Part shown: piece by piece, positions 1 through 64,000 of the stretch | How positions within the stretch are numbered: the stretch's first letter is position 1 | Layout: each line of letters begins with the position of its first letter | Assembly (NCBI GenBank): GCA_047495785.1 | Contig: JBLDXI010000025.1 | Coordinates: 1,674,001 to 1,738,000, forward strand | Direction: 5' to 3' | Source: Lepidodermella squamata | Taxonomy: Eukaryota; Animalia; Gastrotricha | Length of the DNA: 64,000 bases | Notes under the pieces: model-generated | Database searches by the model: none | The model's input: the letters and a program-made list of their open reading frames with translations, nothing else | What the model was told of the DNA's origin: nothing | Position numbers and translations under genes: made by a program

Positions 1-2117
1 CTCAAGCCCAGGAAGAGGAGCAGTGGTTGAAAAAACAAGCTGATGCTAGGAAAATCATTGAAATTGATGAACAGTGAGTTGAACATTTTTCTTAGAATTT
101 CGCGGAATTTTTTATATTTTGTCTTAGGGAATTGACTGAAAATGAAAAAGACCCGGAATATATGCGTAAAAAGGCGGATGATTTCTATAAGCAGGGCAAT
201 TTCTTAGCCGCCGCGAATGCCTACACTCATGCGTTGAGAATGCGGCCGAATCAAGCACCGTTGTACTCGAATCGATCTGCCTGTCATTTGCGCGCTGGTA
301 ATTTGATGAAATGCGTTGAAGATGCGTCGAAAGCGCTCGAACTTCTCACGCCGCCTGTCGATGCGAATGCTAGGGAACGATTGTTGGCGCACATTCGTCG
401 AGGAACTGCCTTGGCTAAGCTCGATCTGGTTGTTGGTACGTCCATTTTCTTTTTTTATCGCTATTAATTTGATTCGACTTCCTGTATTCGATGAGTTCAA
501 ATTATGAAGTTGAAAATGAGCCGCCTTAAATTTAATTCACACTGGATTCATTGAAGGGAAAACGCGAGATTTCTACGTTTTCGCATCATAATTTGCAAGC
601 CATCAAAGATCGCAAGTCACAAAAATTGCGACTTGCTCAAAAATTAATCAACTGAGCATATCAATCTCGCAGGTTCTCGCATTACTTGTCCCCTTCGTCA
701 CTTACCCCTTCGTCAATTTCCACAATCTTTTCTCATCCGTTGTAATAGCCTGTGGTTGAGACGTAGGGGTCAACAGCTGTCGAAATAGTCGAAATTCTCG
801 GGTTTTCTTGCAGAATTGTTTAGGCCCCTGCCTAAATTATCCGCTATTAGAAACGAATCGCATTTATTTGAGTCCGTGAGTCCAAGCACGAGTCCATTTT
901 TCTGTTTCTTCATATTTTGTGGAGGGGTTTGCTCTGGCTTCGGACAGTGCTCTAGTTTCAGACAGCGGAGAAAGCCAAATTTCGGACGATGGACTGTCCA
1001 AATTTGAGGGTTAACTTGAGGGCTTGATGATTAAACAGGTTGGTTATTGATTCTGTATCCGCCAGGGCAGGAAGAGGACGCGAGTGGTTTAGATGCACAC
1101 GATTTGAAACACAGCTGAAACTATTTAACGAGGGGTTTTCGCGTGTTTGTATGAAGTTTTGCTCAAATTAAAGTAGTAGCTCACAGTTCGAATGGTCGAA
1201 TTGAGCGAAGGCCACGAGGCGAGAAGCGCGAGTGACGATGCCGTATCCTGGTTGGTAGAAAACTTCGATGAACACATTTGGCTTTTTGCCATTTGTTAAA
1301 GCAGTTGTTCATGTGAAAAGCAGATGAGAACTTTTGGCGGCAAGCCAGGCACCACTTTGAAATCCCAGGCAAGGACGCTATTTTTTACCAGACATTTTGT
1401 TAAGATCATGACTTTCGATATCTGACTTTTTGGTTTGAGAGAACAATGACTCAGAACTCGCCAGCAAACAATCTTCGATCAATCCGATCAGTACTCGATG
1501 ACTGCTTTGCGAAATTTGATAAGAGACTGGAACTGTGCCGCATTGTCTTAGACTGACTTTTCCTGGTTTTTCGATGCGAGTGATTATGTATGTGAATTAG
1601 GCGGAAATTAGTAATACCTCAGCTAAACAGGGACAACAGCGGCGAAGCTTGTTAGTACAAGATAGGTGCATTGTCTTTAACTACGAGGAAAAAGAAAGAT
1701 GCGTATCTTTAATGCAGTTGCTAGTTTGATAGGAATACCAGTCTAATGTCAGGATACAGTGAATATAGCTCTTTCATCAATTGGTCAACGGATTTTGCAA
1801 CGATAAACAGTCTGAACGGTCGATCCTTTTAAGCCAGATAATGCTGTAAATATATTCTGTAGCAAGGGGTAGCTCTTGGAAATCAAATTCTGATAAGTGG
1901 AATGGGCTGATTTGAGAAATTGTTGTCAAAATACGAATAATTGAAACTTGCAAATTTTGGAAAGATTTTTTAAACTAATCGTTTATTTCTTATTTTAGAG
2001 GGTTTGGCCGACTACCAAGCTGCGTTGAAGATATTGCCGAAGGACGATCCGATGCGCGAGGGCATCGAGCGCGACGCCGAGGCGATGCGGCAACACATTC
2101 AGTCTTCTGCCACGTGA
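1..2117 (+). CDS. DNAAF4: Dynein axonemal assembly factor 4 (DYX1C1), C-terminal TPR part; 5'-partial. Exons <1-73, 128-435, 1999-2117
   Basis: Spliced product EEEQWLKKQADARK...LYSNRSACHL...[52 protein letters not shown] matches the DNAAF4 C-terminus as I remember it (SKALELLxPPVxxNAxAR...AHVRRGTA...EGLxDYxAALKI). GT-AG introns keep the frame. Confidence 0.93.
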
Positions 2118-2460
2118 CGCAATCGTTCAGTGCGAACGGCGCGTGGTGGTTTTTTTGCCTTATTTAACCCAACTGGCGTGGCTTGAATCCAAGCGGCGTG
2201 TTTGTATTATAATATTAGAACAAAAAAGACGGCGTGGTTCAAAGACCCAAGTCCAAAGATCAAAGTCCACTTCTTGCTGCTTGTGATATTACTTCTCTTG
2301 GCTATTGTCATTGTGATTTTGATGCTCATTTTATCGTGCATTTATTCCTATTTTGTTTTGTTTTTATTATAATTGCACTATAATTTAATCTGTGTATTTA
2401 TATTGCGACTTGAAGTCGATAAATAAATAAAAATGAATATTACTAATTTTTCTAGATTTT

Positions 2461-3397
2461 ATGAGAAAATGAAGCGGAAAAGTGGTGCCAAAGCTGGTTC
2501 AGGATCTGCTGCGTTAAAGAAGGAAACGTCGAAACCAGAAAATGCCGACCAAGTTCCTGTGATTGTTTACAAAAAGCCTCAGAAAGTAATTCACGTCAGC
2601 GATTAATTTTGATTTTAGGAAAATCTAATGATATTTCGTTGTAGAAAATTTATAAATCTCGACCGGATTCGGGTAAATCAGACGAACCTGAAGTTCGAGG
2701 GCCGAATGTTAGGCAGCTCAAGTAAATTCAAAAAGTCCGCCTTAATTTTTCGAAAATGTCGAAAATTTTTAATTTCCTTAGATTGGATGTGTATCGTTTA
2801 TTGGCGAAAAATGCCATTGAAAATTCGAATGCAGCAGAAGCAGTATCGGCTAAGCAAAAATTAGCCATCGCCCTTGGCGCCGATCCACCGAAGAAAAAAG
2901 CGGTTAATTACAAGGATCTGTTGGCAGATAACAAACGCCGACGCCAGGATGAGGCGCAGCAAGACGTATTGGTGAGTACTTCCCTTATGCATGCGATATG
3001 CTATAGTACATTTATGTGTGCGCGGAAAATTGGCCCGGTTTGCCGGGACATGGCTATTAATGAAATACTACGTGCACACATACATTCGCATTCATTTTGT
3101 ATGCGTATTTTTCTCTCATATGCGGTCACTCTTTATATTGTTACACGTTATTTTTCGCTTCAATTATTTTACTGTTAATTGTATCCGTTTAAATTTTTGT
3201 TTTAACCATTTTTTCAGCGAAAAGTTTCAAATGCTAGTCTTGGTAAGAAGAAGGATAAACGAGGTAGGAGACCGAAAAAGTCGAAGAGCAGCGGCGAGGC
3301 GGGTCCGGGTGGCTTCGGATCGTGGAAGGGCGGCGTGTTGCGGTTATCCAAGGAGGACATTATGCGTGTGAAAACGACAAAATCTCTCAAGCTTTGA
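2461..3397 (+). CDS. C1orf131: C1orf131/DUF4602-like SSU processome factor. Exons 2461-2585, 2645-2721, 2782-2971, 3218-3397
   Basis: Basic protein with AIALGADPPKKKAVNYKDL and C-terminal FGSWKGGVLRLSKEDI, matching the family motifs AIxLGAKPPKxxYVNYK and GxFKNGxLxLSxxDI. Splice sites keep the frame. Confidence 0.85.
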
Positions 3398-3750
3398 TAG
3401 TCGATAAATTTTGGTGCTTGTACGATTATTCATAATAATATTCCTCGACATCTATTTGCACAAATATATTTGTTGCTTTCAAATTTTTAATTGTTTCTCA
3501 ATTTATTTATAGATTATTATGGGATTTTAAATTGATAATGAATCCAGCTTTGGAAGCTAATGAGAAATGAGCAAGTTATTCCATGAATTTTCGTTCATTC
3601 ATGTTAAGGCCGTCCGTGACCTTTCGTGGCGGAATTTCGTCCTAAATTTAGAAATTCTCGAAAAATTGTGGTTTTTCGCAAAATGAGGTCCATTTATTCC
3701 GGATTCAATTTTTAATATTTATTCTAGAATTTTACTATTCTTAAATTAAA

Positions 3751-6726
3751 ATGGCATCGCTCATGAGCCGTGCTGTAGCCGGTAGCCGTCTGCTGGCTGC
3801 GTCTGGTCGCCTCCAGTCTCAAGCTCGTTCTTTTTCATTCGGTTCGATATTCAAGCTACCTTAAATATTCCCAAAATAATTTTACCAAATTTTCTCCATA
3901 CAGAATTGAATGAAGAACAGAAGCAGTTCCAGGAGATCGCGCGCAAATTCTCGCGCGAAGAAATTTTGCCGAAAGCGGCTCACTACGACAAAACGGGCGA
4001 GTTCCCGAAGGAGCTGTTGAAGAAGGCGTGGGAAATCGGCCTCATCAACATGAGCATCCCGCAGGCGGCCGGCGGTCCTGCCCGCGGCGTCTTCGACGAA
4101 ATCGTCGTCGGCGAAGAACTCGCCTACGGCTGCACGGGCGTCTCAACCGCCCTCACCGGCACCGGCCTCGGCCAGACCCCGGTCATCCTCGCCGGTAACA
4201 AGGAACAACAGAAAAAGTACCTCGGCCGACTCATCGAGGAGCCCCTCATCGCCGCGTACTGCGTCACCGAACCCGGTTGCGGGTCGGATGTGGCCGGTAT
4301 TCGGACGACGGCCGTGAAAAAGGGTGACAAGTGGGTGCTCAATGGCCAGAAAATGTGGATCACGGGCGCCGGTCATGCCAACTGGTATTTCGTCCTCGCC
4401 CGGTCCGACCCGAACCCGAAGGCGTCGACCGGCAAGGCCTTCACGGCTTTCATCGTCGATCGCGATTCAAAGGGCGTCTCAGTCGGCCGCAAGGAGATCA
4501 ATATGGGCCAACGGGCGTCGGACACACGTGGCGTGACCTTTGAAGATGTTGAGGTGCCGAAGGAGAACGTGCTGGGCGCGGAGGGGTACGGCTTCAAGAT
4601 TGCGATGGGCGCGTTCGATGTCACGCGGCCGTTTGTTGCCATTGGCGCCGTTGGGCTGGCGCAGCGTGCCTTGGATGAGGCCACGAAATACTCGCTCGAA
4701 CGCAAGACCATGGGCAAGGCAATTTTCGAACATCAAGGTTTGTGCGACATTTAAACGTAATTTTTTAAAATTCGCTTGAAAAAAAACGAGTCAAATTAGC
4801 AGCTTCATTGTCAGTAACTGAGGGGCTTTTAGGGGTTTACTCATTCGAGCAAACTTTAAGGAAGTTTTTCCCGTCTCAGAATGGTTTCAAATTATTTTTT
4901 CAAAAATGTTCGCGATTTTACGTCACAAATTCCGACTGGCGCTTCGTATTCATTTCATGTTAAATGGAGCTAAATGTCCCTGAGAACGTGCTTCAGAATG
5001 GCAGAAACCCTAACTTGGAAAAGTCGTAGTAATAGTGCCACCGGTCGTGGGAACCCAAGTGCGTAACTAACGCCTCTTCTAAGATTATCGTAGCTTTCAA
5101 GGGCGGCAAATCATTCATGCGGATCATCAGCTCAGAATCCATGGCGTCGAACCTCAAGGGCCTCAGTGGATTCGCCACGGTTCCGTAAACGGAACCGAAA
5201 AACTCGGCAACCGATCACCGGCCAGGCTAGAGGCGAGGAACCGATACCGGTCTTCGTTCGTCCAGTATCGCTTCAAGCCAAGCGTTAGTTGCCTAGAATA
5301 TAGATAGATTTTCAAGAACGAGTGTTTCAAGGTTAGAATAACACTTGAGGAGTATTAGCTAAGTGAAGAGTTCAGCCGACATGGAGTCTTCTAGTTTGTT
5401 CGTATTGAGTTTGAGTCGACAGCAATTCTAGAGTTAGACAGTCTCATTTATTACGTACTCTGGTGAGCACTGTGAAATAGTCGAGAAGTTCGTCCTTTGC
5501 CGCGCAATTCTTAAAGATGGGTTCAAAATTGGTTTACCCGAGGTCATTATTTCGAAAACATACCTGCAAGCGATTGAACATCGTCGAGCCGCCGGAGTCA
5601 GCTGGCTCCAGGGCATGAAGCGGTGAACCCTGACTTTCGCTGCCTGCGGGCTCCCACAACGCCTATTGTATGGACATCGCTGCGTTCCTTCAATTCCATT
5701 CCCACTAGGCCCTAGACGAGGGCTACCCGGGTTACGATTACGCTCACCGGATTCTGGTTATGTTATCATATTCAGGGTTTGTGAAACGAGCAAGATTAGC
5801 CGTGTTGATTAAGCTATTCAATTGCAAAAAGAGAGATAGAATAAATTCTAAGAGAATAAACTGTATGGACTGTATCTGACGGTATATAACGCGCCAGGGT
5901 GGAAGTAGCCTTCCACCTGCTGAACCACCGGCTGATCGTCCAGCGCCAGGCCAACCGCATCGTCGCCGAACATGAGGTAAAACTCAAAAATGGGTTCTTG
6001 CGACATCAATTTTTCAAACCATACCCGCAGTGCTGAGAGACTTAGTGTCGGCTCACGGAAAAAGTAGCTGAAGTGGTCGCGACCGATTATGTGCGCCATT
6101 TGCAAAATGTGATGTACGCTCTAAGAGAAAACAGTAAAGTCATGCCGCCGATCGAACTACGTCTTTCAATTGAAAAAGCAAGAGTTTTTGAAATATTAAG
6201 GAAATTTGGAGTAAATAGCTGCAAATAAAGAAACAGCCCGTTTCAAAGAAATCGTATTCCATGAACCCTCTGGAGTAGTGGCATTTGATTCAGCAAGCGC
6301 ATAGTTCTGAGTAGCAAAAAATGGCTTCGCCAGCCCAGAAACTAGCTTGGGCGAGCTTTCGAGCTCAGAAAAAAACGTTATTAAAATTTAATTGGTTTAA
6401 TTTTAATTTAAAATATTTAAAATATTGCGTATGGAAATTAATTTGAAAAAAATGGAATTATAACCATTTATCATGACAAATTGTGGAAAATTCATGATTT
6501 AATTTTTTTAATTTGTTCTGTTTTTTCTAGCCGTTGCCTTCATGCTGGCTGACATGGCTATCGGCATCGAAGCGTCGCGCTTCTGCACGTACCGTGCCGC
6601 GTGGGAAATCGACCAGGGCCGCCGCAATACTTACTACGCGTCGATCGCCAAGGCGCTCGCCTCGGACGTGGCCATGAAGTCGGCGACCGATGCCGTGCAG
6701 GTGTTTGGCGGCGCCGGCTACAACAC

Positions 6727-6757
<31 letters not shown>

Positions 6758-6847
6758 GCCAAGATCTTCCAGATCTACGAAGGCACGTCGCAGATTCAGC
6801 GCCTCGTCATTTCGCGTTTCCTGTACGAAAAGGCCAAGTCGCAATAA
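3751..6847 (+). CDS. ACADM: Medium-chain acyl-CoA dehydrogenase, mitochondrial. Exons 3751-3841, 3904-4737, 6531-6847
   Basis: Arg/Ser-rich transit peptide, then [34 protein letters not shown], and [25 protein letters not shown] with the MCAD-type catalytic Glu in IYEGT. Confidence 0.96.
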
Positions 6848-7382
6848 AATCGAATAGCCGAAAAATTGAGAACTCACCGAAACTTATGGCGTATTTATGG
6901 CTGATGTCTCTCTCAATGATTGATTTTAAAATGAGAAATTTAGAGCCGCAATTTTCATCACAGTTCTTTATAAAAATGGCAAGATTATGTGAATAAATTT
7001 TTGCCACGATTTCGGCGTCCATCAAACTGTATAATTTGGTTTCGGTTCGCAATTTTTGGTTGCAAAATAAAACTCGAACGGCTTGTCACAGCAACTTTTT
7101 TGTCAACCTACGTTGCATGGATGTTCAATTTCAGGGATTTCAGGGATGGAAGTCATCCCTAACAGCATTTCAAATCTGACAAAGGCAATTTTTTAGCTGT
7201 ATTTTGTTACACAATGGGCCTTGCCTTAAGCGAAATCAAACTTCGAATACCCTATAAATCTATGTTACAGCTTCCAGCATTCAATAATTTGAGGCTTCGA
7301 GGATCATCGTGATGGATCTCGCAGATCTCACCCCAAACACATGTAGCCGAAGTCACCCCAAACACATGTTAGATGCTGATGG

Positions 7383-7686
7383 GGTGACTTTGTACCACTC
7401 AAATATCGAAGCCGGCAACGTAAAGACCCCATGAGTGGGCTACCGTTGGATAGCCTGTAAGCAGAGTGGTTCGAAAATGACGTTCGATTTCGATTTTGAT
7501 AGCATGGATTCCTCGGCGAAATTCTCCCGAAAATCGAACTTTTTTAAATTTCTCCCTAACTTTACCAGTCATTTTTTTATACTTGTAATTAAGTGAGATT
7601 GGAATACATTGTACACGTCTAGGCCTGGCTTTAGGCTATCCAGCGGTACCCTTGCCGGCTTCGATAATATAGTGGCCAAAGTCACC
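7383..7686. mobile_element. Degenerate MITE-like inverted-repeat element (~300 bp)
   Basis: Left arm GGTGACTTTGTACCACTCAAATATCGAAGCCGGCAA pairs with the right arm, whose reverse complement is GGTGACTTTGGCCACTATATTATCGAAGCCGGCAA. An inner pair is TACCGTTGGATAGCCT / AGGCTATCCAGCGGTA. No clear TSD. Confidence 0.6.
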
Positions 7687-8298
7687 TTTTTTACGGTATG
7701 AAATACGATTTTCAGATTTTAGAATTGATCGTGAGAAATTCAAAGAAATTACAATAAAAAGTTATGTAATTTCCGGATAATTTCTGTATGTTTTACAGAA
7801 GAAAAATGCTTAGAGCACCCTGCTTTTTAGGGTTTTTCCTACTTTGCCAGCCAGATGAATTTTTAAAAATAGGCAAAAACAGAAATAAAGAGGAGCTCTT
7901 AGGCTATCGAATGCCTCTTTCCGTAAGTCCGGACGATTTGACTTTGATTTATGGCTAATTTTAAGTAACCCAGACACCCGCCGGAATTAGGGAGCGGGGT
8001 GCCCAAATTTTCGGCCACACCATCCAGATAACATAATAACAGAAGTTTGGTATCGTTTCAAAAAGCTGAATTTGAAAACCGCCTTTGTTGCTTCACCTGT
8101 GAGCTTTTTCTTGACGACTTGTTGCCTGAAACTCTAGTGTTTATGGTAACAAAGCACTCGAGAAGCGACATGAGCCCCCTCGCCCGCATATGGAATTATT
8201 TATTTGGGATCACGTGCTTGAAAAAAATCACATACAGATTGGCTCGGCAATGCAAATTTCTTGAGTTGTGTGCGAAAAAAGAGCTGCACAGCACTTAA

Positions 8299-8803
8299 CA
8301 CTTTAAATGCCAAAAATAGACTGCGAGGTCCGATATTTGGGTCTAATTCCTGGGTCTGTCAAAAAGTCTTTTATTTCGGGTCAACGATGCGTCGAGGGGC
8401 AAAATGCCTGACGGCAAAGTGTAGGCCATGACCTGGCGGTTCTTTTGACACCGAATTCGGGGCCACAAGGTCTGAGCAGGTCATTGAAAATGACAGTGAA
8501 AAAACGTCGAAAATTTTGGATTAGAGCCAAAAATCAGACCCAAGAATTGGACCTAATTATTAGACCCAGATTATGGCGCAACAATCGAAATTTCACTGTT
8601 TTTCAAGTTTGATTTCTGTGCGTTCCTTGAAGTCTTTGGCCCCAAATTCGGTGTCAAAAGAACCGCCAGGTCATGGCCTACACTTTGCCGTCAGGCATTT
8701 GGCCCCTCGACGCATCGTTGACCCGAAATAAAAGACTTTTTGACAGACCCAGGAATTAGACCCAAATATCGGACCTCGCAGGCTATTTTTGGCATTTAAA
8801 GTG
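8299..8803. mobile_element. piggyBac-type non-autonomous foldback element (MITE), 505 bp
   Basis: ~170-bp near-perfect TIRs starting CACTTTAAATGCCAAAAATAG, flanked by TTAA at 8295-8298 and 8804-8807. No coding capacity. Confidence 0.92.
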
Positions 8804-9439
8804 TTAATGTCCAAATTTCGGCCGGTGGACGAGGTTAGATCACAGTGGCCGAAATTAGGAATTCCTGCTCTATTATCGCACCAAATTTTTCACGCAGTAC
8901 TTATCACTTCCCGGGTAAAATTTTCCCAGCACTGTAAACGCCTGCAACGCCATGCACGAAAATGCACGAGAATGAAAAAGCTTATAACACCTAGAAAGTT
9001 GCGTCCCTGACATCTCGGCCAATAATTATTTGTATTTCGGCAACTCCGTCTGAATGTGAGGCTTCTTTGGGAATACGTAATTTGATATCCGATATCCCGA
9101 TATAACCTGAACTCCAAAAGCAGAAAAAACACTCGATTAGTAGCATAATTTCCTCATTTTATTCAAGACATTTTTCTGCCTCAAACTGGGTCGTATCAAA
9201 ATTTTGAATGATTATTGTGAGTTAAACATTACAATAAAAAACAGAGAAGAACATGTATTAAAACAAAACTGCGTCATTTTTTACATAATTTTCAAAGAAC
9301 TTGTCAAAAACACGGAACACACTATATAAAGTTAAAACAGGTCGAAGGTGAGGACGTGCAAGTTTTGAAGTTGGGATGTAAGTGCGAGAAGCAAAATCTC
9401 CAGATTTTTCACGGTGACCTACTAACAAAAAATAATTCG

Positions 9440-9925
9440 CTAATCGGCATTGACCAGGAGCGTGTTGAGCAGGTCTAGCTGGCCCGAATACGCGGCAATG
9501 TGCGTCGCCGACCAGCCGTTACGGTTCGAAATGCGAACATTGGCACCAAGGCGCAGCAACGCCTCCGCAATGTGGCATATGGCCTTGACGGACGAGTTGT
9601 CCTGACTATGATGACTACTACTGCTATCGAAGTTTTCATCGTCATCAGCACACAACCGCGAGATAGGGGATGGCACTTGCGACGATGAGTTTGAATTCGG
9701 CGATGTAGATGACGGTGATTCATCGCTGATAGCTACGTCGTCGGATGAAGAGCGAGGTGAGGTGATTTCAGCGGCTTCGGCCGCCAACCGGGTCAGCAGC
9801 GTGTGCCCGTCGAGTTCGGACACGCCGCTTATAACCGAGTACTTGCTCGTTGTATCACCGGCCGCGTCCGTTCGAATTCGCTCGATCAACATCGACCACT
9901 GATCAATCATCGACGACGTAGACAT
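9440..9925 (-). CDS. NRARP: NRARP-like (Notch-regulated ankyrin repeat) protein with a Ser-rich insertion
   Basis: C-terminal LLRLGANVRISNRNGWSATHIAAYSGQLDLL resembles NRARP LVKFGADIRLANRDGWSALHIAAFGGHQDIV. Single coding exon, with a 5'UTR splice acceptor at ~9967. The upstream CSL-site cluster supports the call independently. Confidence 0.7.
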   Translation of the reverse strand: MSTSSMIDQWSMLIERIRTDAAGDTTSKYSVISGVSELDGHTLLTRLAAEAAEITSPRSSSDDVAISDESPSSTSPNSNSSSQVPSPISRLCADDDENFDSSSSHHSQDNSSVKAICHIAEALLRLGANVRISNRNGWSATHIAAYSGQLDLLNTLLVNAD

Positions 9926-10010
9926 AGCGTTAACAACTGCGAATTTTTAATAAATTTTGCAAAGTCCTAGAAAATTAAGAAAAAATTTAATTGGGAATTG
10001 TTCTGGGGCA

Positions 10011-13000
10011 TGTGAGAAATATTAAAATTTAGGTCATTTCACGTCGATTGTGATGAGCCCTGTAAAACTTTTGGGGCCGAACGTTACAGTGAAAAAGCCC
10101 ATCAGAGAACGAACAAGTACCCCTTGTTCGATAAATTTTTTCTATATGAACTAAAAGGCGCTAAAAATGAGCGACTTCGAAGCTGTAGACCAAAAATTTC
10201 ATGATGTGAAAATACATTTTGGAAAAAAATGTTGTCCCAGTTTTCCAACTTATAACATCAAACTCAGCAGCAATATGAGCGTAGGCGGGATGAAATGTGT
10301 AAAAATGGGAATTCAGTCGAATAATAAAATCTGAAATAATAAATTTTAAGGTGGACGCGGACTGGGCGAGCATATGGTTTTAGTGCGCTCGCACCTGGTG
10401 TGGCTAGTGAGGCGCGACGCGGCCGGATAATCCCGGTTTAGCGGGCACTCTAAAAAATAATACGCGCTACATTTCTCGTGCGCGACAGTCAGATGGTGTG
10501 TGTAATAACATGAAGAGTGCTAAGCATAACGCAGCCGCCTGATGCTGATAATGACGAGCTTAGCTTGGTGACGCGCAGCGAGAAAACAGGCGCTTAACGC
10601 ACACGCGTTCCCATGCCGCCGCGCAAAACACGCGACATCATTATTTTTGCGGCGCGGCGGTGGCTTTGAGAGAGCGAGATGACGATGATGATGTCTCATC
10701 ATGTCAATAATCATAACCACAACAACAACACTAAAACAACACAGGACTTTCCGCTACTGCGCTATGGTTACAACTATATATATATACTATATAATGCCTG
10801 GGGTAATAATTTTTGCGTGTGGCCTATTCCCACGCACGTAGTAGCCCGAAATTTTAGCGGCTTCTAAACGTAGGAGTCATTATCCGTGGGAACTGCATTC
10901 AGTTAAGTGGAGCCTCCAATATAGGGTGCCGAGATGTGTAACTGAGCTGCTGTTTGTACACGCTACGTGTAATGTACAAAAACTACCTATATATTACACA
11001 CCAGGCACTCACTCAACGACACCTGCAAGAAATCGCCATAGCAACGATTTGTCGAGTGCGAGAAAACCACAAGTAACCTGCTGTAGGCTGAAAAATCGTG
11101 ACTTAAACCCGGAGAATACCGAGCGCCTGAAACCGGTATTTTCGGTTATTGATAACGAAACCCGGTTCTGCGGTGATAAACACGCGGAACCAGGCCGTGT
11201 TTGCCTACGCGTCACCGATGATGGGAAAGCCTGTTGAGGCCGGTCGACTAACAAATTGGGGTTGCGCAACGCGGTACCTTTGAAGCCAGCAGGTGCTGGG
11301 CATGATACAACGGCGCTGGCAAACATCGCTTCCACAAACACTGAAACCATCTATAGGCGGAGGATAGATCAATAAAAATGCTGGGCCAATCTCAGCTAAG
11401 ATGAAATTTTTGAAAAAATGTAAAAAAATCTAGGGCAAAAATGTCTTCCAGACTTCGAAACGCAAAAATATTGGGGTTTCATGGTACAGGTTTTGGACTT
11501 CGATAGCAGTGATGCGCGCCTATCAGGTAACGTGCAAGTACCCCTTGAGCGATAATTAACGCAGTGCGCGAAAAATTGCAATTTTTTCTGGTAGTTATTG
11601 GTGTTTGTTTACTTCGACGGTACCTAATTAGCAAAAAACTGTTTACAAAGCGGGCAGCAATATATCATAGGAGGCTGGCCTTTATCGCTTTGGCACTTTG
11701 AAATTTATTGTTGTGAGAAGACATCGTAGGCGGCGGCTATCTCTCGCTCGCTCGCGGCCTCAACCTGTCAAGTTTTTAGGAGCGGCCGCAAGTTTTTGCA
11801 CGCAGTAAGCGTGGGCCTGAGTGGCGGCGAACATGAGAAACACGAGAGACGTCATTTATTAATATTATTACTTACTATACTTAATAATAATAACACCACA
11901 TATTAACTGAGAGAGAGCGATAATAGCTGTCTACAACAAGCCATATTATTATGTGGGAAACGAGCGCTTTTACGCTGGGAATGTGAATCATTGCAACAAA
12001 GCGGCGTAATAACATAACGACGCGTGAGAAAAAATTCGGTCCAAATAAATAAAAAGTAATAAATTGAGGCGACCGACATTCGTCTCTGGATTTCGCCGCT
12101 GATAGTGCGCTTCTCGAAGCGTAATTATCATTAGGTAATTGATGTTATAACGCATCCCAAGGCCATGGGAATCATTGAGTGCGCGCAATAAAAAAATAAA
12201 GTTCGAACTTGCGCATTTCTCACACACACCCACCTTAAATTGGCGTGCAATAAAATCTGGAAAAACGTATTTTCCAGCCTATAAATTCGAGTTGGTCGCA
12301 ACGAAACTAGCAATTTTTCATCTGGCTCAAACATTTGGAAAAAAAATATCTGACAAGTGGTACTTGATCGATAGTGCATAAGCATATTTGAGGGTGGTCT
12401 GAAAATTAATAATAACTACAGAAATAATGCAAATTGACTCCAAATTGCCTGAATCGTGAAATTTTGTCACTCCCTGGTATTAAGTTGGAAAATCCTGTCG
12501 ATCGAAAAATGTAGCGAAGATGATATGTTTTTACGGCGGTGTAATAATGCCTTGATGCGCGTCTAATATAGTCGATGTTTGTATAAATAGCGACGACGGC
12601 AGACTTCCGTGGGAACGTCGCCCGTCTGGCCTAGAGAGGCGCACGCATTGTGAGCGGCTCAGCTCGCCCGCAAAACGGGACACGCATGTCACCCATGTAT
12701 TTGCGTGTAACGTGTCACTTACAAGAGCCCTTGCCGCTATGTTCGAACGGTGACGAGCGATCATCGTTAGGACGCCTTTTTCAAACAACAGCGCCCTGCC
12801 TATATAAAGGCTCCGCTGTGTATTAGCGGCGATGCGGAATGCCCGCGCGGTGAATGTTCGGGGTTATTGCATGTATGAATGCGTAAAACTGTAATGCTGT
12901 GTTATATTATTGGTATTAATTTATTTCCCTATCGTCTCACGCGCGCGTGATAGGGCCCTAAGCGCGCGCAGGTGGGGGCGTCGTGGGAAAGAATTCGAAT

Positions 13001-13013
13001 TGACTTTCCCATT
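10011..13013. promoter_or_regulatory. Cluster of CSL/Su(H) binding sites (YGTGRGAA) upstream of the NRARP-like gene
   Basis: Perfect sites at 10011, 10827 (rc), 10885, 11712, 11952, 12023, 12217 (rc), 12608 and 12982. GCAGGTG E-boxes at 11020 (rc), 11289 and 12968. Confidence 0.75.
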
Positions 13014-14446
13014 TCGCTATGTGGGGCGCGTGTACCACCGCTGGTAATAATGATAATATTAAATAATAATTATTAAACTACAACATGATTTTCTCGGCAG
13101 AATAAATACTTGTCGCGGCTGGTGTGATAGCACAAAGTGGTGATATAAAAATTTGTGCAACGGCAAACAACGCGAAATGGCTTTCAAGGGGTATGCTAAT
13201 TAGGTGATATCGGTGTGAACGCGAAACCTCAGCGGGGCCGCGGCTCAGGTCAACGGTGTTTAGGTTTTGTTGCCGAGACCTACTATACTAATATCGCATT
13301 TCCGGATTCCGCGCGCGGGAGTAAAGCTGCGGGCGAAACCGCACAATCTAAAAATGTTAGCTAATGGCTATAGTCTTTGAGCAGCTGATTTCCTTTCGTC
13401 AAGTTCACATTACGAGTGGTATTATTTGATGAATTGAATAAAAGAATCCAGAAAACAGATTCATTCCAGATTCATGAAAAAAATTTAAATTATATACGAA
13501 AGCAAGTTGATCAATGCCATTTTTTTTCGAAAAATATGCGCAACTATCAATGGAAATGAGATAAAATTCCAAAAAGTGGAAGTAATTAGCTTGGCATCTC
13601 CGTTAATTTTAATTTTAATTTAATTATACCAGGGCTGAAAAATAGTTTTCAAAACTTACTGAGAAACTACTTCCGGATTTCAAAATTTGAAATTAAAATT
13701 TTTCAATTTTTTTTCAAAATTTCAAAATTAAGCTTGGAAAAAATTGAATCCCCAAATGAACCAAATGAGATACAATTCTTAAGATTTAGTTAGTATTTAG
13801 TTAGCCCAGTATCTCTGTTTTTTTTGTATTCAACAAAATTAACGGTGATCACCAATTTTCGGGATAATGAACTCTCGGCGGATTATTTTGGAAATTTTTC
13901 ATGCCGCTAATCAATTATATCAAGTAAATCCGTAAATCAAGTCTCATTCGATCGATTCAACAGCATGTCCTATTCTGGGCTTATCAGCCGCTAATTAGGC
14001 GTCGCAGCCTCCTTAAATGTTGTCCCGACTGTCATGATTTTATTGGTAATATCTTGAAGTCGCTTCTTTGTTTATCATACATACGAAGTCTAGCAGTCGT
14101 GGTTAAACATAGAATAGCGGAAGAATAAACAAAAATCACGCGCAAAGTGCGTATTAAGGAAGCGCGAAGATGCGCATCGACGCGCAGCGCAAACAGCAGT
14201 ATATTGCATTATCGTAGTATTAAAATAATCACCGCCGGGCGTGTTTATTAACGGCTATTAAACGCCGAACTCGGCGCACCAAAATCTCAGACAAGTTGCC
14301 AATTCCAATGTAAGTATCGAGGCATGCGATGCTTAAAATAAATACTGAAAAATACATCGATAAATGATAACATTATACATACTTGCAACAAAAATAGCTA
14401 TTATTTATATCATTTATCAAGTTTTTTTTGCTGAGAAAAAGAAAAA

Positions 14447-16754
14447 ATGGCTGCATATCACGGTTGGGTGATTTTGCTAACATTAGTCACCCTATGTCGC
14501 CAGATTTGTTCCCACGGTGCCTCTGACCAGGGTGAACAGGAGAATTTCGTGTTCAGACAGGCGTATCCAACAAGAATGGGTACATTACCACCCGAGGACG
14601 AGCTGATCGGGCATGAAGTAGAAATTCCTGATCACCTTTTCGACACAACAACGAAACGTCAAATTCTACGATCACCACCGCCGAGATCCTCGCGGCCTTA
14701 TTCATACATAAATCACACCCAATCTGCATATGGTAAAATTGTGAAAAACCTTGAGTTTTGTTAAATTTGTAATTTTTCAAGATTTACACCACAAATTGTT
14801 TCGTGATTACTACATCCGTCGGCTGGTGAAACCTATATCTCGAGATCCAAGAACAGGCTACACCAATGGGTCATTGGAGGTTAAAATTGGCCTCGCTCTC
14901 ATTCAGCTAATTGATATTGTAAAAATTCCAAAATTATTAAAAAATTCCTACAATTATTTTAATTAAGGATGAGCTCAACCAAGTAATGACCACGAATGTT
15001 TGGCTATACCAAGGTAATTTTTTGCCCGATTTTTTTTTTACATCAAAACTGATTACTTTTTTTCTAACAGAATGGCACGATCATCATTTGTCTTTCAGTA
15101 CGTCGTTAATTAAAAAATTGAAAAAGATTCGATTTCAATTTTTTCCGCAGATCCGGAGGAGTATAGTGGAATCGATAAGATGGACGTGCCAGCAAATATG
15201 ATATGGCTACCAGGTAGCCTTTCTTGAGAGATTAATTTCTTGAAAATAATTATTTTTGCAGACATTGTGCTTTATAACTCGGCCGATGGTCTCTACGCAG
15301 TTCCACCTTGTTTAAGGGTTCGACTACGGCACGATGGGACAATTCAATGGGACCCTCCTATAATTTACAAGTCCTTCTGCCAAATCGATATTCAGTGAGA
15401 AAAAAATACAACAACTTAAAAAATAATTGCTGATTATTCTTTTATAGGTGGTTTCCATTTGATAGACAGGTTTGCTTCAGGGTTTTTAATTAATTAAAAA
15501 TAAGTGGGATATTTTTTAAGAATTGTTCGATGAAGTTCGGCTCATGGACTTACGACGGTCGTACAATTAATTTGATGCATAAAGAGCAGAAAGAATTCAG
15601 CGGCGACGTTCAAATTATCGGCGAGGGTGCGGTTGATTTCGAAAATTTCCGAGAAAACACCGAATGGACCGTGACGGCGGCTAGTGCTCAGCGAACCGTG
15701 TTCAAATACTCGTGCTGCCCAACGCCTTACATTGATGTCACTTTTTACCTGGTCGTTACTAGGTGAGAATTGAAAAATCAATAAAATAAATTCTTAGTGT
15801 TTTTCATCCTAGGAAACCACTTTTCATTGTCATAAATCGTAATTTTGAATATTTAAATTTTCGTGAAATTAATAATTTTATTTCAGTGCTATTTCCATGC
15901 TTTCTCATATCTTTTCTGTCCGTTTTTGTCTTCTATTTGCCGACGCAAAGTGGCGAGAAAATGTCCCTATCCGTGTCGATTCTTGTCGCCTTGATTATGT
16001 TCTTCTTGGTGGTTTTCGAAAAAATCCCAGCTACGTCACTCGCGCTGCCATTATTCGCAAAATTTCTCATATTCACACTCGTTCTCGTCACGCTTAGTAT
16101 CGTGCTGAATGTAGCTATCATCCGAATTCACTGGATGGCTATCGAATATGCGGCTATGCCAAGGTGGATTAAAAGAATCTTCATCGAAACAGTAAGAACT
16201 TAAACATTTAATTGAAAAAAATAAAATTGAAATTTTTTTCAGTTGGCCCCAAAATTATTGGATCCTGACCCGACTGGCCCATTCATGCAATCGATCGTAG
16301 CGGCAAAAAAAGCCGCGGCTAATGCAGCAGTGGCCAAAAAAACCGTCCCATGTCCAAGAAGCCCATCAATATTGCGGAGTCGCAGCCCGTCGCAGAGGCC
16401 GCGGAGTCCAGCATTTGGCCGCGTGCCAAGAAGTGCGACGCTCGAGCGCATCGTCGAAGAAAAACTGCCAAAAGCGCTGACGCGTTTCGAACGCGAACTC
16501 ATCGACGAGTTCACCGAGCAGTCGAATAAAATTTACGATTTTATTCGCAAGAAAAACATGACATTATCGGTAAGAATTTTAATTTTGAAATTTTGAAAAA
16601 TATTTTCAAATTCCCGTAGATGCAAGAAGAGTGGCGAGTCGTTGCGCTTGTTTTCGACAAAATATTTTTCTACATTTTCGTCCTCGTTTTTTCGACCGGA
16701 ACGGTATGGATATTCTGGCAGGGTGTTTTATCAACATTTTTCTACGAAGACTGA
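14447..16754 (+). CDS. Nicotinic acetylcholine receptor alpha-type subunit, 12 exons (14447-14732, 14782-14918, 14968-15013, 15071-15097, 15151-15213, 15262-15394, 15448-15469, 15521-15762, 15813-15838, 15887-16191, 16243-16569, 16620-16754)
   Basis: Signal peptide, IWLPDIVLYNSA, Cys-loop CQIDIQWFPFDRQNC, loop B GSWTYDG, vicinal cysteines KYSCCPTPY (alpha type), cation-type GEK before M2, and M4 EEWRVVALVFDKIF. Confidence 0.95.
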
Positions 16755-17012
16755 TAAAAAAAAATATCAAAATAATATCGAAATTTCTTTTATTTTTTTT
16801 TTCATTTTGTGTTGTCGATACAACCTTATACAGTGCTATAATGTCGGTTTCAGTTCAACAACAATGTGTTTATTGCGATGCCTTAAACAGCGCTACAGTT
16901 TTCAAAAACTTTGGGATGAGAGAGAAAAAATAAAATCTAACGGGGAATGTGAAAACTGATTTTTTTCATCTTCATTTATAATCTGAAATTGAGAACACAT
17001 TTTTTTGGCCGG

Positions 17013-17708
17013 CTAGTAGTTGCAGTTGATTTCTTGATCGATTTTCCGCTTCCCGCATGAACCGATCAGCTTCCACTCGAGATTGTTAATTTGACGACCG
17101 GCTTCCTTTGAAACACGACTGCCGTAGTTGGCTGAGTTTGTATTTGGGACAGAGTCGGAAAATCGGCTCAAATTCTCAGGCAGCGGCTCGCGCTCAATCG
17201 GGTTGCCCTAAATAAATAAAAAATTATTAAAATAATTTCAACTATTTTTCAAAAAGTATCAAAATTATAGGCTAATATTTTGAAAAAAAAATTAAATTTT
17301 TGTGAGATGATGGAATTTTTTTGATTTAATTAAATTTTAATTGCTTACCTTTGCATCGAATTCTGCCAAAAAGCCCCAGTTGACTTTCCACAATTTGACA
17401 GACTCCTCTTCCTTATCGACTCTGAGGACGTGGAGGCGGTCCTTGGTGACAAAATCCGTTCGAAGTTCGTCCCAACTCGTCGGCGGCCGTTTGCCATCGC
17501 CGACAATGCGAGCAGCGGCGGCTTGGCGTCGCTCGGCTGGGACACAGGCTTGATGGCGTGAGCTTGAAAGTAGAGATAACACAATTTCATAAACAAATAG
17601 CTCTTCATATTTCAAAGTGTCAATAAAATTAGAGGTGATAAATATTATGGCCCTCATAAATTACCTGGCAGCAGACGCGGCTCGGTAATGCGAAGCGAGT
17701 GTGGCCAT
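17013..17708 (-). CDS. CIMIP5: Ciliary microtubule inner protein 5 (C2orf50) homologue, 3 exons
   Basis: Spliced product ...LWKVNWGFLAEFDAKGNPIEREPLPENLSRFSDSVPNTNSANYGSRV matches C2orf50 WxxNWSFLKDYDPxGNxKExEKLP...FSDTVPSSTNQxxGSR as I remember it. GT-AG junctions keep the frame. Confidence 0.85.
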
Positions 17709-18585
17709 TTATTTTTGTAAATTTTTCTGAATTTTTTCCAGAAATATAACGAACTTATATCAGAGGCGTCGCGCGTGATCAAGGTAGCAAAATTATTTGT
17801 GAAAAATGGGCGTCCTTTGACTGTCAATGCATAGCGACCGGGGTCGTTATTTTCTTTCAATTAAATAGCGCGCTTGAGACGTTTTTTGATTCATTCATCC
17901 ATCATCTGAAGAATCAAAAACAAAACACGCTCGGAAGCTGTAAGAGTGCGTAAATACGGGGGCCAATTTGCGAGTGTTGACAAAACATTGACGTCGATTG
18001 TTGACCGCGTTGTGCTTCCTTTTTCGCCCCATTACGACGTTTTTGTTGTTATTTTTTTTCCATCGCGCGCGCGCACGCCTTTTGTTATATAGCTGATTTC
18101 AGCAATCAGCGGTCAGCCGCGTGTGTTGACCAGCGGCGTGTTTTTCGCCATCAATCATCTTTCATCGCGCCCGGTGGGAGGCGAGCGTAATCGTAATTAT
18201 TATGCATACCTACCTGTGTGTATAATCTCTAGTTTTGTTTTCGCTCGACAAGACGACATGTATCGATAATAACAAAAATGCGACAAAAACAACAATAGCC
18301 CAAGTTTCCTAAACCTCAAGATCCTGAAAAAACTCACTCGTCTGTTTTGTAGGCGAAAGGAATGCCGTTGACCAGCTCGCGAGACATTGTAGCAGCAAGA
18401 TTGTTCGAGTTTATTCAAGCTTTAGTGCAAAAAGTTTGAACAAAAGGAAGAATAGCTAAACATCGCATCGTTTTTTACACGAGTCTCCAAGGGTGACACA
18501 ATCGATATCTGTTTCATATTCGCCGGTCGATTTTTATCGACAGTTTCCATTGACACTAAATCGTCATTACAGTTTTATTATTGTA

Positions 18586-20274
18586 TCAAAATTTGACGCC
18601 TGATTTTGACAGTATGTATTTAGCAACTTCAGCCGCTGTTGAGTTTGATTGATGGAGAAATTTTGCTGCTCGCAATTCGCGGGGAGTTGGCCATGTCCAG
18701 TGAATGGCGTTCGCGTCGCCTCGTTTCCAGTCAAAAGATTCCGCCGGGGGCTCAAAACGCACCTCTTTATAGCCATCAACCCACGAGGGATGGTAAAACC
18801 CTTGATAGGCAATTACTTGAAGTCGTCTATCGATTTTAACACTGGTGGGGTATATTTCATAGACCTTATAGGCCTTTAAACAGATGTAGCACCATAGGTT
18901 AGGTCCAACTCCATCGACAAAATCATGCATTGCGTTCAAAAGATGTTTCAAGTAAGGCGCATTAGGTTTGGTAACCATCGCTCCGAGATTCAGTGTGTCT
19001 GGGTACGGCTTTAAATGATTCGGCCAGTCCAACGATACTACAGTGTCATACTGCCTTAACTCATCATCCAAAGGCTTCACCCATACAGCATCCCAATCTA
19101 GAGTATCAAATAAAACAGTTATATAGGATAGAACTGAAAGAGTTAGCTTACCTGTGTAAATTCCTCCGTACTTGAGGAGGATGGTCATCCTTAACACATC
19201 TGACATCGGCGAGAGTTTAGTTACAGGACGGCCGAATACCGTTTTCTGCTGGGGTCTGTAAATGTAATGCAAGCGTCCTTCGTAGCTCTCTTTCAGCTCG
19301 ACCCAGTAAGGCCCCTTCGGCTCCTCATCTCCATGCACCAGGACTGAATTTGCTCTCAGAATGTTGAAGCAAGAAAGGATGCTTAGGTACAACAGGAATT
19401 CCATGGTACCACCCCCTAGCCAGATGTAATGGCAGAGCAATGGAGCTAGACTTTGGGGATTAGGAACAGGCACCAGAACATCTGTAGTCCCGTAAACTAC
19501 TTGTCGGACCAATCTGGCAAAAACTGAGTCACTTTCGAAGAATTCAGCAGGGTAGGAATCCTCAGGAGCTGTTACAAAGCATCTGGGCAGTGCTTTTGCT
19601 GGTTTTTGATTGATTTCAACTATATCGCAAGGCAATGAAGCTGCCGAGGCATTGACTGTCATTCTTTGATTTGAAATAATACTTGCAAGTGCTGATGTGG
19701 AGATTATGTTTGCTCCTAAGGAAATCCCATCGGAGTTTACCTCCACACTGGCTGAACCATTAGTTCCTTTGGAGCAGTAGTCGGGTAAGGAATTTTCCGG
19801 ATTCAGAATAAAGTTATGCACTGAGTTTGAAAGCTCTTCCAACCAAGTGTTATATCGCAAGGAGTCAACTTCAGGCATAGACTTGTAGAAATGGAGGTAG
19901 ATGAGATCGGGGTCGAAAGCCAAGATCGCGCTTTTCACAGCCACGAAGTTCTTGAAGGTAAAACTAGCTGGCGTGGTTTCGCACCACATCACGTGAACGA
20001 CATTCGGAATTCCAGAAAAAGGTTTTGAGTCTGGTATCTCTGGGGTAGGCAGAGTGGTAGACAATTTCGCTGTAGTGACCGTTCTCGACAGTTTCGGACC
20101 TCCCGCTGTCTTCAAGAAAGAACTATAATGCTCTGCGAGTTGTGGTAAGGAATATCCTTCTTCCACGTGCAAGACTGGTAGTAGGATGTAGAATGATATC
20201 GGAAGGGATAGCAAGACAGCCAGAACAAGTATGCATCCTAATCTGACTCCAGCGCATCCATTGGGAGACTCCAT
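18586..20274 (-). CDS. Type II Golgi glycosyltransferase, GT32/DxD (alpha-1,4-GlcNAc-transferase-like), with two tandem GT domains; in-frame intron 19098-19151
   Basis: N-terminal TM helix, IPNVVHVMW and PLLCHYIW domain starts, and SDVLRMTILLKYGGIYT|DWD once a 54-nt GT-AG intron is removed. Confidence 0.88.
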   Translation of the reverse strand: MESPNGCAGVRLGCILVLAVLLSLPISFYILLPVLHVEEGYSLPQLAEHYSSFLKTAGGPKLSRTVTTAKLSTTLPTPEIPDSKPFSGIPNVVHVMWCETTPASFTFKNFVAVKSAILAFDPDLIYLHFYKSMPEVDSLRYNTWLEELSNSVHNFILNPENSLPDYCSKGTNGSASVEVNSDGISLGANIISTSALASIISNQRMTVNASAASLPCDIVEINQKPAKALPRCFVTAPEDSYPAEFFESDSVFARLVRQVVYGTTDVLVPVPNPQSLAPLLCHYIWLGGGTMEFLLYLSILSCFNILRANSVLVHGDEEPKGPYWVELKESYEGRLHYIYRPQQKTVFGRPVTKLSPMSDVLRMTILLKYGGIYTGKLTLSVLSYITVLFDTLDWDAVWVKPLDDELRQYDTVVSLDWPNHLKPYPDTLNLGAMVTKPNAPYLKHLLNAMHDFVDGVGPNLWCYICLKAYKVYEIYPTSVKIDRRLQVIAYQGFYHPSWVDGYKEVRFEPPAESFDWKRGDANAIHWTWPTPRELRAAKFLHQSNSTAAEVAKYILSKSGVKF

Positions 20275-20323
20275 TTCTCATCTTATAAACGACTAAAATT
20301 GATGAAAAATTCTGAGAGATTAT

Positions 20324-21264
20324 TTATGTTAACTCGACAATGGCTAGCAATGCTGGGTATCGCCAATTTCTTCTAACAGTTATAAGTAAGTTTCTGAATA
20401 GGGTTGACATAGCAACTTCTGCAACACGGCCAACCTTCGCGACTCTGCTCAATTCCTGATGGTCCATAAGAATCGTAAAACCGTCGGATAGTTTTAGATC
20501 ATCGCTTTGTACATCTGAGAAAGGAATAACAGGATCAGCGGCTATGTCTTCGTAATGCATGCCAACGAAAAGACCAGGCTCAACTTTGATCCTGTGGCAA
20601 AGCATCAATCGTTTGAATTTTGTTCTTATCTCCGTTTACCTGTCGTTTTTTTCGATGTGATAAGTCACCCAACCCGGCGATCCATTCGTTGTAATTTTGT
20701 TGAAACCCATCCACGTGCCCTCATTAGAAAAACAAAATTAGTCATGATTGAGTCGCGAGCACTTCTTGATTACCTCGTCCTTAATGGCATCGTACTTGAG
20801 AACATCCAAAATAACAACCTTCCCCGGCGATGGATTCATGTCTAATATTCTCCAGGCCTCAATAAATCCATGACACTTGAACTGAAAGAAGAAAATAACG
20901 CTTGACTGAGCGGTCTGAAATCAGACAAAAAACATACAGTCAAGTTGAAAAATGCTTGAATTTCCGTTGAGGCTGATGAGAAACGACTATCGTCTTCATT
21001 TGATCCACAAAATCCAACGGAGCAATGTTCGCACAGAGTTGGGGAGTTGCCAGATTCTAGAACCAGTTTCTTGGGTTGGTTGTGATGTGATCGAGATCTA
21101 ATGTAATAAGACTCATTCTGTAAATGAGCAGCTCGAACTTTTGAGACGATGCGGAAAAGATCGAATGCTAAACTGCCGAAATACGCGACACCAACAAGTA
21201 GAATGGTCACTCCAGCAAACAGCAGCAGACGGCCGATTGGCAAAGGGCATACGTTACGAATCAT
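20324..21264 (-). CDS. Type II membrane protein of unknown function, 4 exons by manual splicing
   Basis: N-terminal TM helix. Three ~50-nt GT-AG introns join FFNLT|FKCHGFIEAWRI...KDE|GTWMG...NDR|IKVEPGLFVGMHY into one beta-rich luminal domain. Confidence 0.7.
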
Positions 21265-21526
21265 CAAAATGACATTGTGATGAATTGCTGCGATTTTGCA
21301 GGAATATTCGTGACCAGAGGTTTCTTTAGCGCGGCTATTAGTTCAATATTTGCTTTCGAGTACAAGCGCGATTTTGTTTATTGCGCCTATGCCACGAAAC
21401 GGGCGGAAACTCGGCGCAATGCATGCTCATATTCAATACGCATAGGACTGCAAAAATAATTGCCTTCTAACCGCAGAATAGAGGTCACGCAAAATATTTC
21501 AAGAAACAATGTGTTTTATTGATTTT

Positions 21527-22024
21527 TCAGGTCTTGGATACCTTTCTTCTACAATTCATGTAAAATCGTTTAGCATGTAACAAAAATGATGCAATGCGTT
21601 GTGTTTGATGTTGCCGACTCTTGTCGGACTTTTTTCTCCTTCCGAGGACCAGCTTCACCCTATCAGCCTCAGAGCATGCAGCTCGCCGGTAACCTTCACA
21701 TTTCTTTGCCATTGACGTAACTGTGAAAATGTAGTCAAGATAGCCGCGAAAAGGCAGTTCTGGGGAAAGGTACACTGCACCATTCGCATCAGAAGCGTTG
21801 AAATCCAAAGTGCAGTATCGTCGTGAGAATCGTTTTGAGAAATCGACGAGCCGATTAAAGAAATCATCAGAGGTCAGTGGCTTGTAGAAAGTGTTTTCAA
21901 ACGAGGCTTCAGCATATTTCGCAGCTTTCATAAAAGGTTTGATCAAAGCAACGCTGCTTTCGACCATCAAGCCGAAGAGGGACAGCGAGAAAAAACCTGG
22001 AAGGAGAAGCTTTGAAAGCTTCAT
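21527..22024 (-). CDS. Secreted 4-Cys protein, family A member 1 (intronless)
   Basis: Signal peptide, SFENTFY, FSRRYC-x37-C-x7-C-x40-C. TATAAA about 55 bp upstream, AATAAA just after the stop. Confidence 0.85.
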   Translation of the reverse strand: MKLSKLLLPGFFSLSLFGLMVESSVALIKPFMKAAKYAEASFENTFYKPLTSDDFFNRLVDFSKRFSRRYCTLDFNASDANGAVYLSPELPFRGYLDYIFTVTSMAKKCEGYRRAACSEADRVKLVLGRRKKSDKSRQHQTQRIASFLLHAKRFYMNCRRKVSKT

Positions 22025-22539
22025 GACGAATGTTAGAAGCGATTAGTGTCAATTGACGATGGTATGAAAGTCGGCTTGATTTATAAGGTGCACTTAGGCA
22101 TCGGTTGCTAATTGAGCAGGCATCTGGCTTGAAATCGACACCCTGACTATATAAGCGCCATCCATAATTACAACTATTTGAGACTCTCTCCATACCATCG
22201 AAGCGACCAAGGACATATCGCATTTACAGCTTCCTGTATCAACTAAAATAAGCTAAAATAGACGACCCAGTTGAACTTGGGCACAACTTCGGGTCTAATT
22301 AGAGCCAGGATCGATGCGAATGGAATTTCCCGGCCCGCATCACGGATTAACCGGATAAACCGGATAATAAGTTGGCATTCCTCTTTGATTAGAAATTAGC
22401 TCATCATGTTTCCAATTAAATATCCCAGTCACGAGGTCATAAGCTACTAAATTGATCGTACAACTTGCACGATTGTTTCATCATACAACTTTATTCCGTC
22501 TTCAAGAAAAACCTACTGAATTAGAATTTATAGGTGGCT

Positions 22540-22776
22540 ATGCAGCGATTCTCTTGCATTCTAGTTGTTGCCTTCTTTGCTATGACCATCTTGTCTGCTT
22601 CAGCTGAAGAGACCTATGAACACGAAGATGAGCACGGCGACGACGCAAATGGCGGCATCGATGATAGGAAAAGGTCTCAAAATCAACAGAGCGGCCAAGC
22701 CAAGCATGAAGGATTGCGCCTGTTCAAAAATGCTGCACGCCAGCCAGTTATCCTCATGCGACCGAACTACTTCTGA
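22540..22776 (+). CDS. Prepropeptide: signal, acidic spacer, RKR site, ~33-aa basic peptide
   Basis: MQRFSCILVVAFFAMTILSASA-EETYEHEDEHGDDANGGIDD-RKR-SQNQQSGQAKHEGLRLFKNAARQPVILMRPNYF. Confidence 0.75.
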   Translation: MQRFSCILVVAFFAMTILSASAEETYEHEDEHGDDANGGIDDRKRSQNQQSGQAKHEGLRLFKNAARQPVILMRPNYF

Positions 22777-23224
22777 TCTCCAGAAATCGAAGTTTGATTT
22801 GAATCACTCAGTCATTAGCAGCAATAAGTTAATATAACGATATATTTTTCGGTGTTTTTCTGACTGAAGTGAAAACAGTCCGATGTTAAAAACCAGCTTT
22901 AACCGGCTTGGTTGAATTCGCGGCGTGTTGTCTTGAGTTTGTCATCTCTCTTTCTCATCTTGCATGTTGTCAGCTGTAACCTATGTCCAGGTTATGATTA
23001 TTAGCCGTTAATGAGCTGCTATCAATGTTTGTATCGAAGTTTAGCGGGGGACACCCTCTTATTTCCAGCTCCCCCACTTTTCTGTCGGGTTCACATTTTC
23101 CTAATAGATTTTGCCTGAGAAATTGTCTTTAAGGTTTATTTGATAATAAATAATGACGAAAATTCATCTTCACGACTCATCTCGACAAATAGATGAATAA
23201 TGATTAGTGCATTGTCGGATGAAA

Positions 23225-23662
23225 TCAAAAGCAATACGATGAGTGCAATGTGCTGTCGCGGACGAAGTCGCTCAGGTAATTAGCCTGCTGAGCCAATAAT
23301 TCAGGCGTTGGTTCATTATCCGTCGATTTCACGCTGCGTAGGTACGCCGCAGCTTCTGCGCACGCATATCGCAGTGCTATGCTGCAGCGAGCTGCTTTCG
23401 ACGTGGCCATTACAAAGTTGTGAACTCGAGCGCGGTTGGGAGCATGTATTATTCGATCAATATTCTCAGGCCGTGCTAGTTCGATTTGAATTTGAAGTGC
23501 GGAACAATAGCGATTCCTAAAATCCTCTAAGCGTTGAAGGGCATATGGAGCGAATGATGAGTAGTAGGTATTCTCGAACGAAATTTCAACTCCTTCCTCA
23601 GCCCGAAGAGACATGAATCTGCCGGAAAAAGCCAGCAAAGCGAAAACTACAGCGTGCATCAT
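23225..23662 (-). CDS. Secreted 4-Cys protein, family A member 2 (intronless)
   Basis: Signal peptide, SFENTYY (shared with member 1), FRNRYC-x39-C-x7-C-x42-C. Confidence 0.85.
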   Translation of the reverse strand: MMHAVVFALLAFSGRFMSLRAEEGVEISFENTYYSSFAPYALQRLEDFRNRYCSALQIQIELARPENIDRIIHAPNRARVHNFVMATSKAARCSIALRYACAEAAAYLRSVKSTDNEPTPELLAQQANYLSDFVRDSTLHSSYCF

Positions 23663-24300
23663 CTCAAGACTGTTTACTTAGAGAAGTGAATAAAAACAAA
23701 TCAAGTGTACCACGGTACCACAGTTAGCTTACCTACGTCACGCCTAATGGTGGACAAGACAACGGCTTAGATACGGCTTTTAGAATAATCCATATCCCGA
23801 GGATATTGCTATTGATCATGTCTACCTCAAACGGAAGGAGAGTTCTGGATAGAGAGGGTGGGCGTAGTGTTGTGGACACGGAACTGCCGCATCCCCTGAA
23901 GGTTTGAGTTTTGTCCTTTGTATGAAATGTGATATACGTATAAGGACACAACAGTTGAAATATCGTGTTCTTTTATTAATGTACAAAGATCTATGCATTG
24001 CGTAGCGACGCCGGGATTGAACATCATAACAATAGAACCCGAATTGAACCTTTTCAGCTGACATCTAGCCAGCAAATTTTATTTCGAAAATAAGGACCGC
24101 CTGGAAAAATCAGCTGATTTTACCGTAATAAAGTAATGGTTCCATTGTTAAAAAGTTTTATTCAATCTCGGCGTCACTATCGTACAAAATGGATGCTAAT
24201 GGTGTGAATAGAGCGTAAATGGTGGTAACAGAAAATATGGTGACCCAAGACCCAAGCCAAGGGAGTATATGAATTTATTTATCAATTTATTGAATCTTGC

Positions 24301-24806
24301 TCAACTTCGACCGTTGCTTCTAGTATGGTGCATCGCCGGAACGCAGTAACTGGCGAATAAGTTGACATCTTTACCAAAGGCGTCCATGTACCGTTTTGCG
24401 CTTTCGATGTGTTGCGGAGATGCTGCTGCATAGACCGGCGCCATTTCAATGGCAACAAAAGCCTTCGCACAGACGTAACGCCTAATAGCATAGCATTTCA
24501 TCGCTTTTGACGAAGTCTGGGCAGTTAAAAGCGGCAAATAATTCTCAAACGGTGTCTCCAATAGCTCTACGTGGTCTTGAGCGGGAAGTTGTGAACAGTG
24601 ACGCTTGCGAAATGCCTCCGCATAGCTGGCTGGATTCTTATGATTTGCTTGATGAAAGCTTTGCGAAATCTGTAAAATATAATAATTGTATAAATGATTA
24701 GCCGATTGCGATGAAATCAGCATACCAATCCATTTCTTAAGACGGATCTATGCCCATGAGCTACGCTGCATATCATCAAAGCTAGAAAGAAACAGACTGT
24801 AACCAT
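24301..24806 (-). CDS. Secreted 4-Cys protein, family A member 3 (intron 24670-24725)
   Basis: Exon 1 MVTVCFFLALMICSVAHGHRSVLRNGL splices in phase 0 to ...FRKRHC-x33-CYAIRRYVCAKA-...-YC. Confidence 0.85.
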
Positions 24807-25251
24807 CTTTAGGCGAAATAAAACAAATGATCATTGAAAGATGCAGTATAAATGAGCGCCTGCTATAACGCGTTGGAGGTTGGGACGTGACATTATCGGC
24901 TCGACGAGAAATAATTTCAATGTAAAACTCCGCTTTTGGAAATCGATACGAGCCCACATAGCACGGCTCATACAGTTTCGACACTCCTTCGAGCACTAGC
25001 CACCCCCCGAGTTTGATCGATCTTGAACGTGGCGAAAGCAACTCGGCGCCATCAAATTAGCAGTGGTCATTTCACCTTCTGAGCTGGTCAACTGGTTTAG
25101 AAATTGAGGGCGTTGAGCAGTGAGCAGCTTAATTCAATTCAAACAACGCAATTTTCTTAATCCCAAAACGCGGGGATGAACTTTATTTTTTGAAAATCTA
25201 AACATAGCCTAGCCTCTGCGGAAGATGATCCTTTGATTTCAATTTGAGATG

Positions 25252-25704
25252 CTAATAAGATATACGGTCATACGTAGGTTTTGTGTCGAGAATACAATAA
25301 TTTGAGTAAAACTTCACATCTTTGAGGTAAGCTTCGACAAAACGGAAAATTGTCCGCCATTTTGTTGATCCACCGAGATACTTGGTGTTGAGAATACTTA
25401 ACAGGTAAGCCTTTGCGCAAACGTATCTCTTGATTCCAAAGCATTTACCAGATCGTGAGCGAATTGTTTTAAGGTAGCCCAAGTAGCTAGCAAAAGGTAA
25501 CTCCAGCATCTCCATGTGATCTCCGACAGTGAATATTTCGCAGTGGCGACGTCTAAATGACATGGCTCGCTGTTGGGCTTCATTTAGGCCTTTCCGAGAG
25601 TAAAATTTATAGCCTAGATTTGACGTGTTGAGAGGAGGCGATATTGAATGAGCGCAGCAAATAATCCCGAGCAGGGCAGCAGAAACGGCTACTGTCGCAT
25701 TCAT
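25252..25704 (-). CDS. Secreted 4-Cys protein, family A member 4 (intronless)
   Basis: Signal peptide, FRRRHC-x32-CFGIKRYVCAKA...KDVKFYSNYC. Confidence 0.88.
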   Translation of the reverse strand: MNATVAVSAALLGIICCAHSISPPLNTSNLGYKFYSRKGLNEAQQRAMSFRRRHCEIFTVGDHMEMLELPFASYLGYLKTIRSRSGKCFGIKRYVCAKAYLLSILNTKYLGGSTKWRTIFRFVEAYLKDVKFYSNYCILDTKPTYDRISY

Positions 25705-26346
25705 TGCCTCGACAATAATTTTTCAAATTATGATTAGGTAATAAAAAAAGTAATGGCGATGAACACGTTGCCTGTTGGTCTTGTGATCGCTGCATGTTTC
25801 GACGAAGCCGCTCTAAGCGGAGGATAATAGCGTAGACTCCTACAGGATAGCTATCAAATAGCTCCACCCCTGCAAATGTTTAGTCATGTAGTATCACACA
25901 TATCACTTCGCGTGCGTAATTCTTATTTTAATGCTCCGCATCTCGAACAACCCCGTGACGTCCACACGCTTAGTAATCGATATGTTTTTTTCCCACTTCA
26001 AACTCGAGTAACACCGCAGGTTATAGCTTAAGAAGATATCCTTCTGATTTAACTTCTTCGCACTTGAAGTCACATTGGAATGCAATCAAGCAAAAGCTAA
26101 ATCAAATCCCGTACTCACGAGGAATCCATGCTATTAAAAGCGGGGTGGAAATCACTATTTTTGACCGGAAGAAATATTTCTCAAGTAGCTCACCCTAGAT
26201 CCAGTAACTCAATCCATCTTTTATTTATTTGAAATAAAAATATGAACAACATGAAATGAGAAAAAGGGTTAGGTTTTGCGACGCAGCTGATTACTAGGCG
26301 CGCTTGAAGCCGTCGTAGGTATACACATGGAAATAAGACGAAAAAT

Positions 26347-26884
26347 TTAAGCTTTTGCTATTACATTCATGCAGTAGTGTGAGTATTGATGTATATCTTT
26401 AAAGAAGTTGTCGATGAAACGTTTCGAGGAAGCAGCTTCTTTGGCGCTCAGCGTGGGCAACAATTCGATAACTACGTACGCCTTGGCACATACGTGCCTT
26501 TTAATTGTGTGGCATTTAGCTTGGCGTGAGCTTGACTTCACGGACTGGAGATACTCGACATACTTATCGAAAGGCATTTCTAGCATTTTCTGATGATCGG
26601 CAGCCGGTAGAGATGCGCAGTAGCGGCGCCGAAACATCTCGGCATACGTAACTGAATTCAGCCGGCTGCCTGTCCTTGGCGATAGGATCTGAGGTGCATA
26701 ATCGCTGTTTCTATCCTAAGAAAATGGGTTAAAAATGAGAAAAAAAATCGATAATTCCTCCGTAGAAACTCACTATCGGGGAGATTTCTATGTCTGCTTG
26801 AGATGAGCTGTCCAAACTAGCCGAGGCCATAAGACATAAACTTGAGGCGAGACTCAGCCAGTGGACGGATATCAACGGCGTCAT
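26347..26884 (-). CDS. Secreted 4-Cys protein, family A member 5 (intron 26716-26773)
   Basis: Exon 1 MTPLISVHWLSLASSLCLMASA... splices in phase 0 to FRRRYC-x34-CHTIKRHVCAKA...KDIHQYSHYC. Confidence 0.85.
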
Positions 26885-28137
26885 TTTCGCATGAATAAGT
26901 GCTTGTTGTAACTACAATAGGATGATAAAAAATAAGTCTAATTGACTTTCATACCCTATTTACACCGTGACAATCGCGACCCACGCGACCACTAATTACT
27001 AATTAATAATTCATGCTTAAATGGTTTCCTGAGCGGCCCAAGTTACTGCTAAGCAAGAAAAAACAACACTAAATACTAGTCCAGTGCGATATAAGTGACC
27101 AAAAGCATAACGCTGAATGAGTTCGCTATTAAATATTTCGCGGTAGTCATGGATATAAAATCATTTCCTAATTGAAGAGCAATTTGTGATAATTAATGTA
27201 AGAAATCAGGATGGATTGATGACAGTGTCATGCAGCACCAATCAAGCAATTAATGGCGAGCGTAGGTTAGAGGGGGCAAGTTCGCGATTGCCACTTGCTG
27301 AGATTAAGAAGAATTAGGCCAATTCAATAGCTCAACTATATTACTCACTACAACTGACGAGTGCAATCAAGTGGCTGGTTATACGAAATAGTATTACTGC
27401 CCAATATGAGGAAGCCGGATTAAAGAGCAGGAAATAAATTTCTCACGATTTCTGTATATAATGCTGCCGAAGACCGGAACGCTGTGGGTGAGCGTAAAAA
27501 GAAACATTTGTGCAGCTTACAACCTATCTACAACTCTACAGCTTACAATATACCCCTGATAGCTTCTACGTGTATAGTAACCTAAATTAGAATGTTTTGG
27601 AAAGGACAATTCAATTGAGACGACTGAAGGACGGCAAAGTTATTTAGCCTCCGGAAAGTAGCCTCTTGAGGCTCTTGAGCATGAAGTGCAGAGAGCACTG
27701 GGCGACCAGAGTAGGATTCAAGAGCAGCCGAATCCACGGCATTCTGATCATCAGATCAATCCATGCAGTAAGCGATCCAGCACACTGTCATTGAATAAGT
27801 AGGCGCAAAATACATCATTTTCTGATTGATTCGGTTTTCAGTGGCTTTATACTCTGATGGCGCACCTCGCTTCGGGATTTTCACAGCTTTCAGAGTTAAT
27901 GACCTGGCGGAAATGACGTTGCCGCATGGATGGATTACCTGGCAATTCGGAATCATTTGATTTTCGCATATTTGCGAAACAAGGATGCATCCGGTGAGCA
28001 CGTTTAAAGCAAAAACTATCCTTGCCTCTGACAGGGAAATCAGAAATAATGACTGATGAAAACCAAACTTGCTGATTCATTTAATCGAAGATCATTGTAA
28101 GGATTCATAAAATGATGAGACAATATATAAAGAATGA

Positions 28138-28732
28138 TCAATCCATCTTTCGCCTTTGTGGCTTGAATAACATTGTTAGATTAGTCGCTTGAAGTCTTGA
28201 ACCTTGGGAAGGAATTCGTGGCCCCGAAAACCTGCCTCCACCACAATAGGCTGCATATAGTTTGACGTCTTTAATAAAAGATCCGACGAATCGCCGTGAC
28301 GCCCAAACGTGGCTGCGTGCCATGGCTGGTGTCAAATCGCTGACAACTTGAGATTTGCCGCAAACATATCGCATCATAGACTGACAACGTTCCTCTTTTG
28401 ATGAAGTTGTTATCAACGTTTTGAAGAAGTCGTCATAACTGACTTCGACCATTCCAGCGTAGTCTTTTGCAGTAAATTTCCCGCAATGTCGCTTTCGGAA
28501 TGTATCAGCATAAAGAGATATTGCGTTTGTCTTGAAATCATTATGATTTCGCTAGGGCAAAGTTGAACAAATTAAAAGGAAAAATGTGGGGTGAAAAGCA
28601 TACTGCATTCTGAGGCACGGCTACGTCTGCTTCTGACCCTTCTTTGCTTTGGTCGATGGTCTCCAAGCTTTGATTCGGAGCCAACGCATCGGCTCTCAGG
28701 ACGAAGAATAAAATCATAGCATATTTTAGCAT
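28138..28732 (-). CDS. Secreted 4-Cys protein, family A member 6 (intron 28552-28603)
   Basis: Exon 1 MLKYAMILFFVLRADA... splices in phase 0 to FRKRHC-x32-CQSMMRYVCGKS...KDVKLYAAYC, followed by a basic tail. Confidence 0.85.
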
Positions 28733-29957
28733 TCCTCAAGTTAAATTCCTATATAGAAAGAATGTCGCGCGCATTCAATTTAAGAGATTTGCTAACACAT
28801 TATAAAAAATCGACATTCTGAGATAAATAGGAAAAGAGACTTAAGAAGCGTGGGAGTTTCTTTCCTATCTGTTCAGACGGATAACAAAAAACAAAGGGCA
28901 CGCCAAATTATACGTCATAATAGCCGAAATTAGGAAAAACCATTTAAATTCCAATTCACTTGAAGTAAGTATGCGAAGCTGCGAATCTGATAAAATATTC
29001 AATAAAATTTCGAGAGAGAGAGAGACTGCATGTGACATGATGACCGCTGAGGGCAAGCGACGCGTGGGAAATTTAGCAGAATTCATGCACCAGAAATGCA
29101 ATGCATAGCTGTGTGATGAAAGAAAACGATACCTAGAAGTTGAACGATCAAAAATAATTGAATTTACGAATTCCCAAAGCAGCAAACGATGTATTTCATC
29201 CTCGCAAGTGTGGGAGTATAATTCTTATTGCTCTTGAAAATAATGAGAAATCTGTTTACCGATGTTGACACCTGTCCGGTTAATGAGGGATTATTCAGAG
29301 CGAAAAAAATCGCCGATTCCTCGCCAAGCGCGATGGACCAATTTAATAGAATGGGAAACCGTGAATTTGATAGCCAGCGGCTTCTGTGTCTTTTATTTTT
29401 TTCACATTTTATCCCGAAGGCTTTCTTCTCATCATTAAATCATTTTCCGTAGAAAAGTTTACCGGAGGTCATTCATAATGCGAAGGTGTCATGATTATCA
29501 CGGTGATGCTTTCTAGGCAACGGATTTCCCTGAAGGCTCCATTTGACTTGATAGTATTCTGACGCCGAGGAGTTGTCTTTAACAGTTGCCGGAGGCTGTC
29601 ATTTTTCGCCATGTCATCAAAACGAGGATTACTAAATTTATTTGCACTTGAAGGTATTTACATGCAACTTTTGTCTTACATTGTGAATTAATGTCCTTGG
29701 GTTTGATTGATCGCAAAAAAAGGCTTTCCGTCGAGGCTGTTTAAGTGCAGCTTCCTACTCGTTTACATTAAACGAATGAGGTAAAAGTGACTGAAACCGG
29801 GAATCGCACCGGACTGTTTATCGCGTGTTTACCAATTACTTAATAGACTGTACTTACTTTGAGTTAAGAATTTGAAATGTGATTGACACTTGTATGGTTT
29901 TCAGTACATCAACCTGGAAAGAACAGGCTATATATTTCTCAGTCAACCATCGCGGAA

Positions 29958-30452
29958 ATGGCATATTTGAAAATGTCAATTACAGCATTTTTTATAATTT
30001 TCTTGGTCCTTGAAATCCTTCATCAAGGGCGGAAATGTAATGCGGCACCGATAGAAGCAAAAACAAATTTATCTTCTATTAAGGATGACCCATTCGTCAG
30101 GTATGAATTTCAGAATTTTTTCGCAATCTTCACCCAACTAATCATATTTTTTATTAGCCATTGCCCAGCAACGTGTGGCTACACTGAAGGAAACCCAGCT
30201 TTGGAGTCACTGAACAAGCAGCTTATGGCAATGATGAAAATCTTCTACCCTCATCTGGCTGAAGGCCTCATGCGATACCGCAGCAAAGATGCGTGCATGA
30301 ACGACTGCATTTGTTCGGCATACTGCTCGATGTTCGAGCTGATAGTTGAGATGGATTCCAAAAAATGTATATCATCATGCCGAAAGATCGCCCCTATGTC
30401 ATGTTTGGACAATTATTCAGCACAAATAGCAGAACTGCTATTAACTGAATAA
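29958..30452 (+). CDS. Secreted 8-Cys protein, family B member 1 (in-frame intron 30101-30157)
   Basis: Signal peptide, HCPATC...CMNDCICSAYC-x13-CISSC. Confidence 0.85.
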   Translation: MAYLKMSITAFFIIFLVLEILHQGRKCNAAPIEAKTNLSSIKDDPFVRYEFQNFFAIFTQLIIFFISHCPATCGYTEGNPALESLNKQLMAMMKIFYPHLAEGLMRYRSKDACMNDCICSAYCSMFELIVEMDSKKCISSCRKIAPMSCLDNYSAQIAELLLTE

Positions 30453-31087
30453 ATAAACTTAACTGCTTTTGCCGCATTAATTTCAGAACTAGAATCAGGG
30501 TTGAATAAAATGTCGTATTTTGCAAATCGTGGGTTGATGTGGAATCGGGTTTACATTCAATCCAACACCGGATAAGCCGTGATATTAAACAGCGGATTTA
30601 TCTCGTACAAGACTCATTATATAGCGGCTAATGACACCGAGTAAGTCCTAAGTCCAGTCATAGGATATATCCGCTAAACTTTCGGGCGATAAAGTAACAT
30701 CTAACCTTATAAAAAGAAGCATGCTGAAAATACTGCTAGTATATTTCTGGCAGTAAGAAGTGCGCGGGACTTCAGTGTGACCACTCCCGTTAATGATGCC
30801 CCACATTCTTTATCCCACCAATTAATTAAGACTAATAACCATTATTCAGGATTAAAATCGCCCATTTCACGCAAAGGTGTATGTGGGTTGATATTAAAAA
30901 AAGTACTCTTACTTGTCACCTAACAAGCAATTTGACTTAAGTCATCATCTTGAATCATATCTTCGTCCTCCGCAATTCCCATGCGCATTTTATAAGACGC
31001 CAATCCTCGCAGGGATCCGTCATTATCTGAAAGTGATTTTCGTCTATAATCTCTTATTTTCAGCGATATATTTTTTTCTCAAGAGCA

Positions 31088-31567
31088 ATGTACAAGCTAG
31101 TCCTTGTCATTTTTGCCGTTGTGATTTATTCAGTTCTTGCAACGCCTGGCAGCGATCCATTCACTGGGTAAGATACTAACTTGACTTTTAATGACAATAT
31201 TGTTGAATTCGTCTATTTAAATAGTCATTGCGCTAAATCATGCTCTAGTTTGAAACAGCGCATTCCGCCCCGAGGTGGCGAGAAGTTGGCTCTCTCCTCA
31301 GCTAGAGGGGAAGACAAAGCCACGTCTGCCGATGCCAAGACCCCTGAAATGCCTGCAGCGTTTGTCGAGAAGGTTGTCCGAAAATACAGTACCTATGCCG
31401 GATGTATGAACGATTGCATGTGCGCTGCCTACTGCACCGTCCTGGAAGAACTCGCGGACTGGCCTATCGAATCTTGCGCTCCAGTCTGCCGTAGAGCGAA
31501 GCCTTACACTACCGGCGACCGCTTTTTCAAGGAAATGGAGAACTCACTGAGCTCTGGCGCATTTTGA
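31088..31567 (+). CDS. Secreted 8-Cys protein, family B member 2 (intron 31168-31224)
   Basis: MYKLVLVIFAVVIYSVLA signal, HCAKSC...CMNDCMCAAYC-x13-CAPVC...PYTTGDRFFKEME. Confidence 0.88.
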
Positions 31568-31802
31568 ATTATCAAAACCTTAAAACTTCAATTTTAATGC
31601 TCGAAGTTTAGCCACATAGATAAACCAAACAATAGCAAATTTATATTGCTTCACGATAGTCTCATGAGATGTATTCCTCGCTCTCGTAATGTTGAATTAA
31701 TCAGTGAAATAAAGAGTTCAATTTTCTAGAAATTCCAAGTGCACCTGGAACACATGCGTCATTACACAAATCAATCAGCATATTTTTGTCAACATTATTC
31801 AA

Positions 31803-32549
31803 CACTAGAAAAAATTAACCCCTGATCAGGGGTCAGCTGTTTAAACCATTTTGCTGATCAGGACGAAAAAGGGACAACCCCTGATAATCAACTGTCGCCA
31901 GCTGATAATCCCTGTCATTTCAGGCTGATCAGCATGACTTTGCTGATCAGGGGTCAAAAGTGTGCATTCGCTAATTAGCCAAGCGTGCATATGCAAATTA
32001 GGCTGCATGTTCAATTCAGGCTTGCGTCGGAAGGTCCATACTTTCATAAAATAGTATTGTTTCACACGCGAACTCTGTTACTTCACCTGTTAACTTAGCT
32101 ATAGTTGGAAAAATTAGCTATAGTCCTTCTCTCTCTAACAAGTGGCTCTACCAAGTGCCAGCATGAGACCCTGCCATGTTTAGGTAGTTGCCGCGTCCGG
32201 TGGCATATCATACCACCGATGGCATGGATGGCACCAGGGTGGGCGGATCTTGATCAACCGGCTATTCAAAAAAATAATATAAAAATAATAAATGAAAAGG
32301 GCTGCCATTTTCCTAAAAAATTTGAAATTTTACTGAATTTGCTGATCAGCAGCTGATCAGGGGCGCTACAGGTGATTATTATCAGCAAATATTGGAAGCA
32401 AAATGACCCCTGATCAGGGTGAGCTGATTAGGGTTCATTTCAATATAACCCCTGATCAGGGTGCATATTACCCCCTGATCAGCTATAGTAATGACTAGGA
32501 GCTATGACCCCTGATCAGCCCCCTGATCAGGGGTTATTTTTTTCAAGTG
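31803..32549. mobile_element. CACTA/CMC-EnSpm-type non-autonomous DNA transposon, 747 bp
   Basis: Left TIR CACTAGAAAAAATTAACCCCTGATCAGGGG; right TIR (rc) CACTTGAAAAAAATAACCCCTGATCAGGGG. 2-bp AA on both flanks. Many palindromic (CCC)CTGATCAG(GGG) subterminal repeats at both ends. Confidence 0.85.
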
Positions 32550-32889
32550 AACAGTAAATTAGTGAAATTAGTTTTCACCTCGACTGACTTAACAAAATTA
32601 AATGCGTAGTATCCACTTGATCTAGAAATGCTAGGTTAAGTCGATTGCGGTGAGTATAACTGAGACCAAGACTGGTACAACTTCCGATCAAATCTAGCTA
32701 CGGAAATGTAGAAACAAAAGCCGGAAATTAGGCGGGGTGCGTCCTACCTTTCCAGAGTTCAATGTGGCCATCCAGGCGCGTCGATGAATAGCCAAGATCC
32801 CGAACGCCTATAAAAGAGCCCGAGCTTTACAGAAAAAACAAACAACTAAACTTTTCGATTCAGCTTTTAATTTACTAAAATTCAGGAAC

Positions 32890-33256
32890 ATGTCTTCCTC
32901 AGTCAAGGCCGTTTTTTTCGCTACTCTTGTTTCGATGGCTGTAGTTGCTACCACGGTCTCGGCCGCGGGTGGAAACGAGTTCACTAAGTTTGTCATTTGA
33001 GTGATACCTCGTATAATGTGCATAACTGTTTTTCATTAGGCATTGCCCATCGATTTGCAGCGAAGTTCAAGCTTCGCCCCGCAAATTTGACTCTTGCATG
33101 AACAACTGCATGTGTGCCGCCTATTGCGTCATCTTCGATGCTATTGCCGAGTACCCGCTTGCTAGCTGCAACGCTAACTGCATCAAGCTTAAGCCTCACA
33201 CCACTGGTGACGACTTTTTCAACAAGATGGAGGCCTTCCTCAAGCGAAGGAAATAA
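32890..33256 (+). CDS. Secreted 8-Cys protein, family B member 3 (intron 32988-33039); absent from the ORF track
   Basis: MSSSVKAVFFATLVSMAVVATTVSA signal, HCPSIC-x12-CMNNCMCAAYC-x13-CNANC...PHTTGDDFFNKMEAFL. TATAAAAG at ~32809. Confidence 0.9.
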
Positions 33257-33992
33257 ATCTACAACTCTTTAGAGCGTAGGAACTGCCTGTTTAAGAATTA
33301 GCTGCGTGACTAAGACTTGTCTGTATAAATTTCTGAGAAACCACTTTTATCTTTTTAACTTAGTATCCAGGACACTGTAATGTTTGCGGAATAAATTACT
33401 TTTTAAAACATGTATTCCATCGAGGATTATTGTGTTTTGCGACATCAAACTCGATGGTCGAGTCCATAACGTTCGAGAACGCTATTTTGACGATGAAAAT
33501 ATATAATCCCACATAATCTTCACTCAATATAGCGGAAGAGAGTGATTAGCAGCCATTGCAATATCCTTTAAAAGCGCCACAGGATGGATGCTCAACAAGC
33601 GGATAAAAACAACCACAACTTCCTGTCTCAAGAAAAAAATTTCGCAATCATGCAAAAAAGCCATGTGGCTGAGAGGCGTCGAGTGTTTCCCGGTATTGTT
33701 TACACTGAGGGCGAAATATGACGTTTTTTCGATAATTGAGTAACCCCTTATATAATGACGAAGAGTAACCCGAAAAATAGCACTTGATCAACATGCCCAA
33801 GTGATTCTTCAACGAGAGTTACCTCTTTTTGAGCCAGAATACAGGCACCTTTCTATGTCTTCTCGTTCAATACTCAATTAGGAATTTGCAGATTCAAGTG
33901 CTGCTGATTACCATATCACTGTTTACCAAACGTTTAAATGCGATTTTTCGCTGATATAGTTCTAATAACTCATATTTTCACCGTGATTAAAA

Positions 33993-34398
33993 ATGTTCAA
34001 GCCTGTTTTCATCCTTTTCGGGGTTATTCTGACCGTCGCTCTGGTTGCCGCAGCTCCTGCTCCGTCCGAAATTGATGCTTTCTCTGAGCACTGCCCAGCG
34101 CTGTGTTCAAAGCCGAAACGGGCCTACAAAAGCACTGAGGAATGCATGAACGAGTGCATGTAAGTGTTGCAATGTTTCATTCTGTTCACTGGTGTATATT
34201 ATTTTTAAAACAGTTGCACTTCATATTGCGTGATTTTCGAATCTCTAAGCGAATGGCCTCTTTCTGTCTGGTATGTTAAAAAGATACTCAAAATTACATC
34301 ATAAATAAATGCTTTGATACAGTATGCCGAGGTGCGAGAAGGCTAGACCTTACAAGTCGAAGAACTTCTTCAAGAAGATGGAAAAACTTCTGTATTAG
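33993..34398 (+). CDS. Secreted 8-Cys protein, family B member 4 (introns 34160-34213, 34271-34322); absent from the ORF track
   Basis: MFKPVFILFGVILTVALVAA signal, HCPALC-x12-CMNECICTSYC-x13-CMPRC...PYKSKNFFKKMEKLL. Confidence 0.88.
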
Positions 34399-34583
34399 CA
34401 ATCGATTTTATTATAAAAAAAATAACGCGCACCGGATATAAGATAGTACTTCCATTGAAAACATGAGAGACTTATGATTGCATAGACCAGCTAGATATTT
34501 TTTTTCAAATTAGTCCATTGTAAAAGAACTTATATTTATATCACTCGATCATACTGATATCTGATATATGCAACTAGCAGGCT

Positions 34584-35988
34584 CTAGCAAACATTATGTC
34601 CGCATCGGTAAAACGTTATATTCGCGAGAATAAAAAATGTCAGTGAGATGAAGAACAGCATCAAGTCGATAATATCGACGATTCTCAGCTTGAAGCCGCT
34701 GCTGCAGGCTATACACGGCATTCGAAGTCGTTTATAGTTCCCGAGGAGGCGGCAAATCAATAAAGAGTAAATAGTAATCATCACACCAATCGCCATCTGC
34801 ACCTCATAATACAGGGTGATGTATAGGATTTCAGACGTTTGAGGAATGGAAGAGGTGAATAGACTCTGGAAAACGGCTAAAGCGACAAAACCGGTTATTG
34901 AAAACGCTGATCTATCCGTCGTCTCGGGCGGCATTAATACTGTCGACATTTGGAGGAGCGAAAGAAGAGTTGTTGGAATGAAGATCGTTCCAGCATACGA
35001 TTCTGAAATTCGGGAAACAGCGAAGGTTATCGAGAAATTGTGGGTGTTAATATTAGTGGAGAAATTATCCAACTGCCAAATACTGTTTTTCAGCAGGGTC
35101 TCAAACATTTCGACCGATAAATCTTCGTCGACGAGTTCGTCCTGAAAGATGAAGTCGTGGTAGTTGTAACGGCCTAGGGTGATTGAACACTTCTGCCGGT
35201 CGAATGGGAAGGTTTTGAAAGAAAGCTTGCAAGCTGAGTCTAACCGCATGCTGACCTCCCAATGAGCCCTTGCATCAGCCGTGACAACTATATCTCTGCC
35301 ATTGCTTTAAAAAGACTAGATTTAAGAATGAAAAAGGAGGGAACATATTCTTACGTCTCAAAAACGTCCGGCTTGCTGATCGCGTTGATATGCCTCACAG
35401 CAGGGTGCCACATGTCAGTTTTCCGAAATCGGCATTCCGTGATGTTTTTGTTATACGGCAAGGGAGGAGGAGATACCGAAACAGAAGCATTCGTAGTTGC
35501 CTGCGTTGTCCGATTCGATGCTGCTAATGAATTTAAATACTGCTCCTGGGTCCATATCCAACGTGCACAACGAGGCAGTTGCCAGCTGAAAATGAAAGTG
35601 CCAACCACAGAGAATCTGAAACATTCCTATAAAAAGTTTTCTATCGGTTAAAATCATCATACTGATGCTGAAGATCGTCTATGCCAAGGAAGTGGGTAGG
35701 TCTAAAGTCGACACGAACGCGAACTCTGACATTTGTTCCACTAGTTGGCCTAGCTGTTCGACTTGACAGATAAGGGCATGTAGACGCAACTTTGTAGCAG
35801 AACGCATCGTCTGGCGCCAACTCATCGGCAGTATATGATCTCAAGAAAAATTCCCTCGTATCTCGTGGATGCTGCGAGGCCGGGGCAGCACTTGCTGTAG
35901 TTGTAGTTGATGCTAACGCCAGACCAGCGAGTATAGCGAAACTGAAAATTCCGTAGGTAGTTGCAAAGTGCAATCTGAGGTATCGCAT
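34584..35988 (-). CDS. Divergent Cys-loop ligand-gated ion channel subunit (multi-exon)
   Basis: Signal peptide, ARP...V.V, WHP.V, Cys-loop CKLSFKTFPFDRQKC, four TM segments with PPETTDRSAFSIT, very short M3-M4 loop, no YxCC. Confidence 0.85.
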
Positions 35989-37107
35989 TGATTTGTTCTC
36001 AGGCTTGTGGTTAATGTCGATATGAGGTGATGCTCGGTTGAGTGAGCCGATATCTTCATCTCTCAAAACTACCATAGTTGCAAATCGACCGTGATGTTAT
36101 GCTTGCCAAGCTGACTTCGAGCGATTGCAGCACAGTGAATGTAATGATTTGAACCAGCAGGGATTCGGGTATTTTATCGCAACGATCTGTCCGAACGAGG
36201 GTGATGAAGTGATTTATCTGGAAAGCATTGATCAGCATCAAGTGTAGTGCGGCCACCATCGGAATGAACATCGACTGTATTCCGGCAATCGCCGTTATAG
36301 CGATAATTGCACTCCTACTATGCTTATTAGTCATGTAGCAGTAGCGATCGTTCGCGGGAGCGCTCTTTCCAGCTTTTTTCTAGCCCATGTCTGCGTATTG
36401 TTTTCTTAAGGTTATACTGCTGTGCGCAATAACCATGATTGATAGCGTTACTTACACACGACTTACTATTATTTCTGTTCATCATCTATCATCTCTTGTA
36501 TTTTCCCTTGGGTATTATTCGTGTTTTCTTCTATGCTATTTCAACGAAGGAGTCGTGGATTCTGTAAATGTGAGAGATCATTCAATCCTGGATTCGTGAC
36601 AAAATTTGAGTGAAATGACTCATTATGGGATAACTCTAGAACATTCCTTGCGGGGTAGAAGTCATTCATGAAATGGAATGTTGTAAAACCCTACAAGACA
36701 TGTCTAGTTTTAAGTGTTTTTCTAATTTAATCCTAGGATTGACCTCGTGAGCTCGTTTACGATGAAAAGTTTCATTCATGAATATCCGCCAACGACAAAC
36801 TGTCACAAATAAGGTCGCTGACACTAGGATTTCGTGTGGATTCCTTGCCAAACGGCTGATCTGAATTCACTGACCGTTGAGTCACGGGCGCAACGAGGCG
36901 AAACTGGATGCTATTTTCGATTCGCATGACCTAAAATAAGAAAAAAAGCGAGGGTGCAAATTGATTTCATTATCCGGGAAATATTGCTGCAACCGTGAAG
37001 TTAGATCCCTACGCTAGTTCAAAATGTTTAAAGGGCTTCAGTATATAACCGGCTTGCATATATAACTACTCAGTTTTCTCACATTCTCACATTCATAGCT
37101 GCGAACG

Positions 37108-37549
37108 ATGAAGGTGTATGCTGCGTTTTTGACGTTGATCGTCGCTGCTCTGAAGGTTGCTTCGGCGACCGACGATGATTGGTACGCTCATGGGAGTCAC
37201 AAAACTCAATGGGCTGATCTTGAGTCTTTGTATGAGGTAGGCTTCTTTTATTCTCTATCATGAGCTATATTCAATTACTAAAATTCAAAATTCATTTTCC
37301 CAGGCTCAAGTAGCGCAAGAACATGCAAACAAACTCGCAGCAGAGACTCTTCATACTTTCAGCACTGATGACAACGGATCCATAACATCGTCAATGTGGC
37401 CAAAGGTCAGACTTGTTTATCTTGGCTACGGATGTGGAGAAGAATTCGCTAGCGCCCCTGAAAATTGCGGCTTAATTGTCACAAAATGGGCAGTAATAGA
37501 TGCGCCCGGTTCCCCTGAACGCATTTTCACAATGAGGAAGTCCGATTGA
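37108..37549 (+). CDS. Orphan secreted protein (~125 aa, 2 Cys), 2 exons; absent from the ORF track
   Basis: TATA boxes at ~37043 and ~37059. MKVYAAFLTLIVAALKVASA signal. A GT-AG intron joins ...DLESLYE|AQVAQEH...GYGCGEEFASAPENCGLIVTKW... in frame. Confidence 0.75.
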
Positions 37550-38616
37550 ATAATGCGCTATTTTAATATGTTCAGTTTGGTTCAAATTATTCGAAAAATA
37601 GCTAACCTTCAAGGTTTCCAAGGTATCTAGTCTCAGTCTGACACTTGAAAAATTTCAAATAAATAAATTTTGCGAATAACACTGAGCTATGTATCACCCA
37701 TGGTAAATAGTAACGGAAATAATCCGCTAATGACGCGCAATGTTGTTGGCCGCAGCGGCAGTCGTGAAGTCGTGAAGTCGTGTAGGGATTCTCTGGGATA
37801 TACCAAGAGTCATTGGAGACGAGCCGCAGCTAAGTTAGTGATTTTGGATAACAGGGAAATCCCGAATACATTGCTCACGATATGAACCATTTGGAAAGCT
37901 TGAACCTTTGTCATCACTGATGCTTTATGAATTGTCATTTTCCACTGAACTGTGATGTTTACGATCCCGATTTTCATTTAATTTGTTCGCCGATCTTACT
38001 GCAACTGCAAATAATAGGTTTTCAATTACAAGTTTGATTGCTATTAGAAAATTCACCATCATCACTAGTAAGTAGTAAGAGATAATTTACATAACAGAAA
38101 ATACTCTTCCAGCTGAGATGAACGAGCTGTTACATTTTTGTTTTCAAGTTTTGGCGCCAACTAGGTCTAAATGCGTAACTAGGTCGGCTTTTATCGCCAA
38201 GCAACATCAGGATTTGAAATTTGAACAACATTTTGTGCTCTGGTTTCAGTGCCCGGCGCAAAACAAAAATATTTAAGCACTAGTCTGGCCAATGGCGTTT
38301 TTTCCAATAAAGCATTAAAATGTTCGTATTATTTAGGCTTGCTGCATACCCATTTTTTCTGAATAAAATCGATACCTATCTGGCCTGTTCTCGCTGTTGA
38401 TCGATCGATTTTCACGTTCTTATAAAAGGACGGCGAGTGCAAACTAGAAAAAATACATTCACAATTCCATTATTCGCTTTATGTGCCGATTTCAACAACG
38501 ATTTTTTGAAATTATATGCTCAGCTTCCCAGTGTCTCTAAAGAGAACTCTACTCCACTTTGAATGAACTTGCTGGAAGTAAAATTCTGGAATAATCTAAT
38601 AGGTTTATAACTGAAA

Positions 38617-39246
38617 ATGGAATCAGAATTTGTCAAATCGGCCCTCGCCACAATATTGCTGATAGTGCCAAGTGAAATTGGTGATCGTACGTTCTTCCTG
38701 GTCGCCGCGATGGCCATGGAATCAGACAAGCTACTCGTCTACCTTGGTGCAATGTCAAGCTTATCGATTATGCACGTTCTATCGACTTTGCTCGCCTTTG
38801 CGTCTATATTGATCCCGCCATTGGCTACTAAACTTGCCTCAATCGCCACCTTTCTGTACTTCGGCGTAAAACAAATTAGAAAAGCGCCCAAGAAACCACG
38901 TTCTTTGCCGTCAAACATTCTGGAGGACTGCAAAAAAGATTGCGATAAAACTGTTTCAGAGCCTAAAATGGCCGGGATGATATCGCCAATATTCATCAAG
39001 GCTTTTGTGACTAATTTTCTCGCCGAGTGGGGCGATAATTCCCAGATTGCGACTGTCGCTTATGGCGCAAGCGGTTCTGACTTTTATGGAACTGTCGTTG
39101 GTGGAATTATTGCTCATGGATTTTGTAATTTTCTTGCGGTGATATTCGGGCATTTTATTGCTAAAATGATGTCGCCTAGAGCTCGGGCTTACATAGAAGG
39201 GGTGATATTCTTGTTGTTTGCAGCAATTACTGCTTCAAGATTGTGA
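38617..39246 (+). CDS. TMEM165/GDT1 (UPF0016) Ca2+/Mn2+ exchanger-family protein, intronless
   Basis: Two E-phi-G-D motifs (SEIGDRTFF, AEWGDNSQIAT) in 3+3 TM repeats. Confidence 0.88.
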   Translation: MESEFVKSALATILLIVPSEIGDRTFFLVAAMAMESDKLLVYLGAMSSLSIMHVLSTLLAFASILIPPLATKLASIATFLYFGVKQIRKAPKKPRSLPSNILEDCKKDCDKTVSEPKMAGMISPIFIKAFVTNFLAEWGDNSQIATVAYGASGSDFYGTVVGGIIAHGFCNFLAVIFGHFIAKMMSPRARAYIEGVIFLLFAAITASRL

Positions 39247-39342
39247 CACGATAATATAGCTTTTGAGAAACTTCAACGCTTTTAAAGAAGATGCAGGATA
39301 AATAAATGATTTCTGAGATAAAAAAGTCATTATTTGAGTTAA

Positions 39343-40654
39343 TTAACTGCAAATTCTATGATCGGGCGATGATGTGGATAGTATACGCGGCATCCTTACC
39401 TCAGATTATACTGATTGTTTGCCAAGGTTTGCTGGTTAGCGTTTGAGGGTTTGCCATTAGTCACAACGGTAGTTAGGTCATCGATGTAGCAACTAAAGCT
39501 CCTCATAACGCATCTTCTGGTATCGGGGTAATAGCTGAAGCTTGTGCATCGTTTGCGGCCTGCAAACCCGAACTTGCCAGTTATGCAGCGGCTCTCGCAC
39601 TCGCTATGCGTAACGTCCGAAATATTCAAGGGTACGTTATTTTCAACGGTATCTAGGAAAGAATTTGAGATGGCGTGTGCCAATGCTACTGAAAAGCTAA
39701 CAATCCTTCCATATTTTCTTGAAATAATCGGCGTCCTTATTCGCAGATGTGGAAAATTTGATAATGTAGATTGTGCCATCGTAGTTGCTGCCCTTATTCG
39801 AACCGATTGAAACTATCTTGGAGTTATCCAGTTCACCCGGCGACTGGACTCTTTTGGCTTCTGTTTTAGCCTACATATGGCAAAACGAAGCACAGTGCCC
39901 TCAGTCATGCAAAGCTTACCTTCATCTCTCCATTCAAATAAAAAATAGCTGTTTCTGTATCGTAAACCATGGCAATGTATTGCAGCTGATTACCAGTTGG
40001 TACTTTCCACGGAATAGATGAGTCATCGTATACAGCTAAAAAATTGACACGTTAAGAGACATCTTTTCTAATTTTTGTTGGAGCCATACCTCCAGGCATC
40101 TCGAAGTTTATCTTATCGAGAGTCGAGGAGAAATCAGGAAATGAGACTGATGTTTCCTGCAATACAACTGTTTATAATCGAGTCGGAATAATTTTGCAAA
40201 ACAAACGTCGTTGTAAATAGGTCCAACCCCCGCCTGTACTGTAGCCCAGATTTCAAGAACGTATTTTCCTTCTGATCCCCATTCATAATCTCCAGGATCG
40301 AAGCTGATATTTGACCCAGGCTGCATTTTAAGACCAATCCAACAAAACGACGGGTCTGGGGAATCAACGCCCACTCTTGTGGATGCCAGGGATTCAGCTG
40401 TAAAAGATTGAGTTACGTATTCATTTACTGCTTTTGCAAAGGATCTCACGCTGCGAATAGACGCCATCTCTAGCGCTATTTCCCCTGCTTGGCACTTGAT
40501 CACCAGCACTGTATGAGGCGGTGGTTGAATCGAAAGTCAGCTGGAAAAGAGTGTCGCTGAAGCTGTCAACATCAGTGCTGAGTAAGGCCGTGCCTGTGGC
40601 AATGAAGCCTATAAAGATTGCGCTAGTCAACATTTTTGCCATTAAAGCCTTCAT
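39343..40654 (-). CDS. Secreted protein: partial C-type lectin + LamG-like + PAN/Apple domains; apparent frameshift near 40495 (possible pseudogene)
   Basis: Signal peptide, SY..A...CQ...MASIRS and CWIGL (CTLD), YIAMVYD...FYLNGE (LamG-like), ECESRC...CTSFSYYPDTRRC (PAN). ~50-nt introns join the later exons, but none explains the first frame change. Confidence 0.65.
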
Positions 40655-40849
40655 CTTTGAAAGCGAATTTCCAGATAATTCTGGCAGGTATGGGTGGCTC
40701 AGTCTGTTTACTAAAACATTTCGTTGCTCCCATGAAAACGCTCTCACCACGCGCCTTCAATCACGCTAGCTATTGATCTGTATAATCCGATAAATCGAAA
40801 CACTCAAAACCATTGATTTTTTATTCTTTTTTTGAAATCTGCTGAGATC

Positions 40850-41269
40850 TTAGTTTACTGGTGTAATGCAGTAGTTAGAGTAAAGCTGTACATCACTGAG
40901 CAAGCCGTTCATGATACGCGAGAGATTCTTGGAATTCCGCTTCGGCGCCGATGCAAGTCTAGCTACAACATAAGATTTCGCGCAGACATATCGCATGATC
41001 ATCGTGCAGCGGGATCTGTGCGATCGCTGTGTCATCAAACTAGACATAAAAGTGTCGTAGGACATGTCAGCGAGTCCAGACAATGATTTCGGATCCATGT
41101 GCACGCAGTGGCGGGCGAGGAAGGAATCGGCTTGTTTTGATAAAGGGTTTGACTTTCCCGCGATCAACTGCTCAGCGCTTAAATTTGATGAGCTAGCTTC
41201 CACGTCCGCTTCTTGGCTCGATGTATAGCTGGAAGCAATCAGGGAGAGAAAAATTATTCCTGATTTCAT
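40850..41269 (-). CDS. Secreted 4-Cys protein, family A member 7 (intronless, displaced ~12 kb from the array)
   Basis: Signal peptide, FLARHC-x32-CTMIMRYVCAKS...SDVQLYSNYC. Confidence 0.88.
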   Translation of the reverse strand: MKSGIIFLSLIASSYTSSQEADVEASSSNLSAEQLIAGKSNPLSKQADSFLARHCVHMDPKSLSGLADMSYDTFMSSLMTQRSHRSRCTMIMRYVCAKSYVVARLASAPKRNSKNLSRIMNGLLSDVQLYSNYCITPVN

Positions 41270-42154
41270 TATTAAAATCTAAAATCTAAAATTAAAGAAA
41301 AAATTGATACGGCATCATAACTGCTGGGATTGACGTCATTCACACCTTACGCACCCTGCTCCCTGGCAAACCCATTCCACCGTGTGAAATTTACGCGAAA
41401 GCACCTACGCATTTGCGGGGATATTGCACGACAGGCTTCGGTGAGCAGATTATTTGCTTAGTCTAGCGATGCATATTTATTGATGCCCGAAACTTGCCGG
41501 CGCCTGGCTTCGCTTTTATTGAAAGCGAGGGTGGAAATAAAAACTAACCTTGACTGACTCAGGTGCACATCAAGCGCATCAAGGCGCCCATATGCCTATT
41601 TGCACCTTGAAAAATATTGGATATAGCTATATGACAGTTTGGATTATTTATGAAGCCTGCTCGACCACAAAGGGCAATGCTTACACTGTTGAAACGAAAC
41701 GTTAGATCCTGGAAATTAAGGAGGCGCTCAGGGGCGAGTTGTTTACGGAGCAAAGCTACATGATACTCAGCTTTTCGATTTGCGTCGTATGAAATGTGAT
41801 ATGTGGGAGCGAGTGACTATTTGCCTGTTTGTTGGCTAATTATAGAAATTCCCCGGTCATGTTTGTGCATAATTAATCCCACTAACAGCCTTTGAAAGAG
41901 CTCTAAAATCTAAACTATAGGATACGTATCCTGTTCAAAACAAGTGGGATCGCTCTTTTTGCAATGTCGTCAGCAGTTACAATTTAATAGCCAGCAGCCA
42001 GTCTGGAACAGAGTACTTAATCACGCTAATGTAAAAAGCAGATCCCACGGCTCGTTTTGAGAGCGACGAAGGAGGATGAGCTGTCAATATGACTGAGTCA
42101 TTCACAAAAAGATACTCGCTAAATCGATGCATTTATTACCATAAAAACAAATAG

Positions 42155-43528
42155 CTAAATGTAAATTGGCTTCAAACAGTGCCCAGGACCGCATGAATTA
42201 GCACAACACATCAGACCGATCGAGCAGTCGCCATCTACTACACACTCAACTTTACAAATGTCGTCGTAGTTCAGAGTGATTCGCGGGCATATAGCACGAC
42301 GCATTGGCATTGGCGTTGGCGTAGTAGTAGTCTTTTCGGCAAACCTTGTATCGGCTTCCATAAAAGGGTCGAGGGAGCAGCAGCCATTCTCGCAGCAAAC
42401 ACGGCCCGAACCACACTGCTCGTCGCTTCGGCAGTTGCACGTTTCGCTGGTTAGGCTTTCATTTTCCGGGCAAATTGGGACGTGCATCATTTTCCCGGTT
42501 GAAGCTGCCCTTGAAAAAAAGTAATCTGGAGCTGCTGTTAGGCTTGGCGTTGAAGTAACACTACCCCTTGGCGTGCCAATAACGATTCTTATCCTGGGCG
42601 GTGTTGCTTCAGACCACGGCGAGAACGCTGTCCTACGGCTTGTAATGAGTTGGATCAAAGAAGTTGTAGTGGTTCTTAAAGTGGTTGTAGTGGTTCTCGT
42701 AATTCTTCTTAATGTTGTAGGATATATTGGGTACATGCAATGGCCAGGTCCACATGGATTTGAGCAGCACAGTTTCATCCCCGGGCAATCGCCATGGGTC
42801 TGGCAGTCAACCTCACATGTTCCTTCCATAGCAGCCTCAACAGGAGGGCAAACTCCGTCCTTGTCATCGTAGTAGTAATAATCGTCATCATCGGCAACAG
42901 GATATGTTACAGAATTAGGTTTAGCCGAAGTCCTGATAGGCCTCGGCCTGCTTGTTGTATATCGTAGTGCCGCTTGTTGGGTTGGAGCTGCTACACAGCG
43001 ACCGGCTCCGCATTGATTTTGACAGCACAGCAGCAGTCCAGGGCAGTCATAATCTTCACGACACTCCGTTTCACAAGTTCCTAGATAGCCAGACTGAGAT
43101 GTAGGGCAAGCCCCTGGCTTTTTCCTTGTCGTAGTTTCCTTTGTCGTCGTTGGCACTGTGGTAGTTGATCTAGTAGTCAATGTAGTAACTCGTGTCGAAG
43201 TTCTTTGCGTAGACCAGAAAATGCCACGTGCGGAACTGTTTGATCTGTTAGCGAGATAAACAAGGATAGGGACCATGCACTCCAGGCCACATCCATTTGA
43301 GCAGCACATTAAACGGCGCTCCTCGCATTTATTGCATTCATTTCGACAGTTGGGTCGTTCGCTCATCGTCACTCCAGGGCACTCGTACATCATCCCTTGA
43401 ATAGTGGTCAACCGGCCGATGATAGGTTGGCTGTTGATAGGAGCATAGCTTGAAACGAAGATGATTATACCAAAAATTGTGCATGAAACACAGCTCTGCT
43501 TGCCCACGTAAAAATCCATTAATCGCAT
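42155..43528 (-). CDS. Secreted multi-WAP (four-disulfide core) protein with Thr-rich linkers, intronless
   Basis: Repeated CP...C...C..D.DCPG..LCC.N.CG...C (for example KPGACP...CETECREDYDCPGLLLCCQNQCG), about 5 domains, with mucin-like Thr/Arg spacers. Confidence 0.9.
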   Translation of the reverse strand: MRLMDFYVGKQSCVSCTIFGIIIFVSSYAPINSQPIIGRLTTIQGMMYECPGVTMSERPNCRNECNKCEERRLMCCSNGCGLECMVPILVYLANRSNSSARGIFWSTQRTSTRVTTLTTRSTTTVPTTTKETTTRKKPGACPTSQSGYLGTCETECREDYDCPGLLLCCQNQCGAGRCVAAPTQQAALRYTTSRPRPIRTSAKPNSVTYPVADDDDYYYYDDKDGVCPPVEAAMEGTCEVDCQTHGDCPGMKLCCSNPCGPGHCMYPIYPTTLRRITRTTTTTLRTTTTSLIQLITSRRTAFSPWSEATPPRIRIVIGTPRGSVTSTPSLTAAPDYFFSRAASTGKMMHVPICPENESLTSETCNCRSDEQCGSGRVCCENGCCSLDPFMEADTRFAEKTTTTPTPMPMRRAICPRITLNYDDICKVECVVDGDCSIGLMCCANSCGPGHCLKPIYI

Positions 43529-43693
43529 TTGTGTAAAATTACTATCTTATTAATTTCGTGTTGTTGTGCTATAACTACGAGGACTGGGCTGCTGGTCATT
43601 AGTGCCCACTTGAGGCGTAAGGTTAACACGGTTTATAATGACGTTGGCGTGATTCATAACTAATTATGATAATGAGCTGATGATTACAAACAG

Positions 43694-44205
43694 CAGGGGT
43701 TTATCCAGCTTTTTGTCCGAGGGGATGGGTTGAAAAATCGAGGGGTTTTGGAGGTGAAATACAATTTAGCGCTCGCTCGCGAATAGCTACTTTTTCGACC
43801 CTATTATTCCATTTCATACCATTTTTATGAATAAAATAGCGCGATATGTTCGTTTTATAGATTTTTGTGGCTTTGTGCGGTGCGCGCGCTTAAATTTGGC
43901 CCTCAAAATGCGGCACGCAATACCTGTTACGCAACCAGCATTAGTGCGCGCGCTCATTATCATAGTCACAAGCTAAAGCTGAATATGCAAATTAGTATAA
44001 CAGTACTGTTTTAACTGTTTCGAGAAGGTCGATTAAAGAAAATACCATAATTCACTAACTGCGGTATGTTCTCTCAAGGCTGCCGCCCCTACGGGATCAG
44101 TCATGAATCATACAATACTGTCACTGGCCTTAATATTTAGGGGATGACCGCTCGGTTTGAGGGGATGGCCAGGGGGTGGTTAGGGGATGGCTGGATAAAT
44201 CTCTG
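43694..44205. mobile_element. hAT-type MITE, 512 bp
   Basis: 16-bp TIR CAGGGGTTTATCCAGC versus rc CAGAGATTTATCCAGC, with a perfect 8-bp TSD ACAAACAG at 43686-43693 and 44206-44213. Confidence 0.9.
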
Positions 44206-44251
44206 ACAAACAGCATGCATTTTCAATTGAAACTTTATTCTTTAGTCGCCT

Positions 44252-45102
44252 TCACACATAAATCGGATCTTGGCATCCCCATCCGCAGCCATTTGAGCAG
44301 CACAATTTCCCGATAGCAAGGCAAGCCGCAGAACAATTAGGGAGAACACTGCAGTCCCCGACAATGGGATTGTCAGGGCCGAGAACAGGACGAGGGCACA
44401 CGGCCTTCAACGGTGTCGTAGTCGGTGTCACAGCAGGGGCAGGAGTTGTGATATTGATGTATAATGGGTTCACACAAACCCTGAGACATCCATAGTTGCA
44501 GCAGAGCTTTCTCTGCGGACCACAGGCGTTGTTACACATATCCCCGCAAATCGGAGGATAATTCTCCGGTGGGATAACTGGGCAAGTCGGGAAAGACCCT
44601 GCCGTTACACCGAGTGTTGTCGACTGTGTAGTAGCTGCCGTCGAAACACTCATAGCAACAGTCATTGGACGTTTGCATACGGTGCCACCACAGCTACCAG
44701 AATCACAGCAAAGCTGCCCGCGTGTCTCGCAATCGAAACACATGTTAGCACATGTTGCTGGTTCGTCGGGGCGAAATGGCGGACAAACTTGTCGGAAGTA
44801 AATGCCTTTCGGGGTGACTGTTACTCCTGCTTTTGGTTCACAGGACACTCGATAGCCATCTACGTAGAACCGAGCCTCGCAGCGATTGTTACAGTAGAAA
44901 GGCCGACAAAATGCGTTTGGATAAGCTGGCAAAAACAAGAAATTCAGTAATTTCTCTTAAAATCCTTGCTTTAACCTTGACATTGAGCATTCTCGCAAGG
45001 ATCATTGCAATAAGCAGGCCTACTGCATGGCCTTGGATTACTTGATACCAGACAAGCACAAAAAGCGAGGAGATGGAGCAAAGTAAAAATAGTATTCGTC
45101 AT
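44252..45102 (-). CDS. Secreted Cys-rich protein with three WAP-like domains (intron 44926-44975)
   Basis: Exon 1 MTNTIFTLLHLLAFCACLVSS...YCNDPCENAQCQ|AYPNAFCRPFYCNNRC, then CP...C...C..C.....CC..GC...C repeats. The C-terminal PIYV resembles PIYI of the neighbouring gene. Confidence 0.85.
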
Positions 45103-45251
45103 TGTTTGCCAAAATATCTGCATTCTGTATCAAGTATCTGTATCTGCATTCAGTGGTTACTTGGAAAGTTCCAGACATTACGGCTTAGTGCTTTGGCTAA
45201 TAGGTGCTATAATCTCGACCTTTTGCCATGTAATTTTATTCTCGAAGAACA

Positions 45252-46618
45252 CTAGCTGTAATACTCATCATTTGATTCTTCAGGTCGGAGGATCCAGGTT
45301 GAATAGTTCAATATAAAAATGGAAATCAATAATACTGAGATTCCGGCGTTGGAGCTGCAGTTATCACGTTCGAATATCCATTGCGGCCTTTGCACGCATA
45401 AACGATTGGCACCAGAGCCAAAAATAACTATGAAGAAAAACACATGAAACTATGAAGATAATTAGACAATAAAACTTCGAGTACTCACCAATACCACACA
45501 AACGGCGATAGCTGGCCCCAATGCATACCATTTGTAATTTTGGTATAGGGTGACTACCTCGACATAGCAACCCTGGGAAATTATAGCAATATAGACATAA
45601 ACACTTAGCACTGCGAAACAAACCTTGTCGTAATTGGAGTCATTCTTAGTTGCATCAAAAACACATCTCGCGATAGCCTCCGGGTTTTCCATTATACTTC
45701 TGTAATTCGCATGGAGAATCGAAGCTTCGACCTTCAGCGCGCTTTCCGAGCAACAACTCGGTGGTATTACCATTGTCCTTCCGCCTTCTGGATTAGTCAG
45801 CCAAGTTCGGTTGAATTTGTTCGCATGTTGATAGTCCAAACCGCTGGCCACCCCACAGCACTGCAAACCCAACTGGGCCGCGTTCCACGTTATACTATAT
45901 GGATCTTCGGAATCAAGCGCGACGTATTTTTCAACCAAAGTATCATTGATATATCGATAGAAAATTCCGCCAAGCTAGATCAGTAGTAAAGCTTTAATTC
46001 GGCATGCGATTTCCGATCAACTTACTATCTCGTCTGGGAAAGCGAGAATGATTGTGATTGCCACAAAAACGAATAAAAACAGGCTAATGAAGAGTGAATA
46101 CTGTAAAAAATCAAATCAATCACTATAAAAGTTCTTGAAGTGCATAATATTGTAAACAGACCGAAACAAAAAGGAATGTCGCGAATTCATCGCCCTTTCT
46201 TGAACATGCTGCGATGCAAGCCATGAAAGCCAACACAGCAAACAAGGCTCCGATTATCATCAGAGCCAGAGATATCGGCTGTAAGTACTCCGATAAATTC
46301 GTCGCATAATATCCCTAAGAGTATTTCGATTATTTAACGATTATTCTTAGAACAAAATGCATACTGTAGCAGATTCCGACCATTTTTGCAGTGCTTCTTG
46401 AATGTATGGTTTCAGTGTCTGCAAAAATTTTGAAGTGAAAAGTTTTGTAACCTTTGCATTACATACCGAGTCAGCCAGATATAGGGAAACCCCAGTGGCA
46501 CAAAGAGCCAAGCCGATTATCTATTCAAGTTAAATGAAACAAGTCACAATTTTTCATAACACCAACTCACCCCAAGTGGAATATTCAAGGATATAAACAA
46601 TATCGTGGTAAATCCCAT
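45252..46618 (-). CDS. Tetraspanin (multi-exon; 3' end approximate)
   Basis: Four TM segments, large loop WNAAQLGLQCCGV...PPSCC...GC, start MGFTTILFISLNIPLG. Confidence 0.88.
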
Positions 46619-47312
46619 GCTATTGATCACTCATTTTTTTTTGATTGAATGATCTCAATGGACTCTATGCGTACTGCTGAAAAAATCGATTGGATTATTG
46701 GGAATTATTTTAGTTCATGGATAATGTCAGACTTAGGAACTATTCTAGTTTTAATTATGTTTTTTCGAACTCGAAAACGGGCATGGCGGAACGTTATCGT
46801 AATCTGCCTATTATACTACAACAAGTTCTGAGCGGCACATACGCTTATATGTTTGTACATCGCGACCAACTCGTTAAGATCAAATCTTTCGCGCGGAGCC
46901 GCCGTAACGCCACAATCATATTCATATGTGAAGTACATGACATGGCACACTATATCGTTTGCTTCTTCACTCGGCCGCGGCTAATAAACATGTGCGCGTT
47001 TTCAAATGAAGTACTCGGCCGTCTATAATTTTGCGCTTCCGCGGCTGGTTAGTTAGTACGCTAATTTGTACATGGTTACATTCTAAAAGCGCAATAAACA
47101 CTTTTATATCACATAGCGCTTGCTTCACAGCAAGTGTTTTTGCGCTAACGGGTATCATTAACGTACGAGGCTATCAAGTTGCAAATTATAATTTTATTCA
47201 TCTTATTTCGTAGAGCAGATAAATATCAGCAGCATCAGATGAGCCAAAAATTGGATTGATTATCAATAGCTATATCACATTTCCCTAAAAGGAAGTTCAT
47301 TAAAATTGTTTA

Positions 47313-47738
47313 TCACCCCAAAGCTCGACGATAGTATTGTCCGTTATTAGATCCGAGATAATCACGGAATAATACATTATGCCGAAGATTGTCAAGTGGA
47401 ACATAATCAATGCAGCCAAGTTTTGAAAAATTCTCTTGTTCTTTGTCCAGTAAGCTGTCGTCGCTGAAAGTAAACCGTAGAAAATCCCGGACGATAAACG
47501 TCAAAACCGTGATTGTAACAGGGATTACAACGATAAAAAGCATCAGTGCTGCGAAAGCCACACTTGCGATGCCTTCCTTTGTAATAAATGCGTCCAATTT
47601 AGATGAGATGATGGGATTCAGCGTCGTTCTTTCATCGTGATATAAACAATTATGAGTTATCTCAGGCGTTGTAGTATGACTGACTGTGCCATGAAATGCT
47701 TTCAAATAGCCAGAACTGAGTATGCACGGTTCCGCCAT
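47313..47738 (-). CDS. Single-TM protein of unknown function, copy 1 (may have an upstream exon)
   Basis: 141-aa ORF with a strong hydrophobic segment, splice acceptor near 47762. Confidence 0.5.
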   Translation of the reverse strand: MAEPCILSSGYLKAFHGTVSHTTTPEITHNCLYHDERTTLNPIISSKLDAFITKEGIASVAFAALMLFIVVIPVTITVLTFIVRDFLRFTFSDDSLLDKEQENFSKLGCIDYVPLDNLRHNVLFRDYLGSNNGQYYRRALG

Positions 47739-48390
47739 TTCTGCGATAAAGTATATGTGCCCTAAAAGATGAAAATCTTAAACATTAGTTGAGCATGAAG
47801 AAGAGATGTTCCATCTAAATTTTCAGGGGATTGTTTTCATGGTAGGCGAAAGTTCAAAGCTAGTTTAGTTACAGGGCTTGCCGTTATGCCGGTTAGTGAA
47901 AGCGCGAGTGAGGTATTTAGAAATGTCCCAATGAAAGGGGGAAATGCAATAAGCAACCGCTTCTTTCACTACTGCGACGTTTTTGCCAAAATGCGGATTG
48001 GTGTTTTAATATTTAAGCAGTAAGCGTTTTGTGCACAACGCGAGGTAGAGAGATACGAGACGCCTGCATCTACTAGAGTCGCCATATCAATAATTCATTG
48101 TTGCATTCCTGATGCAAACATTTATTCCTCACGGCGCAGCTGATGCTAGACTACCGATCGGACCGGCTATTTTTACACAAGAATGCAAAAAACGAGTATC
48201 GGTCTAATTTTGCACAATACTTTTTTAAAAGCTTCAAGTGGCACATGTTGGGTTTGAAAGCGTCTAATGTTTGGTCATACTTATGAAGAGAGAACACAAA
48301 CAAAATTGAAAAATTAGAGTGCAAGGTGTTTAATAAACTGCTCGCTTCAATATGTATATATGTATCATTGGTAAACACTAAAAACAAAAA

Positions 48391-49745
48391 ATGCTGGTAA
48401 ATGATATAATAGTTAGCCTAGGATGTTTAGTTTTCGCCATTCTTCCCGCCTGGTCTTCGTTGTTTACTGTCAGCAACGAATACACCACAACATTCAATTA
48501 TGCAGTCGACCCAGCTCCGTGCCCAGTTCCACGAATTCATAACGGATTCATGCGGCGGCAGCACGAGAATGGCGGGATCTTCGAAGTTGGCCGGCGCGTG
48601 GTTAGCGGTATGATAGGCTTCATTTCTTGCAACAAAGGCTTCACAGTTTCCCCGGAAAATCTTATGGGGCCTATATCGATTTGCGCGTTCAACGGAACTT
48701 GGTTACCAAGAATATACCCATGTGTTGCTGCCGAAGAGTACTCTGTAAGATAGGCCTACATTTATTGAAAACGTAATGAATGATTTTGTTTAGTGCCGAG
48801 CTCCATACCGCTTGAACGCTTTCCTAACAGTTGACGATCGAATCGTTGGAACATACGCTTTTGTGCCATTCGGAAGGGAAATTATGGTCACGTGCACTAA
48901 TGGGTTTGAAATTAATGGACCAGCGATAAGTCAGTGCACTAACGGCGGTTTTTGGTCTCCATTACTTGGCAATTGTGATAAAACAGGCTCCCTAACTCGA
49001 ACAAAATATTCATCTGCTCATAGAAAGGTCTTCCGTCTTGCATTTACGAATAAATCCTTTTGACCATATCATTATTTAGGTTTACTTACCAGAACTTGGA
49101 GAGGCAGTTGCAACCGGTAATCTAACAGCAGTCGCCGGTATGCTGATTCAGAACGCTGATGTCAATGTCCTCGGTTATCCTCGTCCCTCAAGATGCGATT
49201 GCTCTCTTGATTTTTCAAGCGTTTGGCTCATGTCCGCTTTTCACATATCGGTGGCGTGCTGCCAGACGGAGATCTTCGACCTTCTGATTGATAACGGTGC
49301 TAAGCTAAATTCATCGGATGACTATGGCTACACTGCTCTAATTCGAGCCTCGACGAACGGGATGGTGGAAATGGTTGAAAAATTGCTATTTTACCAAGCT
49401 GATGTCAATATGACGACGCATGAGGGTTATTCCGCTCTTATGTTAGCAGCTTCTAACGGGTACTTCGAAGTAGCTAAACTCCTGATCGAATCCATGGCGG
49501 ATGTAAATGCGGCATCCAACTCGGGTCTCACCGCTCTAATGCTGTCTGCTCGTCAAGGCTACAAAGGGATCGTGGAATTACTACTCGAATCAGGTGCTGA
49601 TATTGATGCTAGAGATAACAACGGTTCGTCATCGTTGAAACTCGCAGCTCGCGGTAACCACGGAAGTACAGTTAGACTACTCATTCAAAGAGGAGCCGAC
49701 AGAACTGGTTGTTATCATCCCATGTGCTTCATCATGGAAGAATAA
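48391..49745 (+). CDS. Signal peptide + 2 Sushi/CCP + ~6 ankyrin repeats, copy 1. Exons 48391-48744, 48794-49027, 49080-49745
   Basis: CPVP..NG...CNKGF...C..NGTW...PC and CRAP...CTNGF...C..GGFWSP..GNC Sushi patterns, and G.TAL..A...G repeats. Both introns (49 and 52 nt) are phase 0 and keep the frame. Confidence 0.8.
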
Positions 49746-50219
49746 ACCCCTCGAGAATAAAGAATAAATATTTTCATTTACAGAAAAACCATGTTGTTAT
49801 CCAAAAACTGGGGCATCTCAAGTTATTCCGTGCAGTTAGCAGTCAATTTTTTTTCAAATTCTTCAGAATATTGAAATTCATCTAGAGGATGCCGGGTTGT
49901 TTTGATAGTGGAATTAAACTGAAATAGTTTGAAAAATCTGAAAAATAAGGCTTCGCATGGAGCGTCACACAATAATTTTATTGCTTTTTAACAGACTTTT
50001 TAATTTCGCGCGCTATTTTTAAAGTTGGACTTTCACCATGCAAATCCGGCCTAAAATTACTTACATTCTCAAATAGCCCACGTATTGAGGGGTGACTTCC
50101 GCAGACAAGGCTTTCAGAAGGTGTGAGAAGGAATCGAGCGGAAAGACTTTGGCAGCTTAAAAGAGATATTATTTTGGATTCATCACCTAGTTATAACATT
50201 ATTTTCACTATTCGCTATA

Positions 50220-52601
50220 ATGAAATTTGCAAGCCTCTTTGCTGTTGTTGCATCGGTTATGGCAGAAAAACCTTACACACTCAAAATGCTTCATTTGATG
50301 CCGATGACTGGAAACGCACCTCGAACAGGCTACGACTGTTTTCAAGGATCAATGATTGCTGCGAATGCTGCCAATTCTTATCCTGGATTTCTACCCGACT
50401 ATCACATCGATTTAGTACCCGTTGATGAGTTCACATCTGGGAATAGAGCAGCGGCTAACACCATTGCGTTCCTTAACGAATTCGAGCATAACAAACGCAG
50501 TGGTTTGGTACTCAATAACACATTCCTATCCCCAGCTATGGTAGCTGGCTATTACACAAATGGGTGCAAAAGCCTTGGTGGGACGCTGCACTACCTTGGA
50601 ATAGTGGCCTACTCAATTTCGTGCGGCGCAAGATTCTTCATGGATCGAAAACTTTATCCAAATATGTACCTGTCCAAGTCGGTAACACAAATGATATACA
50701 GATCTATATTGAATTTCGTTAAGATTCATGGTAAATGGAACCGAATCGCCATCTTGGCAAACTTAGGAAACATAAATGATAACGATGTTGCGCAGCAAAC
50801 GTTCGCCTACGCTTTGCAAAATAACATGAGCGTTGCATGGTATCACGCTTTAATCGACCTTGACGATCCAAGTCCGGTCTATACCTTGAAGCAAAGTGAT
50901 GCCAGGATTATAATCCTGTCGATGGCCAATCTCGACGTATCTCGCCGATTTTTTTGCCTCTGCCACAAGTTGGGAATAACTGGGAGTCGCTACGTGTTTT
51001 TCGCTTCAAATGACATCATGTCCGACGTTTCTGCGATTCCTGACTTCCTATTATCCGGCTGCAGTAAAAATATTCTCCTCGAGCAATACAAGTCAGTCAT
51101 CGTTCAAGGTATAGCTCAGGTGCCCCTAGATGGCAATGTAAAGTCGGAACTCGGTTACTCATCTGCTGAATTCGAAGTGGCTTTTGATAAGCTTTCCAAC
51201 TCAGCTAGAGGGCCTGATTATCAGTTTCGATATCAGTGCCACGATTCAACTTTATTAGCGTTAATGACTCTTCAATATGCTGAAAAGTTAATGCAGATCG
51301 CCGAATCCGGGCTATCGCTTCGTAATTTCGAAAGCGAGCCGATGGCTGTGATGAAATACCTGCAAAAGGCGGCAGCTGAAATAAATATTACAGGTTTAAG
51401 GACGGGGAGGGTATCCTACGATAGCAGGGGCCAGTACATTGGTGAGATCGTTACCTTTGGAGAATGGCTACGTGGGCCTATCAGGAACTTCGGCATCGTA
51501 AGAGTCGGTCCTTCTACCAATGAAGCGTTATCAGCATTCACTATGGAGAAACTGCTACCTATTCCATGGAATACTGCAAATAAGATGCCACCAAATGACG
51601 GGCCAGTTTTCCAACAAATTTATGAACGAGTGGAGCCTCACGTTTTCTATGTAATTGCGCCACTTGCAGCTATTGTCATATTGGTTGAAGCACTATTGGT
51701 GGCTAAGGTATTGAGATCCAAGATCCATGATCCCCACAAACTTCTTGGATTTCTCGGCTCAATTTTCCTGACAATCGGCTCGCTTCTGTTCAGCCTAAGC
51801 GCCAAGAATTTGTCCGTTGATAACTTCACGCTGTGGTGCGCAAGAATTTGTTTTGTTACCACGGGATTTTCGCTGGTAAACGCGGTTTTACTTGGCCATC
51901 TGTTTGCTTACAAGCGCAGCATTACATCGGCACATCTTCCCACCTTCAGGCATACATCAATAACAGCATTCGGGAATCTTGGTATTCATGGGAAATCCTC
52001 TGCTTTGGTTGCTGCTGCAGCAAGCTCTAGCAGCAACAACCTGGCTGTAAATTCAAGTCGACTTTCAAGTGCCGCCAGCTTGAGACCTGTGGCTGCGGAT
52101 GATGTAAGCAGGAGGTCTAGCATTATTCCGATGCCGATCCCACTACAGCACACTACAATTTGTAAAATAGCTTTCATTTTTTTGTCACTCCATATTAGCG
52201 TCATAACAATCTGGCTGGCAATTGACCCTTTGCACTGTTCAATCTTGATTGAACCAATGATCTATGACCTAGCTGCGGATGCGTATACGACAAGATCAAC
52301 TCTTGTTTGCAATTCGGCTCACCAAAACTCTTGGGTATTTGCGCTTGTCGGCTTCAATTTCTTGGCTTTGATTCTCGCGATTTTCAATTTGTATGGTCTA
52401 CGATCACGCGGGGCTCATAAGGTGGTCTCAGACTTGGGCTATCTGACGATAGGAATTGTTAACTCAATAATGTTTCTCATGCTGACGTTTCTGTTATTGA
52501 TCGTATTCCCGCGACAAGTTGACAAGGAAATTTCTCTTGCAATTACTCCACTCATTCTTGCAGTTGTTGTCACGCCGTCTTGGTTCTCGAATTCTAAATG
52601 A
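50220..52601 (+). CDS. Class C GPCR, GABA-B-like (Venus flytrap + 7TM), intronless, copy 1
   Basis: Signal peptide, LPDYHIDL, DRKLYPNM, WNRIAIL, LKQSDARIII, GSRYVFF, W..IDPL...C.S...W in the 7TM region. Confidence 0.9.
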   Translation: MKFASLFAVVASVMAEKPYTLKMLHLMPMTGNAPRTGYDCFQGSMIAANAANSYPGFLPDYHIDLVPVDEFTSGNRAAANTIAFLNEFEHNKRSGLVLNNTFLSPAMVAGYYTNGCKSLGGTLHYLGIVAYSISCGARFFMDRKLYPNMYLSKSVTQMIYRSILNFVKIHGKWNRIAILANLGNINDNDVAQQTFAYALQNNMSVAWYHALIDLDDPSPVYTLKQSDARIIILSMANLDVSRRFFCLCHKLGITGSRYVFFASNDIMSDVSAIPDFLLSGCSKNILLEQYKSVIVQGIAQVPLDGNVKSELGYSSAEFEVAFDKLSNSARGPDYQFRYQCHDSTLLALMTLQYAEKLMQIAESGLSLRNFESEPMAVMKYLQKAAAEINITGLRTGRVSYDSRGQYIGEIVTFGEWLRGPIRNFGIVRVGPSTNEALSAFTMEKLLPIPWNTANKMPPNDGPVFQQIYERVEPHVFYVIAPLAAIVILVEALLVAKVLRSKIHDPHKLLGFLGSIFLTIGSLLFSLSAKNLSVDNFTLWCARICFVTTGFSLVNAVLLGHLFAYKRSITSAHLPTFRHTSITAFGNLGIHGKSSALVAAAASSSSNNLAVNSSRLSSAASLRPVAADDVSRRSSIIPMPIPLQHTTICKIAFIFLSLHISVITIWLAIDPLHCSILIEPMIYDLAADAYTTRSTLVCNSAHQNSWVFALVGFNFLALILAIFNLYGLRSRGAHKVVSDLGYLTIGIVNSIMFLMLTFLLLIVFPRQVDKEISLAITPLILAVVVTPSWFSNSK

Positions 52602-52667
52602 CAGTTTTCGGTGGCCGTGCGGTTATGTTTTTATTATAAACACCAATAACTGATAAATATTTCTTAG

Positions 52668-53204
52668 CTAATCGCTATCGTTTCTGAAACTGTTTTGGAA
52701 GGCCCAGTTTTTAATTGGCTGCTTGCCAAGCCATATCATCACAATGAGTGCAACTACGACAAACCCAGCGATGAAGAAAAACGTATAACCATGAGTCAAG
52801 TAGTTCACAACTTGTGAAGCATTCGCCACTGTTACAAGGTTGCCATACATCGCGTTATAGCTTATAGCAGCGGCAAGACCGAACGAGTTTTCACACATCG
52901 ATATTGCCGCGAAAATTCTGCCATGCTCTTTATCATCCGTCAGTTTAGAAAGTCCAGACCTTAACGATACAAACCAGTAATTCGAACAAGCCCCGAGAAT
53001 ACAGAAAACCCATGTAGCGTATTTTGGGTAAAATCCAGAGGTTCCGAGTGCGCACATGCCCAAAATTCGTGAAATCGCGCCGATCACCCCGATTGATGCG
53101 TCTGAAAGCGGAAGCACACTTCCGACTTTCAGTCTAAGCAATCGGATACCCGCAAATAGCGCCAGTCCCAAACTAGCCGCCCAGACAGCCATGAAGAATG
53201 CATA
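52668..53204 (-). pseudogene. 3' fragment of the SLC46-like MFS gene created by the duplication breakpoint
   Basis: Identical to 58604-59140 but cut mid-gene at the junction. Confidence 0.85.
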
Positions 53205-53248
53205 GCTATATCACATTTCCCTAAAAGGAAGTTCATTAAAATTGTTTA

Positions 53249-53674
53249 TCACCCCAAAGCTCGACGATAGTATTGTCCGTTATTAGATCCGAGATAATCA
53301 CGGAATAATACATTATGCCGAAGATTGTCAAGTGGAACATAATCAATGCAGCCAAGTTTTGAAAAATTCTCTTGTTCTTTGTCCAGTAAGCTGTCGTCGC
53401 TGAAAGTAAACCGTAGAAAATCCCGGACGATAAACGTCAAAACCGTGATTGTAACAGGGATTACAACGATAAAAAGCATCAGTGCTGCGAAAGCCACACT
53501 TGCGATGCCTTCCTTTGTAATAAATGCGTCCAATTTAGATGAGATGATGGGATTCAGCGTCGTTCTTTCATCGTGATATAAACAATTATGAGTTATCTCA
53601 GGCGTTGTAGTATGACTGACTGTGCCATGAAATGCTTTCAAATAGCCAGAACTGAGTATGCACGGTTCCGCCAT
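53249..53674 (-). CDS. Single-TM protein of unknown function, copy 2
   Basis: Same translation as 47313-47738. Confidence 0.5.
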   Translation of the reverse strand: MAEPCILSSGYLKAFHGTVSHTTTPEITHNCLYHDERTTLNPIISSKLDAFITKEGIASVAFAALMLFIVVIPVTITVLTFIVRDFLRFTFSDDSLLDKEQENFSKLGCIDYVPLDNLRHNVLFRDYLGSNNGQYYRRALG

Positions 53675-54326
53675 TTCTGCGATAAAGTATATGTGCCCTA
53701 AAAGATGAAAATCTTAAACATTAGTTGAGCATGAAGAAGAGATGTTCCATCTAAATTTTCAGGGGATTGTTTTCATGGTAGGCGAAAGTTCAAAGCTAGT
53801 TTAGTTACAGGGCTTGCCGTTATGCCGGTTAGTGAAAGCGCGAGTGAGGTATTTAGAAATGTCCCAATGAAAGGGGGAAATGCAATAAGCAACCGCTTCT
53901 TTCACTACTGCGACGTTTTTGCCAAAATGCGGATTGGTGTTTTAATATTTAAGCAGTAAGCGTTTTGTGCACAACGCGAGGTAGAGAGATACGAGACGCC
54001 TGCATCTACTAGAGTCGCCATATCAATAATTCATTGTTGCATTCCTGATGCAAACATTTATTCCTCACGGCGCAGCTGATGCTAGACTACCGATCGGACC
54101 GGCTATTTTTACACAAGAATGCAAAAAACGAGTATCGGTCTAATTTTGCACAATACTTTTTTAAAAGCTTCAAGTGGCACATGTTGGGTTTGAAAGCGTC
54201 TAATGTTTGGTCATACTTATGAAGAGAGAACACAAACAAAATTGAAAAATTAGAGTGCAAGGTGTTTAATAAACTGCTCGCTTCAATATGTATATATGTA
54301 TCATTGGTAAACACTAAAAACAAAAA

Positions 54327-55681
54327 ATGCTGGTAAATGATATAATAGTTAGCCTAGGATGTTTAGTTTTCGCCATTCTTCCCGCCTGGTCTTCGTTGTT
54401 TACTGTCAGCAACGAATACACCACAACATTCAATTATGCAGTCGACCCAGCTCCGTGCCCAGTTCCACGAATTCATAACGGATTCATGCGGCGGCAGCAC
54501 GAGAATGGCGGGATCTTCGAAGTTGGCCGGCGCGTGGTTAGCGGTATGATAGGCTTCATTTCTTGCAACAAAGGCTTCACAGTTTCCCCGGAAAATCTTA
54601 TGGGGCCTATATCGATTTGCGCGTTCAACGGAACTTGGTTACCAAGAATATACCCATGTGTTGCTGCCGAAGAGTACTCTGTAAGATAGGCCTACATTTA
54701 TTGAAAACGTAATGAATGATTTTGTTTAGTGCCGAGCTCCATACCGCTTGAACGCTTTCCTAACAGTTGACGATCGAATCGTTGGAACATACGCTTTTGT
54801 GCCATTCGGAAGGGAAATTATGGTCACGTGCACTAATGGGTTTGAAATTAATGGACCAGCGATAAGTCAGTGCACTAACGGCGGTTTTTGGTCTCCATTA
54901 CTTGGCAATTGTGATAAAACAGGCTCCCTAACTCGAACAAAATATTCATCTGCTCATAGAAAGGTCTTCCGTCTTGCATTTACGAATAAATCCTTTTGAC
55001 CATATCATTATTTAGGTTTACTTACCAGAACTTGGAGAGGCAGTTGCAACCGGTAATCTAACAGCAGTCGCCGGTATGCTGATTCAGAACGCTGATGTCA
55101 ATGTCCTCGGTTATCCTCGTCCCTCAAGATGCGATTGCTCTCTTGATTTTTCAAGCGTTTGGCTCATGTCCGCTTTTCACATATCGGTGGCGTGCTGCCA
55201 GACGGAGATCTTCGACCTTCTGATTGATAACGGTGCTAAGCTAAATTCATCGGATGACTATGGCTACACTGCTCTAATTCGAGCCTCGACGAACGGGATG
55301 GTGGAAATGGTTGAAAAATTGCTATTTTACCAAGCTGATGTCAATATGACGACGCATGAGGGTTATTCCGCTCTTATGTTAGCAGCTTCTAACGGGTACT
55401 TCGAAGTAGCTAAACTCCTGATCGAATCCATGGCGGATGTAAATGCGGCATCCAACTCGGGTCTCACCGCTCTAATGCTGTCTGCTCGTCAAGGCTACAA
55501 AGGGATCGTGGAATTACTACTCGAATCAGGTGCTGATATTGATGCTAGAGATAACAACGGTTCGTCATCGTTGAAACTCGCAGCTCGCGGTAACCACGGA
55601 AGTACAGTTAGACTACTCATTCAAAGAGGAGCCGACAGAACTGGTTGTTATCATCCCATGTGCTTCATCATGGAAGAATAA
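54327..55681 (+). CDS. Signal + 2 Sushi + ankyrin repeats, copy 2
   Basis: Same translation as 48391-49745, offset 5936. Confidence 0.8.
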
Positions 55682-56155
55682 ACCCCTCGAGAATAAAGAA
55701 TAAATATTTTCATTTACAGAAAAACCATGTTGTTATCCAAAAACTGGGGCATCTCAAGTTATTCCGTGCAGTTAGCAGTCAATTTTTTTTCAAATTCTTC
55801 AGAATATTGAAATTCATCTAGAGGATGCCGGGTTGTTTTGATAGTGGAATTAAACTGAAATAGTTTGAAAAATCTGAAAAATAAGGCTTCGCATGGAGCG
55901 TCACACAATAATTTTATTGCTTTTTAACAGACTTTTTAATTTCGCGCGCTATTTTTAAAGTTGGACTTTCACCATGCAAATCCGGCCTAAAATTACTTAC
56001 ATTCTCAAATAGCCCACGTATTGAGGGGTGACTTCCGCAGACAAGGCTTTCAGAAGGTGTGAGAAGGAATCGAGCGGAAAGACTTTGGCAGCTTAAAAGA
56101 GATATTATTTTGGATTCATCACCTAGTTATAACATTATTTTCACTATTCGCTATA

Positions 56156-58537
56156 ATGAAATTTGCAAGCCTCTTTGCTGTTGTTGCATCGGTTATGGCA
56201 GAAAAACCTTACCCACTCAAAATGCTTCATTTGATGCCGATGACTGGAAACGCACCTCGAACAGGCTACGACTGTTTTCAAGGATCAATGATTGCTGCGA
56301 ATGCTGCCAATTCTTATCCTGGATTTCTACCCGACTATCACATCGATTTAGTACCCGTTGATGAGTTCACATCTGGGAATAGAGCAGCGGCTAACACCAT
56401 TGCGTTCCTTAACGAATTCGAGCATAACAAACGCAGTGGTTTGGTACTCAATAACACATTCCTATCCCCAGCTATGGTAGCTGGCTATTACACAAATGGG
56501 TGCAAAAGCCTTGGTGGGACGCTGCACTACCTTGGAATAGTGGCCTACTCAATTTCGTGCGGCGCAAGATTCTTCATGGATCGAAAACTTTATCCAAATA
56601 TGTACCTGTCCAAGTCGGTAACACAAATGATATACAGATCTATATTGAATTTCGTTAAGATTCATGGTAAATGGAACCGAATCGCCATCTTGGCAAACTT
56701 AGGAAACATAAATGATAACGATGTTGCGCAGCAAACGTTCGCCTACGCTTTGCAAAATAACATGAGCGTTGCATGGTATCACGCTTTAATCGACCTTGAC
56801 GATCCAAGTCCGGTCTATACCTTGAAGCAAAGTGATGCCAGGATTATAATCCTGTCGATGGCCAATCTCGACGTATCTCGCCGATTTTTTTGCCTCTGCC
56901 ACAAGTTGGGAATAACTGGGAGTCGCTACGTGTTTTTCGCTTCAAATGACATCATGTCCGACGTTTCTGCGATTCCTGACTTCCTATTATCCGGCTGCAG
57001 TAAAAATATTCTCCTCGAGCAATACAAGTCAGTCATCGTTCAAGGTATAGCTCAGGTGCCCCTAGATGGCAATGTAAAGTCGGAACTCGGTTACTCATCT
57101 GCTGAATTCGAAGTGGCTTTTGATAAGCTTTCCAACTCAGCTAGAGGGCCTGATTATCAGTTTCGATATCAGTGCCACGATTCAACTTTATTAGCGTTAA
57201 TGACTCTTCAATATGCTGAAAAGTTAATGCAGATCGCCGAATCCGGGCTATCGCTTCGTAATTTCGAAAGCGAGCCGATGGCTGTGATGAAATACCTGCA
57301 AAAGGCGGCAGCTGAAATAAATATTACAGGTTTAAGGACGGGGAGGGTATCCTACGATAGCAGGGGCCAGTACATTGGTGAGATCGTTACCTTTGGAGAA
57401 TGGCTACGTGGGCCTATCAGGAACTTCGGCATCGTAAGAGTCGGTCCTTCTACCAATGAAGCGTTATCAGCATTCACTATGGAGAAACTGCTACCTATTC
57501 CATGGAATACTGCAAATAAGATGCCACCAAATGACGGGCCAGTTTTCCAACAAATTTATGAACGAGTGGAGCCTCACGTTTTCTATGTAATTGCGCCACT
57601 TGCAGCTATTGTCATATTGGTTGAAGCACTATTGGTGGCTAAGGTATTGAGATCCAAGATCCATGATCCCCACAAACTTCTTGGATTTCTCGGCTCAATT
57701 TTCCTGACAATCGGCTCGCTTCTGTTCAGCCTAAGCGCCAAGAATTTGTCCGTTGATAACTTCACGCTGTGGTGCGCAAGAATTTGTTTTGTTACCACGG
57801 GATTTTCGCTGGTAAACGCGGTTTTACTTGGCCATCTGTTTGCTTACAAGCGCAGCATTACATCGGCACATCTTCCCACCTTCAGGCATACATCAATAAC
57901 AGCATTCGGGAATCTTGGTATTCATGGGAAATCCTCTGCTTTGGTTGCTGCTGCAGCAAGCTCTAGCAGCAACAACCTGGCTGTAAATTCAAGTCGACTT
58001 TCAAGTGCCGCCAGCTTGAGACCTGTGGCTGCGGATGATGTAAGCAGGAGGTCTAGCATTATTCCGATGCCGATCCCACTACAGCACACTACAATTTGTA
58101 AAATAGCTTTCATTTTTTTGTCACTCCATATTAGCGTCATAACAATCTGGCTGGCAATTGACCCTTTGCACTGTTCAATCTTGATTGAACCAATGATCTA
58201 TGACCTAGCTGCGGATGCGTATACGACAAGATCAACTCTTGTTTGCAATTCGGCTCACCAAAACTCTTGGGTATTTGCGCTTGTCGGCTTCAATTTCTTG
58301 GCTTTGATTCTCGCGATTTTCAATTTGTATGGTCTACGATCACGCGGGGCTCATAAGGTGGTCTCAGACTTGGGCTATCTGACGATAGGAATTGTTAACT
58401 CAATAATGTTTCTCATGCTGACGTTTCTGTTATTGATCGTATTCCCGCGACAAGTTGACAAGGAAATTTCTCTTGCAATTACTCCACTCATTCTTGCAGT
58501 TGTTGTCACGCCGTCTTGGTTCTCGAATTCTAAATGA
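56156..58537 (+). CDS. Class C GPCR, GABA-B-like, copy 2 (T20P relative to copy 1)
   Basis: 793-aa ORF identical to copy 1 except KPYT changed to KPYP. Confidence 0.9.
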   Translation: MKFASLFAVVASVMAEKPYPLKMLHLMPMTGNAPRTGYDCFQGSMIAANAANSYPGFLPDYHIDLVPVDEFTSGNRAAANTIAFLNEFEHNKRSGLVLNNTFLSPAMVAGYYTNGCKSLGGTLHYLGIVAYSISCGARFFMDRKLYPNMYLSKSVTQMIYRSILNFVKIHGKWNRIAILANLGNINDNDVAQQTFAYALQNNMSVAWYHALIDLDDPSPVYTLKQSDARIIILSMANLDVSRRFFCLCHKLGITGSRYVFFASNDIMSDVSAIPDFLLSGCSKNILLEQYKSVIVQGIAQVPLDGNVKSELGYSSAEFEVAFDKLSNSARGPDYQFRYQCHDSTLLALMTLQYAEKLMQIAESGLSLRNFESEPMAVMKYLQKAAAEINITGLRTGRVSYDSRGQYIGEIVTFGEWLRGPIRNFGIVRVGPSTNEALSAFTMEKLLPIPWNTANKMPPNDGPVFQQIYERVEPHVFYVIAPLAAIVILVEALLVAKVLRSKIHDPHKLLGFLGSIFLTIGSLLFSLSAKNLSVDNFTLWCARICFVTTGFSLVNAVLLGHLFAYKRSITSAHLPTFRHTSITAFGNLGIHGKSSALVAAAASSSSNNLAVNSSRLSSAASLRPVAADDVSRRSSIIPMPIPLQHTTICKIAFIFLSLHISVITIWLAIDPLHCSILIEPMIYDLAADAYTTRSTLVCNSAHQNSWVFALVGFNFLALILAIFNLYGLRSRGAHKVVSDLGYLTIGIVNSIMFLMLTFLLLIVFPRQVDKEISLAITPLILAVVVTPSWFSNSK

Positions 58538-58603
58538 CAGTTTTCGGTGGCCGTGCGGTTATGTTTTTATTATAAACACCAATAACTGATAAATATTTCT
58601 TAG

Positions 58604-60201
58604 CTAATCGCTATCGTTTCTGAAACTGTTTTGGAAGGCCCAGTTTTTAATTGGCTGCTTGCCAAGCCATATCATCACAATGAGTGCAACTACGACAAAC
58701 CCAGCGATGAAGAAAAACGTATAACCATGAGTCAAGTAGTTCACAACTTGTGAAGCATTCGCCACTGTTACAAGGTTGCCATACATCGCGTTATAGCTTA
58801 TAGCAGCGGCAAGACCGAACGAGTTTTCACACATCGATATTGCCGCGAAAATTCTGCCATGCTCTTTATCATCCGTCAGTTTAGAAAGTCCAGACCTTAA
58901 CGATACAAACCAGTAATTCGAACAAGCCCCGAGAATACAGAAAACCCATGTAGCGTATTTTGGGTAAAATCCAGAGGTTCCGAGTGCGCACATGCCCAAA
59001 ATTCGTGAAATCGCGCCGATCACCCCGATTGATGCGTCTGAAAGCGGAAGCACACTTCCGACTTTCAGTCTAAGCAATCGGATACCCGCAAATAGCGCCA
59101 GTCCCAAACTAGCCGCCCAGACAGCCATGAAGAATGCATACTGCGATGACGTCATAGAAATTGGCTGCAACGAGCTGAAAGCTGATATCAGTTGTCCCGT
59201 AGCTCGAGGGCCTATCGCAACACATCCGAGAGCATAAGCGACCAGCATAACTTGAAGCCACTTTGACTCAAGTTTCGATCGCTTTCCATCTTTGGAGAAC
59301 AGGAAGATTTTAAAGGCGGATGCAATGTTTTCTCTCGGTGAGCACAGAAATTTCAGCCAACTTCCGTTCGCTTCATTCGTCACCCGTTTCCTAACGTCAG
59401 ACCATTTATGTAGCTCTGGAACTAGTGTGAAGATGTAAACTATAGCGTACAGATCAATTGCGATTACGACAACGAATGTCAGAACGAAACTGCGATTGCT
59501 GCTGAAAATATGCCATTGAGAATGTACCCGAGCATCTCCCCTAAGCACACCGAAGCTTCCATCATGGCTAGTCGGATAGTTCGAGTCCTGCCTGTAGAAA
59601 TCTGAGTTGCGTATGAAGCTGTTGCCATTGGGGCTACACTTGTCTGACCCCCGATTCCACTGAAAATCGTAGCCATACTGAGGTACAAAGGGTTGATAGC
59701 TTGAGACGGCACGAGGTAAGCAAACAGCATGAATAAAATGCCAACTACAACACTACCGAAATGAGGAAAGGCAAGGGGCAGTCTGTATGAAAACCGATCA
59801 CACCACGTCCCGAGAATGATTGCCGTTAGCAAAGTTGGTAGAAATGAAGTCAGGGAGAAAAGGGTTGAATAAACAGCGTAATCTGCTTGAACTGCGGCTT
59901 CTTCCGTCTTTAATAGGGGCGATGAATCTATTTGTTCGCAAAGAGACTCTGAATTGTATTTGTATAAACAGATTCGCCAATAGACGAAATGCTGCATCGC
60001 CGGGGTGAAAATTCCATAAGCTAAGAAGTAGAGCGCCATGGGAACTTCAGCACTGAAGGCGATTGCTGCGAAAATTGTCCGAGCGCGACTCGGCTTCTCC
60101 TCTTGTTTTGTTTCAGACTTTGAACCAGCCGCATCTTCTGAAGATTCAGGAATCTCAGAACCCTCCGCATTTCCTGTGGCAGGTGCCTCAGGATCATCCA
60201 T
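58604..60201 (-). CDS. SLC46/PCFT-like MFS transporter, split by a 1-nt frameshift near 59493
   Basis: VEP-like start, Q..Y.RIC, LGTWCDRFSYR, R.IRLAMME, LRSGLSKL....EHGRIFA. The two ORFs overlap with no intron between them. Confidence 0.82.
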
Positions 60202-60736
60202 GCAAAAACTGTGTAAAGTCCGATGAACCAGGTCGAGAGAAGGAACTAAAAATGTGTCTGCTGATAACTCTCAAAGCGAGATAAGATAAGTCACTATCTA
60301 TGAAGCTTTAAACATTTTTATTTACACAAATTTCATGAATCCCAAAATGACTAATTAGGTATAGACTGCTTTCCTAACCAGATGAATTTTTCGCCGATAA
60401 CGATAACGCATGCACTAGTCAGGATTTCTATAAAAATTTCGAAAACATAACCAGCGTGTTCATCGAGATTTTCTCTATCTGTAACCAACAACCAAACCCG
60501 CGGAAAAATCGAAACCGTCTCAGAACCAGCAAAATAAGAATCGATTATTTTGTGAACTCTACACTTTACCTCCAAGCACTGATGAATCAGCTGACCACCG
60601 AGGTATGACAACCAACGACTGCTGCGTCCCGACCAATTAAGGTTCCAAGTCGATAATCACCAAGTTATACAGTGACGTCTAACAACAATAATTGAAATTT
60701 TTTATTTGTCTCAAGGGCGAGTCGGTTTTCAACAAA

Positions 60737-61444
60737 TTATTCACTTGGGTTCTCTGCAGCATCTGGGTTCTCGCTGACCAGAAAATTGACAATATCTGAG
60801 AATCCACCCAAAGCCGCGTAATGCATAGCTGTGTAGCCATGGTCCCTTTTGTTCTTTTGGAAGACATCGGATTTGCATTTCATCAACAACTTGACGATTG
60901 GCAGGGAACCTTCCTTGCATGCCATCATGAGATACGAATCGCCATCACGATTCGTTCTATCCATTTCATAGTAATGATTGTCCAATATAAATCGGACCAT
61001 TTCGTCCCGCCCAGCTTGTATTGCCCGGCCAAGGATGTTGTTTTGCTTTGCATCATCTGTTTCAAACTGCTCACGCTCGTTAGACGTTATGTAATCTACG
61101 ACACCTATATGCCCATTGTCAGCCGCCAGATGAATGGCTAAGGACTGCCTGTCAGTTTGTTCCCGATGAAAGAAAGTCAACGTGTAGTCTCTGTGGAGGT
61201 ATTTAATCAGCTCGAGATGACCATTCATTGCGGCTTGAATAAAACACGTTCGATGACAGTCATTAGCATCACGCTGTTCCAATATCATCCTTTGATCTGA
61301 TGAGGAGGAGGATATCGATCGCAGCATTCGCTCCAGCACAGACCTATCGCCAAGGCACGCCGATTCATGAATCTTTTGCAAAGTCGCGGCATCAACCAGG
61401 TTAGAAACTCGGCTGTTCAAAGCAGTCTCGTATCGCACTAACAT
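60737..61444 (-). CDS. Ankyrin-repeat protein, tandem paralogue 1 (intronless)
   Basis: Ankyrin repeats, shares IHE.A..G, RT...QA..NG, LGRAI..G and YLM.A...G with its neighbours. Confidence 0.88.
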   Translation of the reverse strand: MLVRYETALNSRVSNLVDAATLQKIHESACLGDRSVLERMLRSISSSSSDQRMILEQRDANDCHRTCFIQAAMNGHLELIKYLHRDYTLTFFHREQTDRQSLAIHLAADNGHIGVVDYITSNEREQFETDDAKQNNILGRAIQAGRDEMVRFILDNHYYEMDRTNRDGDSYLMMACKEGSLPIVKLLMKCKSDVFQKNKRDHGYTAMHYAALGGFSDIVNFLVSENPDAAENPSE

Positions 61445-62058
61445 TTAAAATATCGGTAAATAGAGGTTGAGAAAATGTAGTCAGAGTAGTTCGACTATAA
61501 ATTTGGACAATGAACCAGGCGCGCGTTTTGCTTTTATATCTGAACTCGAATGATCGTATGATTCCGCCGCTATATATGTTAGTAGCCTGGTGACAGTGGC
61601 GGCGAATAGTATGCATCCTGTACCCATGCAAAATCAATATTCTACCTTGTATGCAGCTGAAAATAAAATAAAATGCGCGGTATGCATGAGCCCAATCATG
61701 TGACGTGCAATATGGTGCATTATTAGACACACAAAGAACACAGGGGAGGATGAAAAAGTTAGCAAAAATATCAATATTTATTAGGACGTATAGAAGCTAA
61801 GTCATCATAGATAAAGTTTTATCTATGAGCAAATTTTTTTATGGTATCGAGTTTGCACAATGCTTGCAGGTTTAAATTTCCGTATTCGCCGCTATTTAAA
61901 AGAGCACAGAGACGGGCAGAAAAATAAAGTACAGCAGGGTCACGTTTTGCTTTGCTCTTGCGAGCTTGTATGTTCAACGATTTGTAAATTCACATTTGCA
62001 TTTTAAATTTTTGGTAATAAATCAAAATCAGACAGGAAGTAGAGGTGATAGGGTTCAG

Positions 62059-62805
62059 TTATAACTTCATGTCCAACTTTTTCGCTAGATCGGCTGCTGT
62101 TTCGCCTTTCAAGTTGCGCATTCCTGCAAGTTCAGGCTTTTCCGTCAACAAATATTGGACGACATCTTTGTAGCCGCCCATCGCAGCATAGTGAATAGCC
62201 ATATTTTCATTGTCATGCAAATTGCGAGTGTAAAAGTCAGCACCATTTTTCAACAACAGCTTGACCATTTCGATATTCCCACGTTTCGCTGCTAACATCA
62301 AGTATGTGAAGCCTGTAGCGTTGTGCTTCTCCATTTCGAAGTACGTGTTTTCGAGCAGGAATTGGACCATTTCAAAGCGCCCGGTTAAAATAGCTCGCCC
62401 AAGTAGCGTATCCAAGTTTTCATCGACTGATTCGAAAAGTTCAGATTCCGAGAATGTGAAGTACTTCACTATCTCGAGGTGCCCGTTATCCAATGCCAAT
62501 TGAACGGCTAGAGAGCCTCGATTTGTGCTATCACGCTCATACAGCATATCACCCAGCTCGTCGATAAAGTATTTTACTGCGTCTAAGTTGCCATTGGCAG
62601 AGGCTTGCATGAGAGGTGTACGAAAAAAATCTTCGCTGTCTTTGTGCTCGATCAGCATTTTTCTTTGTGATGAGGTAAGCACATTGGAAGACAGAATACC
62701 TCGGAGAACCGGAACGTTCCCTGACTTCGCTGCTTCATGGATTCGCCGAGCTTGCATCTCCAAGTCCTCCCCTAATGAAAAAGAGGCTCTTCTGTGATCA
62801 GTCAT
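62059..62805 (-). CDS. Ankyrin-repeat protein, tandem paralogue 2 (intronless)
   Basis: RTPLMQAS.NG, DENLDTLLGRAI, YLMLAAKRG, AIHYAAMGG. Confidence 0.9.
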   Translation of the reverse strand: MTDHRRASFSLGEDLEMQARRIHEAAKSGNVPVLRGILSSNVLTSSQRKMLIEHKDSEDFFRTPLMQASANGNLDAVKYFIDELGDMLYERDSTNRGSLAVQLALDNGHLEIVKYFTFSESELFESVDENLDTLLGRAILTGRFEMVQFLLENTYFEMEKHNATGFTYLMLAAKRGNIEMVKLLLKNGADFYTRNLHDNENMAIHYAAMGGYKDVVQYLLTEKPELAGMRNLKGETAADLAKKLDMKL

Positions 62806-63249
62806 GAAGTAGATTTGTTCAGTAAATGGAGTGGTTTCTCTTTACTGCGGAAATTATGTAGCGAGAAATCGAGCCGAAATGCTGTTTGCGCCCAAATGTT
62901 AGCCCTGGCCTAATGAATAAATGATGATTCCCCAACTTGAACTAACATTTTCTGCACACACGCACTCAAGCAGCTCAAAATAATACTCACGTGCCGATCA
63001 TGTGCAATTTATTAATATTCTCGCAATTCCCGACGTAATCGATTGCAGCTAGCAATCCCACCTGATTGCATGCATAGTATGCAGTGATATTAGCCACTGG
63101 CATGGTCATTATTTATGACAAATAAGCAATGAAAATAAACGAGTCCACGCAAAATAATTGATTCGAGACTAAAAATTGACAGCAAATGAACGCCGACGTA
63201 TGACTATTGGCAGAAATTCTGAAGAAAAAGCACATTAGTTCTATACAAG

Positions 63250-63993
63250 TCACTGGTGCATCTGCATTCCTTTAGATTGAATCATTTCGAGGGCGCTCGG
63301 TCCATTCTTTGGCTTGAAATTCGCCAGGTCGGGATCCTTCTCCAACAAAAAACGCACAATATCAACATGGCCACCGCCTATTGCATAATGAATAGCTGCC
63401 ATCTCATTATCGACATGGTTTTGCGAGCGTAAATCAGCACTGTTAGTTCCAACCACCAATTTGACCATTTCAACATCGCCCCGTTTGGCAGCCATCATTA
63501 AATAAGTGTAGCCCTCTTTGTTGCGTTTATCCATGTCGTAGTATGTTATTGACAGCAAGAATCTAACCATCTGATTTTGACCGGCCTGAATTGCGCGGCC
63601 AAGGAGGGTGTCAAGATTCTCGTCCTCGGCTTCAAACAAATCCGGCTCGTGCGAGGTCAGGTATTTCACGACTTCCACCTGTCCATTATCGGTTGCTAAC
63701 TGAACAGCGAGGGAGCGGCGTGGCGTGGTATCTCGCGAAAACAATGAAGCACCGTAATCGCGAACCAGTGATTCGACGATTTCGAGCTTACCGAGCGCCG
63801 CTGCTTGCATAATCGGAGTCCTCGCGAAATCATTGGCATCTTTGTGATCAACCAGGAAACGAAGATACGGGGACTCAGGTCCTTCAGCGTCGAGTATTGC
63901 TCTAAAAGAAGCTAAATTTCCCGTCTTGGCAGCTTCATGAACTTTCACTGCCTTAGAGTACAACTCTGGATTATTGTCCAGGTTGCTTGACAT
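63250..63993 (-). CDS. Ankyrin-repeat protein, tandem paralogue 3 (intronless)
   Basis: RTPIMQAA.LG, DENLDTLLGRAI, YLMMAAKRG, AIHYAIGGG. Confidence 0.9.
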   Translation of the reverse strand: MSSNLDNNPELYSKAVKVHEAAKTGNLASFRAILDAEGPESPYLRFLVDHKDANDFARTPIMQAAALGKLEIVESLVRDYGASLFSRDTTPRRSLAVQLATDNGQVEVVKYLTSHEPDLFEAEDENLDTLLGRAIQAGQNQMVRFLLSITYYDMDKRNKEGYTYLMMAAKRGDVEMVKLVVGTNSADLRSQNHVDNEMAAIHYAIGGGHVDIVRFLLEKDPDLANFKPKNGPSALEMIQSKGMQMHQ

Positions 63994-64000
63994 GTTCTTG

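What the first reader, a model, noticed from the sequence alone, without database searches (positions are those of the whole stretch)
10011..12989. Nine perfect CSL/Su(H) sites in ~3 kb: a Notch-response enhancer cluster
YGTGRGAA occurs at 10011, 10827, 10885, 11712, 11952, 12023, 12217, 12608 and 12982. At equal base frequencies, about 0.4 sites are expected per 3 kb on both strands. This is the largest gene-free interval in the window and lies directly upstream of the NRARP-like gene. It suggests the Notch-to-Nrarp feedback loop known from vertebrates is wired directly in this invertebrate.
Basis: partly seen in the sequence, partly recalled or inferred. Interest (0 to 1): 0.8.

Follow-up and report, generated by a model that had tools for sequence, protein, structure and literature searches.

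The report
Conserved Notch-site cluster upstream of Nrarp-like gene
A 3-kb gene-free stretch next to a small Nrarp-like ankyrin gene holds nine perfect binding motifs for CSL, the Notch-pathway transcription factor. A distantly related species has a similar cluster at the same gene, so this is most likely a real Notch-response switch, an expected kind of element in an unstudied animal group.

Summary
All nine YGTGRGAA motifs are at the stated coordinates. Shuffles that keep local dinucleotide content give 0.3-0.4 motifs, and none of 2000 reached 9. No repeat family produces the sites, and their flanks carry no shared sequence.

The key new result is a second species. The only homologue found (48% identical protein; synonymous sites saturated; intergenic DNA unalignable) sits on metagenome contigs with the same divergent neighbour, a Cys-loop ion-channel gene. 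There, 7 of the locus's 9 motifs lie within 1.5 kb upstream of the orthologue (0.28 expected). In an unbiased k-mer test, TGGGAA and CGTGGGAA are the top non-simple words enriched in both intergenic regions.

The flanking gene encodes 161 residues in one exon and is transcribed. Its last ankyrin repeat is 52% identical to human NRARP residues 74-104 and keeps W85 and A92, the residues NRARP uses to dock on Notch-RBPJ.

One head-to-head paired site with a 16-nt spacer and an adjacent GCAGGTG E-box lies at 12968-13012.

CSL binding, Notch dependence and the choice of target gene (Nrarp-like, channel or both) are inferred, not shown. Notch-dependent Nrarp expression is already published for the annelid Platynereis. 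I file this as a new member of a known kind, of moderate interest.

The parts
9969..14446 (.). Divergent intergenic region between the Nrarp-like gene (minus strand) and the Cys-loop channel gene (plus strand); candidate Notch-response cis-regulatory region
   Evidence: 9 strict and 12 relaxed (TGRGAA) CSL-type motifs. No RNA contigs, no conserved ORF, no Rfam match.
10011..10018 (+). CSL motif TGTGAGAA, 93 nt upstream of the Nrarp-like ATG
10827..10834 (-). CSL motif CGTGGGAA; one half of the proximal inverted pair
   Evidence: The same TTCCCACG...CGTGGGAA arrangement is seen in L001 at 9595/9659.
10885..10892 (+). CSL motif CGTGGGAA; other half of the proximal inverted pair (50 nt between the two 8-mers)
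11712..11719 (+). CSL motif TGTGAGAA
11952..11959 (+). CSL motif TGTGGGAA
12023..12030 (+). CSL motif CGTGAGAA (overlaps a CACGCG box)
12217..12224 (-). CSL motif TGTGAGAA
12608..12615 (+). CSL motif CGTGGGAA
12982..13012 (.). Head-to-head paired site of SPS type: CGTGGGAA, 16-nt spacer, TTCCCAT
   Evidence: The only TGRGAA-N13-19-TTCYCA pair in the 64-kb window; sequence read
12968..12974 (+). E-box GCAGGTG, 7 nt before the paired site
9440..9925 (-). Nrarp-like gene: single exon, 161 codons plus stop
   Evidence: ORF; Pfam ankyrin; orthologue P0001; 16/31 identical to human NRARP 74-104 with W85 and A92 kept
9184..9968 (-). Transcribed span of the Nrarp-like gene seen in contigs of run X2
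   Evidence: Contigs cover 9184-9643 and 9671-9968. The same run shows a GT..AG splice in the channel gene, so it is RNA. The 5' end carries 19 nt that are absent from the window.
14447..14737 (+). First exon of the divergent Cys-loop ligand-gated channel gene (alternative or additional target)
   Evidence: spliced RNA contigs; orthologue beside P0001 in L001-L004

Best explanation
The interval is a cluster of binding sites for the CSL protein (Su(H)/RBPJ/LAG-1), the DNA-binding effector of Notch signalling. It acts as a Notch-response regulatory region for the adjacent Nrarp-like gene. Proposed mechanism: without signal, CSL sits on the YGTGRGAA sites with co-repressors. When Notch is cleaved, its intracellular domain and Mastermind join CSL on these sites, perhaps as a cooperative dimer on the paired site at 12982-13012, and switch on the Nrarp-like gene. 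The encoded small ankyrin protein keeps the tryptophan and alanine that human NRARP uses to dock on the Notch-RBPJ complex. It would therefore bind the active complex and damp it, closing a negative feedback loop. Shown here: strong motif excess; no repeat origin; the same excess at the orthologous gene in a species with saturated synonymous divergence; transcription of the gene; conservation of NRARP-specific residues. Inferred: CSL occupancy, Notch dependence, which gene is driven, and the inhibitory action of the protein.
For: The window has 9 motifs against 0.40 expected in 9926-14446, and 0 of 2000 shuffles reach 9. Density is 8-fold above the rest of the window. In L001, 7 of the locus's 9 motifs lie at 8191-9666, upstream of the orthologue at 10001-10375, against 0.28 expected and 0 of 2000 shuffles. 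The two intergenic regions do not align. Third codon positions are only 34-37% identical in the conserved C-terminus, so the motifs are not leftover shared sequence. TGGGAA is the best non-simple 6-mer and CGTGGGAA the best multi-copy 8-mer enriched in both regions. Only the 8-mer is conserved among the 16 sites, with C>T at position 1, G>A at position 5 and an A bias after GAA, as in the published CSL consensus. An SPS-type pair with a 16-nt spacer sits next to an E-box. A proximal inverted pair of perfect CGTGGGAA sites is present in both species. The gene is transcribed. Its last repeat is 52% identical and 81% similar to NRARP 74-104 and keeps W85 and A92. Nrarp is a canonical direct Notch target in mammals (PMC7529455) and is Notch-dependent in an annelid.
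Against: There are no binding, chromatin or perturbation data. Only one independent second species was found, since L001-L004 are the same species. The paired site is single, absent from L001 and not significant on its own (about 0.1-0.3 expected per window). In L001 the cluster spans almost the whole interval between the two divergent genes, so the target gene is ambiguous. Motif density could only be compared with 64 kb plus 19 kb, not genome-wide. I did not check whether this genome encodes CSL, Notch or Mastermind. NRARP orthology rests on a 31-residue comparison; the protein has a 35-70 residue serine-rich insert that NRARP lacks, and the structure model was poor (pLDDT 51).
Confidence: 0.6

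Rival explanations
1. The CSL-site cluster is real and Notch-responsive, but its main target is the divergently transcribed Cys-loop ligand-gated channel gene, or both genes share it as a bidirectional module.
For: The Nrarp-like/channel gene pair is kept head-to-head in both species, while the other flank differs: acyl-CoA dehydrogenase in the window, a BTB-Kelch gene in L001. The channel genes are orthologous, with 82% identity in the membrane region. In L001 the sites lie 544-2012 nt from the channel ATG and 342-1810 nt from the Nrarp-like ATG. The SPS-plus-E-box module in the window is nearer the channel ATG (about 1.45 kb) than the Nrarp-like ATG (about 3.06 kb).
Against: In the window, the 1.4 kb nearest the channel gene has no strict site, while sites reach to 93 nt from the Nrarp-like ATG. 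Nrarp is a known Notch target in vertebrates and an annelid. I know of no Notch-regulated Cys-loop channel (my own knowledge).
Confidence: 0.17
2. The conserved TGGGAA-containing motif is bound by a factor other than CSL (for example a Rel/NF-kB-, STAT- or zinc-finger-type protein), and the region is an enhancer unrelated to Notch.
For: TGGGAA alone is also enriched, with 12 and 8 copies. Several extra sites are ATGGGAA or TTCTCATTCCCA composites. No binding data exist, and CSL was not shown to be present in this genome.
Against: 9 of the 16 strict sites are exactly CGTGGGAA, the highest-affinity CSL sequence (established knowledge). The GTG upstream of GGAA is part of the enriched word (CCCACG/CGTGGG and CGTGGGAA). 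No information extends beyond the CSL 8-mer, so Rel or STAT palindromes are not present. The neighbouring gene is Nrarp-like with its Notch-RBPJ contact residues intact.
Confidence: 0.12
3. The cluster is a chance or compositional effect, or the trace of a repeat, with no function.
For: The region has patchy GC-rich islands and a positive GC and AT skew. Background could be sampled over only 83 kb.
Against: 0 of 2000 local dinucleotide shuffles reach the observed count in either species. No repeat family contains the sites. The excess recurs independently at the orthologous locus despite unalignable DNA.
Confidence: 0.02

Closest known systems
Vertebrate NRARP regulatory region (canonical direct Notch/RBPJ target, negative-feedback gene)
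   Same: CSL-type motifs lie next to a gene for a small ankyrin protein that carries the NRARP docking residues W85 and A92. The proposed logic is the same: Notch induces its own inhibitor.
   Different: There are many more motifs here: 9 strict over 3 kb, and 7 over 1.5 kb in the relative. By my own recollection, not checked here, only a few promoter sites are described for mouse Nrarp. The protein is longer (161 and 124 aa against 114) because of a serine-rich insert. The regulatory DNA is shared with a divergent channel gene. Nothing has been tested experimentally.
Platynereis dumerilii Nrarp (annelid)
   Same: An invertebrate Nrarp whose expression depends on Notch signalling; it is lost with gamma-secretase inhibitors (PMC5356439, PMC13172424).
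   Different: For Platynereis the evidence is expression after drug treatment, and the passages I read report no cis-regulatory sites. Here the evidence is cis-regulatory sequence only, with no perturbation data.
Drosophila E(spl)-complex / vertebrate Hes1 Su(H) paired sites (SPS, 'SPS + proneural A-box' code)
   Same: Head-to-head CSL sites with a 16-nt spacer and a GCAGGTG E-box beside them (12968-13012). Homotypic clustering of high-affinity CGTGGGAA sites.
   Different: The target is not a Hes/E(spl) bHLH gene. The second half-site is the weaker ATGGGAA. The paired site is not found in the related species, and it lies about 3 kb from the Nrarp-like ATG. SPS spacing rules and the A-box code are cited from established knowledge, not tested here.

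Membership tests
CSL/Su(H)-type Notch-response element | Matches to the CSL consensus YGTGRGAA, including high-affinity CGTGGGAA | tested here: met
   9 strict sites, 4 of them exactly CGTGGGAA, in the window; 7 strict sites, 4 exactly CGTGGGAA, in L001
CSL/Su(H)-type Notch-response element | Site density well above local background and not caused by repeats | tested here: met
   0 of 2000 shuffles in both species; 8-fold over the rest of the window; no repeats; genome-wide background not available
CSL/Su(H)-type Notch-response element | Evolutionary conservation of the sites or of the cluster | tested here: met
   The cluster is kept at the orthologous gene although the DNA is unalignable and synonymous sites are saturated. 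A proximal inverted CGTGGGAA pair is kept. Only one independent species was available.
CSL/Su(H)-type Notch-response element | Su(H) paired site: head-to-head sites with a 15-17 bp spacer | tested here: inconclusive
   One at 12982-13012 with a 16-nt spacer; none in the L001 cluster; about 0.1-0.3 expected by chance per window (and arithmetic)
CSL/Su(H)-type Notch-response element | CSL occupancy and Notch-dependent activity | not testable with these tools
   Needs EMSA or ChIP, gamma-secretase inhibitor treatment, or reporter assays
CSL/Su(H)-type Notch-response element | The genome encodes CSL, Notch and Mastermind | not tested
   Only this 64-kb window is readable. Earlier scan notes on 'Notch' name only Notch-like domain proteins.
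NRARP (Notch-regulated ankyrin repeat protein) | Small protein that ends right after its last ankyrin repeat (the C-terminal repeat must abut Notch ANK1) | tested here: met
   161 aa, and 124 aa in P0001. The stop codon comes 4 residues after the last repeat's alignment to NRARP residue 104 of 114. A serine-rich insert of variable length is not found in human NRARP.
NRARP (Notch-regulated ankyrin repeat protein) | Interface residues W85 and A92 of the third repeat | tested here: met
   GWSATHIAAYSG aligns to NRARP GWSALHIAAFGG, so W138 matches W85 and A145 matches A92. Both are invariant in P0001.
NRARP (Notch-regulated ankyrin repeat protein) | Closer in sequence to NRARP than to generic ankyrin repeats | tested here: inconclusive
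   52% identity to NRARP over 31 aa, against about 39% to the best designed consensus repeat (counted by eye). NRARP did not reach the top 60 of the PDB search, which multi-repeat proteins dominate. Pfam, the Atlas and the word search give only 'ankyrin'.
NRARP (Notch-regulated ankyrin repeat protein) | Three-repeat ankyrin fold | tested here: inconclusive
   The AlphaFold2 model built from a 2-sequence alignment has mean pLDDT 50.7. Its helix pattern is compatible, but it is too uncertain to search with.
NRARP (Notch-regulated ankyrin repeat protein) | Induced by Notch; binds NICD-CSL and lowers signalling | not testable with these tools
   Needs experiments

The most novel reading that the evidence does not exclude
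The CSL-site cluster is a shared, bidirectional Notch-response module. It drives both the Nrarp-like feedback inhibitor and the neighbouring Cys-loop ligand-gated ion channel, and this sharing has kept the two genes head-to-head across a divergence deep enough to saturate synonymous sites. That would make a neurotransmitter-gated channel a direct Notch target. It would also give the first cis-regulatory evidence that the Notch-Nrarp loop is directly wired in a non-vertebrate lineage.
Probability: 0.2. Interest if true: 0.55.

Novelty: new member of a known kind. Interest (0 to 1): 0.45.

Why it matters
If confirmed, direct CSL control of Nrarp is not a vertebrate invention. It would be an old part of the Notch circuit, kept at the level of cis-regulatory site clusters even where the surrounding DNA has been completely rewritten. 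It would also provide a compact, sequence-defined Notch reporter region (3 kb here, 1.5 kb in the relative) for a microscopic invertebrate group that has no Notch tools. It is also a clean case of binding-site cluster conservation without sequence alignment. For Notch specialists the result is expected rather than surprising.

Tried and rejected
- Repeat origin: rejected by direct, inverted and tandem repeat searches and by the flank information content of the 16 sites.
- Hidden gene or RNA in the interval: no cross-species conserved ORF (tblastn of all stop-free segments of 30 or more codons), no Rfam match at E<=0.1, no RNA contigs.
- Positional conservation: blastn with word size 7 found no significant alignment of the two intergenic regions. 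The best non-simple match is a 14-mer with E=0.73.
- More orthologous loci: two scans of JGI metagenome contigs, two word-index protein searches and an exact-sequence look-up gave only P0001.
- NRARP membership by other routes: the PDB sequence search is swamped by multi-repeat ankyrins, the ESM Atlas gives only generic ankyrin clusters, and the AlphaFold2 model is too poor to use, so I ran no fold search. I did not run the exhaustive representative search, because multi-repeat ankyrin proteins would fill its 150 rows.
- The 19-nt 5' extension of the mRNA as an upstream exon: it is not present anywhere in the 64-kb window, even with 3 mismatches.
- Orientation bias of the sites: 12 of 16 point the same way relative to the gene, which is not significant.
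- Organism identity was not tested here.

Full report
**Observation.** A pattern search finds YGTGRGAA 23 times in the window, against 7.6 expected from whole-window shuffles.
- Dinucleotide-preserving shuffles of the local sequence give 0.31 sites for 10001-13000 and 0.40 for the whole intergenic interval 9926-14446. None of 2000 shuffles reaches 9.
- Density is 2.0 per kb inside the interval and 0.24 per kb outside.
- No 3-kb window that avoids the interval has more than three sites.
- Repeat searches find no family that carries the sites.
- When the 16 strict sites of the two species are stacked, only the 8-mer itself carries information: C>T at the first base, G>A at the fifth, and a mild A preference after GAA.
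- Some motifs outside the interval are by-products of coding sequence. Those at 4027 and 6600 spell Ala-Trp-Glu in the acyl-CoA dehydrogenase gene, and the one at 14509 lies in exon 1 of the channel gene.

**Surroundings.** The interval separates two divergently transcribed genes.
- On the minus strand, 9925 down to 9443 is a single 161-codon ORF ending in ankyrin repeats.
- On the plus strand, a spliced Cys-loop ligand-gated channel gene starts at 14447.
- Contigs of run X2 contain a GT..AG splice junction in the channel gene, so they are RNA-derived. They cover 9184-9643 and 9671-9968, so the ankyrin gene is transcribed. No X2 contig lies between 9969 and 14566.
- The 5' contig continues beyond 9968 with 19 nt (CGAATTTGATTTGTGTCTA on the mRNA strand) that occur nowhere in the window, even with three mismatches. 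The genome has a pyrimidine tract followed by AG at that point.
- Earlier notes of this scan report a 33-nt spliced leader in this genome. The mRNA is therefore probably trans-spliced and its real transcription start lies further upstream, at an unknown position.
- The interval has no Rfam match and no ORF conserved with the related species.

**A second species.** The word-index protein search found a single relative, P0001 (124 aa, 48% identity overall), on four near-identical ENA metagenome contigs, L001-L004.
- The N-terminal helix and the C-terminal 46 residues are nearly invariant between the two proteins, while a serine-rich middle segment differs in length.
- In the conserved C-terminus only 34% of third codon positions agree, and only 15 of 41 identical residues share their third base. 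Synonymous sites are therefore saturated.
- blastn with 7-nt words finds no significant alignment between the two intergenic regions.
- The gene order is nevertheless the same. P0001 is head-to-head with a Cys-loop channel gene that is 82% identical to the window's in the membrane region. The other flank differs.
- In L001, 7 of the locus's 9 YGTGRGAA motifs lie at 8191-9666, which is 342-1810 nt upstream of the P0001 start. The expectation is 0.28, and 0 of 2000 shuffles reach 7.
- I also ran an unbiased comparison of all 6-, 7- and 8-mers enriched in both intergenic regions over their own flanks. After AAT-type simple sequence, TGGGAA is the top 6-mer and CGTGGGAA the top multi-copy 8-mer.
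- Both species have a proximal inverted pair of perfect sites, TTCCCACG...CGTGGGAA, with 50 and 56 nt between them.
- A cluster kept while the surrounding DNA has turned over completely is what selection on the sites themselves would produce. This is the strongest evidence here, but it rests on one independent comparison.

**Site architecture.** At 12982-13012 a CGTGGGAA faces a TTCCCAT across a 16-nt spacer. This is the head-to-head geometry of Su(H) paired sites, which bind dimers of Notch transcription complexes (established knowledge; the concept is also described in PMC7529455). A GCAGGTG E-box lies 7 nt before it. It is the only such pair in the window. About 0.1-0.3 would be expected by chance, and the related species has none in its cluster, so I treat it as suggestive only.

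**Is the gene an Nrarp?** Pfam, the ESM Atlas and the PDB sequence search report only generic ankyrin repeats.
It matched chain 6py8_B, 'Notch-regulated ankyrin repeat-containing protein' (114 aa), at residues 74-104 with 64.5 bits, which validates the probe.
- The window protein is 16/31 identical and 25/31 similar to that segment.
- The shared residues include several that depart from the ankyrin consensus: R, NR, GWSA instead of GxTP, and HIAA.
- The structural study of NRARP names W85 and A92 of this repeat as the key contacts with RBPJ and NOTCH1. W85E abolishes binding and feedback inhibition (bioRxiv 10.1101/645937).
- Both residues are present in the window protein (W138, A145) and in P0001.
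- As in NRARP, the protein ends just after this repeat, which the stacking mode on Notch ANK1 requires.
- Against full membership: the serine-rich insert, the weak overall similarity and a poor structure model (pLDDT 50.7).
- I regard it as a probable, divergent Nrarp orthologue.

**Mechanism proposed.** CSL occupies the YGTGRGAA sites. Notch cleavage brings the intracellular domain and Mastermind onto them and activates the Nrarp-like gene. Its product docks on the CSL-Notch complex through the conserved Trp and Ala surface and damps signalling.
- Shown: motif excess, its independence from repeats, recurrence at the orthologue, transcription of the gene, and retention of the docking residues.
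- Inferred: binding, Notch dependence, target choice and inhibitory function.

**Rivals.**
- The channel gene, alone or together with the Nrarp-like gene, could be the target. In L001 the cluster fills the space between the two genes, and the pair is kept together in both species.
- A different factor that recognises TGGGAA cannot be excluded without binding data. However, the enriched word includes the CSL-specific CGTG prefix and nothing beyond the CSL core.
- Chance or composition is effectively excluded within the sequence available.

**Comparison with what is known.** NRARP is a canonical direct Notch target and feedback inhibitor in mammals (PMC7529455; 10.1101/645937). In the annelid Platynereis, Nrarp is part of the Notch gene set and its expression is lost under gamma-secretase inhibitors (PMC5356439; PMC13172424). 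The loop is therefore not confined to vertebrates. The passages I read report no CSL sites at an invertebrate Nrarp. Reviews of invertebrate and lophotrochozoan Notch pathways that I searched do not mention rotifers or gastrotrichs. This makes the finding a new member of a known kind.

**Organism.** I did not identify the organism. Other agents of this scan call it probably a rotifer or a gastrotrich.

**Limits.**
- Background density could be judged only on 64 kb plus 19 kb.
- Only one second species was found, despite two metagenome scans and two protein searches.
- The reads were assembled contigs, so they give no transcript ends or expression levels.

Noticed in passing
window 9940-9990 (minus strand): The Nrarp-like mRNA contig of run X2 carries a 19-nt 5' extension (CGAATTTGATTTGTGTCTA). 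It is absent from the whole window and is joined at a ttttctAG acceptor about 40 nt before the ATG. It is probably the 3' part of this animal's spliced leader.
   Followed up: partly
window 8295-8807: A perfect foldback: two 171-nt arms, 98% complementary, separated by 171 nt. It lies in the gene-poor stretch downstream of the Nrarp-like gene and looks like a MITE or foldback transposon.
   Followed up: partly
window 12830-12843 (minus) and L001 about 8217-8230 (plus): The 14-mer GGCATTCCGCATCG is identical in both species, in the same gene-relative orientation, and lies inside both CSL clusters. It is unique in the 64-kb window and contains a TEAD/Scalloped-like CATTCC core. It was found by an all-against-all blastn (E=0.73), so it is only a lead.
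   Followed up: partly
window 10097-10134 and 11518-11555: A 38-nt element (GCCCATCAGAGAACGAACAAGTACCCCTTGTTCGATAA) is repeated at 82% identity inside the intergenic region. The word CAAGTACC occurs 3 times there (0.04 expected) and once in L001.
   Followed up: no
window 10854, 13896, 13981 and nearby: The word GCCGCTAA/TTAGCGGC occurs 4 times in the intergenic region (0.04 expected) and once in L001. It may be a second factor's motif.
   Followed up: no
window 11856-11898, 13030-13077; L001 7983-8041: AAT/TAATAA simple-sequence tracts flank GC-rich blocks in the intergenic regions of both species, and these are the top shared enriched k-mers. They could be microsatellite or homeodomain-type sites.
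   Followed up: no
window 37076-37091 (minus): Two directly abutting TGTGAGAA motifs (TTCTCACATTCTCACA) lie far from the cluster. I did not examine their context.
   Followed up: no
window 9443-9925 vs L001 10001-10375: The Nrarp-like protein has a serine-rich, low-complexity insert between its first helix pair and the conserved C-terminal repeats. It is about 37 residues longer in the window species, so this segment evolves fast between two strongly constrained ends.
   Followed up: partly
window 3906-6850 vs L001 11165-13263: Only the Nrarp-like/channel pair is syntenic between the two species. The other neighbour is an acyl-CoA dehydrogenase gene here and a BTB-BACK-Kelch gene in the relative.
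   Followed up: partly

Follow-up and report, generated by a model that had tools for sequence, protein, structure and literature searches.

An orphan tandem array of secreted four-cysteine proteins in the gastrotrich Lepidodermella squamata

Organization of the Family A locus

The window analyzed here, a 64,000-nucleotide stretch of one Lepidodermella squamata contig, carries seven genes for small secreted proteins that we refer to as Family A. A six-frame regular-expression scan of the window with the pattern [aromatic]-x-x-R-[HYF]-C-x(25-45)-C-x7-C-x(30-50)-C returned exactly seven matches, all on the minus strand, a result far beyond chance. A profile built from the seven copies recovered each of them at E values of about 1e-25 to 1e-33 across the whole 121-Mb genome, and a six-frame HMM scan of the window found no further copies or fragments. 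All seven genes are intact and all seven begin with a signal-peptide-like N-terminus, called by eye from hydrophobicity. The regular-expression scan and the genome profile thus bear out the earlier note, made from the sequence alone, which described seven minus-strand signal-peptide genes with a common four-cysteine motif.

The single-exon copies are c1 (21527..22024, 165 aa, core domain 21551-21829), c2 (23225..23662, 145 aa, core 23231-23521), c4 (25252..25704, 150 aa, core 25294-25557) and c7 (40850..41269, 139 aa, core 40868-41122), all on the minus strand. The model for c1 is based on its hydrophobic N-terminus, motif match and profile score (E 8.6e-25), and those for c2, c4 and c7 on open reading frame, motif and profile. 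The remaining copies, c3, c5 and c6, are two-exon genes in which one intron of 52-58 nt follows a short upstream exon encoding the signal peptide, a refinement of the earlier gene models. In c3 (24301..24806; exons 24726-24806 and 24301-24669; 149 aa; core 24343-24612), a predicted 56-nt GT-AG intron (24670..24725, GTATGC...ACAG) links the signal-peptide exon (MVTVCFFLALMICSVAHG) in frame with the domain exon. The c5 intron (58 nt, 26716-26773, GTGAGT...TTAG) is likewise predicted only, as a model without a listed spliced contig, and separates exons 26774-26884 and 26347-26715 of a gene at 26347..26884 (159 aa, core 26371-26634). The c6 gene (28138..28732; exons 28604-28732 and 28138-28551; 180 aa; core 28243-28500; profile E 1.3e-33) has a 52-nt intron (28552..28603, GT..AG on the minus strand) that is confirmed by spliced cDNA.

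The cysteines are fixed among family members, while identity ranges from 12 to 56%, in line with the divergence around fixed cysteines noted previously. The motif originally written as F-x-[RK]-R-[HY]-C is looser than proposed at its third position, with FRNRYC in c2 and FLARHC in c7; all seven copies carry F-x-x-R-[HY]-C. The minor motifs E/D-x-[PS]-[FY]-x-x-[YF], RYVCAK and D-[VI]-x-x-Y-x-x-YC are present as described, and the SFENTxY subfamily has two members, c1 (SFENTFY) and c2 (SFENTYY). The 1.2 kb separating c5 from c6 contain no repeat structure, and the only recurring words upstream of 20 family genes are A/T-rich, with no shared promoter motif. A medium-chain acyl-CoA dehydrogenase encoded in the same window is 68-73% identical to its counterparts in molluscs, insects and echinoderms alike, none of them a close relative. 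A rotifer spliced-leader pattern had no match in the genome.

Transcription and constraint

Two read sets were compared over c2-c6: X1, recognized as a cDNA run because SMART primer sequence occurs at contig ends, and X2, a DNA run. The cDNA contigs cover c2-c6 (five of the seven genes), and most intergenic bins are without a listed contig. For c2, X1 contigs span 23062-23636 and the coding sequence does not differ from X2. Depth in the cDNA run extends over 24250-24849 at c3, where five coding differences from X2 are all synonymous, and a change in X2 at 24688, within the predicted intron, would create a stop codon were that stretch coding. At c4, cDNA contigs cover 25160-25761 and end in SMART primer sequence; the three differences in the coding sequence are again synonymous. 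Coverage at c5 runs over 26250-26849 with one synonymous difference. At c6, X1 contig record 7 joins 28551 to 28604, skipping 52 bases that end CT..AC on the plus strand, with a depth of 95.7 in the cDNA run, and this joint is absent from the DNA run. The Family A tandem array is genuine and intact, and it is transcribed, as seen for c2-c6; we are nearly certain that its genes are real.

Across the tested genes, 10 of 10 coding differences relative to two other runs are synonymous, and a count from the same read comparison places non-coding DNA at about 2.5 times the divergence of coding DNA. The Family A genes are under purifying selection. Synonymous sites are saturated both between species and between paralogues (pS 0.73-0.89), so that no dN/dS estimate is possible.

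A second cluster and distant relatives

The earlier count of seven holds for the window, but the family itself is larger. Some 370 kb distant on this contig, a homologous second cluster (C25:1288064-1303491) contains 13 more intact genes and one fragment, and its profile aligns to that of Family A with an hhalign probability of 97.4% (E 1.3e-11). The superfamily therefore comprises at least 20 intact genes, every one of them encoded on the minus strand of this contig. Members of both clusters share a signal peptide, an aromatic-basic-x-basic-aromatic-C1 sequence, a C2-x7-C3 pair on one predicted helix, an aromatic-x-x-x-C4 sequence near the C-terminus and a basic domain.

Searching 1.84 billion representative proteins with an HMM recovered only four relatives, P0001-P0004, all from environmental or raw-read assemblies. 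Two scans of JGI metagenomes were blank, as was a word-based homologue search with core and full-length alignments, a method that relies on shared words and a length window, which makes its blank uninformative. Three of the four relatives pair with individual paralogues in the tree: P0001 clusters with c3, P0003 does so with c4 (support 95/91), and P0002 adjoins c6. P0004 retains a WAP-domain neighbor, as does c7, which lies directly downstream of a gene for a multi-WAP-domain, threonine-rich secreted protein (42155..43528, minus strand; three domains, Pfam WAP E 8.5e-26). The order and orientation at c7, WAP gene then four-cysteine gene, recur in L010, a contig of another species, and the adjacency is conserved in L010-L013. 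Both the pairing with relatives and the WAP synteny suggest that distinct paralogues have been retained over the long term. In the L010 species, family members are 23-30% identical versus 55-68% for flanking genes; members diverge much faster than their neighbors, which is unusual for hormones.

The WAP neighbor raises the prospect that these proteins are matrix, egg-envelope or adhesive components, or matrix-coating inhibitors, laid down together with threonine-rich WAP-mucins. Basic proteins here do adjoin probably O-glycosylated, likely anionic WAP-mucins, and the window holds many other secreted cysteine-rich arrays. But of the at least 20 intact genes just one has a WAP neighbor, the proteins have no repeats, low-complexity stretches or cross-linking motifs, and the even cysteine number in the domain leaves no free cysteine for polymerization. 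The structural match is also under the noise level for helical proteins, and we regard a matrix role as very improbable.

Comparison with known families

The view that Family A contains no recognized domain held throughout: no Pfam, PDB-sequence, fold or Atlas match was found. A search of Pfam-A (24,736 models) with full proteins and 18 core domains at lax thresholds placed no family at cut-off. Eight weak matches (E 0.0015-0.26) each involve short stretches of a single member, and Ectatomin and Viral_DNA_Zn_bi were set aside as noise of this kind. A PDB sequence profile search gave no match, Foldseek and VIA-align returned no specific match to the AlphaFold2 models among the best 50 rows, and an ESM Atlas feature search with c4, c7 and one cluster-2 member gave scores of at most 0.78 with no consistent family. 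A literature search for a described family of this kind in rotifers or invertebrates found nothing relevant. A Pfam match or absent transcription, the findings by which the earlier note proposed to judge itself, did not materialize; five of the seven genes are transcribed.

Several known systems nonetheless resemble Family A in outline. Saposin-like proteins (NK-lysin, granulysin, amoebapores, caenopores) are small, secreted, often cationic, all-helical and disulfide-stapled, and they are expanded in invertebrates, where they serve defense. They differ in cysteine number and arrangement, with six (four in granulysin) and a middle pair that bridges a helical hairpin; Family A has four cysteines, no SapB_1 or SapB_2 match and no saposin-fold chain among the best 50 fold rows, and this assignment was rejected. 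Plant pectin methylesterase and invertase inhibitors (PMEI, PF04043) are also secreted up-down four-helix bundles, roughly 150 residues long, in which four conserved cysteines form two disulfides and an N-terminal helical extension is present; the PF04043 profile gave no qualifying match to Family A, and this assignment too was rejected. Abalone sperm lysin and sp18 are basic, secreted helical-bundle proteins that evolve quickly between species, but lysin has five helices and no disulfides, no fold search matched it, and Family A polymorphism is purely synonymous.

Secretoglobins (including androgen-binding proteins) and insect odorant-binding and chemosensory proteins (OBP and CSP) are small, helical, disulfide-bonded secreted proteins found in tandem arrays of strongly diverged paralogues. 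This general look, shared by Family A, would suit carriers or sequestering proteins for small hydrophobic or charged ligands that, as these proteins or the nematode FAR proteins do, shuttle lipids, sterols or chemical cues through mucus or the body fluid. The known carriers differ from Family A in sequence, fold and cysteine pattern: the C-x32-39-C-x7-C-x37-42-C spacing is unlike known OBP, CSP or secretoglobin patterns, no member has a PBP_GOBP, OS-D, uteroglobin or FAR Pfam match at E up to 5, and OBP, CSP and secretoglobin were accordingly rejected as assignments. Many conserved positions are charged and do not form a hydrophobic lining, and a bundle of only some 100 residues, tightly stapled and short-looped, would not be expected to contain a cavity. 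A carrier function appears improbable.

Predicted fold, cysteine pairing and charge

The helical character first read from sequence periodicity is upheld by AlphaFold2, which returns a four-helix model. Although built on a shallow alignment of 7-19 sequences, the prediction for the c4 core reaches a pLDDT of 89.7 and a pTM of 0.78, and that for mature c4 a pLDDT of 85.9 and a pTM of 0.77, with helices at residues 17-34, 40-60, 64-84 and 93-118. The core domain is thus likely to be a compact up-down four-helix bundle. A homodimer prediction of mature c4, run without controls, scored 0.00 and returned "no answer".

Class I cytokines and four-helix hormones (growth hormone, leptin, IL-4/GM-CSF type) share with this model a secreted four-helix domain, roughly 100-130 residues long and with two disulfides, and membership in multigene families, a receptor-ligand role being theirs. 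They are arranged up-up-down-down with long crossover loops and have no sequence similarity to Family A. The inter-helix loops of the c4 model are 5, 3 and 8 residues, and this range of 3-8 implies an up-down-up-down bundle. Such short loops in the predicted model argue against the classical cytokine topology with its two long crossovers, and class I helical cytokines were rejected; none appeared among the best 50 rows of Foldseek or VIA-align.

In the c4 model, a single unbroken helix carries both C2 and C3 at a distance of eight residues, so that the two cannot bond to each other. From topology and helix positions, we infer C1-C3 and C2-C4 disulfides.

The F-R-[KR]-R motif also resembles a furin-type site, and Family A could in principle consist of pro-proteins cut before C1, releasing a three-helix, four-cysteine hormone or toxin of about 85 residues from an N-terminal propeptide. 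R-[KR]-R or K-R-R directly precedes [HY]-C in c3, c4, c5, c6, P0001 and P0002, the N-terminal regions are variable (acidic in c2, c5, c6, d2 and d5), and cleavage may occur at the textbook R-[KR]-R motif of four copies. An R-x-[KR]-R-type site occurs in 6 of the 11 sequences of Family A type but is missing from most of cluster 2, and many members have no dibasic site at all (e.g., FLARHC, FRNRYC, FELRYC, YRATFC, FRQQHC, FYQQYC). In the model, moreover, the motif falls within the first helix, a well-ordered segment (pLDDT 94-97) that takes part in the packing of the bundle as its fourth helix, and is therefore probably not a convertase cleavage site. The 8-12 residues ahead of it are kept as a hydrophobic/alanine helix across both clusters, and the charge of the pre-motif region, -6 to +9, is not consistently acidic. 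We consider this processing scheme improbable as well.

All 18 core domains tested have a net charge of +3 to +10, and a basic pI (8.7-10.1) characterizes the domain in all members. Such uniformly basic domains, together with the amphipathic helices of the AlphaFold2 models, invite comparison with defense effectors: cationic, disulfide-stabilized helical proteins released onto epithelia or into the gut, where they would bind anionic microbial surfaces alongside neighboring WAP proteins, in the manner of NK-lysin, granulysin, caenopores and WAP antimicrobials. The large tandem family with its deep paralogue divergence, the WAP adjacency of one member conserved in two species, and evolution faster than that of flanking genes point the same way. 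Yet the C1-to-C4 core without the motif is near neutral (0 to +1) in c2, c3, d11 and d12, and the proteins have no saposin-like cysteine pattern and no Pfam or fold match. The inferred disulfides would hold three of the four helices fast and hardly permit the opening used by lipid-active helical proteins. Strong purifying selection with synonymous-only polymorphism, no pseudogenes in the window and one-to-one relatives in other species are unlike typical birth-and-death immune arrays and would make Family A look less like an effector or toxin array of that type. Overall, we judge a defense role unlikely.

Functional interpretation

Our tentative best guess is that Family A proteins are soluble extracellular ligands or binding proteins, one partner per paralogue. 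Each gene encodes a signal peptide together with a variable segment of 15-60 residues, probably disordered, and a domain roughly 100 residues long. Helix 0 would carry the aromatic-basic-x-basic-aromatic-Cys motif, with the basic residues as a structural element and not a prohormone-convertase site; helix 2 (K/R-C-x7-C-A-K) would form the central spine of the bundle; helix 3 would terminate in Y-x-x-[YV]-C; and the C1-C3 and C2-C4 disulfides would pin helices 0 and 3 to helix 2. The proteins would act outside the cell, most plausibly as short-range or water-borne signals with specific receptors, and would not be enzymes, polymers or membrane-opening toxins. An antimicrobial role would suit such arrays of cationic, helical secreted proteins next to WAP genes just as well. 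The earlier interpretation therefore stands as to an unrecognized, helical and diverged family, while the toxin, pheromone, cytokine-like or host-effector roles it suggested are not established.

A bolder form of the ligand reading, which we think rather unlikely, is that these proteins are the first members of an undescribed class of extracellular animal signaling ligands, a disulfide-stapled up-down four-helix bundle unrelated to helical cytokines, with at least 20 paralogues each having its own receptor. Such ligands may be, for example, water-borne conspecific cues or tissue hormones of a poorly sampled invertebrate lineage.

Significance

Orphan secreted families are common in under-sampled animals. 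By the sequence and fold comparisons reported here, Family A is a solid, well-documented case that matches nothing described, and its value lies in the combination of clean gene models, evidence of constraint and a structural model, which makes experiments possible. If the fold prediction holds, the family offers a compact, very stable four-helix scaffold that is easy to express, carries two disulfides and has no relative described so far; at least 20 conserved paralogues have arisen from it in an animal lineage nearly without functional annotation. Its partners, once found, would show how a small aquatic invertebrate uses proteins invisible to homology-based annotation for signaling or defense.

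Family A genes in the window and their models

Family A comprises seven minus-strand genes (c1-c7) encoding secreted four-cysteine proteins, and a six-frame pattern scan of the window recovered exactly the seven copies that an earlier note had placed there, all on the minus strand. The window corresponds to C25:1674001-1738000 of an assembly of 121 Mb in 151 contigs. When a profile built from the seven was searched against this whole genome, each copy was retrieved with an E value of 1e-25 to 1e-33, and no further copies or decayed fragments were found in the window. The minor motifs previously described are likewise present in the alignment of the seven, in which the four cysteines (C1-C4, in order) plus F1, R4, S34, and R44 are invariant across the core, i.e., the motif domain F-x-x-R-[HY]-C ... 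C-x7-C ... C.

Single-exon models describe c1 (21527-22024), c2 (23225-23662), c4 (25252-25704), and c7 (40850-41269). In c6 (28138-28732), a short first exon codes for the signal peptide and precedes a 52-nt GT-AG intron (28552-28603), confirmed by one cDNA contig that connects 28551 with 28604. The same short signal-peptide exon begins c3 (24301-24806) and c5 (26347-26884), with predicted introns of 56 nt (24670-24725) and 58 nt (26716-26773), respectively; at 52-58 nt, the introns are very short. A hydrophobic, signal-peptide-like N-terminal segment, judged by eye, is present in all seven copies.

No shared promoter motif was found upstream of the family genes. As separate observations, a perfect palindromic CRE-like TGACGTCA precedes the start codon of c7 by approximately 60-70 nt (region 41270-41390), and the ACGT-core words GTGACGTA, TGTCACGT, and TGTCACGG occur upstream of c2, c3, and c5.

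A second cluster on the same contig

Two weak matches to the first profile also lie on the contig that carries the window, approximately 375-380 kb upstream. These belong to a second tandem array, C25:1288064-1303491 (loci L015, L017, L016, L008, and L026). It comprises 13 intact genes plus a fragment, every one of them on the minus strand with a hydrophobic N-terminus and the four-cysteine arrangement of Family A. The array falls into two groups, typified by 'RCQKI..CAKA..YY.NVC' and 'W[YLH]xxxC'. A profile-profile comparison with hhalign aligned Family A to this cluster over 80 columns (97.4% probability, E 1.3e-11). The two clusters constitute a single superfamily with at least 20 intact genes, and no copies turned up elsewhere in the genome search.

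Relatives outside the genome

When 1.84 billion cluster representatives were searched with an HMM, only four proteins (P0001-P0004) matched. Two of them derive from a single ENA metagenome; the others derive from a Logan run assembly and from a metagenome contig labeled BUCK21. Two scans of JGI metagenomes gave no match. Maximum-likelihood analysis places P0001 with c3 and P0003 with c4 (support 95/91), and P0002 falls beside c6. The duplications yielding c3, c4, and c6 therefore predate the divergence from those species.

The contig carrying P0004 (L010) is collinear with the window across five flanking genes (L010 6900-10936 versus 17013-20884). These genes share 55-68% protein identity between the two, and P0004 shares just 23-30% with c7 and c6. 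The family evolves much faster than its flanking genes, yet its members are retained.

The neighborhood also includes two secreted proteins encoded on the minus strand (42155-43528 and 44252-45054), each with several WAP four-disulfide-core domains and threonine-rich, mucin-like linkers. A WAP gene lies immediately upstream of a family member in both species, c7 in the window and P0004 on L010, where the WAP gene (4645-5400) is followed by the Family A relative (5521-5907). In this genome, the WAP and four-cysteine pair (40946-45054) is approximately 20 kb from the five-gene block (17013-20884) and inverted relative to L010 4687-10936. By comparison of the two arrangements, the segment with the Family A and Family B arrays is either inverted or inserted between block and pair in this genome. 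A weak, possibly split family match occurs on the minus strand of L010 (11385-11800), at the position matching the array start.

Transcription and purifying selection

Part of the window was compared with two sequencing runs, X1 and X2. X1 is cDNA, as shown by the SMART primer sequence at its contig ends, and X2 represents DNA from an approximately 1% diverged strain or sibling; the comparison spans 6,000 bases, with c1 and c7 falling outside. X1 contigs cover c2, c3, c4, c5, and c6, and most intergenic bins have no contig listed.

For 22850-26779, a check against per-contig counts showed that every difference is listed. Within this interval, X2 differs at 9 positions in approximately 1.66 kb of c2-c5 ORF sequence versus 28 in approximately 2.06 kb of non-coding sequence. 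All but one of the nine are synonymous; the exception, at 24688, would create a stop codon if coding but lies inside the predicted c3 intron, and it therefore supports that intron. The single X1-only coding difference and the single listed c6 difference are also synonymous. Coding-sequence changes are thus synonymous in 10 of 10 cases, an outcome that we estimate at about one in a million by chance if roughly one quarter of random changes are synonymous. Family A genes are under strong purifying selection. Between species, synonymous sites are saturated, so no dN/dS estimate was obtained at that distance.

Other features of the window

Other genes in the window are of animal type and encode ANF-receptor, WAP, Cys-loop receptor ligand-binding domain, ankyrin, GDT1, and acyl-CoA dehydrogenase proteins, the last with 68-73% identity to molluscs, insects, and echinoderms alike and without a close match among named species. 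A two-gene unit is tandemly duplicated on the plus strand (49140-52601 and 55076-58537; period approximately 5.9 kb). Its first gene encodes an ankyrin-repeat protein of 201 aa, and its second, a single exon, encodes a 793-aa protein bearing an ANF-receptor ligand-binding domain. A rotifer spliced-leader pattern had no match in the genome.

An 80-codon ORF on the plus strand (22534-22776), opposite in orientation to c1 and c2, lies in the interval separating them. It begins with a clear signal-peptide-like segment, is very acidic in its middle part, contains a KR site, and may encode a small secreted peptide precursor. A cDNA contig of depth 145 (22850-23091) lies just downstream. In the c5-c6 gap (27153-27568), cDNA contigs of depth 2-6 show six 'opposite strands' joints approximately 100 nt apart, and a repeat search found no inverted repeat there; the signal may reflect a cDNA assembly artefact or an unannotated structured transcript.

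Predicted structure

AlphaFold2 predicts an all-helical fold for the 88-residue core with seven sequences (pLDDT 89.7, pTM 0.78) and gives pLDDT 85.9 and pTM 0.77 for mature c4 (130 residues), modeled from 19 sequences comprising both clusters and the environmental relatives. In mature c4, helices span residues 17-34, 40-60 (kinked at 49-50), 64-84, and 93-118, and residues 1-16 are poorly ordered. Because the inter-helix loops are only 3-8 residues long, the model describes an up-down four-helix bundle. In this model, C2 and C3 are both on helix 2 at a distance of eight residues and are unable to form a disulfide with one another. From helix-end positions, C3 would be the partner of C1, which follows helix 0, and C2 that of C4, at the end of helix 3. 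Each of the 18 core domains examined is basic (pI 8.7-10.1, net charge +3 to +10), and the charge of the N-terminal regions is not consistent.

The F-R-R-R-H motif forms the end of helix 0 (pLDDT 94-97), and the 8-12 residues preceding it form an alanine-rich amphipathic helix conserved in both clusters. Copies with R-[KR]-R could possibly be convertase-processed precursors, but the motif helix has a structural role in the predicted model and the cleavage site is missing in many members. Overall, good evidence supports Family A as an orphan family, its structural model is confident, and its initial description as an unrecognized secreted helical four-cysteine family is correct.

Possible functions

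Several known families were considered, and Family A was assigned to none of them: helical cytokines for the wrong topology in the predicted model, saposin-like proteins for the wrong cysteine logic, and OBP/CSP and secretoglobins for lack of a match. Lineage-restricted secreted families are generally frequent in under-sampled animals.

Family A proteins are predicted to be small, stable, soluble, and secreted, and they have no catalytic motifs, repeats, or unpaired cysteines. Every paralogue is both old and conserved. These properties fit specific extracellular binding. A role in defence is rather unlikely, carriers are improbable, and matrix-associated proteins or inhibitors would be the least probable of these readings. 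As a tentative first choice, we propose that Family A proteins may act as signalling ligands.
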